Notes: generated by a model not told the origin, from the letters alone. A stretch of DNA of 64,000 nucleotides from Lophium mytilinum (GCA_010093605.1 MU004185.1:1447334-1511333); one strand, 5' to 3'; shown: positions 1 through 64,000, counted from the first letter of the stretch. A program made the numbers and translations.

Positions 1-736
1 CTACATTCGCGTTGGACTCATCACAATCTCGATCCTTTGATACACTGACTGATCAGTCATCTGGGACACGGGCACAAAAGGGCATGAGCTTCCAGTCGTC
101 CTACATAAACGCCGAGCTCGATTAGTTCTAGCCTTCCCGGTCGGATCCCGACACAACGCCCTTAATCAAATGAATGAAACACGCACGCGGTGTTTCCAAA
201 CGAAGATCACCTCGCATTCGCAACTATCTCACCTTCTCATTCGACCGTCTCTTGCCAAGCGCTATGTCAATCTTCGAACACGAAGGCGGCTGCGAAAACC
301 ACATCTTTCTCCACTTCATGAGTTTCAAAACTCACCATTCTCGACCTAACCACGCCCACATGCTTTGTCCATATGTTTGTCTGCTCTACTCATCACAAGT
401 TTAACATGGTCTAGGATGCTACCCCGAGTCGCTACCAATGTAGGACCTAGTGTGACATGAGGCTTGCGCTGACCCTGACCCTTCATCGCTACGAGATAAT
501 ATGGAAAATGCGCCTACTTAAACATGCCTTCGCTTTCCCCCACTTGCAACTCCATCTAGTAGTGAGAACGTCTTGAAGACATTTCCACTTCATTCATTCA
601 TTCCTTTTCATCTTCACGTTCATTACATGGCATAGACTGCCAACGCTCTTTTCAAGTCCACTCCCATACCTTCATTACTGTGTCAGCTCAAGACCATTGA
701 ACGCGCCATACACCGACCAAAAGCTTCATATTCATC

Positions 737-2056
737 ATGCATTTCCAAACTCTCCTTCCATTCGTCCTCGCCGGTCTGGCAACCGCTCACACCGTCCCTT
801 GGGTCAAAGGCATGTACTGCATCAACGGAACGTCCCACGAAGACGCCCCCAACACCAACACGGCGGTCAATCCCCTCTACAACCTCGCAAAAGCCGACTG
901 GTGGTTCCAACACGATCGTGGCTGCGACGCATATCCCCCAGACGAAGGCGACATCCTCGAATTACCTGCCGGCGGTTCCTTCGAAGTCCAATTCGCCCAC
1001 AACCGTGCGCAGACCACTCTCTCTTACGACGGCCAATTCACATCTATCTGGCCCGATGGCAAAGAGCACCCCGAGGACTGGTCCGGACCAGGTAACCCAC
1101 CAGAGTGTATCACGGACGGGACTGGAGCTCTACACACGAACAATCAGACCATGGCCGCCGGCTCCGCGTTCGCTATCTCTTACAACTCTGAGCTCTCTGA
1201 CGTGACAAGCGAGAACCTTGTAGTCTTCACCGTGGCTGCTCACACGCCATGGAAACGTCTAGCTTCATTTGATGTCCCCGCTGCGCTGCCTGCTTGTCCT
1301 CCTGGTGGCTGCCACTGCGCCTGGCTCTGGATCCCGAACGGTTGCGGACAACCGAACATGTATATGGCCGGCTATCGATGCAACGTCACTGGCGCTACGT
1401 CTACCACACCCGTTGCGAAGGGGCAAACTCCCGTATATTGTCCCGATGACGCGAGCAAGTGCGTCAAGGGCGCGAAGCAGATGGTCGTATGGAACCAGGC
1501 GGAGGGGAACAATGTTGAACTTGGAGCTTGGGAGTACCCAACGTACAGCGAGAAGATGGGATGGAGCAATGGCGCGCAGAACGATATTTTTGAGGAAGGT
1601 GCTACAGCGCCTTCGGTTGCTTCTGGTCACACTTCGGCTGCTTCTACTCTTGCAGCTGCAAGCTCGGCGCTGGCCTCTGCGGCTACCACTGTTTTGTCTT
1701 CTTCTAGTCCCGTTGCGTCTTCTTTGCCCGCTTTTACGGTCAGCTCATCGACAGCTTCGCCATACTACCCAGTCCCAAGCAACAGCACAAGCGCAGCCTT
1801 TGGGACGACTGGCTACGGCACCGGCCACGGCACGGCACCTGCTGCGAGCTCGACAGTGATTTCTGCCGTCGAGGTTGCCAGCTCCGCGATTGCCTCCGTT
1901 TCTTCCGTGTCCATATCCACAGTGATCTCGACTATTACCGCACAGGCGCCTACCATTACGCACAACCACCATCACCATGCTTCGACGAACGCTGCGGAAC
2001 TTTGCTCCCAAGAAACCATCACGGTTACGAATGTTCAATACGTGACTATTCGCTAA
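737..2056 (+). CDS. Secreted AA14-family lytic polysaccharide monooxygenase with long Ser/Thr/Ala-rich C-terminal extension
   Basis: Signal peptide MHFQTLLPFVLAGLATA is followed directly by His1 (HTVPW). AA14-like blocks: WWFQH, YPP..GD.LELPAG, LHT (second His), LPACPPGGCHCAWLW, NMYM (axial Tyr), GAKQ..W.Q.EGNN, GAQNDIF. Single exon, 439 aa. Confidence 0.85.
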   Translation: MHFQTLLPFVLAGLATAHTVPWVKGMYCINGTSHEDAPNTNTAVNPLYNLAKADWWFQHDRGCDAYPPDEGDILELPAGGSFEVQFAHNRAQTTLSYDGQFTSIWPDGKEHPEDWSGPGNPPECITDGTGALHTNNQTMAAGSAFAISYNSELSDVTSENLVVFTVAAHTPWKRLASFDVPAALPACPPGGCHCAWLWIPNGCGQPNMYMAGYRCNVTGATSTTPVAKGQTPVYCPDDASKCVKGAKQMVVWNQAEGNNVELGAWEYPTYSEKMGWSNGAQNDIFEEGATAPSVASGHTSAASTLAAASSALASAATTVLSSSSPVASSLPAFTVSSSTASPYYPVPSNSTSAAFGTTGYGTGHGTAPAASSTVISAVEVASSAIASVSSVSISTVISTITAQAPTITHNHHHHASTNAAELCSQETITVTNVQYVTIR

Positions 2057-2287
2057 AAGCATCGATGTTCATCCATTTTCGTCACGTTCCGTGGTTCTGA
2101 CTTTTTAAAACCTGTATTTTTACTCTACACTAGAGAACTGGGCTTCGAGCATTGACGGCTCTTCACAATTCTTTCGTCTGTATATATATTATATCACACA
2201 TCATATCTTCTGCCAACTCATATGCTTATATCCATCGTGACTTTCATCATCATCATCATCCTCTGCTTCATCCCTTAACATAAACGC

Positions 2288-3623
2288 TCATAAATCATCA
2301 CAGAAGTCATACATATCCCACCTAGCCTTCCCCAGTTCCGAGCTCCTATCCGTATGCCTCGACGACCCCACCGACTCGAGATCTGACCGACCACTCCCTT
2401 CCCGCACCGCGCTTTCCGAAGACTCGCGCGCAAGTTCAGTATCCGACGCCCCGAAAGTCCCAAAACCAAACCCATCACGCGACAGCCTCCTCGTGGTCAC
2501 GATATTGCACCTCGGCGTCTCTCCAGCAGCACTGACATGCATGAAGCGGTACTGATGCCGCGAGCCCTCTTTAACAACACAAGCCAGCGGCTCCTGAACC
2601 CGCTGATCAGAGTGCAACGGACCAGACCGCCACTCCGGCAACGACACCACCGGCCTCCCCTCACTCCCCCCCGAACTCGAACGCGGCGACCCCGTAAGCA
2701 CCCACTGCATCACCGGCCGCAAACTCGGCAAACACGCCGACACCACCGCGACCGAGCACTCGCAGTTCGTCCAGATCGCGACATTCACAAACGCCCACGT
2801 GACATCGAGGTTATCCGTTGAGTCGGCCGCGAGGTACACAAGCCGTAAGATGGCGATGACGACAACGAAGCCGCCGAGCATGAAGATGGCGGTGATGGCG
2901 AGTTTCTGGGAGAGGGGCCGTTGGATGGTGAAGACGTAGGGCAGGGGGAGGCAGAGGATGGCGACGTCGGTGAGGATGTTGGGGATGGCCGAGGCGATGA
3001 AGAAGGCGTTGTAGTTTATGGTGCAGGTGACGGCGGGACCTTGGGGGGTGGACCAGAAGGAGGAGATGGGGGTGCATTGGAAGATTATAGTGAGGATCTG
3101 GGAGGGGGTTAGGTCATGTGGCTAGCTTCAGGTATGTTCGAGAGGTGTCGGAGAGAGAAGAGGAGAGCGGCTGACTTACGGTGGACAGGCCCCAGCACGC
3201 TGTGATGCCAGTGAGGATCCAGATCGGGATGCGAATCGAGGTGTATTGAAAGATGCGCCAGTAAAATGCAAGCACGGAAAATTTGACGACGCTAATAGCG
3301 GCGATGTAGGTGATCCAGCCCATGAATAAGCCCTTGAAGAACTTCTCGTAAACTCCTGGGATGGCTTCGGGTGGGAAACTGGCAACATGCCTGCCCATTC
3401 CAGCATCGGTCCAGTACTTCGTCTCGATGAGGAGGGCGGTCAAGATGGCTAAAGCTCCAAGAACAAGCCAGTCGTCCACCCAGAATGTGAACTTGACTAA
3501 TCGTCGAGCGAGGAATCGGAGAGCTACGCAGACCACAGCCAGGGCGTATGTGACGCCTACCGCGGCCCATATCTGAGGCTGCCGACTCGCTGAAAAGTCG
3601 ATATGGGAAGTATTGGACGCCAT
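2288..3623 (-). CDS. PTH11-like (rhodopsin-domain) integral membrane protein without CFEM domain, 2 exons
   Basis: Exons 3623-3180 and 3097-2288 (GTAAGT...CAG intron). Family motifs: VALRFLARR..FWVDDWL, GMGRH, KFSVLAFYWRIF, IFQCTPISSFW, NILTDVAILCLPLP, W..CECSVAVVSACLPSLRP. Confidence 0.85.
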
Positions 3624-4736
3624 TGAGGAAGCTAGGAGGGCGATCGAGCCGCCTGAAAGCTTAGGAACAAGCCGAATCGTATATCATGACAGTACCTAGG
3701 TCACTTTCGCCAGAAGTAAAGAGATGGAAATTGGAAATCAAGAGGTTTGATGTGTTACGCCAGACCTGACGCGTCTCTGCAGCACATATAACTGAGCGAG
3801 CCCCACGCTGCCACACCTCCTGCATACTCTAGCCATGTGGGAACGGCAAGCTATCGCCCCAAACACGTCCCTCCCTAGCCCTGAGGTGGCAGACGCAAAG
3901 ACGGAGGAGGCTGAAGCCGCGACCAAGAAGCCGGCCGTGTGAGCGATCGTCGCGGGCGCGAACCGGAGCCGCCTCATGCGAGCGATCGAACGCGGGATAT
4001 ACTCCGTCGGCGACGATGAACACAGGGGTTAGCTCATGGAGAACTCCCTCAATATGCATAAGGCTGATGTCAATGCCGATGCAGGGAGAGTGGTAGTTTG
4101 GGGAGAAGAGGCAAAATGCCGTAGAACACGGGACGAGGCCCGCCGGACGGCTTGTAGCGGGAGGAACGGGTGCCTTTGACCTTCCTGTTGTGGCTAGAGG
4201 GTGCTTTTTAGCAACTTTCTAGCTTTTGATTGGGTGGTCTAGCTCCTATTTCCTGGCCAGTGGTGCGGTGCTTCGGCGTTACATGCTGGATTTGTTTCTG
4301 CGACTATGACGATCTGAAGAAAAAGCATGTAGAGGTCGAGACGTTTCTCTTTTGTGGATTGTCAGCCGAGAATGCCTCGAAATCGGAGCATCCTGTGTCG
4401 GGAACTGTATGGAATTCTCGCTAGCTATGTGTCTAACGGCTGTCGGAATTCCCGCGCAGGTTTTCCGGTTGATGCAACCCGAGCCGAACGTAAGGTTTTA
4501 CCTTGAAGGAAGAGGTATCTCATATACCAGGTTTTTAGATGAGAGACAGATTTGTAGATGCTTATGTTAGAGGTCTACGTCTCATTCGTAAATTGGTTGA
4601 AGAATGATTGTGAAGTGAGAAACGAGTGGGGGAGATGTGATCAGCCCAGGAAGCAGCGCTATTGCGGAGCAGAAGTGCGAGAAGGACTTTAACATAGTGT
4701 ATAATCGCTGCAGGTATCATTGAACATACAACTAGC

Positions 4737-5239
4737 TCATCTTGAGAAACTGCCAACTCGTTCATACGTTGTTATTTCCATGTTGTCCACCCACTGTGCC
4801 GGGAGCCCTTCTTTCATACTGAGCACGTATGGTTCCCGAAGAAAGGTGTTAATAGCCTCCTGGTTCTTGAAACTTGTACAAATTAGACAGAGTAGTTATA
4901 ACGGAACTAATCGGCAACATCGAAGAGTTTCAACTTACGCCATGTACATAACAAGCTGTTCGCCGTCTTCGTCATACATCAGCTCGGCGCTGAGACAGTC
5001 GGGATATTTCTCGGTCGTTGTATTCATGAACTTCAGAATCTCTTCCTTCACCTGTATTGGTCCGTTAGCGTGTCCTAATCCCCAAGAGACCCAAGCTGGT
5101 TGCTCCTATATCGATCTGGATGCTGGTGCATATCAAGAAGACCCTAGATCCCTGGAAGCGGCAGGGGTGAAGATCTTGGCCTTACAAAATCTATCTTGCC
5201 CTCCTTCGGGGTGATCGTGTTCAGTAAGGAGATGGCCAT
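4737..5239 (-). CDS. Small ABM-like (antibiotic biosynthesis monooxygenase / dimeric alpha-beta barrel) protein, 3 exons, 100 aa
   Basis: Exons 5239-5186, 5051-4939 and 4872-4737 splice in frame (GTAAGG..CTAAC..CAG; GTAAGT..CTAAT..AAG). Product: MAISLLNTITPKEGKIDFVKEEILKFMNTTTEKYPDCLSAELMYDEDGEQLVMYMAFKNQEAINTFLREPYVLSMKEGLPAQWVDNMEITTYERVGSFSR. Its length, PK.GK start and G.F.R end resemble fungal ABM proteins. Confidence 0.7.
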
Positions 5240-5861
5240 GCTCGACGCTGAGATGATTCGGTTTGTTGGAAATCTTAAAAGTAAGCTCTGTAGGATTTTG
5301 CATCGCGGCATCTTTTGTGAAATCACCCCCTCTTTATTCTACCGGGTTCCCCGCTTGACCCCAGGCGTTCGCTAGGAAAGAGAGCAGATTTTCACTGGGA
5401 TCCCTAATATAATCGAGATCGACCGACTCATCGGAGCAAAACACATCTCTCTCATCTCTTCAACCTCTAATCAAGTTTTCAAGAATAGAAAGAGTCGTTG
5501 CGCCTAGGAGTTGTGCCAGAATGTTAAAAGGTGTAGTCAAGCCACGTTTATCCTGACTCCAGCGCCACAGTCCGCTAAATCCTGTCGCTAAGACCTCCCT
5601 CCTTCAACTCCGAAACCCAACGCACATACAGTGACAGGCCACAAGTCTGGGCACACTAACTCGATACTGCTTGGGGTTCCCCACAGGATTTCGAAGATCC
5701 AAGGGTGAGGTTGAGGTTTAAGCAATGTAAATTGGACTACCTCTTGACTTATTAGCGGCTCAGCAGCCAGGCTATCCACATTAGTGCTGTCGAGTGAGCA
5801 AGTTGGAGCCAAGGTGTAATGATTCTATGTGCCTAGACTTATGGCTTAGTACTGTATTATA

Positions 5862-6776
5862 CTAGTTCCCTACAAACTTAATTGACACTCCGTCGACAAT
5901 ACTTGCCCGCAACTGTTCCCGCGCCATTTCAGTCCACTCCACCACTAAGTTGGAAGTTTGACTAGCTTGCTGGCGATCGACGTCTATCGCACGAAGGACT
6001 TCACAGTAGACTCTGATAACTTTTAAGCCAGATAGCTGGCTTAAGGGCGCTAAATCAGGACGATAATAAGGTCGCGATATAGAGGTTGGGTGATGTGAGG
6101 TAAGGTTCAGCTAAAGGCGTTGAAGGACCCGCTTCTGCGCGAGAAGCCGTCGGGATAGCTAAAGCTTCGTGGTACTCCATGTGTTGAAGGAGAACTGATT
6201 TAAAGCGTAGGGCATGTGCCATGACTCATCATATACCCTTCTATAGATTCTCTGTCCGTTTGTAAAGCGCAGTCTACTGACCTTGAACACCCAATTGCGG
6301 AAGTGAAGTCGACCCGTTTCTATTGCTCTAATGTTCCCAACTCTGCAGAAGCTATTGGCGTTGTCTGGATCTGGGTAAACGTAGTGGTATAGTTTGTTAC
6401 CTTTGGTAGCAATAGCGGCATCTTCAGGCAGTTGCAGGTACTGAGGTAGCTTCTTCTGAGCAGGAAACGCCTACGATCCCACTTCTCCTACCAGCTCCGA
6501 GGCTGTAATGTGAATATGGTGTCCACCAAAAGCGAACTTCTATATCAGTATTCGTACTTCCTTTGGTAGCCTTAGCAGTGGCGATTTAACGTTATTCTGC
6601 CTAGCGCTATGGCCCATAGTCAGCAAAAGACTTATGCCGAGTGAAGAGTCATAAGAGGAGGCTTATAGTATTATTTGGTTATCCTTGTCTGGAGTATTTA
6701 GATTTACAAGCCTGTTTCTATGGCGCCTCACGGGTGGAAAGACGACTCTTTGTTGTTCGGGTCTTTTAGGTGCTAT
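5862..6776 (-). pseudogene. RIP-mutated tandem paralog of the F-box-like gene at 7487-8422
   Basis: Collinear with its neighbour and free of frameshifts (VFPP..HRNRLVNLN.P, SPLLRLP.E.R, HIHIT, YDE.W..PYALNQFSF, LSGLKV..VYC.VLR, IKF..N*). Start ATG>ATA at 6776, splice donor GT>AT at 6666, in-frame TAG at 6540, 6471, 6159 and 6111. Confidence 0.85.
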
Positions 6777-7486
6777 TGTTGAATCTGAACTGGTTAGAAG
6801 AGCACTTATGCACTGGTAAGGTACCTATAAAGCGAAGAAAAGGTTTGCTATAAACTAAGCAGATGACTTGTGAGTATGTCAGAAATCTCTGGAGCCCTTC
6901 TAATCATGAAAACCAGCAGCTTTCTTCGCCTTCTTTATCTGTCTAGAGGTTATTTGTTGGCTAGCGTGACTTCCATCAGTCCCTCTGATTCTCCTTCTTT
7001 TGATTTCTATTGTTCGACTTTGGTTTATATGATTACATGTACTACAAGTTATTTAAAGGTTTAGGAAAGCATGGAAGCAGTCTCACCAAGAGTATTAAAA
7101 TTTTGGCAAACTGCTAACCTAGTGGGTGATTGCTATATGAGACTTGGAAATATTGATTAATGGAAGTAAATAGAGATAGTGAAAGAGTGCTAAGCCCAAT
7201 GACTTCGTGCAGTCAGTATTCGCAAGTCAAATCTGAAACTTTTGAAACCCGCCGTAGTTCACGTTGTAGCGTGGTGATGTCTGGGCCGAGAGAAGGTCCG
7301 TAGCATATCTGTGCATGTGTCTTTGAAAGTAGTGAGGGGAAAGGGAAGCTTCCGTGAGAACTGGGCAATCGCAGTCGCTTCGGTTCTATCGAGAAGACGT
7401 CAAATGATAAGGGTCCGTTTCCTAGGCTGCAGACTATCATCGCTTTCTCGGTTTTGAAGGGGCGTTGGAGCAGTGCGTTCAGACTC

Positions 7487-8422
7487 CTAATTCTCCAAAA
7501 ACTTGATGTCGCAGCCCTTTGGAAGATATTTGTCCAGCACTTCCATGGCCCGGACCGTTTCGCTGTCCAACCACCCATTATATACTCCCTTAGCTTGCCA
7601 GTTTTCATCATCCAAACGAAGGACCTTACAGTAGACCTTCACGACCTTCAGGCCACTGAGCCCTCGTGTCCAGCTCACTGAGAAATGACTGCGATGGAAT
7701 AGATCTAACCAGAGACGTTCAATAGCACACTTCTGGATAGCGCTTCGCTGCTTCAGCCACTCGAAAAGAACCACGGATGAACGGAAGGAGAACTGGTTCA
7801 ACGCATATGGGTAGCTCCAGGTCTCATCGTATATTTGGCGGCAAGTGCGCTGGACGTTAGTGATATGCAGGTTGGTGGCGTAAAACCGGCAGTAATGGCC
7901 CGGTTCTTCAACTCCGCAGAAGCTCTCATGATTCTCCGGGTGAGGGTAGGCAGAGTTGAAGAACTTGATAGAAGTTCCCGGCAAACTCGTCTTGGTGATG
8001 TGTATATGATTTCCACCGCAGGCATACTTCCAGATCATTCCACGAATCTCCATCGGCAAACGCAGCAGTGGGGACTCGACTGAATTCCGCTTGGCACTGA
8101 AGGAAAGGTCAGTCTTGTGAATGAACCCTGAATGGACGTCTCCAAGGCAGCACTTCTGATCGCACATACGATGCATCCGTATGTTCTGGGAACTCATTGA
8201 ATACTAAAGATAGCGGTATATGGTTATGACAGCTGAGACCAACATGAAAAGTGAGATTTCGACTTACATGATCATTCGGGCGTCATTCTTAGGAGCATTG
8301 AGGTTGACAAGCCTGTTCCGGTGAAGCTTCAACGGCGGGAAGACGTTCTTCTGGGCCCTGCCCTTTGCCGCACTAAGCGACGACTCGGGCGCAGGTAACG
8401 GCTTGGGCTGCGAGGGCGCCAT
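7487..8422 (-). CDS. Fungal F-box-like (SPLLRLPxEIR; DUF7730-like) hypothetical protein, about 254 aa
   Basis: Exon 1 8422-8268 (MAPSQPK...), phase-2 intron GTAAGT...CTGAC...CAG, exon 2 8096-7487 containing SPLLRLPMEIRGMIW and TCRQIYDE...Y..NQFSF. The intron position is shared with the adjacent pseudogene. Confidence 0.7.
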
Positions 8423-9195
8423 TGGGAGACTCGGAAGTTGTTGTGAAGGTCTGTAGATAGACTTCCGCGACTGCAAGAGATGCAAGTGTTGAAGGTTGCG
8501 TGGGCGGGGGTGGAACGAGGAGGGTGGCCAGCGTTGGACCTTCCTTAAGGGTGAGGGAGGGTTTAAATACTCTCTCAGAGAATAAAGACTGGGCCCTTCG
8601 AGGATTGAGATGAGGTGAGGAGCTATCCGTGTTCATGGCCTGTCATTGCTTACGACAACGTGGCGAGGTATCAGGATAGTCAGAATGACACAGCTCCGAT
8701 TCTTCAAACCCCAGAAGTAAAGTCGGAATACGTCCCGAAATACTTCGTATTTTGCTGGCGTAAATCAAAACGTGCAGGGCGCGAGAACCACAAACTGCCC
8801 TAGAATGGCCACAAAGTGACAAGAGTGAATTGAGTTGGGAGGGGGGAAAAGAGAGATTGATGAATTTGAGTTGCAAGGGATCAGAATCAACGTGGAGAAA
8901 GGTAGTCTGCGCTAAGCACCACGTGATAGGTTCATTAGGTTATCGTTTTATTAGGATAACTATCACAGGGAAACAGAGTGCATGCACAAGAGGATAATAG
9001 AAGACCGTCATGTATTCCTTAAGAACGTTAAAACCATTGCGACAAGACCGAAGCTGGGAATAGACAACGTCCTTTACATCGTGACCCCCTACTCAAAATT
9101 AACATCCACCGCATACCTTTCCGCACGGATATCAAATCCTCCACATAACTCAAAAGTCTGTAGCTCTAATAAGCAGACGTCACCACACTTCCTCC

Positions 9196-10994
9196 CTAGA
9201 CATTAAACTTCCACCGTGGATGCCTGTCCCCACGATGCTTTTCGACATCATTATTCAAGAAACCCGCGGTATTCGGATTCTGCTCCACATGTAGCTCCTT
9301 GGCCTTATTCTGCTTCTTCAGCACAAGCCACAGAATACTCACAACCACAATGTTCAGGCACAAGTACCCCAACGCAAAAGAATGCCCTAGGAGATATCGT
9401 GGCGCGGTGTTAGGGCGATAAAGCTGGGTCCCCAGCACAGCACCTAGGTTGCCGATAGAGATTTGCATGGCGTTGGCAGTTGCGCGCTTTGTTTGACCGG
9501 AGACGTTGTTGGCGGGCCAGGAGAGCGCGAGTGCGACGGAGGGATAGATGCCTGCAGCCGCGAAGAAGACGCCAGTGTAGGATACGCCGGGGCGCTTCGT
9601 AGGGGACTCGTTGGTGATGAGGATGATGTAACCGATAATTGCAAGTGTCGAGGAGGCGATGATCCAGGGGGCTCTGCGGCCGCTCTTTTCGGAAAGAATG
9701 GCCCACGCGATGGTGAGAATTGTAGCGAGAGCGTACGGTGGAATGGTTAGGAGTTGAGAATGGGCAGCGGTGTAGCCCATGTCTTTGATGATTGTGGGCT
9801 GGTAGGTCGTGTTAGGAGGACCCAGAAGCTTGGTGGGAGCGACTTACCAGAAAAAGAGATAGTGTGTAAAGGGGCAAACTCAGCGTATGGAAAGTTAGGC
9901 CATACAGCCAGACCTTCACGTCTTTTACCGCAAGCCACACTTCTGACCAGCGGAACGCTTCATCTTCAGTCGCGTCAGAGTCCGCCTTCAAGCGGGCGTG
10001 AATAAACTTTCTCTCATCATCAGAAAGCCATTTGGTGGTTGACGGATAGTTCGTGATGAAGAAATAGGCACTGGCAGAAACGACAATAGTTAAAAGTCCT
10101 TCCTGAATGGCGTTAGTCTTATGCTGCTGTTCAAACATTTACTAGGCCTACCAAAATGAAGATCCATCTCCAACCTTTGTAGCCGCCGACTCCCCTCATT
10201 TGAGAGATACCATACGCAAGAATGCCTCCGAATGCACCAGCTAGCGAGGCTGCACTAAAGAAGAGGGAGATTCGGTACTGTCTCTCCGTGCGCTTGTACC
10301 ACATGGAGAGATAGAACACGACGCCAGGAAAGAGGCCACTCTCAGCAACACCAAGGCTTTTAAGGTCAGTATATGTCAACTCAAGCGGCCATTAGTATGT
10401 ACATACAAGAATCGCACTGCGAAGAATCCAGATAAGTTCTGTGTGACGCCCATGAGTGTTGCTATAATTCCCCAGACTAGAGTCAGGGTAGGAAGCCAGA
10501 ACCTCGGTGTTGTGCGCTTGAGGACAATGTTGCAAGGTACCTGGGATGATCAATTGGGGACATTAAATGACAATAAAATCAATAACTTACCTCGAAGAGA
10601 ACATAACCAATGAAGTACAGGGTGAGACCAGTGAGATATTGGTTGCCAGCTTGAGAAAGATTAATATTGACGAGGAGTGTTTGGAGGGCGTGAAAGACAT
10701 ACTCATGCCCAGATCTGTCGTCAAGCCCTCCAGCCTCGCGTTGGCAACTGCGCAAAGGTCAGCACGCTAGTGATAAAGGCCTGTCCAAGGAAGCTTACCA
10801 TTACTGCGGTCAAGGAAAGACAGCAAGTACAGAACTGATACCGCAGGAAGCAATCTGATATCGAGCTTCCTCAGAAGTGCCCTCTCATTGACAGTAGCGC
10901 TATGCACACCCTCAATCCCATCGGAATCTGAATAGCCGTCAGAGGCGCCAGGCCTGGGCGTAGTGCCATCTAGCTCAGCCTTTTCCGAGGCCAT
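9196..10994 (-). CDS. MFS transporter, anion:cation symporter (DAL5/TNA1-like), multi-exon
   Basis: ERALLRKLDIRLLP..LYLLSFLDRSN, GVAESGLFPGVVFYLSMWY, SLAGAFGGILAYGI, GWRWIFILEG, QLLTIPPY, W.ANN..GQTKRA. The ORF fragments are joined by GT-AG introns. Confidence 0.9.
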
Positions 10995-12491
10995 GGTTCG
11001 TGTGAGATGTCGGAAAATTTAGATGGGATTTAGGCACAACCTATACATATACTAGAAAACGTAGAGAAGGAAGATGAATAATGATGCAATCGAGCCAACG
11101 AAATGATAATCAGCCATTGGGAGCAGATAGAGGGCAGCATTGGACTGGCTCTCGACCCGTTCCGCGTCGGCATTTGATGATGGTGATGCTGGCTTCATCG
11201 CGAATGTGGTGGGCCAAATGTCGTGATCAGAGATCTGCACCGACTTGCTGGTTCGGTACAGATGGGGAAAACAATGCTGTCTCTGATTCGCTTTGTTTAA
11301 CTCCGATCGTACAGGGTATACATTTCATTCGTCAGTCTTTGGTAATATTGGCATGCATCTCCGGTGGGCTACTTTGGACGCCAGAGGCGAGATAGGCGTT
11401 CCAGGAAGGAGACATTCTCACAATGCGGAGAGACAAGCTACTTTTAGCTCGACGCCCGGTGGATATGAGCGCGCGGGGCGAGAGCTCCCCGCGGGCCTGG
11501 GCTGGCGATTTAGATGCGTAGCGGCGATGAGGTGCGATGGACGAAGACTGTGAGGCTACGCGTGGGATGAAGGAGGCTTTGATCACCTGCTTCCCAATAA
11601 TATCAGCACCACAGCACAGAAAGTAAGAAGAGATTGTACGTCATGCACAGTCAAGGCTTCCCATCGTTCACATTTCACACCAAGAAATTGACAGCTCGCC
11701 GCCTTCGATAAGTGTCCTGTTTGATCACGTGACTGGATTCACACGAAAACTTTGGCATTGCTCCAGCCATCCCATCTACACTCCACCCAACCTCCTCAAC
11801 CATCTTGAAAGTCCATATACACAAATTACGCCCAATATCATGGGCCTATTTCCATGTCGCCTGTAGTCTTAGTGTTTCCTGTCCCACAGCTTTAGTCTTG
11901 TTCTTGCAAAGTCGCATTCTACGCCCCTTTTTCTTCCTATCCATGTTCATCGTAAACTCCCCAATCGCAGGCTCATGTTTCCCTTCCTTTGAGCAGGAAT
12001 GTACGCTGCAGAACACTCAAACCGAGTCATGGGATAACAGCGACGATAAGTAGAGCAGCGAGTATATCGGGCGGGTTAGTCCATGGCTGAGGTGAGATTC
12101 GCGACGAAAGTGCCTTGTAAAGCATATTCCACGGACGAGCTCGTCGGGGTCGAGCAAAGCGTTCGTGTTAGGAATATCTAACGAGTAGCTAGAACGACTC
12201 ATATTTGTAATCAGGTTCATTACTTAGGATCTCCAACAGTAAAGTGATGCAGAGAGAGGGAGTTTTCGCAGCTGTTTGCTTAGTCATCTTGATGCTCCTC
12301 TACACCGGCGCACACTATCGCGACATTCCGGCTTTGGTCCCCGACCTCCGACGTCACAGTATGTAAGCCTTTCCGTCAGACGTGGAAAGTAGCGGGATGA
12401 GTCAATCGCCTGAATGGATGTTATATCACTTGTCCAATTCTCGTCAGCTCATAATGTTGCACCATTTTTTCATCCCTAGTAGCCAGTTACT

Positions 12492-13588
12492 ATGCCTCTA
12501 CTATCGAACCTCAAAGCATACCTTTTCGGAATATATGCCTCTTTCACAACTAGCAACAACCCAGTAAACAGCACTCTAGCAACTCCTACAGGCGAGCCGC
12601 CCAAATGCCGTTTCCGGCTCGACAACGACAGCTCCGACACCCTGACCCTCCCCGACGGACGAAAACTCGGTTACGCCCAATACGGCTCGCCAACAGGTCG
12701 GGCCATCCTATACCAACACGGATGGCCAGGCTCTCGTATCGAGGCCGCCGCCTACGACGACCTGGGCCTGCAAATCGGCGCCCGAATCATCGCAGTGGAC
12801 AGGCCTGGAGTAGGCTGGAGCTCGCCACATGCCAATCGAGCGCTCCTTGACCTTCCGAAAGACCTGGAACACCTTGCAGCGCATCTGGAACTTGAAAACT
12901 ATTCCGTACTGGTACGACCAATGCGTCGTCATGCCTGATGCTGTCTGCTAATCGTGTAATCTGGCTTGGATAGGGAGTATCGGGAGGCGGACCATACGCG
13001 CTTGCGTGCGCGGCAGCACTACCGCCCGAGAAGCTCAAGAGCGTTTCCATCGTCTGCGGCATGGGGCCGCCTGACATCGGTATGCGTGGTGCGGATTGGG
13101 CGCATTGGGTTGGATGGCCTTGGGGTATTCGCTACGCCCCTTACTGGCTCGGCCGATGGTGGTTGCGACGACAGCCGGGAGGGCGCTTGGATCTAACCGA
13201 CGAACGCTATCTCGAGCTCATGCTGCAACCTGGATCTGATCTTCAGAAGTCGCATCAGAGGGATCTAGATATCATGACCGATACAGATTTTCTCCGCTTA
13301 AGTGTGAGGAGCGCGCGGGAAACCTATGCGCAGGGGTATGATGCGGTATGGGCTGATGGCAAGTTGATGTGCAGGGATTTTGGGTTCCGGGTACGGGATA
13401 TACGGGCGGATCTGCCGGTACAGCTGTGGTATGGGAAGTATGATACTTTTGTGCCGCTCGTTCATGGGGAGCAGATAGCGGTACGGTTGGGTGGTAGAGC
13501 GCGGTTTAGAGTGAAGGACGAGGCTCATGCAGGCATTCAGGTACACTGGCAAAAGGAGATCGTGGAAGCTTTAATCAGCAGCATGTGA
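12492..13588 (+). CDS. Alpha/beta-hydrolase fold protein, 2 exons
   Basis: LPDGRKLGYAQYG, HGWPGSR, IIAVDRPG.G.S. Intron 12912-12973 joins YSVL to the nucleophile elbow GVSGGGPY. Later LWYG.YD and EAH supply the catalytic Asp/His candidates. Confidence 0.9.
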
Positions 13589-15450
13589 GGGCTGTGTTAG
13601 GCTTGTATGATACCAAAGGACTCTCATCTCGATCTTAGCGATTGATTAGTCGGTGCAAGTGTCTGCTCTATATAGCGTTGAGATCAAGTTTCTGCAGGTA
13701 TCTGTGCATTTTTGTCTATTCCGGGAGATCTTATACTCTTCCAACTGCTCTAGTCGTTTCTTCAACATATCAGCTTAATTTGTGCTTCAGGTTCCTCCAG
13801 CTAGTAATTGACCGACGAACGAAGTAAGTCATCCACCCAGAGCCACAGGTTCGGATGGTAAAGAGGCGTAGACAGGTAGGTAGAGGAAAGTTCCCTACAA
13901 CATAATCATGACCCTTTCCTAGTCGTTCCAACCATCGTTGAATGAAAATCCTACATGTACTTCCCGCCTTGCGCACACGCTACCCATCAGACTTGTACCA
14001 ACTCCTCCACACCCCAAGAGCGCTCATTTCAAGCCGACGCTGCACCTCTCCTCTCTATATGCATATCATGACGGTAGCAATCTACGACCAACCATCCAGC
14101 CCAAACTCAGCCCTCTATCCCTCCTTGAACCAGGCCTCTCCCCCTCAGCATATTCCTCCAGTCTTCCCTCCATCATCCCCCCCCCCCTAGTATCCTCAAC
14201 CCCCACTACCCTACCCTCCCCTCCCCCCTCCCACCCCCCTCGTCCGCAGCACCCACTGCTTCCCCAACCCCCCCACACCCCACACCTCCACCTTATACGC
14301 AGGACACTGCACCTCAGCGACTTTCCTTTCGCCCTGGAACGGTGGCGCGGCGAGGAGCAGCCAGTTGACTTGGATGGCGGGCTGGGGTCTTGATTCAGCG
14401 GAAGTGTTCGCAGGTCCTACGCGTTGTGATGGGAAGGGGGGCGAGGGGTGGGGGGCAGGCAGTGGCGTACGTACCGCTGGCATCTGGGAAGCTGGAAGCA
14501 AGAGGGGGAAAGGGCTGAGGCAGAGGAGCTGGTGGGTGTTGGGTTCCGTGAATCGTGGGAGTTAAGGGCGGGGGTTTGTGTCGAGATGCTATCGGTCTGG
14601 TTGTCTGATGCGGGAGGTCTGGGGTGGGTGAGATGCGATGTCTGGTGTTTAAACCTGGGAAGGGTCGAGGTTTCCGAGATTCAAGGAGGGGAGAGGTTTA
14701 GGTTTGTGGATGCTGGGGGATGGAAATGGAGGTTGACGCTGGCCATCTTGGGTGCATATGCGTCTAGTGGTGGCGTGTCGCGCTGCAATTGGGTGGAGGG
14801 GGAAGGTGTTCTGGTTGGCAGGCTGCGCGAAGATGTAAAGCAAGAGGACTATCGAGATGGTATTACTGCGCGCGACTAGTTAGGAGGCGTTGATGCGGTT
14901 GGAAAGGTGGTGAAGCGGGTGTGGTTGAGGCATAGACGTGAAGTAGTGAGATGGCTTCACTGAGTGGTAATTTACCACATTTCAACGCAACTCCATAAAC
15001 TCGATCACCAGAAGGCATAGTAAAGTCAAGTGTTCATGTTGAGGGAATCCCATTGATCCAGCTATTCAAGCTACAGTATCAAGTCCCCCTAGGTCCATCC
15101 AGACCTCCCAAACGCCAAATGACCTCAGTCCAACAAAGCCAATCCCATTTCGTCCGGCGTTCCTCCCAAGATCAACCGTGATGACTGAACCGCAGCAACG
15201 ATTTGCGTTGAGTGCATGCCAATGAGCAGTGCCAGCGCCAGCCAAATGCAGAGATAGGAAGGGAGATGAGGCAAAGGGAAATGGGGTATAGAAAAAGCAA
15301 AAGAGGAAGACAAACCCTTGAAGATCGTTTCAAGCCGTGTGCGTATGCGCAGACATGCGATGAGTTTGATGAGTATGAGAAGTATAAAGAAGCAGTTGTG
15401 TGAGATAGAGGTCGAGCTTCTTGTCGATGTTGCCGATGTGGTTGAGGTGT

Positions 15451-16234
15451 TCAAGCATCCTCCTCTGTCTTGACCTCGTCCTCGTCCTCGCCGTTGACCT
15501 CCTCGTTCTTGACAGTCGTAGCCTCGGTGTCGTTCTCGTCCTTAACAGCAGCGGCGACATCAATGTCTGGGAGCGCAAGTTTGCCGGCTAAAATGTTAGC
15601 CGCTGCTCGAGTGAGTCTGAACTGGATGGTGGACTCACCAGCAGCCTCGGCCTCCTTCTGGGTCTTGGTCTTGCGAACGCGCTTCTTCGGGGTAACCTCT
15701 TCGCCCTCGGCCTCGTCAGAGGACTTGCGCTTGCGTGGAGTGGTAGCCTTCTTGGCCTTGGGAGTCTTGACCTCGGGAGCAGCAACATCGTCGTCAGAGG
15801 CAAGAGCTTCGTCGCGAGCTGCAGCAGAACCAGTGCCCTCTTCGTCGCTGGCCTTGTTGGCAGCAGCCGCCGCCGCCTTGCCGCGAGGCTTGCGAGCAGC
15901 GGGAGTCTTGGGAGTCTTCGGGGTCTTCGGTGGGATAGCAGCGTCTCCAGTGAACAGCTTGATCTTGAGCTTGGCCCAAGCATTGGAGGCAGACTTCGGA
16001 TTGCCCATGCCAGCGAAGCCAGCAAGCTTCTCGTAGTCAATCTGTGGTGGATGGTAAGATCTGTGCGCATTGAAATTGGATGGTGAAAAGATGGGAACAT
16101 ACGTCGGGAGGACCAGACTTGAGAGACTGCATGGCCCATCCGAGCATAGCAAGCTCGCGCTCAGTGAAGACCGACGAGGTCGGTGCGGTAGCGGCCTGGG
16201 GGGTGGTGGCCTTGACGGCAGAGTTGTCGGACAT
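15451..16234 (-). CDS. Fungal hypothetical nuclear protein with short helical domain and Lys/Ala/Pro-rich histone-H1-like tail, 3 exons
   Basis: Exons 16234-16103, 16041-15639 and 15587-15451. FTERELAMLGWAMQSLKSGPPD|IDYEKLA..GM.NPKSASNAWAKLKIKL, then KTPKTPKTP, TPRKRK, TPKKR and an acidic end. Confidence 0.75.
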
Positions 16235-17244
16235 AATGAAGTAGGTTGAGGTGGTAGTTGGTACGAGTACGTTGAAGTGGATGTAGATCGAAGAAGTGCT
16301 TGATGCGTGGAAGATTGATGATTGTGATCGTGGAGAGAATGAACTGAAGATGATGGTAGAGAGGAAGAAAAGGAATGGAGGACGGAGGGCGAGATCTGCT
16401 TAAGTACTGGAAAGTGCGAGGAGCATTAGCGGCTAACCGAATGCGGTATGGCCGGGCGGGAGTGGTGAGGAAAGGTGAAGTGCGTCGTCTAAGTGAAGTG
16501 CTGCCTGGCATGATAACTATGCAGAGAAGCGTCCCAGGCGCCTTGTCTCCAGCTGGGCGTGGAACTCCTTGCATTCTGGCATGACGTCAAGCCACGGCTC
16601 CAGCTGAAGGTGGCTGGGTGTTGGTTTTGAGGCGCCTGTGGTCTTGGACAACGTGGATCTTTGACTGGAGATGCCTCGCACGAGACTCAATTTTTGTAGG
16701 GACCACGAGCGCTATAAAGAGGTCCAGTGCCTGGCCATAGATCTTTTGGTACTCTTGCGCTTGAACCACTGTCATGAGTGTAAACAGATTACATATGAAA
16801 CATTGCTCCCAATGTGAATTAGCGCTTGGGACACTACATGCGGCGACAGAGTGTACGAAGGCTTCTGATATTGAACTGTATGAGAAGGGCCAGAGAGAAG
16901 CAGGCCTTGGATATCAAATTCGGGGAACGGGAATTGAAGGGTATCAAATATAAAAACCTTCTGCGATGCTTCCCACGTCGACTCTGGTTCCGCCCCTCTG
17001 CCGCCGTCTGAGGTGCCCCAGCGCAATATCAAACCCCCCAAGATCACTCACCTCAGCCCTCCAAAATCCATGGCGACGTCTCAAGCCACGACGAAGAAGC
17101 GTAGCACATCTCAGAAAGACAAAAGAACCGATCTCAAACTCACAAAACACCAAAGCTGGAATACCACTCACAGTTCCCATACTCAATCTAATTACCCCAC
17201 GCTAAAAATACGTAAATACAAGAAGTGGCTCCCCTGAACCCCCC

Positions 17245-20200
17245 TTAACTCCCCAACCAATTCGCCCACTGACACCCACAGCCCCCCGTGCCTCCATCAA
17301 TCCCCCCGGGGCCTCCATCCTTCGTCGCCACAGGAACATTATCAAACGGCCCACTAGCGGGATTGACGGCAACGCCACCGAAAGAGCGGTCCTCGAGCAC
17401 AAAGGCTTGCGCGTTCTTCTCGATCTTGCCGTTCGTGTCCATGCCGTAGCAGTAGATCATCTTCTTCGACAGGGCCCCGCCGTGTCGATCCAGGGTCACG
17501 GTAACAGGGTACGGGAAGGAGCCCGGGCGCTTCAGATCGGGTGACGGGCTGGCCGTTGAGGTCGGCGACGCAGACGAGGCTGTGGAAGTTGTCGGCGTTC
17601 CTTGCAGAAGCGGCTTGGTGCTGCCAGAGTTTGTCCAAATCTGGACACGGAAGCGCGTTTGAGCCCACGTGCAGCGCATGGTTGCGCTGTCGAAGGTGGA
17701 GCCGCCGTTTGTGTCGGCTGGGACACCGCCGAAGGAGTTGTTTGTTGGCTGGATGGACTTTAGGAAGATAGAGCGGTCGAAGTAGTTGTAAAAGCCGTAG
17801 TGCTCAGTAGGCAGGCCACGGTCGTAAAGCTGCAGCGGCTGCGAGCTGGGGAGAGGGAGGAGGTTAGCTGGTGCCGCAGTGCCGTCGCTGTTGACGGACG
17901 GGGGCGGAATTAGGTCGGAGAGGTTGCCGAAATTGTCGCCTCCCCGTCTGACAAGTCGTGCTGAAGACGATGCCATGGTTGGGTCAACGAAAGAAATAAA
18001 GAACGGCGTTTGTTCGCCTTCGAATGGAACCTTGTTGTCATCAGTCGTGTTTCCTAGGAACCTCTGATCGTCTAAAGAAGGCACCGCTGGCGAAGCTGTA
18101 ATGGCGCGAATCTTTAGAAGCTTTGATCTGATGAACGCTCCAGCGGAAACGGGGTTAAAAACAGCACGAGGAGCAATTTGCGTTTTGGATTTATCCGCAA
18201 TTGTCCCATTATCAAACACGATGTTCAGCTTGAAATTCGGCTGGTCCGGCTTGTTGGGAGCAACAGATGCCTGTTCCTCCTTAGGCAATGCACAACTCCA
18301 TATGGTGGCGGGGGAAACGCATCCACTTTCTTCCTCAATGGCCTCTGGCTGGGCAATAGTCGACATTCCTGTAGGCATGGGCGGATACCCAGTCAAATTC
18401 AACCACTGAGAGGCAGTGGGTATATCGTCCTTTTTGTGATGTTTCTTCGTTAACGTGACCGCAAGTGCCGTAATGATAGCCACAAGTGCAAGAAATATGA
18501 TACAGCACCAGCTGAGCCAGCAGCAGCACCGTGATCTCTTGCTCTTCTGTTGCTTCTTTTCACGTTTCTGCTCGCGTCTCTGCTCACGTCTTTGTTCACG
18601 TGCCTGCTTCTTGGAAATTCGCTGATGGTTATCGGAAGGTGCCATTTGTGGCTGTGGACTCGACCATTGAGTCTCGTGAGTCATTGAAAACTTTGGTGTT
18701 GAGTTTTGAGACGCCTGCTCACGAGACGGGGGCCCCTCAAACGTTGGAGTCCGGAATTGCGAGTTGTTTGAATAAGTAGTCGTGTGCGCCATTTGAGGCG
18801 GTGGAATTGATGTCTGCGGATGTGGGATTGATGTCTGAGGCTGTGGAATTGATGACTGAGGGCCTGGCTCACGGGACTGGAACCCCTCGAACGGTATCAT
18901 CTGGAGTGGTGGATTCGTCAAATGAGCAGGCTCAAGTGCCTTTGGAGAGGTTTGAGTAAGCGGCTCGTGGGTTTGAACCCCCTCGACCCGCCCCATCTGA
19001 GGTTGCGAATTCGACAGACGGGCAGTCTCACGCATTTGGTTCGGGAGCTCGAGGCCAAGAAGTAGTGGAACTTCCCTGTCGTTTGGACTGAAAGCTTTCT
19101 CCGTTGCCGACCATATGTACGTAGACGGTGTCGATGCCGAAACGGGGCTCGCTCCAAACCTCTGAGGCACCATAGGAACATCTGGTGTGGTATCACCGTT
19201 TCCAACCGTCCTTCTTGTCCATAGTGAATTTGAGCGTGACAGTTCAAACGGCGTGGTAATGACATTCCACCATCCACGAGAGAGCCTTGGCGTTGGTGTT
19301 AACGCCGTATCGATGCTTAAATCGAGATGACCTTTATTGGTTTTCTCTCGTGAAGAATGCGGTGTCGCATCTTCTTCGAAGAGCGTTCCTGTCGACGTGA
19401 TTCTGGCTTTGCGTCTGGTGTCCTCATCTTCCTCGAAGGCCGTGACTGCTGAATCGATGGTGCTATCGCGGACGTGGTTCGATTTCTGACTAGTCTCAAA
19501 TTCCTTATCTCGCGCAGGCTGGCTGGGGATTGCTGTGTGCCCTGATCCAACAAGATGAGATGGCACCGTTGGTACAGGTGGAACATACTGATTATTCGTG
19601 TAATCGGAAGGGAAAAAGGTCGCTTGTGAGTAAATGCTAGAAGGTGGTCGGGGCCTGTAGTCTGGCTCACTATCTGGTGACCATACTGACTTCAGCGCTG
19701 CGGGGGTGATGATGATGTTGGGAGTGACTAGCGTCACATCGCTCTCTGAGCGTTGGCGGTTTGTTCGATAGTCCTCGTGTTCTGAGAGACTGTCGGAAGG
19801 AATGGAGAGACCGATGGTGATGGGTCGATCCGCGGGTGAAACCTCCACCGATGCGAATCGTCCTGGTCGTAATGTTCCCCCTGTCTGAGGGCTAGCATAT
19901 GCTCGTTCGTCCGCTGCATCGGATGGTCTAGCGAACATGCCTCTTTGATATGTTTCCTGAGTGGGCGTAACAATGGAGGGCGGTTCTTGATCACGGTTTT
20001 GGGCTCGCATTGTCTTGTTTTTGAACCCGAATCCGTTCGCAGGGCGAGTTTTACTCGGTGAGTCTGTATTCTCGCCCTTGTCGCCCATGTTTCCCTTTGA
20101 CTTTCCAAATTGCCACCACGTACTCTTCTTGCCAGAATCATGATCCTCTGAAAAGTCCGGTAGGTTGACAAATCCAACAATGCCATTTGGCTTCAACAAA

Positions 20201-20631
20201 TCTGATGACTTCTGCGGGAAGAGTTGCCGTGGCGGCTTGGCTTTGTGCCGCGAGACGTTTGTGTCTACTGTGATGCCTGGCCTTGTAAAAGTTGCCTGCT
20301 TCGCTTTCCTCTTTGATTTGGTTCGTGCCGCTTGAGTTATCGAGGCTCGTGACTGTCGTTTCGCTGCCATGGCCTTCCTGGCGGCTACGCGTGAGGCGTC
20401 TGCGTCCCATCTCGCTTGCTCGTAAACATCATGCTGTAATAACCATGTCCCATTTGTATCATGTGCCGGTTGTTGACCATTTGCTGCTGGGTATGCAGGC
20501 GGCGGATTTTGTGTAGTATGGAGATCGTCCATCAAGAAGTCTGCGGCACCCGGAAACCTGGTTATGCGAGTCGTGGATCTCCGTAGTGGTTTTGGTGGTG
20601 ATGAGGATCCGAATGAGGTTACGTCGTTCAT
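17245..20631 (-). CDS. Large single-pass membrane protein: disordered N-terminus, Cys-rich juxtamembrane segment, conserved Cys-containing C-terminal domain
   Basis: Open frame of more than 1100 codons, first ATG at 20631. A basic stretch is followed by RCCCWLSWCCIIFLALVAIITALAV (TM). C-domain motifs: WLNLTGYPPMPTG, CV.P..WSCALP, EHYGFYNYFDRSIFL, RCTWAQTRFRVQIWT, GGIDGGTGGCGCQW.N. Confidence 0.8.
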   Translation of the reverse strand: MNDVTSFGSSSPPKPLRRSTTRITRFPGAADFLMDDLHTTQNPPPAYPAANGQQPAHDTNGTWLLQHDVYEQARWDADASRVAARKAMAAKRQSRASITQAARTKSKRKAKQATFTRPGITVDTNVSRHKAKPPRQLFPQKSSDLLKPNGIVGFVNLPDFSEDHDSGKKSTWWQFGKSKGNMGDKGENTDSPSKTRPANGFGFKNKTMRAQNRDQEPPSIVTPTQETYQRGMFARPSDAADERAYASPQTGGTLRPGRFASVEVSPADRPITIGLSIPSDSLSEHEDYRTNRQRSESDVTLVTPNIIITPAALKSVWSPDSEPDYRPRPPSSIYSQATFFPSDYTNNQYVPPVPTVPSHLVGSGHTAIPSQPARDKEFETSQKSNHVRDSTIDSAVTAFEEDEDTRRKARITSTGTLFEEDATPHSSREKTNKGHLDLSIDTALTPTPRLSRGWWNVITTPFELSRSNSLWTRRTVGNGDTTPDVPMVPQRFGASPVSASTPSTYIWSATEKAFSPNDREVPLLLGLELPNQMRETARLSNSQPQMGRVEGVQTHEPLTQTSPKALEPAHLTNPPLQMIPFEGFQSREPGPQSSIPQPQTSIPHPQTSIPPPQMAHTTTYSNNSQFRTPTFEGPPSREQASQNSTPKFSMTHETQWSSPQPQMAPSDNHQRISKKQAREQRREQRREQKREKKQQKSKRSRCCCWLSWCCIIFLALVAIITALAVTLTKKHHKKDDIPTASQWLNLTGYPPMPTGMSTIAQPEAIEEESGCVSPATIWSCALPKEEQASVAPNKPDQPNFKLNIVFDNGTIADKSKTQIAPRAVFNPVSAGAFIRSKLLKIRAITASPAVPSLDDQRFLGNTTDDNKVPFEGEQTPFFISFVDPTMASSSARLVRRGGDNFGNLSDLIPPPSVNSDGTAAPANLLPLPSSQPLQLYDRGLPTEHYGFYNYFDRSIFLKSIQPTNNSFGGVPADTNGGSTFDSATMRCTWAQTRFRVQIWTNSGSTKPLLQGTPTTSTASSASPTSTASPSPDLKRPGSFPYPVTVTLDRHGGALSKKMIYCYGMDTNGKIEKNAQAFVLEDRSFGGVAVNPASGPFDNVPVATKDGGPGGIDGGTGGCGCQWANWLGS

Positions 20632-21894
20632 GTCTTCGTAGCTATGCAATGCCTGCGGCGGCGTGCCGACCGTGGTTCGGGACGTTGCTGGTAATATAGG
20701 GTCGCAGGCGGGTGTGAAAGTAGGTTATGAAGTCGGGGGTCGGATCTCGAATTGGTCTATGAAGACGTGCAGATTGGTATTTGGTGATTTCATGAGTAAG
20801 TCATTTTCATGCGGGGCGCGAAGTGAAGCTCAGTTGGGTCTGTCACGAGGATGAAACAAAGGATGTCTGCGATGTTGGTCTATTGTTGGTGGAGGCCAGA
20901 TGAGACCTGATTGGACGGAGAGGCTGCGTTTACAATGCAGCAAAGAGGCGAGAGAACAAGAGAACAAAGACGCTTCAATGGAGGTTACAGAGGAAGTGAA
21001 AGGTGAAGAAGCCGCAGACGAAGTTGAGATGCAAAGACTTTGAGATGGCAAAGAGAAGAAGCAGCTCCACCTCCAGCGCGTTGAAACACGCGCCCCAAAC
21101 CTCTCCCGACGGTGGCCAGGCAGGCCACGCCAACCATGCCATTTCTTGCATAGAGCCTCTCCAGATCCTCCACGAATGCTCCAGCAGAGGTCGCGATTCG
21201 CCGGCGACGGACACACGTAGGCTGCGAACGGCTGGGTGGGAGCGGAGGGCAGTGACTCACGGGAATGATTGGAGCTCGTCGCGCTCTCACGGGCGCACGT
21301 CCGACTTAGCGAGCGCCATGAGCAGGGAGTCGCAGGCTCGTAGCCGCCAGGTATTCGCTGGAGGGACACACGGGAATCAATGCAGCGACGAAACGTAGTC
21401 GCGTGAGAGGGCGCTGGCTGCTGGGTTTGCTGGCGGGAGAGTAGGTGGGCGAAGCATCTGGCCAGTCGTGAGAGGGGACCAGCAGCAGCTAGACGCCGTT
21501 CATTTCCTTAGGTAAGGCGCCAAGGCACTTCTTCTCCGCCCTTGGCAGCAGGGCAGCGAGAGGGGCGAGCGGGATTCTACTGGTCTGAAGAGAGGATGGA
21601 GAGGGGCGGAGAGGGGGTGGAGGGGATGAATGAGGACAGAAGCATGTGGGAGTTGAGCTGACGAGAACCACTACTCCTCTTCGTCACATCACAGATGTGC
21701 CATCGGGCTGGCTCTCAAATCATTACTGTGCGAAACACGAGATACTCGCAAGGTACCGTCTCCATAATCGTGACTTGCAGGGGCGGGTGAGAAGTTTATC
21801 TGTTCAACAGCCGACAAATGAGCACATTGCAGCTGAAAATAGCGAAAAGGACTCCCGTCTTGCCATCTAGAGGTTGAAGCACCCACTTAGAGTT

Positions 21895-22003
21895 ACATTT
21901 GACGCTGTTGACCGTGCCCGTGACAAGTATATTTGACGTTGCTGACCATGCCCGTAGTGAGTACATTTCACATTTGACACTGTTGACTGTCCTCGTGGTA
22001 AGT
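21895..22003. repeat. Degenerate 34-bp minisatellite, 3 copies
   Basis: acatttgacgctgttgaccgtgcccgtgacaagt (21895-21928), atatttgacgttgctgaccatgcccgtagtgagt (21929-21962), 7-nt partial unit, acatttgacactgttgactgtcctcgtggtaagt (21970-22003). Confidence 0.75.
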
Positions 22004-23391
22004 GAGGCATCCTGAGACTTAACTGTGCACCAGGGGTATTTTGAGACGTCGCTAGAGTCTTCAACACCATCCTGCGGGCTAGCCGCCTCTCTGTATAGGG
22101 AGCAGCCGGGCCAGGCTATTCGTCCAGGCGCCCGACATTCGCGGTTAAGCTTGTTTTTCGCCGCATGGCTCAGGCCCAAAGAGGGGCGCATTGTCCTATC
22201 ACGGTGCTTGGCGGGCCGTGATAGGTGTTACTGCAGCGGGTTCCCTGGAGCGTGCAGCGACGATAATTTCGGCGACATGGCATTTGATATTACCTTCGGT
22301 AGCGGCCCAGCAATTGCCGATCGCTGCATGAGCGGACGGCCGGTTGCTGGCAGTCGAAGTCTGGATAGAAGTGCAGCAGTTTTGTGGCCTGCTATCTTGG
22401 GCATCGCGTCGCGAACCTCTACAGGAGTTGAGCTGCTCAGCTCCCTCGCCGCCAGCACAGCTCATCTGCGGCCCCTGGCCTCACAACCTGGCCAGGAACT
22501 CCACCACAACTTGCACCAGCCGCTAGCGCAGCGCAAGTGGCGGTCGAGGCGGCGTGCAATCGCCGCCAAGGCCCGCAAAATGACGGGCGCGATAGATAGA
22601 GAGGGATGCTCCTGGCCCCTATGCAGATATCGATATGCAGGCACGGCAAAAAATCTGTCCTCATTTCAATTGAAAGCACGCCCAGCCGACCTCAGATTCT
22701 CCCAAGTCTCTTCCCCTAGGACGCCGTTGTCTCTGACATCTGATTACTTCGTCTTCTTCCAAACATAACCCCCTCCCCTGCCACAGCAATTCTCGCGGCC
22801 ACTCACGCTGCCTGTCCAGCTGCATCCCACGCTCGTTACCAGCCTCGCCTCCTCCCAGGGAACGGAACACATAGACCCTTAGCGTATCTCGACCCCGGAC
22901 GTACGCCGAGATCACCTCAACCCTCCCAATCTGGAGCCATATCTGGCTTTGCGCCCTTCTTTTGCGCCGCGAGCTCTTGGCCACCTTGCTTGTCCAGTTC
23001 CACAGCGCCTCGGAGCCCCATCCTCCTTGCACCCTCTGCTTCCGACTACCTGCTTTGACAGCTTGGCTGCTGCTTAGCGTCTTCTGAGCCGCAGGACGAC
23101 GCCGCGTGCAGACTCTAGCAGTCTGTCCTCTTCCTCGAATTCTCCCTCCGCCCCAGACCCACCCTCATTGTGGCGACCTCACCCTCCCTCCAACCTTCCG
23201 TCGCCCATCGCCGGAGGCGCTCGTCTGCCGCGAGGGCCCCTCCGACGTTGCATCTCCAGGAAAGCTCTACATCAAGGGACCGATTTGGCTCTACCTCGGG
23301 CAGCAGTGCCGTAGGCAGTGCTGCAGGAGACCACAGAGACCATCGCGACCACCTAGAAACAATCCCAGGCACGCCCGCCGACTTCACTGGC

Positions 23392-24884
23392 ATGTCTTCG
23401 AGATCGCCATCGCCTCATCACGGCGGAGGATGGTTGAGTCCGGGGCTGATGACACCGCAAGGCACAAGCGGGAGGTCGAGTCCAACGAGGGGATACGCGA
23501 ATGGCGGAGCGAACAACGTTACATGGGCCGCCGCTCAGGCACGGAGTGCAGAAGTCAAGGGATACGGAGCCTTCGCGCCACGGAACAACAACTTCTTCAA
23601 CAGACACCTGCGGTCCATATCACAAAGTCTGCCCTCTTTCGCGCCCTCATACGCCGAGAAGGAGAAATTTGGCCGGGGCCGGTGGACGAGATTTCAGCGG
23701 ACGCGGTTAGGACAACTTGCAACTAGAGTAGGCAGGAAAATGTGGCGCTGGAGGAAACCGCTTTATGTGGTCGCCGTATTACTTTTCTGCCTCTTGTTGT
23801 TTTATGTCACTCGTAAGTCTTGCATCCGCCTAAATTTTCAATTCTCTAACAGCTACAGCGCTATATCGACTATGGCGCGGAACTTCATTTCTTGGCGGTG
23901 GCAGCAAATTCGTAATCATACTGGCAGCCAACCAAGGGGGAGGTGTGATGGAGTGGAAAGGCCCTCGCGAGTGGGCGATTGAGAGAGATAGTGTAAAGAA
24001 CAAGAAGAAGTACGCCAAAAACTGGGGCTACGAACTGGAGATTGTCGATATGAGCACGAAAAAGCGCTATGCGCACGAATGGCGAGAGAGTTGGGAAAAA
24101 GTGGACACGATCCGCAACACCATGCGCAAATACCCTCACGCAGAATGGTGAGTATCGAGGATAATTTCTACATACGCAATTACTAACAATTCACAGGTTT
24201 TGGTGGTTGGATCTCAACACCTTCATAATGGAGCCGTCCTATTCCCTCCAGTCGCACATCTTCAACAATCTACAAAAAACCACGTACCGAGATATCAATG
24301 ATTACAATCCCCTCAATATCAGCCACCCTCTTACCGGCGAATACCTCGATCCAGAAACCAGGTCGACCGTGGGCGATGGAAAGCCAAGCTCCATCAACCT
24401 GATCGTGCCCCAAGACTGCAGTGGCTTCAACCTCGGATCCTTCTTCGTTCGCCGAAGCGTGTGGACAGACCGCCTACTAGACATCTGGTGGGACCCCGTC
24501 GGCTACGAGCAAAAACACATGGAATGGGAACACAAAGAGCAAGACTCGCTGGAAGCCATGTACCGGAACCAGCCCTGGGTGCGTCCCCACGTCGCCTTCA
24601 TCAAACAGCGTAAAGTCAACAGCTTCCCGCCCGGCGCCTGCGGCGAGCGGGGCGACGACCCAATGATCCACTACAAGGAGAAAGACCGCGACTTCCTCGT
24701 GAACATGGCCGGCTGCGAATGGGGCCGCGACTGCTGGGGCGAGATGTACAGCTACCGCCAGCTGAGCAACCGCCTCAACCGCAATCCGTGGGAGAAGTTC
24801 AAGGACGGCATCAGCGATGGCGTGAAGCGGCTCCGCGAGGGCAGGAAGAAAGACAAGAAGGACGACAAGAAGAAGCAATCGTAA
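23392..24884 (+). CDS. MNN10: GT34 alpha-1,6-mannosyltransferase, MNN10/GMA12 family, 3 exons
   Basis: Exons 23392-23812, 23859-24147 and 24197-24884. Type II TM, KFVIILAANQGGGVM.WK, KRYAHEWRESWEK, EWFWWLDLNTFIM, QDCSGFNLGSFF.RRS.W, EHKEQD, NMAGCEWGRDC. Confidence 0.9.
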
Positions 24885-25852
24885 TGTTTCTACTATGGCG
24901 AATCCCCACGGCGTTTCCGATAATCTCTTTTCGCTTCCATCTCTCCCTCCTGTTCTCTCAACCCGTGGCATCATAGGCACCACCGGGTCTGCGCGATTCC
25001 CGTTTCTAGAAATTGTTTACTGCCCCGCCTGGGCTTGGATATTGTACGAGCCAATATCAACATTCTTCCTTCTCTCCGCCGCCGCCTGATCAGCAAGCGC
25101 TGTTGATTCCCTCGTTTCTCTTCAACCCACCCCCCTGTACCATATCCTATGTGTTACAACCTTTCTGCATTTGGATCGGAGTGGAGTGCTTTTTTTTTTT
25201 TTTCGCAACGTTCGATTTTCGGGCTGCTGGCTGCTGCTGCTGCCGCTGCTGGGCTAGATATATACTATGATAGGCTACGTACGGTACGGGGGTTCTTTTG
25301 GCACGGCTGATCGCCGTTGGGCCGTATGACTGAAATGTTAGTCCTGTTGCTTTTTTACGCCTTGTTTTGTATATGGGGTTGGGATGGGATGTGATGTGCC
25401 ATGAGTGAGCCTTTGAAGTGTGTTGGACCTTGATGGGGTGCATGAGAGAGTGTGAGTGATGGCGAGGCAAGGCAAGCTGTGTAGTCAAATGTATTAAGTA
25501 TATTGGTTTTGCGTGTTGAACCCTCTCGAGACTGTTATTGAGTAGAGGAGGGTAGGGTATGTGATATAAGCTGTAGTGCCTGAAGGCCTTTCCGCCAGCC
25601 AGCACCGACTAACTCTATGGGCGCTCGACACCGTTATTGGGTGCTATATAAGCTCGAGGATGACATCCCAAGCCAGCGCAGCCACTCTCTCATCCCCATA
25701 CTATTCCACTCGTACAATTACACATCGGGCGCCATGCTGCGCCATCTTCGAAGACAGGCAAATCCCCGTCGCAGCAACCAGTCCGCATTGCCGCCAAATT
25801 GCAAAGCTCAAACCCAAGTCCGAGTCCAAGTCCAACGCTACGCGCAACCCTC

Positions 25853-27451
25853 TCAATCCACCTCCATGCCCAAACTTGTCTTCTTCAGATTCAAATCATT
25901 CGTCAGCGTCTCAATCTTAGATATAATGCGTCTCCTCAGCAGGATGTTCGGCGTCTTCTGCAGCTGCGCGTTCGCATCCGCAATCTCCTTCTCGAGATCT
26001 GCAATCTCCTCCTTCTGCTGTGCGAGCTCCTGCTGCGCTGCCAGCGTATCCGCGTCAATCTCTTCCTCCGAATCTTCCTCTTCCTCGTCGTCGTCGCCTT
26101 CCGAGTTGGTCTCTGCGACGGATGGCGAGTTGGGTGTTGGAGTTTCTGTGGTGGGCACGGCGTCGGTGACGTCGGCGCCGAGCGCGTGCATCGCGACGTC
26201 GTGTGATGTTGCAACTTGGGAGGATTCGGCAACGAGGCCGGTTGCGACTGTGGCTTCGAAAGGATCGGGGGCTTCGGCGAGCTGCTGCTCGAGCAATTGC
26301 TCTAGATCGGGCTCGTCCACGTAGCTCTCGTGTGGAGCGTCTTCTACGGCCATATCCACGTCTGCCTTTTCGTCGTCGCTCTCGTAGTATCCATCGTCTT
26401 CTGAGTCGTCGTCAACGTCGTTGACATCCACCAAGTTATACTCCGTCCCGCCACCCGAGTCCATTGCGGCGCGGTCGAGATCCAGCAGGCGCTCGACCTC
26501 CGCCTCCACCTCCTCGATCTTGCGGAAGTTCTCGCGCTTCCTGAAGCGGCGCTTGCGCACCCAGTGCATCGGGGGTGTCAGCCCGTGCGCGTACTGGTGG
26601 AGGTCCGGGTCGACTTCTTGCGGCAGCATGAAGGCTTTTGCTTCTTCGTCCGTTTTGCACGGCCCCAGCACCAGCAGCATCTGGCAGATGTCGGCGCTCT
26701 TCACCCAGTCCCGCTTGTTCCAGCTCTTCATAGACTCTACGATGCAGGGGAGGTCGACCATCGCGGCCGCGTAGCGCGTGCCGTTGACTACGACGATCGA
26801 GCGGCGTGCCTCTTTGTCGAAGAATCGAAAGTATACTGAAAATCCGCCGTCGCTAGAGGGTTTGCCGATTTTCTTCTCCTCGATGGCTTTTTTCAGCGCC
26901 TCGCAGTCTGGGCCTGGCTGCATGCGCAAAACGAACTGAGATTGGATCGCTGGATCGATCTCTGCGTCCTCGCACTCGCTATCGTAGCCCACGCCCAGCG
27001 GTCGCGGAGGTGGCTTGCCCTGATACTTAAGCTTGAACACCGGCGCAGCGCTTCCAGGCGTGCGCGCCGTGAGCTTCAGCTTCGGTATAATCCTTTGGCT
27101 TTGAGTCGGGGGTATAATCGAGAGCGGGTGCCCAGGGCCTTTGGTTTTCCGCTTTGCCGGGGGCGACACCTCCTCATCGTCCTCATCTCTCGCTCTTTTC
27201 TTGTTGTTCTTGGCGGGGCCCTTCGGTGCTGTGGTGATTGGGTTTCCGTCCGCGTCGAACTTAGGCTTCTTGTTGTACTTGCGCTTCTGGCGGACGGGCG
27301 CTGGGAGGTCGGGGGGGTGTTCGTTGGCGGGAGTGGGTGGTAAAGAGGGGCGCATCTTGAGCTTTATCTTGGGGGTGCCGGATGGTGTATGATGTGAGGT
27401 GCTAGAACCGTCCGCGGGTGTCGACGTCTTGAGCTTCAACTTCAACGACAT
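25853..27451 (-). CDS. TAF7: TFIID subunit TAF7 (TAFII55_N domain)
   Basis: GVGYDSE..D.E.DP.I..QFVLRM, VDLPCIVES.KSW, KSADICQMLLV, HGLTPPM.WVRKRRFRKR, IE.VE.EVERLL, and a C-terminal coiled coil with NILLRRR. Single exon. Confidence 0.92.
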   Translation of the reverse strand: MSLKLKLKTSTPADGSSTSHHTPSGTPKIKLKMRPSLPPTPANEHPPDLPAPVRQKRKYNKKPKFDADGNPITTAPKGPAKNNKKRARDEDDEEVSPPAKRKTKGPGHPLSIIPPTQSQRIIPKLKLTARTPGSAAPVFKLKYQGKPPPRPLGVGYDSECEDAEIDPAIQSQFVLRMQPGPDCEALKKAIEEKKIGKPSSDGGFSVYFRFFDKEARRSIVVVNGTRYAAAMVDLPCIVESMKSWNKRDWVKSADICQMLLVLGPCKTDEEAKAFMLPQEVDPDLHQYAHGLTPPMHWVRKRRFRKRENFRKIEEVEAEVERLLDLDRAAMDSGGGTEYNLVDVNDVDDDSEDDGYYESDDEKADVDMAVEDAPHESYVDEPDLEQLLEQQLAEAPDPFEATVATGLVAESSQVATSHDVAMHALGADVTDAVPTTETPTPNSPSVAETNSEGDDDEEEEDSEEEIDADTLAAQQELAQQKEEIADLEKEIADANAQLQKTPNILLRRRIISKIETLTNDLNLKKTSLGMEVD

Positions 27452-27799
27452 GTCTGCGAGCCACCTATTCAAAGGGTCACGAGGTCGCCGGCGTGGCGCT
27501 GTAGTATCAGACGAGAAGGATCCAGTCGCGGAGATGCAGTGTGAATAGTGGTAGACTGTATATAGGCGCGCTCACGATTTAACGTGTTGTCAGGAATGTA
27601 TGAAGGAGTGAGGTGACGTGAAGGCGGGAGACGGGAGTGGCTTAGTCATGAAGACGGTGAGTCACGTGCGTAAACTTTAGATGAATTGGACTGCCGCTGC
27701 TCTTACAGCCCTTCTTTCCCCCGCTCTACCGGCCATGTCAAGCTACTGTCGATTTCACTCTCCACCGTGACCCGAGAGGAGAGTCACACCGCCTCGAAC

Positions 27800-28590
27800 A
27801 TGTCCTCCAACACGCTCCACAACGCGCTCCTGCGTCCGGCGATCCTCCACATCCTCCGCGCTGCTGGATTCCACGCCGCGAAGCCCTCCGTCCTCGACAT
27901 TCTCACCGATATCACGTCGCGCTATATTCTTCTCCTCGCGTCCCGCACCGCTGAGAATGCGGTCGCGAACCACAACACCCCGGAGCCTGATATCACCGAC
28001 GTGCGCATGGCCCTACAGGATTGCGGTCTGCTGGTGCCATCCTTAACTCCCGGAGAAGAGGCGTGGAAGGAGATGCTGCGCAAGCCCTTGGAGCAATACC
28101 CAGAGAGAAACGGGCTCCGGGAGAAGGAGCGAATCAAGCGTGACGAGGAAGACACTCAGGATGTCAAGGCGTTCCTGGACTGGATTGAGGGCGAGCAGAA
28201 CCGTGAAATTCAAAGGATCGCGGGACTGGGCGCGCCTCCCGCTCCTGCTATAACAACAACGGCGGACCTAGATGCTAAAGAGATGGAGGATTATCTGACA
28301 TGTATGTGCATCCTTATGGTCTACAATCATGCTGGAGGGTATGAGACTAACGGTTCGTAGCACTCATGAAAAAGCACAGCAAGACCGGCGTGGAATCCCG
28401 CTACCAAGGGACTATTCTCGGTCAGCCATCGGAAATAAAGCCAGTCAAGATTGAGGGAGGTACAATTGAGAGCATTGGAGAGTGGAGGCTGCGTATGCGG
28501 CAGCGAGCCGCAAAACCTGATTCGAATACCGATACGAATAGCAAAGCAGTCGATTCTGTCGAGACAAACGGACATATGATGGAAGAATAA
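27800..28590 (+). CDS. TAF3: Bromodomain-associated (BTP) histone-fold protein, TAF3-like, 2 exons
   Basis: LHNALLRPAILHILRAAGFH..KPSVLD.LTD...RY..LLA, DITDVRMALQDCG, F..W..G..N.EI.RIAG. Intron 28302-28360, then DYLTSLMKKHSK...SRYQGTILG. Confidence 0.75.
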
Positions 28591-29037
28591 GGGCGCTAGT
28601 AACTTTCCCTCGCCAGCCCAGCAGGGGCAATCATTGTTCGACTTTCACGACAACACTTTTTCCAAGGCAGAATAAGCCTGTGGATACACATCATAGCGAC
28701 GGAGTTTGGCGTTGGATACCTTCTTCAATGGTCATGTCAAGGCGTTTGTTTGATCATTTGGCGTCTCTATGTTGGCATCGTTGCGTTGACAGCGTAACAT
28801 CAGCCTAGGCAGAGGCTGTGGGTATACCAGCATCAATGGTATGATGCAGGCGTTGAACAAAGCACAGACAGAGTACCAATACAGACTCAAGATAGTCTAA
28901 CCTAAGAAGCTTATGGAGGTATAGATACTAATACACAAGGTCAAGTCGAAGTTTGAGTACCATTTCTTCGTAAACCCAACTCTTTTTGTCAGATGAAAGA
29001 AACCCGACTCTTAGACTAAAGTATGCAGATGTTGACC

Positions 29038-29603
29038 CTAATCCACCGTGCTAGCAGGCCCACCAGACTGACCTAGGATACCGGCAACGTCAAGCTTTTC
29101 CGCCCTATTCTCCTTCAACTCCTCGCGGAGCGGCGCTTGTTCAGCTTTCTTCCTATAAACCCGTCTCGTTAGTCGCCAATGCCTAAAGGCCTCGTTCATG
29201 CCAATGCTGCTCACCTGTCCAAGTCCGAAGCAAGGTCTTCTTGCTCCCCACTCCTCCCCTGGAACGTCGAATCTCCAGCAACAGCATCCCTAATCCTCCC
29301 TTCGCCCGGTGCAGCCATCTGCTCGCCATCAAGCTCATTGTGCCTCCCCATCTGCTCCTCCGTCTTCCCTACTTCGCCTTCTCCACCGCCACGCACCCCG
29401 CGACCAAGCGACGAGAAGGTCCCCTCCTCTTGCGAATGGCCCTGCGACCGAACGTGCTCGACATCATCGGAGTCCGGGTTCGAGCGCGCGTTTTGTGCAG
29501 TCTGGCGATCTTCCGCCGGGTTCTTGCCTGCAGCGTTTCCGGGTGTGGTGTATGCTTGGTCTAGAGTAGGCTGGGAGGAGCCTTGGGGATCGAGGTCGGA
29601 CAT
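29038..29603 (-). CDS. Small hydrophilic Gly/Glu/Gln-rich fungal hypothetical protein, 2 exons
   Basis: Exons 29603-29215 and 29152-29038 (GTGAGC..CTAAC..TAG). MSDLDPQGSSQPTLDQAYTTPGN...EQMAAPGEGRIRDAV...EQEDLASDLDRKKAEQAPLRE...GGPASTVD*. Confidence 0.7.
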
Positions 29604-30591
29604 GATTGAGTTGTTTTCTGGGAGGATAGTTTGTTGTGAGGTTGTGGAAAGATGCAATTGCGCGGTGGGATGGCAATCTTTTAGAGGCGATTCACGATTC
29701 CCATGACGTCTGCGGGGCCGCTGGGGTGGGATTTATGCCAAGAGAAATTCCAAAGGCCGCCTCTCAACCCCTCAACACTATGACCGAACCGATTTAGAAG
29801 CATTCTCTATATGGTTGGATACCTTTGTAGGTTCTGAGGCAGACACTTCAGTTAGCTTCTTTTATTCAAATCTTCCCGCCCACCTTCTTGATCCAGGCTC
29901 TTGCGCAGGGCGACTCTCGACAACTTATCAGGACCTCACAGTTGTTAAACTCATAACAAGGCGTATATAATAGTTGTCTAGGAGTCTAGTTAGTCTATAA
30001 AATAGCAAGATTATATAAACGCGTCTCTAGTCTTCTCCTATGATTAGTAATTTCTTATGCCGGTTCGGAAAGAAGCAAAAGGCTCATTAAACGCGTTCTG
30101 GTGTTGAACCATCAAGTAAAACTATTGGGGCCGTCCTTGCCCCGAATAGAAACCGTGATGGTCGAGATTCGGCACCGAAGACCATGCAAGGAGGTGTACC
30201 TGTGTAACATGGTGAGGACCTACTCCTCTCTCAAGCTCATTTGAGCCCATAGTCATTACTTATATCTCATAGCTTCTACGGCCAAGATCTGCTCGACGCT
30301 CCTACACGCTCCTATCTACCCAAGGCGGGCTCTCCCATCCCTACATCCAGAACACCAGCAATGCAAACGCCTTCCCTTTTCCACTATACAACAGGCTCCT
30401 ATACGTTCCCGCCGCCGTGGAGATTCCAAACACAGTCGCGGCGGGTATCCAGGCTTCGCCAGCCCCAGAGACAGGAGTCGCCCAACTCCTCTTCGGCCTC
30501 AGCGTACATCCTCGCCTTTTGCCGCTCTATCTTTCCAAACGGCACATCCCAATTCCCCAACACCTCCTTAACCTTCTCCTCCACCCCGTCC

Positions 30592-32635
30592 TCAAAACTC
30601 AAACTCCGACCGAAAGCGCTCCACGTCCATCCCCGGCCCCACCAGATCCCCCAGATCCCTCCGCTGCATCTGGCTAAACACCCTCCGCAGCGTATCAAAC
30701 AGATTCGTGCTCTGATTCTGGCTAATCATGCGATCCAACTCCACCTCATTAACCGCATCCCCCACCACCTCCCTTGCACGCTCCCGGCCCTCCTTCTCGA
30801 CGACCTTGTGCATCGCCAGTGCGCCGAGGAGGTGCTGCGCCGCCTCAGCAAAGCAGCCGATATTGATGCACGAGACGCCGAGGTTGTACCGCGCGCGCAC
30901 GAAGTTGGGCCGCAGCGCGAGGGCGCGCTCGTAAGCGTCAATGGCCTCCTCGCTGCGGCCCGAGTTGGCGAGGGTAGCGCCGAGGCGGTTCCAGAGGAGG
31001 TGCAGCTGGTTCTGCTGGTTCGTCGTGCCGGACTCTGTCGATGCGAGGGCGGCGCCGAAGCAGTCGACGGCCTTTTCGTACTCCTCGGCGCCGTAGAAGA
31101 GAACACCCAGGCCGACTTGGACGTCGGGGTCCATTTGCTCGCCGGAGGGTGAGAGTTGCGCGGCTTCGATGAAAAGGTTTGTTACCTTTTCGTGCAGCAT
31201 TTGGCGGTCTGTGAAGCCGATGTCGGCGCCGGAGGAGAGGGGTTCTTTGATGAGGGAGGGGTACTTGGTTGCGAGCCAGCGCTCGAGGGTGCGGTAGGCG
31301 GTGCTGTCGTAGCCTTCGTTGGTATAGGAGACGGCGAGGCCCATGAGGGCTTCGAGGTTAGAGGGGTCAAGCTGGAGGGCTTGCTCGAGAGCGCGGATGG
31401 CGGGTTGCTCCTTTTCGTTCTGTGCTTGCGCGGCGCCGAGCTTCGTCCAAGCCTCGACGTGTTGAGGATCCTTTTGGACGGCGGCTTCGAAGGCGAGGGC
31501 GGCGAGCGAGAGGTTCCCACCTTCATCCATTATCCGGACGCCCTCCTGGAAAGGGTTCGAGACGTCTTTGAACAGGTTTTCGTCTTCAAATAGGTACTCG
31601 CCTAGTTGCGGATCCCGCATCGCACTGTGTGTGTTCAGGCCATCGAAGCCCTCCCACTGGTCGAGATCGCCCATATGCATGCCATCGACGAAGGTCTCCT
31701 CGTCGGCAAGTTGCCTGCCAATCTGGGCCTCAGCTTGGATTCCGCGCCAGACGGACTCGAAATCGCCAAAATTGTCAACTGACCTGTCCATATCGTTCAG
31801 CTCCGCCTCCATAGCCGCGTTGGCCTCCGCATCCAGGTCCTTCGTGTCCGTTGACTCCATCTGCGCGAATTCCGCTTCCCAGTCCTTGTCGTCGAGCTCA
31901 ACCATTCGTCCTTTGCCTTTGCCCTCGGCCTGGATGGGCTGCTGGTACGGTTGCTGCATCATGCCCATCCCACCCATGCCCATACCCATCCCACCCATTC
32001 CCATGCCCATCCCGCCGCCGTACATGGGCCTTTGGTAGCCCATCATACCCGCCTGGGATGCCATGCTCGGACTCGCTGCTCGCGCAGTAGCGTTTATATT
32101 ATTCATGTGCTCATACTTTGCGAACTCTACCGGATTGAACCCCGCCGACCTGGGGCCTTGCATGCCCGGATCCATAGCCGCAGGGCCCTGGACGCCGGGG
32201 TCGAACTCTGCCGCCCATGCCGGCGAGCCCGTCCGCTGGTTTGTACGCTCGAGCTCTCGCCGCATCTGCTCCATCGCGAAGGGGGAGGCGGGATTCGGAC
32301 CTTGGGGGAGCTGGCTCGGGTGGTTTAGGAACTCGTTCATCATCTGCATGAACGTATATTAGCATTATGCTTTGGTGTATTACAAGAAAACATGGTAGTA
32401 GAGGTATAGGGACATCGAGAAAAGCTCATGGCCTTGCTATGCAGCTCAAAAGGCTTGAACCTACGTTGTCTTGCCCTCCGCCCATGGCCTGACTCCGCAT
32501 GCCCTCTTGCAGCCCACCCGGCCCCCTCCCGACCAGGCGGTCTCGTTGTAGCGACTTATCATCCTGGACGTGCTTTGTGAACTGGCTCAGCGGGTTGCCA
32601 GCCGTCGAGCATTCGGCGCCACCCATGAAGGACAT
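30592..32635 (-). CDS. PEX5: Peroxisomal targeting signal 1 receptor PEX5, 2 exons
   Basis: MSFMGGAECSTAGNPLSQF with the conserved N-terminal Cys; intron 32464-32344; WxxxF motifs (WAAEF, WEAEF); TPRs with AALAFEAAVQKDP, QAQNEKE, LWNRLGATLANSGRSEEAI, PNFVRARYNLGVSCINIG; ends FRSEFEF. Confidence 0.96.
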
Positions 32636-33559
32636 CGTGAGAGCTGTGGCGAAGTATGTACAGCAAGCTAGAGTATGCAAGGCTTCAAATCTATAGTGGA
32701 GTATGTAGAGAAAGCGGGGGAGACGAAGTATCAAGGCTCGAGAGGAGAAGGAGAGTCGTAGCAGGCGCGTCGTTGGAGTAGACGTTGGCACTGTTGATGA
32801 TGTGAAATGCAGAACGTGGGGTTGCTTCGAGGTCGGTTCTGTTGGCCCGACGCCGAGGTTCAATCATAGGTGCATAGCTACTTCGTAATCGCCTGCATTC
32901 ACAAGCAGCTCCATGCGCCAAAAGTAAAAAGGCGTACTTAAGGTTCGGCATTTAATCTAGAGGAGCGATGGCGTCCCTGTCTGCAGTAAGATGGAAATAT
33001 ACTTGAACTTAACAAGAACAGCACGAGCGCTAGTTAATCTTCCATTTCAAGCAACAGCAATATCAACCAAACACAATTTGACTGCGTGAACATAGTGAAT
33101 TAGACTTCCTCTTGTTGATTTGGCATTATGAAGAACGCTTAAAGCCGACTACCGCAAGTGATCGAGACCGGATATGTCTGATCACATGTCAAACCTTCAG
33201 TCTTCCGCCTAAAAATCCACCCGCGAAGTCAAAAACCAGGAGCCATCAATATTTGTGACATAAGTTCAATTATTTTCTCTTGTGCGGTAGCCCCTCTACG
33301 ATGCTATCATACCCAAAGAGTGGTGATGTGATGCTGGTCAGCCTTCGACGCTCTACTATTGTACAACCCGATATTATCAAAACAGAATCCACCGCAAAAA
33401 CAGAAGACGCAGGTTAGGAAGTTGTACAAGAAAGTTCCTTTGGGTAGTAGAAAAGACCACAGCCAGGCACCACAGTAACACAAAGATAGAACCGCTCCAG
33501 GTCCCCACCAACCAGGAGAAACATGACCTTCATATACACCCAGACTCCCTATATGCTTC

Positions 33560-34637
33560 CTACTCATCGGTAGTCTGTCTTTTCTGGCTCGAAGACGCGC
33601 TGAAGTCGACCCGGAGGTTGCGGCCATAGATCTCCTTGCCCTCGAGAATGTCCTTGGCTGCCTGGGCGCTCTTGACGTCGATGAAATCGGCGTGGGCGAA
33701 GCCTCTTGGCTGGCCAGTGCGCCTGTCAATAGCGACGCGGACGTCCATGACGTTGCGAATGTCGCGGAAGAGATCGTTCAGGTCCTTGTCCGACATCTCA
33801 AACGACATGTTGCCGATGAAGAGGGTCTTGGTGGGGGGGTTAGGTTGCCGCGCTGAGTTGAACGTACTGACGGGCCTCTCGCGTTGGATATGATATTGGA
33901 CGTTCATGCGACGGCCCTCAAAAACTTGCTGGTTGAGGTTCTCAATGGCGGCGGTAGCATGGTCGAGCTCTCCGAGGGTGACATAGCCAAATCTGTCAAA
34001 TAAATCAAATTAGCTGAGATATCTTGGTCGTAGAAGCGTCGATTGCATACCCTCTGCTGAGGCCCTTTCCATCTTTCACGAGCCTGACGTCTTCCACCGA
34101 ACCGAAGCGGGAGAAGACTCTCCTCAGTTGATCCTCGGTGACTTCGAAAAAAAGGTTTCCGACATAGAGGACTTTGTTTGGAGTAGCTAGAGGGTTTGTG
34201 TAGCTGCTCCGCTGTGATGATTGCGGCGGTGCTACGGCACTAGCAGCACCTTGGAGACCAAGAGCACCGAGCGCATCGCTTGCCTTTTCCTGTGCGTACT
34301 CCTTAGCAGAACCAAGTGTTGACTGTGGCTCGGTCTCAGAGGTTTCTGCGGCGGGTTCTGTGGCAGTTTCTGTGATGGGTGCCTCTGTCGCGGTCTGCGC
34401 AAACTCCTCTGACTTTTCGGCGTCATCACTGGCGAAACGTCGCTGGAAGGTCAAGACTATCGACGGTTGCTGCCGTAGCCTGAATGACGCAGGTGTGAAT
34501 GTGGTGATTGACCGCGGCTTCGAGAGGAACGAAGTCGAGGGGGTGGACAAGGCCCTCACGGCGGCGCGGCGGAGGAGAAACCTAGAGGTGCCGTGTTAGA
34601 GGCATCTACGATACTGGAGATGGAACTAAACATACAT
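33560..34637 (-). CDS. Two-RRM RNA-binding protein with probable mitochondrial presequence, 3 exons
   Basis: Exons 34637-34636 (AT), 34581-34051 and 33992-33560. Presequence MFLLRRAAVRALSTPS...FQRRFAS; RNP2/RNP1 pairs LYVGNL/RGFGYVTL and LFIGNM/RGFAHADF. Confidence 0.85.
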
Positions 34638-34976
34638 GGTGAAGATCAGAGAAGGAATTGAAGATGGAGGAGAAGCGGTGGCGGGATTGGCTCTAGGTGC
34701 TTGGATGCAGCTATGCAAGAGAAATCGTGAGGAGAGAAAAAAGTCGAGGAGACATGGATGGATCGCGCTAAAATTGACGAGTCACGGGACATGCCACCCC
34801 GGTCGCCCCTATAAGGAACTTCGATTACCGCTCGACCCGACCGAACTCAGATCATTGAGGATAGATTTAAATATGTGATAGAGTTAAAGTTTGAAACTTC
34901 AGGTCCAGACACATCGGTGCCTTAGAGAGTTTGAACAATGATCGTTATATCCATTACCATCTTATGATCTACTCTT

Positions 34977-36545
34977 CTATAACTGCGCCCTTTGCTGTGC
35001 TATATCACTTTTCACGGTTTTCGATGCGCCTTCGGCTTGCCAATGCACCTCGACGTCTTTGTCGCAGTCGTAAGTCAACAACCATTTCCCCACACCTCCC
35101 CACCGCCACGGCAACGGGTCCGTCCCGTCTTTCAGATCCACCGTCGTCGGTGGAACCCCATCGTTCTCCCGCGCCCCAAAAGCACGGAGTAGCTCGTCTC
35201 GTTCTCTCTGCTCCGCTCCATCATGCACATGGTATAGATGCTGTTGGAGGTTCCCTCTTTGCACGATTCTTTCGGTCCGAGCCCGTCGGCATTCTTCATA
35301 GATTGCTAGAGCCTTCTTCTTTTCTGCTGGATCTTTGGAGGTCAGGCGCGCAAGACACAGTCCCAGTACTTGTCCGTCCTCCAAGGACATGCCAGCCCCA
35401 GAAGCGAGGTAGGGAAGGGTTGCATGTACGGCATCGCCAAGAGTCGTGAAGGCTCCCGAGGGATGCGACCAGGTTGGTTCGAGGGTAGGCCTGATGCAGA
35501 GGCGCCACTTGTCTACTGATTGACACAAGCTAAGGAGCTTCGGGATCCTAGGCTAGGTTAGCGACGATACCGTAGGGGGTTTCCAGAATACGAACCTTGG
35601 ATCCCAGTCTTTGAAAAACGCTCTCATTTCATCGACATTGCCAGCTAGAGTTGAGGCACCGGCGGGCATGTCGTCTGGGACTAGCAAAACCATGTTGAAC
35701 AATGCGCCCCCCCTCAGCACGTAGTTTACTGCAATGGTCAATATCATAATGCTGGGCTATTTCAAGGCAATGTGACATACCAGCATGTGCATCGGGCCCC
35801 ATCCAGTAGTTCACCTGCGGATCCTCCACGAATCCCCTCAGTTCCGGATCCTTCATCATGTCCTCCGTCTTGAGCAACAACCTGTACGCCAAATCGCCAG
35901 TCAGAATCGGCGGATCCTCCTTTCCCAACAATATTTCCCTGCACTTCGAGTTTATCCCATCAGCTCCCACCACCAGATCCGCTGTCCTTCTCGTCCCATT
36001 TTGTAGCACCACATCCGCCGTACGCTCATCTTTCGCCGCAACTACATCTACCACCCTCGCGTTCACCTCCAGCACCGCCCCAAGCTCCACTGCCCTGTCC
36101 AGCAGGCATTTATGCAGGTTCGCACGATGGAAGTCCCAGAATGGCGTCCCGCACTCTTTCTCGTACTTGTGGAAGTCCATGTAGGAGATGTGTTTGCCCT
36201 TCCACCCGAGCATATTGGCCTGCTTTGGCTTTGTGGCGTATTTTCCAAGGGTCTGCTCCATGCCCCAACGGATGAGCACACGGGAGCTGTTGGGGAGGAC
36301 TTGGATCCCAGCGCCCACTTCGCCAATTTGAGAGGCACCTTCGAGAATGTGGACAGAGTGGCCGGCGAGGAGAAGGGCGATCGCTGCGCCGAGACCGCCG
36401 AGGCCGGCTCCGACGATTATAATCTAGCATTTTTAGATTCGATCTCGAAGTATGATGTTACTCTATTGAGGGTTTGGTAACTCACGTCAAGCCTGCTAGC
36501 ATCGTCACGTTGCTGCTTCTCCATAACCTTTGGTGGAGGCGCCAT
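34977..36545 (-). CDS. FAD-dependent monooxygenase, salicylate-hydroxylase-like (group A), multi-exon
   Basis: IIIVGAGLGGL, EVGAGIQVLPNSSR, FHRANLH, DLVVGADGINS, GDLAYRLLL, VNYWMGP, LGDAVHATLPYLASGAGMSLED, YE.CRR.RT. Confidence 0.92.
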
Positions 36546-37035
36546 GTTGAGAAAGAATGATCAAATGCAATACTGAGAAGGAAGAGTCAAAATACTACTC
36601 GAACATATAAGAATGCACAGGCTCATAAGAAGGCCATTGGTGGTGGAAGACGTGTCATTGACTACAAATATGAGAGATACTAAGCAGACTAGGGAGCTGC
36701 TTGCTACGTGCGGGCACATGCCAATGAGAACGCCAAGCTCCATAGCTTATCGAATCAATTGTATGTTAAGATCTAATAGTATCAATGCGCTAGAAGCTGT
36801 GAAGAGGGGGAGGTGGTGAGGTCGGCATTGCAGAAGTGGGGGTTGCAAATGGAGGCGTGAAAGACCCAACATGGGAAGTCGAGTCGATGGCCAAAGCTTC
36901 TCCTCCACCCTTTCTCGGGCTTGAGTTGGGAGTGAACGCGTCTGGAATACATCACTCGACGCGTTTTTTGCGGCTTGCAACCTTTGTTTGCTAACATGTG
37001 CAGGGCACGAATTGTGTTCTATGGATATATCTGCA

Positions 37036-38143
37036 TCACGATGTTCCCTCCTTCTGCTTCTTCAGAATCTCTCCAGCAGGTGCCGGCATCAAGGCACCGG
37101 GCGGCGGTGTATTCTTGCTTTTGAAGTCATCGCACATTTGCTCCATGGTAACCCATTCGACTCCCTCATGCTTGTTGATATGTTCGATGATTCTAGAAGT
37201 GTGTCAGATTCGACTTATTCAATGGGGAAGAACACCGGTAAAGTACACACCTCTCGTGCATAAGAATGACATGCGGCCTCCCTGAGACGTCAGGATGAAT
37301 CGTCATCGGGAAAACGAACTCATCGTACTCGCGGTAAAAGTAATCGAAGTGGTCCATCCAGATAGCCTCAACATCTCTAGGATTTACCCAGCCATGGCTG
37401 TTCGCCGAGTTTTTAATGAACATCATCGGCGGCAGATCATCAATATACCACGAGCCAGGAATCTCAACCAAGCCGGTCTCCTGGCCCCTTTCTAGTGGCT
37501 TCATCCACGTCTCGGCTTTCTTGCTGTAGTCGATCTTTGTCCAAGTGTCTCCCGTCCGCAGCCAGTACAGTTTGTGATCCTCGTGGCTCATACTGTGGTC
37601 ATACTCGATACCGTAGCTCAGCAGCAGTTCGGTGCCTTCTCTGCTTGTCTCCCACCACGGTGCCACGCTTCCTCGGGGAGGCTTGCCGCAGAAATCAGTC
37701 AGTAGCTTGTAGGTCTTGTCTAACACGTCCCGTTGCTGCTCAAGGGTCATGTCTTTCGGATTCTCGTGTGTATATCCGTGTAGTCCAATTTCGTGTCCAG
37801 CATCGCGAACCGCCGCGCAGTCTTCGGGAAACGTCTCTAAGGAGTGGCCTTCGAAGGTGTCAATTATAGCTCCTAAGTTCTCGCGGAGAGCTCATACCAG
37901 GAATGAACCAAGTCGCCTTGATCTTGTACTTGTCGAACAGCTTCAGCAATCGCTGCGTGCCTACGGTTCCAGCCCAAAGACCTATATTTCTCAATTAGAA
38001 CTTCCAATGTCTCTAAACATGTCCTTATCGGCCTCACCTCTGCTGATATCGCTGGTTGAATCCTCGCCTCCATAGGATCCCAACCATCCAGAAACCGCAT
38101 CAATGTCAACACCGTAGCTGACGAGAACTCTCTTCTTGCCCAT
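37036..38143 (-). CDS. CE4/NodB polysaccharide-deacetylase-fold amidohydrolase (HP0310/PuuE-like, cytosolic), 4 exons
   Basis: [98 protein letters not shown]. No signal peptide. Confidence 0.9.
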
Positions 38144-39072
38144 TGTTGCAGTATGTGTGACGTAGGATGGGTGTTTTGGGTGCAATCGAAACGAACTCAG
38201 GATGAGGAATTTCCGCAGCTCGAAGCTCCATGCGCAACGCGATAGAGGGGTCCAATTCTAGACCCCGCTCTAACACGCGCAAGGATGGCGGCAAGACAGT
38301 TTGTTCAAGAGTGGGGGAGTACATGACGCCAGGATAGTGGCATAGTGGTTCCCCGATGGACGTTTATCGTGGCGCCGCATTAGATCCCGCATGTTGCAGG
38401 GCTCCCATCCTGGAAGGTGGGACATTTGAAGCTTCATCCACTTCCAACGTTTTCGATCGTAGAAACATTCCATGGGCTCATGCAATCGTAACATGTCATG
38501 GAAATTATCTCCACTTCACAGATGCTCCGAAGTTTCGTAGTGTTTCGATGTTGCTGGAGAGCATTCGCAGCCTCCTTTCGGATCCAGAGTCGGCGCTCCG
38601 CGATCGGAAAGGGGAATTTCCAAATTACACTCGATGTTTCTATTCAGTTTTTGACGGGGTTCGAGAAATTCAACTGGCCCTTTGTGTTGCCCTCTTCGTA
38701 GCTAAACTGGGAAAAATGTTGCAAATACTCTCGAATCTAACCGCGCGAATGCTTTTTTGATAAACGCAGAGGGAAACAGAAGGGACGCGGCGTGTTCCAG
38801 TTCCTCTACAAGACTAAGATCGTTTAGAGCAAGGCTTGATAAGATCTCATTTCTCGAGACGCACGCGGTGTGAAGCGTGATTCTACAACACATCGCCTGG
38901 ACTCGTTACAAAATTCCACCTATTCTACCGCATGAGAACTATTTCGTAGCCGCGGAGGGGCTACGGACGTCCGCTATACGTAGACGTTTGTAGTTCCTTT
39001 TAGTTGCTAAAGTAAGGGGGCAGTAGCTAGGGTAACAGAAGGTAGGCAAAAAGCGATGCAAAAAACAGAAAA

Positions 39073-39118
39073 TGGTCACCTTCCGGTTTGAACTGGAGAC
39101 CTTTCGCGTGTCAGGCGA
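39073..39118 (-). pseudogene. Degenerate 3' half of a tRNA-Val-like gene
   Basis: The minus strand reads TCGC-CTGACAC-GCGA (anticodon arm, GAC), then A-AGGTC-TCCAG-TTCAAA-CCGGA (imperfect T arm), then AGGTGACCA, followed by T-runs. No matching 5' acceptor strand or D arm lies upstream. Confidence 0.5.
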
Positions 39119-39891
39119 TGGATATAGGTATTCTAGCCAATGCTGCTTTGCTCGTCTTAGCGCCGCGCGAACACCCTCGGCCGAGCAGGCCTTTGACCTT
39201 TTCTTCTCGTGAAGTTCTCTGAGTACACCCCAACGTCAATCGCACATCCGGCCACCCCCGCTGTGAGTCTGTCCACTCAGCACGGTACCCCGATTCACTT
39301 TTCTTCCGTGCCTATATCAATTTTGCGACACTTTCAATCACCTCAGGGCTCTTCTAGACGCAGAGGTTGCAGCTGGACTCCTTCAATACGTGCATGTTAC
39401 AAGACAGCCCTGGTCCCAGACGTCCAGGTACGCAAGAATCAGTTGGTCGCATGACGATACTGCAGCTATCCATTGACTGGCCGATTCGAGTTCCCGAACA
39501 GGGTGAGTGTGATTGTCGCCTTTGTCCAGATCTTTTAGAAGCAGTCCGACCAAGTCCTATATAGGAGTACGCCTGCATTAACTTGCTATTAATCTATCTC
39601 CATGGTTGATCCTTACCATTTCAGTCATCAACTTCACACCGTAAGCTCCGCGGAGAGAGTGCTACGTGAGTGCGTCAAGCTATGCTAACGGTGAGAACAT
39701 AATCACCTTTGCCTTTTGCTTCCTTGTTAGACGCTGCTCTCTTTGCATGTACCGCACCGACACTTTACCAAGATGCGCTCGATTTCCCTAAGCTACGCAA
39801 GGCGTAATTGAGAGCACTGTGAAAGACATTTATTGTAATACAGTCTAATAGCAATGTAAACGCGAAGAAATATAGCATCCAGAGGTCTGAA

Positions 39892-42150
39892 TCATGCATT
39901 CAGTAGTTTCTCAACTACTGCCGCAATCCCTAACACTTTCTCCTCCTCCAGCCTTCGTCCTACAATTTGCACGTTCACTTTCATCCCGTCCATTGCTTCC
40001 ACGTCGTAGAGTGACCAATTCCACTTGTCGATCTCATTTCTCCCCTCGTAAGGCGAAATAGAGTCCATTGACGGATCTAGCTCTTTCGAGACATTGCCAG
40101 CGGCGAGGGAGAGCGCAGTGTAATCAAGGAGGTTCCATACCTTGGTGTATCTGCCATCGACATTTAGCATGCAGATCGATTTATATCGCCGCGTCAACTG
40201 TTTATGCTATTTGGGTAGTAAGAAAAGGCACACATACCCCGGCCATTTGCATCCGCGATGCTTTACCGCAGAATGCGGCATCACTGGTGTCAACAACACG
40301 TCAACGGATCTTCCCGTATCTGGCGACACAGCCGCATTCCACTTATCTAGATATCGTTTTTGGGCCGCGAACTTCCGCTTGTTCAGCTGCCAGTACTCGT
40401 ACACGGAGATTGCTGGTGCTTTGTTCACCAGACCTGCAACGTGCGGGATGTACGGCTCACCGCCTACGAGCATGTCACGACGTATGTCTTCGCCGCCGTC
40501 GGCAGTGTAGTATGCATCCTATTGTAGCAGCGTTAGATGCTTAACTTGCAATACTCCTGAAGTTATGAAGGTTACGTACTACGATGTCGATGCATTCACG
40601 GTGATAGTCACCTGGATGCCACGGAATGATCTCATGGCCGGCTTCTTGGAGTTTTGCGGCTACTGCTTTCAGTATCCGGGCTATTGGAGGATGCACGCGT
40701 ACGACACCGTCGTCCTCCATCAGCCCAATAACCAGAGGCCTGGATTGAACTTCCAGAAATGCGTCATTCCGCCAGGGCAATGGCACACACCTCGGATCCA
40801 GCTTCCAAGGTGCGGCATCAATCACTGCCTTTGTAACTGCCGTAAGAGACTGCAGAGAGCGGCTTAACGGACCAACTACAGACGGCACGTGCTCTTGGCC
40901 ATCGGTAGATACCGGCACGCCGTGGTATGGCAGTCTTGTACTCTGCAAAAGGGTGTCAGAGGAAGGTATTCCTAGCGCAGCGATTACGAGAACCTATAGT
41001 CCAGACTTACACTAGGTTTAAGGCCATAGAGGCCCATCATATGAGTGGGAATGCGAATCGATCCCCCGATGTCCGTACCCCAGCCGACGACAGAGCCGTG
41101 CATGTAGAGCAACGCAGATTCGCCGCCAGTAGATCCTCCGGGAGTGAAGTCGGGGTTCTCCGGATGTGTCGTTAATCCCCAGAGCGGATTTTCTGTTTCA
41201 CACCACTGCACAAATGACATCAACTTCCGATGCAATCCGGAAGATCGGAAAAGGTTGCCGCCGTACCATGATGCTCTGTGGTAGGTTCGTCTTTGCAATG
41301 ACCACGGCTCCGAGCTTCTTCAGCATGGCAACCAGGACGGCATCCTCGCTAGCCGGCTTGAATGCTCGCCCAACATAGCCAATAGTGCTGTCGTAACCTT
41401 TGACATCGAACTGGTCCTTCAGAGTCATGGGAACGCCATGGAGCGGCCCGACGAGTGTCCCATGCGCGTTAAAATAAGAATCAAGCTCCTCGGCCGCTTT
41501 TAGGGCCTCATCGAAGATGATCTCGGTAAGACTGGCAACTGTCAGCAGGCACCACAGTCTTGGTTACCCATGCAAGGGCCACGAGGGACCACGAGGATCG
41601 GAGGGCCTCCGTACCAATTCGTCTGTGCCCGTCAGTCTGCCGAGCCGTTGGGACTTGGGACCGCATGAGACAGGGGTTTCAGAAAATGAAGAAGAAAAAA
41701 ATTCAACAAATGAAGGGGAATTTACACGCTTGTGAGCAGCCACAGCCCTAACATGGTGTGAGCATGGCGTTAGTAGCCTGTGAATATAAAGCACGTGGCT
41801 TGACGCATGCACGGGATCGCACCTTTCTATGTACGCTCTGCAGAGCCGAGTTGCTGTGACCTCTCCGCACTGGATGGCAGCTGTGATCTCGCCCACATGG
41901 TCAATGTCCGTGAAATCCCGCTCAGATCCTGCCTGCGTGGTTGCGGCTCCGAAAGGGGTTGCGCCGGCATGCTGGTGTTTCGATTTGTTAGGATCTATGG
42001 GACCTCGGAAGCGGGCAACGGCGACTCTCGTGGCTCCCTTACCTCGCGTGATGCTACGGATCCATGACGGGAATGCTTTTGGATAGCGTCGGCTTGGATT
42101 TGGCGTTTTCTGTGGACTACGTCCTCCCAGTTCGGGTGGATATCAGCCAT
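39892..42150 (-). CDS. Amidase signature family enzyme (acetamidase/general amidase-like), multi-exon
   Basis: GPLHGVPMTLKDQF (catalytic Lys), AKTNLPQSIMWCETENPLWG, TPGGSTGGES, GWGTDIGGSIRIP (Ser-cisSer), GLYGLKP, YTKVWNLLDY, VQIVGRRLEEEKVL. Confidence 0.92.
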
Positions 42151-42603
42151 CACAAGGATAATGAAATTTGATGAAACGTTCAACACAGACAATTTACGCA
42201 GGAGCAAGAAGGAAAAGTACCACAACTCTCAACGGCTTTTGCGGATCCAGGCTCGGCATGCCTTAAGGAGCTGCTGCCGTACAAGCTTCCCCGGCTTCCC
42301 GCAGCGCAGTGTCCCCTGGGGTCCAAGGGTGGGGGCTGCCGTGAGGTCCATGCCACCAGAAAAAGTTCCACTCACACATTTGACAACACAGCGATCAACA
42401 CAGGCCCTTTCGAATTTCCAGAAGGTCACCCCTAGCTAACATCACACCACGTTGCGGATCCAAAGTGCTGAGCCTTGCCGCCGAGCCGAGTAGTTTCAGC
42501 CATGTAGCTATCAAAAGCACAATGGGGAGCTCCCAGGAATGGCGTACGAATCGCGACTCCCCGCAGCACCCCCATTTTCGAATCGCGGCCAAAAAGAGCC
42601 ACC

Positions 42604-44822
42604 ATGACGGCCACCATTTGGGATATCATGAAGCGTAAACCTTCTTCGCAAAGGTCGCACTCTTCGTCTCCGTCGCCCAAGATGTCCCCCGGCTTGAAGA
42701 CTGAGTCGCTGAGATCTGTTAGCACCGCTGCCAGCTCCATGGAGGTTACGCCTTCGAATGGCCAACCCGAACGACCGAGTTTCAGCGATGTCGTGGTGGT
42801 CGGGGCTGGGCCTGCGGGGCTGATGCTTGCGTATGTGTTTCTGTGGTGTTCTGGTGCAAGGGATTGGGCTAACCAGAAGTCGTGTATAGGGATAACTTGG
42901 TGCGTTTTGGTATCAAGACCGAAGTTGTAGACAACAGGCCTGAGATGACCCTCACGGGAAGGGCAGATGGTCTACAACCCAAGACTGTGGAGACTCTGAG
43001 GCAGATGAAGTTGGCAGAACCTCTGCTACGGAAGGGTGTGAAAGTGTATGACATTGCTTTCTGGGTATGTTCATGTTAGAATCCAGCCTGAAAGTATATG
43101 TTTACTGATCTTGAATGCACAGAGATCAACATTAAAGACCAAGTTGCAACGCACTGGACGCGAAATCCACTATCCTCCATTCGTCGACCTCCTCGATCCC
43201 TACATTTTGCTTGTTCACCAAGGCATGATCGAAAAGCTCTTCATAGACGATATGGCCGAAAGAGGAGTTTCGATCCGGCGAAATATCGCGTTCTCGGATT
43301 ATCATTATACCCCGGAGAAGTCAATGCCTCTAGAGGCTGTCTGCAAAGAGAATGTCGATCAAACAAGGAAAACCTTCGGGACGAAGTACATTGTTGGATG
43401 CGACGGTGCCCATTCCATGGTGCGAAAATGTCTCCCAGATTCGAGGCCTGAGGGCTCTTCTCATGATGCTATCTGGGGTGTGTTGGACGGCCAGATTGAC
43501 ACTGATTTCCCGGATCTCTGGAGCAAGGCGGTCATCTCGTCTGAGGAACGTGGTTCTGTCCTCATGATTCCGCGAGAACGGAATCTGACGCGGCTTTACA
43601 TCGAACTTAAATCAGATGCTCGGGAAGGTACCCCGCGAGAGGAACTATCTCAAGACTACGTGATGAAGAGAGCGCAAGAAATTGTGGCCCCATTCTACCT
43701 TAAGTGGAAGAGTGTCGGTAAGTTTTACTACATATTTGTCCTATCCGAGTAACATTCTGACAAGGACAGAATGGTTCAGTCGCTATCAGATCGGTCAGCG
43801 AGTGGCTTCGCGTTTCACAGATGATGTGGACAGAGTCTTCATTGCCGGCGATGTAAGTGTTTACACCCAGTACTGAAGTGCCGCGCTAACTCATTCAGGC
43901 GAGTCATACACATTCTCCCAAGGCAGCCCAAGGGATGAATACCTCGATGCACGATACCTGGAACTTAGCGTGGAAATTAAACTTTGCCGTCCGTGGTCTT
44001 GCAAAACCTTCTCTGCTTGCCACCTACGAGCAAGAGAGGAGGAAGATCGCCCAGGATCTTATCAACTTCGACTACGAGCACGCGAACGCATTTGCCAACG
44101 GAGACTCAAAGGCCCTGGCAGAGAACTTCCGCAAGAACGTAGCTTTCATCTCCGGCTTCGGTACCACCTACGACTACAACATCCTCAATATCCCCTCCAA
44201 AGGTCTCATCCACGGCAGCCTAACACCAGGCTGTCTCCCTCCCCCCGCAAAAGTCACTAGATTCATGGATGCAAATCCAGTCGACATCCAAAACGATATC
44301 CCGGCCTTAGGCCAATTCCGTATATACTTCTTCACACATAACGTCCACGACGCCAAACCGTTTCTAGACACCGTTTGCGCTAGTCACGTATCTCACTCCT
44401 CCAGTGTTGGCAAAATCACATCTGCCGGTAATGCATCATACACTATTCAACCTCCTCTCGACGCACCACATGACGGATTCGTCTGCCCAGAGCGCTACAC
44501 TCCTGTGAGCACCATATTCACGTATTCGCTCGTTACCGACATGTCGCGCAACGACGTCGAGATTGCAGACCTACCGCAGGTCCTTCGCGATAGCAGGTGG
44601 ACGTTCTATCTTGACGACGTTCCTGACATGGACACACGCAAGCAGACTTGTATCGACAAGTGGCTTGGTGGCCTGGACACTCATGAGGTCGCCGTCGTGA
44701 ATGTGAGGCCGGATGGGTATGTCGGTGCATTCCGGAGCTGGCCGGTAGGCACACGGGAGAGCGGGTTGAGCGCTATAGAATGGATGGATAGGTATTATGA
44801 GGGTTTCATGAAAGGGCATTAA
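42604..44822 (+). CDS. Phenol 2-monooxygenase-like flavoprotein hydroxylase (FAD-binding plus thioredoxin-like C-domain), multi-exon
   Basis: [121 protein letters not shown]. Confidence 0.92.
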
Positions 44823-45707
44823 GAGGATCATTGGGCACATGTTGCATATGGGTGGAGTATATAGACTACTAGAAGTAGATCCGGCGGACGTATAGATCTT
44901 GGTTGTAATGAATTAGAACATCTTCATTCTTTTTTCGCGAGTATCAAATCTTAAGGCAAGGTTTCGCTGAACCCTAGGTTAAATCGAGGTAAGTTACGCC
45001 AACCCAAGAACGTAGAAGCTGCAAGGCATGGTGGCGTCTTGCAACGCCGCCAACATGGTAACGAATCTCAACTCCACGTTTGAGAGCCCTGAAGCAGGTC
45101 CTTGAGCCTTCTTGCACTCATCCACTTCCTCGGTATCCGATCCGCAACTCGAATCAGCATCCCAAAGACGCGTCCAAGCGCTCGCACCTAGCAGGTTCCC
45201 CATTCTCGCATCGCGCGTTAGTCATGACACCCGTCGGATTCGTTAAATCCGCCCTACTGTTCTTTCGGCAGCAAGGAGCCGCTGATCTTCAACCATCACG
45301 TTTAGGGGTACTCACGACTGGCAAACTCCCCCACTCTCGCTGTATCGTATCAACTATCGCGCTCTATCAACAATGGTCGCCTACACAGCAGCGCCCTATG
45401 TAGGGAGCGCCTCCCAAGTAGACTACAGTAGTACGTCCTTGGCTGGGTTCTACAGCATCAAAAGTTAATCTATCGCACCACTGTGGCACCTTATCGCATC
45501 GGTCAGGAACCGGTGGCGCTTTTGGAACCAATCGCCCGGTAGGATAGCTGAGCTGCAAGGGGTGGGTGTTCTGCATAGAATAACGTCTTGGCTATATAAA
45601 AGTCTAGTCTGCCAACCCTTTTCGTCGATCTCATCTTCATCTTGTTCCGATTCAAGAGTCTTGGCTTCTTGTCTTCCACCGAAAGACACTTGAGAGGTAC
45701 CGCGACA

Positions 45708-47467
45708 ATGTTCGGCTCATCAGAGAAGGCCACCTTCGATGGCGACAGCAAGCAGGTCTCGCCTCCAGCAACGGAAGCAGACCACGATATGGGGAGCTCA
45801 GTGGCTTATATCGACAAGGCGGCAGAGAAATCATATGGTAAGCCACTTCCATAGTATAGCTACATCTCTATTCTAACATTGCTGCTTCCAGTCCGCAAAC
45901 TAGACTTCTACCTGCTACCTTTTCTCTCATTAGTAAGTTCACATGAACGACCCTATGAGGCAGCATAAATGCTAACGAAGCCTCTAGATGTACTTCTTCA
46001 ACTCCGTCGACCGTAGCAATCTCGGCAACGCAAAAACCGACGGCATGGATATAGACCTCCATTTCATCGGCGAAGAGTACTCGCTTTTGATCTTGCTGTT
46101 CTATATCCCCAATGGACTTTGCGATCTGCCGCTAAACATGTTGACGAAGAAGTGGTCGGGAAAGATCATGCTTCCAGGACGTAAGACCGCCTTCTACCAC
46201 TCACTGTCCTCAATGATTGATGCTAATTCCTGGTTGCAGTCATGGTCAGCTGGGGTGCCTGTGCACTCCTCCAATGTGCCGCCTACAATTTCGCGGGAAT
46301 GGTAGTGCTTCGTTTGTTCCTTGGGTATGTGTTTCAGCCAACATATGTTACATTGGAGTTGCTGACAGTCTCTATAGTGCCTTCGAAGCCGGCTTCTTCG
46401 CTGGAACGGTCTTCTACCTCACCCTCTTCTACACCCGCGGCGAACTCGGCTTCCGTATCGCCATCTTCTTCGGCAGCGCCCTACTTGCCGCTGCCTTCAG
46501 CGGTCTAATCTCGTACGGCGTTTTCCAGATCGACTCGGATGTTCCGGGATGGAAATTTTTGTTCATTATCGAAGGTCCGTCTCCTTTCCCCTTCCCCTTA
46601 AATCACCAATTAACATCTCCAGGCGCCATGACCGTCCTCATCGGCACCGCCGCCTTCTGGTGGCTCCCCGCCACCCCAGCTACGGCCTGGTTCCTAACCC
46701 CCGCCGAACGCGCCGCCGCGCGCGCCCGCTCCCTCCGCGACTCCTCCAGCTCCACCGGCGTCGAATTCAGCGTCCGCGAGTGCTTCCAGCACTGGAAGAC
46801 GTGGAAGTTCTTTCCATGGATGGTGATCAGCTTCACCTACCCGGTCGCCTTCTCCACGACCGCCAACTTCCTGCCGCAGATCGTCGCGCGGCTAGGCTTC
46901 TCAGTCGTCAAAACGAACCTCTGGACCGTCGCGCCGAACGCCGTCGGCTTCGTGTTTCTGCTGCTCGTGACTTACAGCAGCGACCGCTTCAGGGAGCGCA
47001 CGTTCCACATCGTCTTCGCGCTGCTGGTGAGCGGCGTGGGCATGGTCATCCTCGCGACTATCGACGTTCTTGAGCATAAAGGTGTGGCGTATTTCGCGTG
47101 CTTTATGATGGCGTGCGGTTCGTATATCCCGAGTTGTCTGGTGCATAGCTGGCACAATAACAACAACCTCAACGAGAATTCGCGCGCTGCGACGACGGGG
47201 TTGCTAGTGGGGCTGGGGAATCTGGGGGGGATTTTGTCGGCGGGGACGTTCAGGAAGCAGTATGCTCCGAAGTATGTGCCGACGCTGATTGCGACGTGCT
47301 GCTGTAATTTGGTGTGTATTGTGTTTACGTTGTGGTTGGGTGGGTGGATGAAGATGGAGAATCGGAGGCGGGATCGGGAGATGGGGGAGGTGATTAGGCC
47401 GGAGGATATTGATACGGATGAATTGGCGGATGGCGAGAAGAGTGCGAAGTGGAGGTATTTTACTTGA
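45708..47467 (+). CDS. MFS transporter, anion:cation symporter (allantoate/nicotinate/vitamin H permease-like), multi-exon
   Basis: EKSYVRKLDFYLLPFLSLMYFFNSVDRSNLGNAKTDG, FEAGFFAG..FYLTLFYTRGE..FR, GWKFLFIIEG, TNLWTVAP, SDRFRERTFH, SWHNNN..E..RA. Confidence 0.9.
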
Positions 47468-50400
47468 GGGGAGCTAGGTGCGCAAAGAGGATAAAGGTTG
47501 TGTTAGTCAATAATACAGGTAGGGAGTATGATTCTGAGATCTTGGCCAAGATGTAGTTGGTATTGGAATCGAGAATTCTCCGCCAATCTGAAACCTCTTG
47601 AAGTCACTGCTGCTATCGTGTTCATTTCTTTTTTCCCGCTCTATTTTGTTCTAATCCCATGTACAACTGACTTTGGAGACATTGGACTGGTCAAAAGGCC
47701 GTTCCCTCGTAAGTTTCCGGTTCATGTTGTGGCTAAGATCACCGTCAAACGTCCCATTCGACTTTTCCAGACAAACACGATCAATGATATAAAAGATAGG
47801 TCTCGACAGGTTGGGTTCGGTTGGATTCGTTGGATAAAATGTATTTGTTATACAAGTTGGAAGCCTACGCGAGCATAGTAGAGTGATCGGGAACCGCAGC
47901 CGTAAGTCAAGGAGGCTTAAGCGGTTAGTGTATGGAAAGAGCTGGAAATGTCAATAATTGCTGCAAATCGTAAGTACGGACGAAGCTGTCTCTTCGGACG
48001 GTAAGTATCTTTTGACGAAATCTACCACAACTCCGCGCTCACGACTGTATAAGACTTGATAGAGAAAAGAGGGAGCTTCCAGAGTGGTACCCACATCGAG
48101 TAGCCCACCTCGATGTGACACCATCTTCGCCATTCCCCAAACGTCTCTAAAGCAAGAGATCCTCTTGGTCTTCCGAACATTCGTTCGCTGCATCAGCCTC
48201 CAAAGTCCGGAACACGACCGGATTCGCCATTCCCTACCATTAGTCTCCTGATGCCCGCCCGGTAATATCTTCACCACCATCACGGAGAATGGTTATCCAA
48301 GAGAGGCAGCTCCGGAGCCCCCGCTAAGTGCTTTTTCTCGGCGGAGCAGTAGCTCAATGGACGATGCGACCGCATACACGGGTCGTCCATCAACAGTGCT
48401 GGAATGCTACGATCTTCGCGTCGAAGGAACGGCCGATGTGACGCTCATATATTCATTCGGATATCCTGGGGAGAGCGTGCAAGGCAGCCGTTCTGACACC
48501 TGTAATACATAATACGGTGTGGGTGTAGGTGTGGGACGTTGTATAGACTGTTGCATGAGGAGGATTCTAAGTGCGGAGAAAGGACGGATCAAGACTCATG
48601 CGTTAACATAGGATCCGAGCTGCGCATCGTAGCTATGATTCCGAAAGATGGAGATCATCAAGTTTGGACATATCGGGGTATTGGAGTCCGGAGGATGCGA
48701 AGGTGTGGTGAGTGTTGTCGCTGATCACTTTTGCTGCTGCCAGTTTGGGACCCGCGGGTTCGGAGCTAGCCAACTAACGTACTGCATACTTCGCATTTGG
48801 GGCCATCCGCAAGGCTGTGTAGAAATAAAACATACCCTAGAAGACTTAGAGTTACGAGTCGTATTCCAAGATGATGACTGTGACTGAAACCCAAAGGATT
48901 CTGCCTGCTGGCAATCATACCACCGGTAGGTTTGAACACGACATACTTCTATACTAGCGGTGAGAATCGAATGCTAACGCGCAGCAGTAATATCTGGTGA
49001 CTCTGGTCACACTCATGATGTAGTTATCCCTGAAGGATTCAGTTCTTAAAGTCCTCGAAGTATGAAGTTCATGTAGAGGCATTGCCCTTCCGGCAGATCT
49101 TGGGGCTAGGGTTCCGAATCGAGTGTCATGCCGCGCCAATCCACCTGCCGGCTGACCATTACTTCACAGACGACATGGTAGCTCGCTTTCCTGTCAGGTT
49201 TTAGGGTCCGAGGGATGAGTGATGAAAAAGAGGGAGCCAAGTCTCTTAAATCAATAGAGTTACCTTCCCATAACCAGTGCATCGACGATCTGCTTCCTTC
49301 ATTTGAAAACCCAATCTAGCGAATGACTGTATATTGGCTTTATGCGCACATTGGAGGGTTGCTTAAATCCCATCGACTCACCTCTAGATACCGCAGCAGT
49401 AGACTATTACTATAGGGTAGTAGTATAGCGGACAAAAACCGCAGGAAATGTCAGCTACCCAACGTTTCGGAAGCACGTGAGCGCAAAGTACAGCCAAGTT
49501 GATGTTTAAGGCTGTGTCTTACATTAAAATAGCGACGTGTCGGTGAGACAGTCGGCTCTTCGCGGCTACCTAATGCGAGTTTGCGCGGTCTGCGAGTTTC
49601 GCTCGAAAGATTATTAACCGCGAGTCATAATGTCCAGTTAGAGCAAGAACATAAGATTGCTGAAGTTCGCGAAGCCATTTCAAGAAGAGCTGAGTTTGGA
49701 TCGAAGTATTGGGGTTTGAATATCGCTGACAGGGGAATCTAGAATGAGGAAAATGGGTGCGCCAAGATTTTCGGCAGGCGGAGACTTGCTGAGAGTCGCC
49801 TAGTGATGACACACCCTTCCGGGGTAAGAGCAATGAATCACAGGAGGGATGAAACGCGCCTCGGGCGAGATGCCACAGGAGAGCAGATCGTGGCGATGAA
49901 CTGGTGATTAAAGGAGGGAGGCTGAATGGGGAAGAGTATCGAGAGGTACCACGAAGAATCCTTCAACTCTGGGGGTTAGCGAGTGACCGAATTAGCGAAG
50001 GGAAGGAAGCGGTTCCTCAAGATGCGGCGTCCCTTGATGTCCGCTTTTCCTCGATACAGGCGTCCCATGCCGCGCGCGTCTCCCGAGCAGGAGACCAGGG
50101 GGCAATATCGACAACGCAGTCTTAGCGCGAAGGATTGTATTACGCATCTGACAGTCTCACTGAACATAGCAATCATCAGTAGTGCTGCCGGTAAGGCTGT
50201 GGTATTAGTGTGGTCGTGACGTCCAGAGCAGGCAGAGGAGCAGCAGCAGTCGGGTGGTGGCCAGCTATGAATAGACGTAAGTGTGGCACTTGAGTGAACA
50301 GCCTCAAACCATGCGCCAATCGTACAGGTCAGAGAAAGCTTGGCCCTCAACCTCTCCCAGTCGGCGGCCGGTGGCGCCTCGGATCGTCTCACACTGCCGT

Positions 50401-51279
50401 GGGGGCTGCTTTACTCCGATGCGATTGGCGACGCCCCAGCTCTCACGCTTCGTCTCTGTTTCAACCCACCCGCAAAGAACCTGGACACTTGCTCCTGATA
50501 TTTCTTTATATTGACGCTTGATCATCACGCGGGGATATACCTGCCCGCATTCGGAGTATGCGCACCGTAGTAGAGCAGTGGACACGGCACCAAGGTATAG
50601 GTAACGTCGAAACTCCGCGGCGTCCAAGAGAACTTTCATGATCCTTCCGGCTCCGCCGCTGAAACTAGCGACTTCGACTCTAAACTCGGCTTCGACTGCC
50701 CCGACACTAAAGACATGCAGACCTAATGTAAAAGCATGCACGGTGACAAGTGGGCGTCATCGTTGAGTGGTCCACGAGCATGGTGCGCGGGTCAGGCCCC
50801 CAGCCGGGGCAGTGAAGGTCACTAAGTCTCCCCTACTCCTCGCCGACCAACCACCAAGCTTGCATGAAGGGGCTGTCTGTAAACGGCCGCCGAATTGCGG
50901 GCACCGGTCTGACGAAACAAGCAGTGGTCTGAATCGTTTGGGCAAACGGCCGCCCTACAGGGGTAGTGATGCTCCATGCAGAGCCCCAATCCTGGAGTAG
51001 CCGCCAGGCTGTAGGGCTCCTAGTGCCGGAGCTTCATTTCTTGTGGTGGCTCATCAGTGGCATTGCCATTTCCCGTGGGTAGGTTGCACCTCTTTTCCTT
51101 GGCTACCAGGTTAAGGTCTCTCCGTCTGATGGGGGCGGCATTGCGCTTCATTTTGAAGGGGGGATATATACCTGTGCATGTTTCCCCTTCGAGTATCCAC
51201 CCATCACATCATTCCAACGCGTTTCATTTCTTAGTACACTTTCTGTTTTACCATTCGTTCAGCGTCGCATCCATTCACG

Positions 51280-52180
51280 ATGAAGTTCAGCACTACCCTT
51301 TTGAGCCTCGCTTCGGCAGCTCCCCTCGTTCTTGGGTTCTGTGACAATGAAGACTACGACCATGACATCCTCAACATCTCCCCGGAAGAAATGAAGCACA
51401 GTATGGCGAACATGCGCCGGGATACCATCGAGGTCGATCTGTACTACCATCTCCTCGTCACCCAGTGGTCCGACTCCAACAACACCATCCTCGACGGCCT
51501 CTGGAAGCAGATCGACCACATGAATGCCGCATATGGCATCTACGGCATTCACTTCAACACCCAGCCCGTCGACATTATCGTCGATGCGGCATGGGCCAAC
51601 GACATCGATCTCGACAAGGCTGGGAAGGGCGCGCTTCTCCACAAGGGCAACTATAACGCCGTAAACATCTATGCTGGAGAGGGTTTCGGCAGCGGCGTGT
51701 GCTCTCTGCCAAATGGCGTGGACAGCACCGACGGGACGTCGACAATTACTGAGGACACCCTCCTAGGCGATGGCTGCCATCTTCCCCTCAGTGCTGCGGT
51801 CAACCCAATCAGTGGAACTCCTTCCCACGAAGGTAAGTCAAACGAACCCCACCCAACCCTCTTATATCTCAAGCTTACTGATTCGTGATGTAGTCGGCCA
51901 CTGGTTCGGTCTCTACCACACCTTCCAAGGTGGCTGCTCCGAGCCTAACGACTATTGTGACGATACTCCCCAGCAGGCGCAGCCCTCGTACTCGCATGAG
52001 ACCATCACTGGGAACGTCGAGAGCTGCCCGGTGCTGGACACTTGCCCCGCCAATGCTGGCAACGACCCCGTCTGGAACTTCATGGACTACACCGACTGCT
52101 CGCATGAGTTCACGCCTCAACAGGGCGCTCGCATGAACACTGCCTTCAACAAGTACCGTGCCAACAGGCAGGTTGCGTAA
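51280..52180 (+). CDS. Secreted M43 (pappalysin/MEP1-like) zinc metalloprotease, 2 exons
   Basis: Signal peptide MKFSTTLLSLASAAPLVLG then FC. The zinc motif HEVGHWFGLYHTFQGGC is reconstituted across intron 51833-51893. Also D...DTP, Met-turn NFMDY and FTPQQ..RM. Confidence 0.9.
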
Positions 52181-53046
52181 GCTCCTTCAAAAGTAGGAAG
52201 GAGTATTGTCTTGTCCGTTTGAGCGGCTTTTTGTATATACTTCACGGGCGCGCTTGTTTCTTTGGTTATTTTGATGGGCATTTGGGAGCGGGGTATGTGG
52301 TATGAGTATATCATCAGTTCGTTCTACGTGTATATAGCTTCTCATGGGTATGAGCAGTCTCAATTGAACGGTTGCTCAACTAGCTTATCCTTGTGATCTC
52401 AATTGTGGTCATGTCCGTTTCGGAGCTCGGCACTCCCGAGGGTGTCGTAGGACTTGCAAACGAGTGAAGCGCTTACGATAGAGAGTAGTCAAGAGAAGAT
52501 TTGACCAAGGAGAGCGAAGATAGGAAACTAAACAGTCGACGAGGTGCTGTCTCATTTCCACGGTTGTTAAGTGCAATGAGAGAGTGAGAGCATGGCCACG
52601 TATAAGTAAGTGTACGAGTCATAAGCAGCATACGAGATAACCAAAGAACAAAACGTACCGGCTCTCCCTGGGTGGCGCAAGATCCCCCGTGCCGCAAGGA
52701 GAAGAATTTTTAGGCATCTCGCTCTCTCCCTTGCAATTCAAATAAGTTGTAATTAGTCTATTGTCATTCTTTGGACATCTCTCACTACGAAGCCAGTGCG
52801 CAGCTTAAAAAACCCTTCTTGATTATGCCGTTACCTATTCCATGTAGAGCATCTGGAGTGGCATTAGCTTCACACGCCTTGCTGTTCTTTAATCCGTATC
52901 AGATTAAATTGGTGTTGCGGAAGCTAGTAAGCTATGCTGTCATCTAGTCTTTCTTACCCAGTTATCTACCCGCGCGTTGTTATTCTCGTCCGTGTCCAGT
53001 AAATAAACAGCGCTAGAGCCGCTTACTGGCCTCGTCACTACTGCGC

Positions 53047-53988
53047 CTACCAACGCAAGTCCTTGAAATCCAGATTCTTGATGACTCCCGCAGCAGCAAA
53101 ACTCCTGTTGTCTGCAGTGACATTCGAAATATCTTGATTGATCCTCAATTCTTCTCCAGAAGTATTGATGAAACCCGCCAGAGCCGAACTATTCTGCGAT
53201 GCCTTGATACCCTTGATCTTCTGCCCTGTACGTTCATACACCATTTGTGACAGTGCTTCCTCGCACATGTCTCGCAAGACAGCTTTAGCAGCTTGTTGTC
53301 TCTCAATCTCTCGGAGAAGCTCTTGTTTGCTTCGCTCTGATTCGTCATCCGGCTCGGTGTTTCCACCAAGAGCGAGTTGTTCTCGACTTTGCTCAAGTTC
53401 CACCATTTCATTGTCTGCTCTAGTGAGCTCTTGCCGAAGACTGGCTTCATTTGCTCTCAGTATGCTGTCCTTCTGTTCTTTCGATAGGTCGTTTTGGTTG
53501 GTTGCTACTAGACTGCTTTTTGGTCAGCTATTGGCAGGCTAAACTTTCACCCAGAGTGAAACATACAGAGCCGCTGTGGACAGTGCGACACTGAGAGTGC
53601 TTTTGCAGTCGCTGAGCTGCCCTTTGAACGTCTTGATCCTCTCTGGCCCAAACAGCCCAATCTTCCATCGAGATATCCAGAATATCTTGTCCTTTTTGGA
53701 ATGCTTCATCCAGCTCTCGATTTGCAACTGAAATGCTTTGCATGCTCTGTCACAATTCTCGACAGCAGGCCCAATTTGGTTACTCTGGATGACTTGTAGG
53801 GAGTCGCCTTGTATTGCCACATTCAGATCCTGCAACACAGACTCAACTGCCCTGAGGTCGGCACTAATATCTCTGACAGTACCTGCGGCGCCTCTAATAT
53901 TGTCGATGGTCTTGGCGAGGAACTGAGTGCCTTGGAGAGCGGTAGTTGTAACTGCTATTACAGAGGCGGTAACACTGAGAGGGTCCAT
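53047..53988 (-). CDS. HeLo-like (HELL/SesA-type) putative cell-death effector with C-terminal two-repeat amyloid motif, 2 exons, 295 aa
   Basis: Exons 53988-53567 and 53512-53047. N-terminus MDPLSVTASVIAVTTTALQG...I..I..A...V..I..DL..V..VL, then V.NC..AC..F and L..CKSTLSVAL, typical of fungal HeLo-like N-terminal domains. C-terminal pseudo-repeats QKIKGIKASQNSSALAGFIN and QDISNVTADNRSFAAAGVIK. Confidence 0.85.
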
Positions 53989-54292
53989 TGCAATAAGGAG
54001 ATCACTTAAGAAAAGTTGAAGGTAAAGACCAAAGTAAGGAAAATATGGCTGTCCAAATAGGCAACGAGCTGATATTTGGGGGCTGTGCTTTGGCTGAGGC
54101 GAAGCTGAGGGGTTGTGGGCAGCCACTCATTGCGTGTGTCTTGGCGCGGCCTCGAGGCTGAGATTTTGCGTATGAACGTTGTCGCTCCAGCCTGACGATG
54201 CAATTGAGCATCTCTTATACACCTCGTGAAGATCACTGCGTTGCAGTAAGATTCCTCCGCGGAGCATTGCGTCGCACCGGGCCCTTGTCGCG

Positions 54293-57200
54293 ATGGCTAG
54301 CAGCTCTTTGCCCGACCACCTCGCTATCCACAACACGTCCGCAACAGAAGGCAGTCAGACCTTTGCTGGAATCAACCTTGGTACCATAGCTTATGCTCCC
54401 AGCGAGACCCCACTACGTAAGAACTTTAGCTCCAAAATCTTTTGTACTAACAGATTAATTGAAAGTATAGAACTCAACGATTTACTTCAGAAGACCCTAC
54501 CCGTTTCTGTCGACGCGTCGTTCAGCGCACGCAAGCGGGAGCGCGAACCAAAATGTCTCGCGGGAACCCGTACCGATCTCCTTAACGACATATACAATTG
54601 GGTGGATGGTGGCTCACAGAGCATCTTCTGGCTTTGTGGTCTGGCCGGCACGGGCAAGTCTACAATAGCTCAGACTGTGGCCGCCACCTACTCTACACAG
54701 AACACCCTCGGAGCTAGCTTCTTCTTCTCGCGGGGCGGCGGTGATGTTGGACATGCTGAAAGATTTGTTACAACCGTTGCATTTCAGCTTGCAAACATCA
54801 TACCGGGTCTGAAGCGCCAAGTCTGGGACGCTGTATCAGAGCGCAGCGATATCGCCACCCAGTCTCTCCGCGATCAGTGGCAGGACCTCGTACTCGGTCC
54901 TTTGTCTAACATTCCGATTGGAAAAGACTGCAAATCGAGATATGTCCTTGTCATTGATGCTCTCGATGAGTGTGAAGATCAGAGTGACATTCAGATCATT
55001 CTACAACTTCTAGCTGAAGTTCGGTCGCTAAAGGTTGTCCGGTTACGGGTGCTAGTGACGAGCAGACCTGACATTTCGGTCCGATACCCCCTTAACCAAA
55101 TAAACAGAGATGAGCACCAGGACTTTGCACTTCATGACATTGAGCGGTCGATTGTGGATCATGACATCACTATTTTTCTGAGAGTCAACCTCGGACGTAT
55201 CAGACAGAATAATGAGCTCCAGGCTGACTGGCCGGAGGAGAGTGCGATTTCAGCTTTAGTCCGGAGCTCCAATGGACTATTCATCTGGGCCGCGACAGCC
55301 TGTCGATTCATCGAACAAGACGGCCGGCTTGCACGGGACCGTTTATCTCTACTCTTACAAGAACCCAACAACACGACTGAACCAGCACGCAAGCTTGACG
55401 AAATATACACCACCGTTCTGACCAACACTGTCCGAGGAGAATATGACGAAGAAGAAACTCTGCGGTTGCGCGACCTATTTCGTCAGGTTGTTGGACCAAT
55501 CATCGTTTCTCCAGAGCCTCTATCCGTGTCAAGCCTTGTCGGTTTACTTGGAAAAGATGCCGAGGGTTTTAGACCAACTTTATCCAACTTGCATTCTGTT
55601 CTCCATGTGCCAGAGGCCGAGTCGACTACCGTTCAGTTGCTCCACCCATCATTCCGCGACTTTCTCCTTAGTAGGAAGCGATGCTCGAATCCTCAATTTT
55701 TCATTGACGAGAAATTGGTCCATCACGACATGTACAAGAACTGTCTTCGAGTCATGTCACGACACTTACGGCGCGACATTTGCAGCCTAGGACGTCCAGG
55801 AGCCGACAAAACTAGCCTGAGCAGAGGTGAAGTGGACGCACATATTCAACCACATGTTCAGTATGCATGCCGGTTCTGGGTTCATCATTACATACGAAGC
55901 GATGTAGACACTGAAGACCATAACAAGCTTGAAAGCTTCTTCCGAATACACTTTCTACATTGGCTTGAAGCGCTAGCACTATTAGGATGTGCCTCTGACG
56001 CTGTAGGCATGATTCATATGCTGAATTCCGGATTCTCAGTAAGAAACTTTAGTTCCACAATACCCCTTAATTAGCTAACCTATCAGGGCAAGCGAGAGAA
56101 GCTACTTCGGATACCAACCAGAATTCGTGGCAAGCTTAAATCGATGTTTGCATTCAGCGATGCACCTACAATCGATACAAATCCGGAAGATCCCAAGAAT
56201 GTAGCACAGCCAAAATTACAGGCGCTGATACATGATGCGGTACGATTTATTCTCACGTTCCGACCCGTCATGGACGTGGCACCGCTTCAAGTGTATTGCG
56301 CTGGTCTGGTTTTCAGCCCAACTGCGAGCATCATCAAGAAGAATTTCTCAAATGAATTTCCCGCCTGGCTTCCGCGCACGCCTATGGTGTCAGAAAACTG
56401 GACTCCCTGTTTGCAGACGCTCAGGAGACTTACTCGCTTCAACCATATGGCATTCTATGTCGCCTGCTCGCCGGACGGCAAGACGCTGGCGTCAGCGTGG
56501 GATAGCAAGACATTCAAGCTGTGGGACGCTGGCTCGGGAAAGGCGCTTCTAACGCTTGAACACGATTCGCGTTATGTTCATGACGCGACCTTCTCGCCGG
56601 ACAGCAAGACGCTGGCGACCATAGGGGACAAGACGGTTAGGCTGTGGGACACCGGTTCGGGGAAGGCGCTCCTAACGCTTGAACACGATTCAGATAAGTC
56701 TCATGTCGCGACATTCTCGCCGGACAGCAAGACGCTGGCGTTGACAGACAACAAGACGGTCAAGCTATGGGACATTAGCTCGGGGAAGGCGCTGCTAACG
56801 CTTAAAGGCTATTTAAATTTGATTTCAGCTTTAACCTTCTCGCCGGACGGCAAGACGATAGCGTCGGCATCAAAAGGAACGGTCACGGTGTGGGACACCC
56901 GCTCCGGGAAGGCACTGCAGACGTGCAACCACGCTCACTGGGTCCGCGCCATAACCTTCTCGCCGGATGGCAAGACGATGGCGTCAGCAGAAGACACGGA
57001 AATAGTCGAGTTATGGGATATTAGCTTAGGGAAGACGCTGCGGTCGCTCAACGGCTTTTATGGAGTAGCCTTCTCGCCGAATAGCAAGACGATAGCGTTG
57101 AGATCAATGGACGAGACAATTGAGCTGCGGGACGTCGGTTCAGGAAAGACGCTGTCAACACTCAAAGGCCATTCGGAAGTCGTCTGTGCCGTGGCCTTTT

Positions 57201-58216
57201 CGCCGGATGGTCAGACGCTGGCATCGGCATCGGATGACAAGACAGTCAAGCTATGGGAAGCTGGCTCAGGAAAGGTGCTGCAAACATTCAAAGGCCATCT
57301 GCGTGCACTCAAGACCGTGGCCTTCTCACCAGATGGCGAGACGCTAGTATCGGCGTCAAATGACAACACAGTCAAGGTATGGGACGCTGGCTTCAGGGAG
57401 GGACTGCGAACTATCAAAGCCCATTCGGGTCCGGTCAGGGCCGTGGCTTTTTCTCTGGATAATAAGATGGTGGCGACGGCGGCATCGGATGATAAGACAA
57501 TTAAGCTATGGGATACCACCGGCTCGGGGAAGGCGCTGCAGACACTTAAAGGCCATTCTGGTCTGGTCAGGGGCGTGGCCTTTTCACCGGATAACAAGAT
57601 GCTAGCGTCGGCATCGGATGATAAGACGGTCAAGCTGTGGGACGCCACCGGCTCGGGGCAGGCGCCACGGACGCTCAAGGGCGATTGGGGTATGGTTAGG
57701 GCCGTGGCCTTCTCGTCGGATGGTAAGACGCTGGCATCGGCATCTGTTGGGACAGTTGCACTGTGGGGTACCGGTCCGTGGAAGGCGCTGCAGCAGCTTA
57801 GAACAGATGAAATCCTTATCGAGCACGTGGCCTTGGCCTTCTCACCGGACGGCAAGACGCTGGCGTGGGCAATGGGCAGGACAGTCAGACTGTGGGACAT
57901 CGTTTCAAAGACGGTGCTGCGGGAATTTGAAGCTAGTTACGATCTGCAAAGTCTTTCGTTCCTTGATACAGGTTTCTCTCTTTTGACAGATAGAGAAGTG
58001 CTACTTCTCTCAGATGCTCCTGATGAAAACGAAGTCATTCATCAACCAGCTCCTCCGCAATCAATGTCTGTACATGAAGATTGGACGTATTCTAATGGTG
58101 AAAGAATTCTTTGGCTTCCTTCCGAATATCGCCCTCAGTTCGTCGCTATTCATGGTAGTATTGTTGTATTTGGGTACTCTTCTGGTCAAGTGTTAATTGC
58201 AAACTTTGTCTTCTGA
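54293..58216 (+). CDS. Fungal NLR (STAND), NACHT-WD40 (NWD) type, with short N-terminal amyloid motif and no effector domain, about 1273 aa
   Basis: Exons 54293-54416, 54471-56038 and 56087-58216. CLAGTR..LL..I..W, Walker A GLAGTGKST, LGASFFFSR, Walker B LVIDALDEC, LVTSRP, GLFIWAATACRFI, LLHPSFRDFL, YACRFW..H, FLHWLEAL.LLG, APLQVY, then a WD40 array. Confidence 0.92.
56460..57990 (+). repeat. WD40 repeat array of about 126-bp units (12 clear plus 1 degenerate) in the NLR
   Basis: Recurring (F)SPD(G/S/N)KTLAS...DKTVKLWD.GSGKAL.TL.(G)H. At DNA level ttctcgccggac.gcaagacgctggcg recurs. Confidence 0.9.
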
Positions 58217-58961
58217 TATTACTTAACCTGTCCGTCCACAAACATGTAAATAATGTTTCTTTAGACTCTTAGCGTATGTAGTGATAGCCTAGAAATCATG
58301 CATGATTATATCTCTGGAGACTTTCAAAGCAAAGCACAAATTAATGGGCCTTTTAAGAAATAGGGTTCTAAGATTTATCTGATACATCACGTACACGGTC
58401 TACGGTTCCTTGTTCCGTAATATTTTGCGTGTAATAGCAGCTCTAAGGCGAACAACAGCTTCCTATTATAGTAGTAAGGTTCTCAGGCGTAAATAGGGCC
58501 CTTTTGTAGGGACAAGAAGTAGTAAAGGGTCAAAATAGTGCTGAATGAAAGAAATCATATGACGCTGTAGAGACGAGGCTCTCCGCAGATTAGGCGCGAT
58601 AACTTAACTGTGATTTTCTTGGAGGAGCTATTCTAAGTACTTAGAAGTAGCTATAGTACACCTCTGATATAGGACTATTAAGAATATTAATATATAATAG
58701 AAATTAAGATGTTTAAAGTTAATATACGCCTTATATTTTACGGTGACCGTACAGTGGGTTTTGCGCCACCTAGGTACGGACGTTAGGACATACGATACTC
58801 CAACCATGAGGGTATTTTTGCTAACGGAAAAGATAACATAAAGATAGTAAACCTGAGCAGCATCTCAAACCTACCTCGCTATATAAAACCGCTAAAAGAG
58901 AAGAGGCAGTGAACGCCTGCTACCAGCCTACCCTTAACATTGAAAGGCACTTACTCGCCTC

Positions 58962-59936
58962 TTATACAAAAGTCACTTTGACCGGCCTGCCATCATTCTC
59001 ACTTCGCCGTCGTTTTACCGGTGATCCACTTCGACTTCTTACCCGTGACCCACCTCGACGCGTCCGCTTCACCACACCCTTCGGAGACAAACTTCTCCTC
59101 CTCTCGACAACCCGCGTTGGAAACCTCTTACTCATGCAATTCTTACTCCAACACCGACACCCATACCCAGCCTGCTTAAAATACCCCTCCCCATAATCCG
59201 CCGTAACCTCCGCACCAGCCTCAATCGTCCTCGTCGCCTCTATCACCATCGCAATCTGCTTCCCGACCCTAAAGTACTCATAATGCGTGTTAGCATCACA
59301 GTTATGGTTGATAAACCGCGTCCAATTCCCCTTACTCTCCGCGTCAATCATCGCCTTTGGCCACGTCATATCATGCCGATTTTTCGCGCGCTTCGATGCT
59401 CGCTTTCCAATCGGGATATTCAGGCAATACGCCAGCGACTTCTGCTCATCAGGCACCGGGATCACGCGCCCGGTGTACGCACCCAGTATCTGGCCCCTCT
59501 TCCACTTCGTTTTGGTGAAGGCGGCCACGCCTAGCGGTGTGTCGCGGAGTTCGAAGCGCGATGTCCAGTCGAGGCCGCCGGATAGCCACTCTTGGAACTT
59601 GTGGCCGCAGTTGAGGTTGCCGCGGCCTGCGGAGCACATGTTGTCGTCCCATAGGGATCGGCCGAGACAGTGCAGGTCTTTGCCGTTGTCAGCGGCTAGG
59701 AGCGTTACGAGGCTCTTCGGGGGCCACTTGCCTGCGGGCCAGCCTGCGGGCGGTTCGGCTTTGGGTGGCCATGGTGCTTTTTTCCACTCTGTTTTGGCGA
59801 ACTCGAGGCCGTCGAAGCGGCGGGGTGTGATGGTTGTTCCGTTGGAGGGGGCGTTGCGGACGGTGGCTTTGGTTCCGGCGGATTTTTCGACCCAGTATTC
59901 GAATGTGTCGTTTCTGAGGCCGCCGCGTGCTGGCAT
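58962..59936 (-). CDS. SET-domain lysine methyltransferase-like protein, paralog A, intronless, 324 aa
   Basis: FELRDTPLGVAAFT, ILGAYTGRV, IDAESKGNWTRFINHNCDAN, I.ATRTIEAGAEVTADYG..YF, post-SET CRCWSKNC, Arg/Ser-rich basic tail. Confidence 0.88.
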   Translation of the reverse strand: MPARGGLRNDTFEYWVEKSAGTKATVRNAPSNGTTITPRRFDGLEFAKTEWKKAPWPPKAEPPAGWPAGKWPPKSLVTLLAADNGKDLHCLGRSLWDDNMCSAGRGNLNCGHKFQEWLSGGLDWTSRFELRDTPLGVAAFTKTKWKRGQILGAYTGRVIPVPDEQKSLAYCLNIPIGKRASKRAKNRHDMTWPKAMIDAESKGNWTRFINHNCDANTHYEYFRVGKQIAMVIEATRTIEAGAEVTADYGEGYFKQAGYGCRCWSKNCMSKRFPTRVVERRRSLSPKGVVKRTRRGGSRVRSRSGSPVKRRRSENDGRPVKVTFV

Positions 59937-60559
59937 TGTGAGTTAGGTTGGAGCGAAGATGCCACTTACACTTGATTGTTCTTGAAAGCTTTCTGGGATC
60001 TGAGGTATGCGAGAATTCAGGGAGCTTTGCAGTTCAGCATGATTCCGAAGGATGATTGTATCATTGACCACCGATCTGTAAGGCGAGAACAATGGTCTTT
60101 GTCGAGAGTCAGCCATCAAGAGGAGTTCTTGCTGGACATTGACATTTGACAACAGAACAAAGCGAAGTAGGACAATAGAACAAGGGAGTACTACCAAGAA
60201 CAAAGAAAACATTCGATACCTGGTCGTCCAGGAAAAGCAACAGTAAAGCGCCGGAGTTGTGATAGAGAAGTCAGGGTAACCAAAAAAGGCAAGAGGCGCC
60301 GAAAAGCTAAGCATATTGTAGTGAGTCTAGCAGGCTGTGGAAATGTGAAGACAGTATTGATATGATGCACAAATTTCTAATCGGCGAAGTTGAAGATGAC
60401 TTTCAACGCATCATACCGAATAAGACTCCACCTTGTCCCGTTATAGCAGAGACTCAAACGATCTAAATACCTAGCGGAGGAAGATTTCATACTGAATGAA
60501 TATTAGGTTATCTCAGGTATCGAGTGTAACATATTTATCTCATAGCTTACCTTCAGATC

Positions 60560-61516
60560 TCACCGCCGCCGTCGCGTAGCCGCCTTAGCTACCCTGGATA
60601 CTGCCTTAGCTGCTTTCGCATCTGCGGCGGCCTTGATTACCTTATGCTTTGCTCTATCTTTGCAGTCTTTATGGCCGCAAAGACAAAGGGTCCCCATAGC
60701 GTCGAGGTATTCCTTGCCGTATGCCACAGTAATTTCAGCCCCTACTGGTATCCTTTTCTTAGCTTGGACTACCATTACAAGGTGGTTGCCCACCCTTCTA
60801 GGCACAAACTTAGCGTTCGAATTACAGGAATGATTGGCAAAACGAGTCCAGTTCCCGAACCACTCCGCATCAATATCGGCCTTAGGCCAAGCAGCACTAT
60901 GCCGTACTTGCAACCTTGGGGGCTTCGGACCGATTGCCATTTTCACAATATATTTTGATCCACCGTCCGCTCTGGTAGCAGCCTCACGATCGGAAAATTG
61001 TGGCGGAACAACTGTGCCGGTGTAGCATCCGAGTATATCGTTATTTTCCCAGCGCACTTTGGTCCAGACTCCGATACCTGCTATGGGTGATTCCCTTAAT
61101 TCAAACCGAGACTCCCAATCTATGCCGCCTTGTATCCATTCCCAGAAGGTGTGACGGCAATTCTGGACATCTCCGCAGTCTATCCGCTGCCAGAGTAACG
61201 GGCCAATGCACAGGGGCCGGCTGGGATCACCTTCTGGCGTATCAGCTACGAGAAGATCCGCTACAGTGTTGGGGGGCCATGTTGAGGTTGCACCTGGTGG
61301 GGTTACCGGCCAATTGGTTGGTCTGTTGGCCCTCCATTCTGCTTTCTTAAATCTATAGTAATCCATCTGTGCAGGTGCTTTGGTTGTGGCAGCTTTCTTT
61401 TTGGTTGTCGCACCTTTCTTTTTGGTTGTTTTGACTACCTTCGCAGTTGGAGTGACCGGAAAAGAAGCCTTGGGGTCGTCACCCTTGTGCCATATGACCC
61501 TATTGCCACTCGACAT
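60560..61516 (-). CDS. SET-domain lysine methyltransferase-like protein, paralog B, intronless, 318 aa
   Basis: FELRESPIAGIGVWT, ILGCYTGTV, IDAEWFGNWTRFANHSCNSN, V.AKKRIPVGAEITVAYGKEY, post-SET CLCGHKDC, Lys/Ala-rich ends. Confidence 0.88.
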   Translation of the reverse strand: MSSGNRVIWHKGDDPKASFPVTPTAKVVKTTKKKGATTKKKAATTKAPAQMDYYRFKKAEWRANRPTNWPVTPPGATSTWPPNTVADLLVADTPEGDPSRPLCIGPLLWQRIDCGDVQNCRHTFWEWIQGGIDWESRFELRESPIAGIGVWTKVRWENNDILGCYTGTVVPPQFSDREAATRADGGSKYIVKMAIGPKPPRLQVRHSAAWPKADIDAEWFGNWTRFANHSCNSNAKFVPRRVGNHLVMVVQAKKRIPVGAEITVAYGKEYLDAMGTLCLCGHKDCKDRAKHKVIKAAADAKAAKAVSRVAKAATRRRR

Positions 61517-62483
61517 TGTGGTGTGTTTGATTTTTTTCTAGGCCAGATCGGTGGTGATAATAATGATGGTCGAAAATAAGGACTCCAAGTCAGACTTCGA
61601 AGGGGAATTGTACCGTTCATCAGCGATGAAGTGAGGAGTATATACGGAGTACTATTCTCTTTGTCCTGGCCAACAATGGATTCTTGCCAGACTTGAAAGA
61701 GACCCGACGCCTGACAATAAAACAAAGCGAGACATGACCACGGAACAATAAGAAGGCGGCCAAGGAGAAAAATCTCGTAGACGCCTCGCTTTTGCTGCCA
61801 ATAATAGCATTGAGAGGTGTCAAAGTTGCGGCGGAGAGGGTGGGTTATACCAGCCGTTTCTCATAGCCAAAACCCTGAGATCTGTCAAGCTCCGCTACAC
61901 GGAGAAGCTCATAATAGCATGTCGTGCGCGAAGATAGTTCCTTGTGTAAGCAATATTTGGTAACTAGTTTGTCGCGGAGGGTTGATTTCTGATGGAGACA
62001 TGATATTGAAGGCCCAACGCGAGCGAGGAAAGGCCTCATCCTGTCGTTCAGAACGCGCTCTTTTGTGATGGCCATGAAGGATGCTATTCAGCACTACGTT
62101 AGCAGTAAGGCTGCACATAGTTCGTGATGGTGGTGTGCCAGGAGTAGGTAGGACTTCCTGGTCGTTGATTTTGGATGAAAGGTGGTCAAAGCTTGACCCA
62201 CCTTTGCCGCAAGGGATTCTTCCTCCTGAGGTCTTCGTTGGGTCGATCAATCCTTTGCCCCTCTGCGCAATAGGCAACATATAAATGCTACTCTCAAAAG
62301 TGGGAGGTTCAGTTATCCAACGCTGTGGGCTTAGCTTTATGTAAAGCAAATTTAAGATACTCTCTCTACTGCTTTCGCCTGCTCTATTCTAAGCTGACTA
62401 TCTCACACCTGGAGGCGATACGTGCAGAGTCTGCTACTCTTACTGTCTACGTTGATTGTTTTTAGTCCTGCAGGAATGTCAAT

Positions 62484-63408
62484 ATGAACCCATACGAAAC
62501 CAACCCAGACAAGATCCCACCATCAGATCGCTACATCAAGGAGCCGCTCTACGGCCGATACTTCCCCCGTCCCGACGACTTCAAACCGGAGCCGACTCAT
62601 ATCAACTCAATCACGCCTGAGTCCCTGAAGTACTGGGCCTCGGTGCTTGGGCATTGTGATGAATCCGTCAGGATCTACGACAACGAGGATGGCGGCCGCG
62701 ATGTGTTTGCACTCGGGAGTGTGATTGTCAAGTCAAGTCAACTCAAGGAAGCTCTCGAAAGAGACTATTCACACGCCGATGCAAATGAGGTCGCAGCGAC
62801 TGATCTGGCTAGAAAAGTACTAGGTGACTGCCAGGTACCGAAGATATACTTTGCGAACAAGGTAATCTCCTGACCTGTAGTCGTTTTCAGTCTTTTCATA
62901 ACTAATGGGTATTGCGAAGATCAAAGGACGCAACGTCTTGGTACAAGAGAGAATTCCTGGAGTTGGTCTGAATGTTGCGTGGCAGTACATTACGCAGGCC
63001 CAGAAAGCCTCATTCAAGCAACAAGCACGAGATGTCTTGCGTCTGCTGGCCTCGATACAGCCGCCTAGTCCGCATGCGAGTCGCTCGTACGTAGTGCCTG
63101 ACGCAGACCCTGTGGAGCACCGAGGCATTCAGGAGCTAGAGAGAGACATAATCTTCTCGGACCATAATAAGGACCTAGATCTCAGTCTTATGCACAACGA
63201 CTTCACAACATCAAACTGCATAGTCCACAATGATAAATTGGCTGGACTCGTCGACTGGGAGATGCCGGGTTTCCTTGGCCGGAAGACAGCTGGGGAGGTT
63301 CACCGAGAGATCCGAACGCCAAAGCGGGAGAACTTTGCGCAATTGAACTTGCCAAAGGAACGGCTAAGCGATATTCTGTTCTGGAATGATTTGTATGAAG
63401 ACAAGTGA
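62484..63408 (+). CDS. Aminoglycoside-phosphotransferase (APH)-like / kinase-like protein, 2 exons
   Basis: Intron 62862-62919. RDVFALGSVIVKS, NEVAA, VPKIYF, LVQERIPGV.L..AW, catalytic loop MHNDFTTSNCIV and GLVDWEM.GF. Confidence 0.85.
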
Positions 63409-63732
63409 GTTTGGTTTATCACTGTCCAAATTTCATGCTTGTCGGTAGGACCTCAATTATATGCCATTCTGTTTGGGTTCTTTAGGACTGCGCAAGAGGG
63501 GGGAACCATAGTTAAGCACCAAAATCAAGACTGCTTTGCATGTGAAGGCTTCTCCGTACTTTATATGGGGCCTATCTTCTGACCTGAAGTATTTATTAGC
63601 ACGGACTTGCAGTTTGGGGGAGTTTTATAGAACATTCTCCACCATGACTATCAGGATATACATACTCGGAAACTGGATACTGCTAACAAAAAACCCCAAG
63701 GGTCGTCTTAAACAAACTCTTGGATGGAGGTT

Positions 63733-64000
63733 TTACTTCGCTGACATCTTGTGCTTGAGTCCAGGGAGGAGGCTAGACTTCTGCTTCTTCTTTGCACCTC
63801 GCATCGTCCAGTCAATCGTTCCCTCCAGCTTCTTCTCACACTCCTCTGTCTCCTCTCCCTTGCGCATCTTCGCAAAAGCTTGATGAGCAATCTCAATATC
63901 CTTAGCATCTTCTTCCTCTCGCTCCCGCTTCTCCCTAACCTCAGCATCTTCTCCAACCCCATCCTTCCCCACATGCTCCTGCCTCGCATTCCTACTCCGA
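63733..64000 (-). CDS. 3' end of a gene running off the window (charged, coiled-coil-like C-terminus)
   Basis: The frame is open from the window edge to the stop at 63733: RSRNARQEHVGKDGVGEDAEVREKREREEEDAKDIE...KHKMSAK*. No domain recognised. Confidence 0.4.
   Translation of the reverse strand, partial: RSRNARQEHVGKDGVGEDAEVREKREREEEDAKDIEIAHQAFAKMRKGEETEECEKKLEGTIDWTMRGAKKKQKSSLLPGLKHKMSAK

What the first reader, a model, noticed from the sequence alone, without database searches (positions are those of the whole stretch)
53047..58216. Head-to-head HELL effector and NACHT-WD40 NLR share a gap-free amyloid motif: a candidate prion-like immune signalling module
Seen in sequence: the two ATGs (53988 and 54293) are 304 bp apart and divergent. 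The NLR has no N-terminal effector domain, only about 40 aa before the NACHT region. Its residues 10-28 (54320-54376; R0 LAIHNTSATEGSQTFAGIN) align without gaps to two repeats at the effector C-terminus: R1 QKIKGIKASQNSSALAGFI (from 53223) and R2 QDISNVTADNRSFAAAGVI (from 53136). All three share I3, A8, S12, A16-G17 and a hydrophobic residue 18, and position 5 is N, G, N. Established: in Podospora, the NLR NWD2 carries one R0 copy that templates the two-repeat beta-solenoid prion-forming domain of the adjacent HET-S, releasing its membrane-disrupting HeLo domain; HET-s-related amyloid motif (HRAM) families also occur with HeLo-like domains. Inference: this locus is an intact two-gene receptor/executioner pair of that class. 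I cannot tell whether the motif is a catalogued HRAM subfamily or a new one.
Basis: partly seen in the sequence, partly recalled or inferred. Interest (0 to 1): 0.9.

Follow-up and report, generated by a model that had tools for sequence, protein, structure and literature searches.

The report
Fungal NLR and pore-former amyloid pair
Two back-to-back fungal genes encode an immune-type receptor and a membrane-damaging cell-death protein that share a short amyloid-forming motif; it is a clean, expressed example of a signalling system already described in many fungi, not a new kind.

Summary
Two divergent, intact, spliced and transcribed genes lie 304 bp apart. One encodes a 295-aa HeLo-like (PF17111) protein ending in two 21-aa pseudo-repeats. 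The other encodes a 1273-aa NACHT-WD40 NLR with one related motif at residues 8-28. The effector matches a Lophium mytilinum protein at 100% identity.

The repeats fit the HET-s-related amyloid motif (HRAM) pattern of Daskalov 2015: G at position 19, hydrophobic residues at 5/8/10/16/18, an 8-aa loop and an aromatic tail. Q at position 3 with A at 16 and 18 points to subfamily HRAM2. The closest solved relative is the HELLF prion fibril (6EKA, HRAM5; profile E=0.0057).

Homologous effectors carry the same repeats in 33 of 33 comparable homologues. In four other species the effector and an NLR have consecutive accession numbers.

The main caveat is that R0 resembles R1/R2 only weakly in the window itself. 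An R1/R2 HMM does not detect it, and a shuffle test gives 20 of 2000. The match is convincing only at family level, where R1 and R2 are the top two of 66 offsets (2 of 5000 shuffles). Amyloid templating and cell death are inferred, not shown.

Verdict: a new member of a known kind, of modest interest.

The parts
53047..53512 (-). Effector exon 2 (includes the stop codon): coiled-coil linker plus the C-terminal prion-forming region
   Evidence: The RNA contig joint skips 53513-53566. The frame was checked. The product is the 295-aa protein, 100% identical to database protein P0001.
53567..53988 (-). Effector exon 1: HeLo-like (HELL) domain, residues 1-140, with a hydrophobic N-terminal helix
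   Evidence: PF17111 E=1.4e-24 over residues 1-139; SesA PF17107 just under its cut-off. AlphaFold2 gives a helical bundle, pLDDT 79.
53513..53566 (-). Effector intron, 54 nt, GT..AG on the minus strand
   Evidence: Skipped in RNA contig X1.
53167..53229 (-). R1, 21-aa pseudo-repeat T236-I256 (TGQKIKGIKASQNSSALAGFI): Q3, I5, I8, A10, A16, A18, G19
   Evidence: Domain i-E 9.9e-12 against an R1/R2 HMM built without the window's protein. The repeat is conserved in 34 of 34 homologues. Predicted strands at 239-241 and 250-257.
53080..53142 (-). R2, 21-aa pseudo-repeat I265-I285 (INQDISNVTADNRSFAAAGVI), 8 aa after R1, followed by the aromatic tail KNLDFKDLRW
   Evidence: Domain i-E 1.5e-11. Predicted strands at 268-270 and 279-286, each 29 residues after its R1 counterpart.
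53989..54292 (.). 304-bp divergent intergenic region, presumably a shared promoter and 5' UTRs
   Evidence: Read from the sequence. Covered without a gap by the RNA contig, which cannot show where transcripts start.
54293..54416 (+). NLR exon 1 (residues 1-41 plus one base)
   Evidence: 54293 is the first ATG after an in-frame stop. Orthologues begin with the same MASG.LPH sequence. The exon is spliced to exon 2 in the RNA contig.
54314..54376 (+). R0, a single 21-aa motif D8-N28 (DHLAIHNTSATEGSQTFAGIN). Conservation continues to Y34 (base 54394).
   Evidence: 15 invariant columns in 6 full-length or near-full NLR N-termini. The R0 profile finds 29 representatives at E<=1e-3. In the offset scan it aligns in register with R1 and R2.
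54417..54470 (+). NLR intron 1, 54 nt, GT..AG
   Evidence: RNA contig joint.
54471..56038 (+). NLR exon 2: NACHT NTPase module. Walker A GLAGTGKS lies at 54638-54661; Walker B is VLVIDALDE.
   Evidence: NPHP3_N E=9.7e-32 and NACHT E=4.8e-07. Motifs located.
56039..56086 (+). NLR intron 2, 48 nt, GT..AG
   Evidence: RNA contig joint.
56087..58216 (+). NLR exon 3: about 13 WD40 repeats (roughly 56384-57898) and a C-terminal tail, including the stop codon
   Evidence: WD40 PF00400 E=1.1e-93 with 11 stretches. Units of 38-43 aa. DNA tandem arrays of period 123-126 at 72-80% matches.

Best explanation
This is a two-gene NLR/executioner module of the HET-s-related amyloid motif (HRAM) class, most likely subfamily HRAM2, in a Dothideomycete. 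The effector is 100% identical to a Lophium mytilinum protein.

Proposed mechanism, by analogy with NWD2/HET-S and FNT1/HELLF:
1. An unknown ligand binds the WD40 repeats.
2. The NACHT domains oligomerise, which brings the N-terminal R0 segments together.
3. The R0 segments fold into a beta-solenoid-like amyloid nucleus.
4. This nucleus templates the R1-loop-R2 region of the neighbouring HeLo-like protein into a two-rung beta-solenoid.
5. That frees the protein's N-terminal hydrophobic helix to attack the plasma membrane and kill the cell.

Shown here: the gene structures and their transcription; the domain identities; the repeat architecture and its conservation; recurrence of the gene neighbourhood in other species; the family-level in-register similarity of R0 to R1 and R2; and sequence homology of the C-terminus to the solved HELLF fibril.

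Inferred: amyloid formation, templating by R0, membrane attack and cell death.
For: - **Domains.** PF17111 E=1.4e-24 on the effector; NPHP3_N/NACHT and WD40 on the NLR. PF17111 is the HeLo-like family (PMC9815663, passage).
- **Gene models and expression.** One RNA contig has all three introns removed and covers 52810-58289.
- **Repeat rules.** These were read in Results sections of PMC4518210. G19 is present in R1 in 34 of 34 homologues and in R2 in 33 of 33. Q3 is present in 33 of 34 and 34 of 34. The loop is 8 aa in 32 of 33 and 7 aa in 1 of 33. An aromatic C-terminal tail follows R2. Position 4 carries opposite charges, K in R1 and D in R2.
- **R0 composition.** R0 has no K or R and contains H, S and T, as that paper describes for r0 motifs.
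- **Family-level register.** The R0 profile's two best scores out of 66 offsets fall on R1 and R2; 2 of 5000 column shuffles reach that sum.
- **Neighbourhood.** Effector and NLR have consecutive GenBank accessions on one contig in Alternaria tenuissima, Aaosphaeria arxii, A. arborescens and Sarcosagium campestre. In Leptodophora they are two apart. All 5 pairs examined are listed here.
- **NLR relatives.** 8 of the 120 listed NACHT homologues carry an R0. These sit at ranks 3, 4, 5, 8, 9, 13, 17 and 29.
- **Predicted structure.** AlphaFold2 on the C-terminus alone gives strands 14-16/19-21/26-33 and 43-45/48-50/55-62, a constant offset of 29, with core pLDDT 75-88.
- **Solved relatives.** The C-terminal profile hits 6EKA (HELLF fibril) at E=0.0057 across both repeats. 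Foldseek's top three of 350,542 chains are 2RNM, 6EKA and 2MUS.
Against: - The window's own R0 is not detected by the R1/R2 HMM: it is not listed at E<=10 among 123 N-termini, nor at E<=50 in the six-frame scan.
- Orthologous R0s of the same type score only E 0.5-5.5 with that HMM.
- R0 is identical to R1 at 5 of 19 positions and to R2 at 6 of 19. The best single ungapped match is reached by 176 of 2000 shuffles.
- The Foldseek E-values for the fibril hits are 1.9-4.2, which is not significant.
- Position 15 is S in R1 and F in R2, not the R/K that the paper reports as preferred.
- Pfam HET-s_218-289 gives no hit at E<=1. The paper reports the same for 117 of its 155 HRAM proteins.
- Co-variation between R0 and R1/R2 across pairs could not be tested: only 3 pairs with the window's R0 type are known here.
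- There is no experimental evidence of amyloid formation or cell death for this pair. Neither the one full-text search for the term HRAM2 nor the passages read (homology models only) turned up any for an HRAM2 member.
Confidence: 0.82

Rival explanations
1. The two genes are a conserved, co-regulated pair, but this R0 type ('LPHxLxIHGTSATxGGQxFAGINLGTINY') does not itself template this effector's repeats. The effector would be triggered by another NLR carrying the R1-like R0 type ('TQLISGVxAxxxSQxxxG'), or the NLR would signal to another partner.
For: The R1/R2 HMM detects the R1-like R0 type at E 0.0012-0.013 in 3 of its 4 carriers (the fourth at 0.23), but not the window's type (E 0.5-5.5; the window is not listed). 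In Sarcosagium the NLR next to the same kind of effector carries the R1-like type. The HELLF/HET-s work shows that near-identical backbones can still fail to cross-seed (preprint 10.1101/2020.07.06.188508, passages).
Against: The window's R0 type sits next to the same effector family in the window, in A. tenuissima and in Aaosphaeria arxii. The family-level offset scan places it in register on both R1 and R2. Some members of this R0 family have Q3, I5, G7, A10 and T11, exactly as R1 does.
Confidence: 0.1
2. The resemblance of R0 to R1/R2 is chance. The NLR N-terminus would be a conserved non-amyloid segment, such as a regulatory or localisation peptide, and the neighbourhood would reflect only a shared promoter.
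For: Pairwise identity is low at 5-6 of 19. The single-best-match shuffle test gives 176 of 2000. The HMM does not detect R0.
Against: The two best of 66 offsets are R1 and R2, reached by 2 of 5000 shuffles. The two-repeat in-register shuffle test gives 20 of 2000. The neighbourhood recurs in at least 4 other species spanning two classes. R0's position, length, G19 and hydrophobic pattern fit the published r0 description.
Confidence: 0.05

Closest known systems
[quoted passage not shown]
   Same: - HeLo-like effector under 310 aa with two 21-aa repeats.
- Q at position 3, G at 19, hydrophobic residues at 5/8/10/16/18, and no Q at 16 or 18.
- An adjacent NLR with a single r0.
- Species that the paper lists with HRAM2 also yield close homologues of this effector: Aspergillus fumigatus (HRAM2 only), Cadophora and Aaosphaeria arxii.
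- The family-level R0 profile scores higher on R1 than on R2 (15.9 against 11.7), the trend the paper reports for HRAM2.
   Different: - Position 15 is S/F rather than the preferred R/K.
- The assignment rests on features stated in the text and on species overlap. The logos (figures) and the sequence file S1 (.xls) could not be read.
- The window's species was not found in the files of the 2022 survey that were searched (3 of 10 files were not searched).
HELLF/FNT1 of Podospora anserina (HRAM5; fibril structure 6EKA)
   Same: - HeLo-like domain plus a two-repeat prion-forming region.
- An adjacent NLR with an N-terminal motif.
- The profile of the window's C-terminal family aligns to 6EKA over both repeats at E=0.0057, sharing RTGQK at the start of R1.
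- Foldseek TM 0.60 (normalised to the target), rmsd 3.6 A over 53 columns.
   Different: - The HRAM5 hallmarks QxFG and QG(QI) are absent; the window has QKIK/QDIS and AGFI/AGVI.
- The review and the preprint name FNT1 only as an NLR; my recollection, from no call, is that it is an NB-ARC/TPR NLR. The window's NLR is NACHT-WD40.
NWD2/HET-S of Podospora anserina (HRAM1, Pfam PF11558)
   Same: A NACHT-WD40 NLR with r0 at its extreme N-terminus, next to a pore-forming protein with a two-rung beta-solenoid region. It is the mechanistic paradigm for this class (abstract and introduction of PMC4518210).
   Different: - The effector domain is HeLo-like (PF17111), not HeLo.
- Position 3 is Q, not N.
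- PF11558 is not hit at E<=1.

Membership tests
HRAM NLR/effector amyloid-signalling pair (PMC4518210) | Effector has an N-terminal HeLo, HeLo-like or SesA domain and is shorter than about 310 aa | tested here: met
   PF17111 E=1.4e-24; the protein is 295 aa.
HRAM NLR/effector amyloid-signalling pair (PMC4518210) | Two C-terminal 21-aa pseudo-repeats with G at position 19 and hydrophobic residues (or T) at 5, 8, 10, 16 and 18 | tested here: met
   R1 has I5 I8 A10 A16 A18 G19. R2 has I5 V8 A10 A16 A18 G19. G19 is conserved in 34 of 34 and 33 of 33 homologues.
HRAM NLR/effector amyloid-signalling pair (PMC4518210) | Loop of 6-18 aa between the repeats, and a short aromatic segment after R2 | tested here: met
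   The loop is 8 aa (NTSGEELR) and the tail is KNLDFKDLRW.
HRAM NLR/effector amyloid-signalling pair (PMC4518210) | Preference for R/K at position 15 | tested here: not met
   S in R1 and F in R2. Homologues have S, I or F there. The paper states this as a preference, not a rule.
HRAM NLR/effector amyloid-signalling pair (PMC4518210) | Adjacent gene encodes an NLR with a single motif copy at its very N-terminus and no other effector domain | tested here: met
   The divergent neighbour lies 304 bp away. R0 is at residues 8-28 and the NACHT region starts at about residue 74.
HRAM NLR/effector amyloid-signalling pair (PMC4518210) | r0 resembles the cognate r1/r2 | tested here: inconclusive
   The window alone gives 5-6 identities of 19, no HMM hit and 20 of 2000 shuffles. 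The family profiles give R1 and R2 as the top two of 66 offsets, reached by 2 of 5000 shuffles.
HRAM NLR/effector amyloid-signalling pair (PMC4518210) | Homology to a solved HRAM fibril | tested here: met
   The C-terminal profile hits 6EKA (HELLF) at E=0.0057 and 19.9 bits, aligned over both repeats.
HRAM NLR/effector amyloid-signalling pair (PMC4518210) | Two-rung beta-solenoid fold of the R1-loop-R2 region | tested here: inconclusive
   AlphaFold2 gives two in-register three-strand rungs. Foldseek's top three hits are 2RNM, 6EKA and 2MUS, but at E 1.9-4.2. This is a prediction only.
HRAM NLR/effector amyloid-signalling pair (PMC4518210) | Prion or amyloid behaviour, seeding by r0, and membrane-targeted cell death | not testable with these tools
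   Needs experiments.
HRAM2 subfamily | Q at position 3; no Q at position 16 or 18 | tested here: met
   Q3 is present in both repeats, with A16 and A18. The rule was read.
HRAM2 subfamily | Clusters with the published HRAM2 repeats (File S1 and logos of PMC4518210) | not testable with these tools
   The supplement (.xls and .pdf) and the figures are not readable here. There is indirect support only: A. fumigatus, Cadophora and Aaosphaeria arxii are listed with HRAM2 and hold close homologues.
HRAM5 subfamily (HELLF) | QxFG at the start of the repeat and QG(QI) at the arc | tested here: not met
   The window has QKIK/QDIS and AGFI/AGVI. The hallmarks were read.
HRAM1 / Pfam HET-s_218-289 (PF11558) | Pfam model match; N at position 3 | tested here: not met
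   There is no PF11558 hit at E<=1 on effector exon 2. Position 3 is Q.
PP and sigma amyloid signalling motifs | PP core NxGxQxGxN; sigma Pfam models (NACHT_sigma, Ses_B) | tested here: not met
   By direct reading, no NxGxQxGxN occurs in R0, R1 or R2 (pattern). No sigma-related Pfam family is listed at E<=1 for NLR exon 1 or 2 or for effector exon 2.

The most novel reading that the evidence does not exclude
One executioner family may be served by two distinct R0 'dialects'. One is R1-like ('TQLISGVxA...SQ...G'). The other is divergent and longer ('LPHxLxIHGTSATxGGQxFAGINLGTINY'); the R1/R2 profile cannot recognise it, and it carries an extra conserved NLGTINY segment. If the divergent dialect still seeds the same two-repeat region, this pair would be a natural case of amyloid templating across a large sequence gap. 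It would then be a handle on the rules that set cross-seeding barriers, in the experimentally uncharacterised HRAM2 group.
Probability: 0.15. Interest if true: 0.5.

Novelty: new member of a known kind. Interest (0 to 1): 0.3.

Why it matters
The locus adds a well-supported instance of fungal amyloid-based NLR signalling in the order Mytilinidiales. Both genes are intact and their introns are confirmed by RNA.

Public annotation does not show this. The effector is labelled 'hypothetical' or 'azaphilone pigment cluster protein L N-terminal domain'.

The one search for the term HRAM2 turned up no experimental study of an HRAM2 member, and the passages read mention only homology models. A compact pair with known exon structure is therefore a usable construct source for testing whether HRAM2 forms a HET-s-like solenoid, and how far R0 can diverge from R1/R2 and still seed them.

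It opens no new question.

Tried and rejected
- **Own genome:** none is held for this window, so other carriers of the motif in the same genome could not be sought.
- **Complex prediction:** NLR 1-41 against effector 225-295 gave no verdict (score 0.01; controls were not run; the alignments were not used).
- **Foldseek, whole effector model:** no match at E<=0.001.
- **VIA-align wide search:** only generic helical matches at Z 9-11. MLKL (4btf_A) came at rank 18 with Z 9.8, rmsd 2.3 over 99 residues, inside the noise band the tool gives for helical bundles. This is not used as evidence.
- **Word-based search with NLR exon 1:** only 2 hits among 9 candidates.
- **Supplements:** those of PMC4518210 are unreadable. 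In PMC9815663, the species name gave no occurrence (3 of 10 files not searched) and motif strings gave none (2 of 10 files not searched).
- **Full-text search for motif strings:** none of the 15 listed of 23 papers holds a motif string; all 15 hits are for the species name alone.
- **RNA holders:** one run is listed, and its kind is only guessed as RNA. I treat it as RNA because its contig lacks three canonical introns.
- **Earlier findings of this scan:** nothing relevant.
- **Third motif-bearing gene in the window** (as in the PP and sigma clusters): rejected. Apart from R1 and R2, the best six-frame hit is E=0.074 over 12 residues at 61155-61355.
- **Timed-out script:** the first permutation script timed out and was rerun.

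Full report
**1. What is there**

The window is fungal. Effector exon 2 is 100% identical to an NCBI protein named 'hypothetical protein BU16DRAFT_615678 [Lophium mytilinum]' (P0001, 295 aa).

Two genes diverge from a 304-bp spacer. I derived intron positions from reading-frame tests and then checked them against a public run. One 5324-nt contig of run X1 lies on 52810-58289 with no mismatches and skips three stretches:
- 53513-53566 (CT..AC on the plus strand, that is GT..AG on the minus strand);
- 54417-54470 (GT..AG);
- 56039-56086 (GT..AG).

The tool only guesses that this run is RNA. Three canonical introns removed from one contig is what spliced RNA looks like. The contig shows that both genes are transcribed and spliced, and that the R0-coding exon is joined in frame to the NACHT exon. 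A contig cannot show where transcripts start.

The resulting gene models are:
- Effector: 53988..53567 plus 53512..53047, 295 aa.
- NLR: 54293..54416, 54471..56038 and 56087..58216, 1273 aa.

**2. Domains**

- Effector residues 1-139 match PF17111 at E=1.4e-24. Pfam now names this family PigL_N. It is the HeLo-like family of the fungal NLR literature (PMC9815663, passage).
- NLR exon 2 matches NPHP3_N (E=9.7e-32) and NACHT. Walker A (GLAGTGKS) and Walker B (VLVIDALDE) are intact.
- Exon 3 holds about 13 WD40 units of 38-43 aa. At DNA level they form tandem arrays of period 123-126 with 72-80% matches.
- Nothing in Pfam matches NLR residues 1-41. Effector exon 2 matches nothing at or above a curated cut-off (weak sub-threshold rows only), and HET-s_218-289 is not among them at E<=1.

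**3.

The alignment is exactly as stated (see the observation check).

In the 21-residue numbering of Daskalov et al. 2015 (G at position 19; Results read):
- R1 is T236-I256, TGQKIKGIKASQNSSALAGFI.
- R2 is I265-I285, INQDISNVTADNRSFAAAGVI.
- R0 is D8-N28, DHLAIHNTSATEGSQTFAGIN.

R1 and R2 have hydrophobic residues at 5, 8, 10, 16 and 18, G at 19 and Q at 3. They are 8 residues apart and are followed by the aromatic tail KNLDFKDLRW. Position 4 is K in R1 and D in R2, a complementary charge pair of the kind the paper reports for in-register stacking. R0 has no K or R and is rich in H, S and T, as the paper describes for r0 motifs.

**4. Conservation of the effector**

A word-based search with exon 2 returned 34 proteins of 283-332 aa. 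By the organism names, which I assigned to fungal classes from my own knowledge, they come from Dothideomycetes, Leotiomycetes, Eurotiomycetes and Lecanoromycetes.
- All 34 carry R1.
- 33 carry R2. P0021 diverges after R1, and I left it out of the R2 counts and of alignments A2 and A3.
- Q3 is present in 33 of 34 R1 and 34 of 34 R2 repeats.
- G19 is present in 34 of 34 and 33 of 33.
- The loop is 8 aa in 32 of 33 and 7 aa in 1 of 33.

An HMM of 65 such repeats, built without the window's protein, finds the window's R1 and R2 at domain i-E 9.9e-12 and 1.5e-11. It finds nothing else in the six frames of the window better than E=0.074.

**5. Conservation of R0, and its relation to R1/R2**

Among the 120 best NACHT relatives listed of 2230, eight carry an N-terminal motif.
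- Four have the window's type (P0038, P0039, P0042, P0043).
- Four have an R1-like type, 'TQLISGVxA...SQ...G' (P0037, P0047, P0051, P0063).
- They rank 3, 4, 5, 8, 9, 13, 17 and 29.
- Of the other 112, 27 begin with a HET domain, 7 with a PNP_UDP-like start, and 78 with other or unclear starts.

A profile of six N-termini of the window's type was searched against 1.84 billion representatives. It found 29 proteins at E<=1e-3. Most are short exon-1 fragments.

I aligned 34 R0 sequences: the window, 5 NLRs and 28 of the 29 hits. P0184 was dropped because its match lies at residues 826-846 of a 1040-aa protein that does not look like an NLR.

Evidence against a close relation of R0 to R1/R2:
- The R1/R2 HMM scores the R1-like type at E 0.0012-0.23.
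- It scores the window's type at only E 0.48-5.5.
- It does not list the window's own N-terminus at E<=10 (123 targets; reversed and non-N-terminal controls gave no hit at E<=0.01).

Evidence for a relation:
- The 21 core columns of the R0 profile were slid without gaps over the 86-column effector C-terminal profile.
- Column-shuffled cores reach the maximum in 22 of 5000 trials and the top-two sum in 2 of 5000.
- Several members of the R0 family (for example P0170 and P0183) have Q3, I5, G7, A10 and T11 as R1 does, which bridges the two R0 types.

**6. Neighbourhood elsewhere**

I looked up five effector/NLR pairs from other species.
- Four have consecutive GenBank accessions on the same contig: A. 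tenuissima (RYO00276/RYO00277, on a 10,055-nt contig), Aaosphaeria arxii (KAF2016553/KAF2016554), A. arborescens (RYN21505/RYN21506) and Sarcosagium campestre (KAI9807904/KAI9807905).
- The Leptodophora pair is two apart, and by its Pfam list that NLR has a HET domain.
- A. tenuissima and Aaosphaeria carry the window's R0 type.
- Sarcosagium carries the R1-like type.
- The A. arborescens model starts without any R0.

**7. Fold**

- AlphaFold2 on the 33-sequence alignment (mean pLDDT 79.2) gives a helical N-terminal domain and long helices up to residue 236. Strands follow at 239-241 and 250-257, and again at 268-270 and 279-286.
- The C-terminal 71 aa folded alone (mean pLDDT 73.6) give strands 14-16/19-21/26-33 and 43-45/48-50/55-62. 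The offset is a constant 29 residues, which equals the repeat spacing. This is the layout expected of a two-rung solenoid.
- Foldseek's three best of 350,542 chains are the HET-s fibril 2RNM, the HELLF fibril 6EKA (TM 0.60 by target, rmsd 3.6 A, 53 columns) and the HET-s fibril 2MUS. Their E-values are 1.9-4.2.
- By sequence, the C-terminal profile hits 6EKA at E=0.0057 over both repeats.

**8. Which family**

Daskalov et al. state that position 3 is N in HRAM1, Q in HRAM2 and H in HRAM3. They also state that HRAM4 and HRAM5 carry Q at 18 and 16.
- The window has Q3, A16 and A18, which fits HRAM2.
- HELLF is called HRAM5, with hallmarks QxFG and QG(QI) (preprint 10.1101/2020.07.06.188508, passages). 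The window lacks both.
- The paper's Table 1 lists A. fumigatus with two HRAM2 proteins and no other HRAM. It also lists Cadophora and Aaosphaeria arxii with HRAM2. My search found two A. fumigatus clusters, several Cadophora proteins and one A. arxii protein with this C-terminus.
- I could not see the logos or File S1, so the HRAM2 label is a strong inference and not a direct clustering result.
- The position-15 R/K preference is not met.

**9. Mechanism and verdict**

The best reading is the published one for this class. The ligand-activated NACHT-WD40 oligomer nucleates an R0 amyloid. That amyloid templates R1/R2 of the neighbouring HeLo-like protein, which then permeabilises the membrane. 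The paradigms are NWD2/HET-S (abstract and introduction of PMC4518210) and HELLF/FNT1.

Everything up to the sequence and predicted-fold level is shown here. Templating and killing are inferred.

The pair is a new member of a known kind. The one feature worth a specialist's attention is that the same effector family is paired with two rather different R0 types. The window's type is too divergent from R1/R2 for a profile HMM to see.

Noticed in passing
Alignment A2 columns 143-161 (homologues P0002-P0005, P0008, P0009, P0014, P0017, P0026, P0033): Ten database models of homologous effectors carry an 18-20-aa insertion exactly where the window's 54-nt intron lies. These are probably unspliced-intron annotation errors, since RNA in the window shows the intron is removed.
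   Followed up: partly
P0169 (79 aa, hit): One representative carries two tandem copies of the NLR-type R0 motif ('...ASATDGSQNLSGINYGT...' and '...GTSTMGGAQGFSGINYGTLNYG'). That is unusual for the receptor side, which normally has a single copy.
   Followed up: no
P0040 (Alternaria arborescens NLR): This NLR is encoded next to a homologous effector, but its annotated N-terminus lacks any R0. The first exon has probably been missed in the public gene model.
   Followed up: no
window 53124-53126 (R2 position 7) and 54332-54334 (R0 position 7): The window's R2 has N at position 7, where 32 of 33 homologues have D. The window's R0 and its closest R0 relatives also have N7. This may be a co-varying Asn pair, but no partner data were available to test it.
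   Followed up: partly
window 58962-59942 (-) and 60560-61537 (-): Two tandem SET-domain ORFs (PF00856, E=6e-17 and 7e-14) lie just downstream of the NLR.
   Followed up: no
window 56463-56918 and 57129-57744: The WD40 repeats form DNA-level tandem arrays (period 123-126, 72-80% matches). Such arrays are common in fungal NLRs that diversify by repeat shuffling.
   Followed up: partly
window 54198-54389 (+): A 63-codon upstream ORF in another frame starts 95 nt before the NLR ATG and overlaps it. It lies inside the RNA-covered region. It could be a uORF if the NLR transcript starts upstream of it.
   Followed up: no
window 701-2056 (+), 2288-3121 (-), 17245-20724 (-): Elsewhere in the window there is an AA14 lytic polysaccharide monooxygenase ORF (E=1e-84), a fungal rhodopsin-domain ORF, and an 1159-aa ORF with no Pfam match at E<=1e-5.
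   Followed up: no
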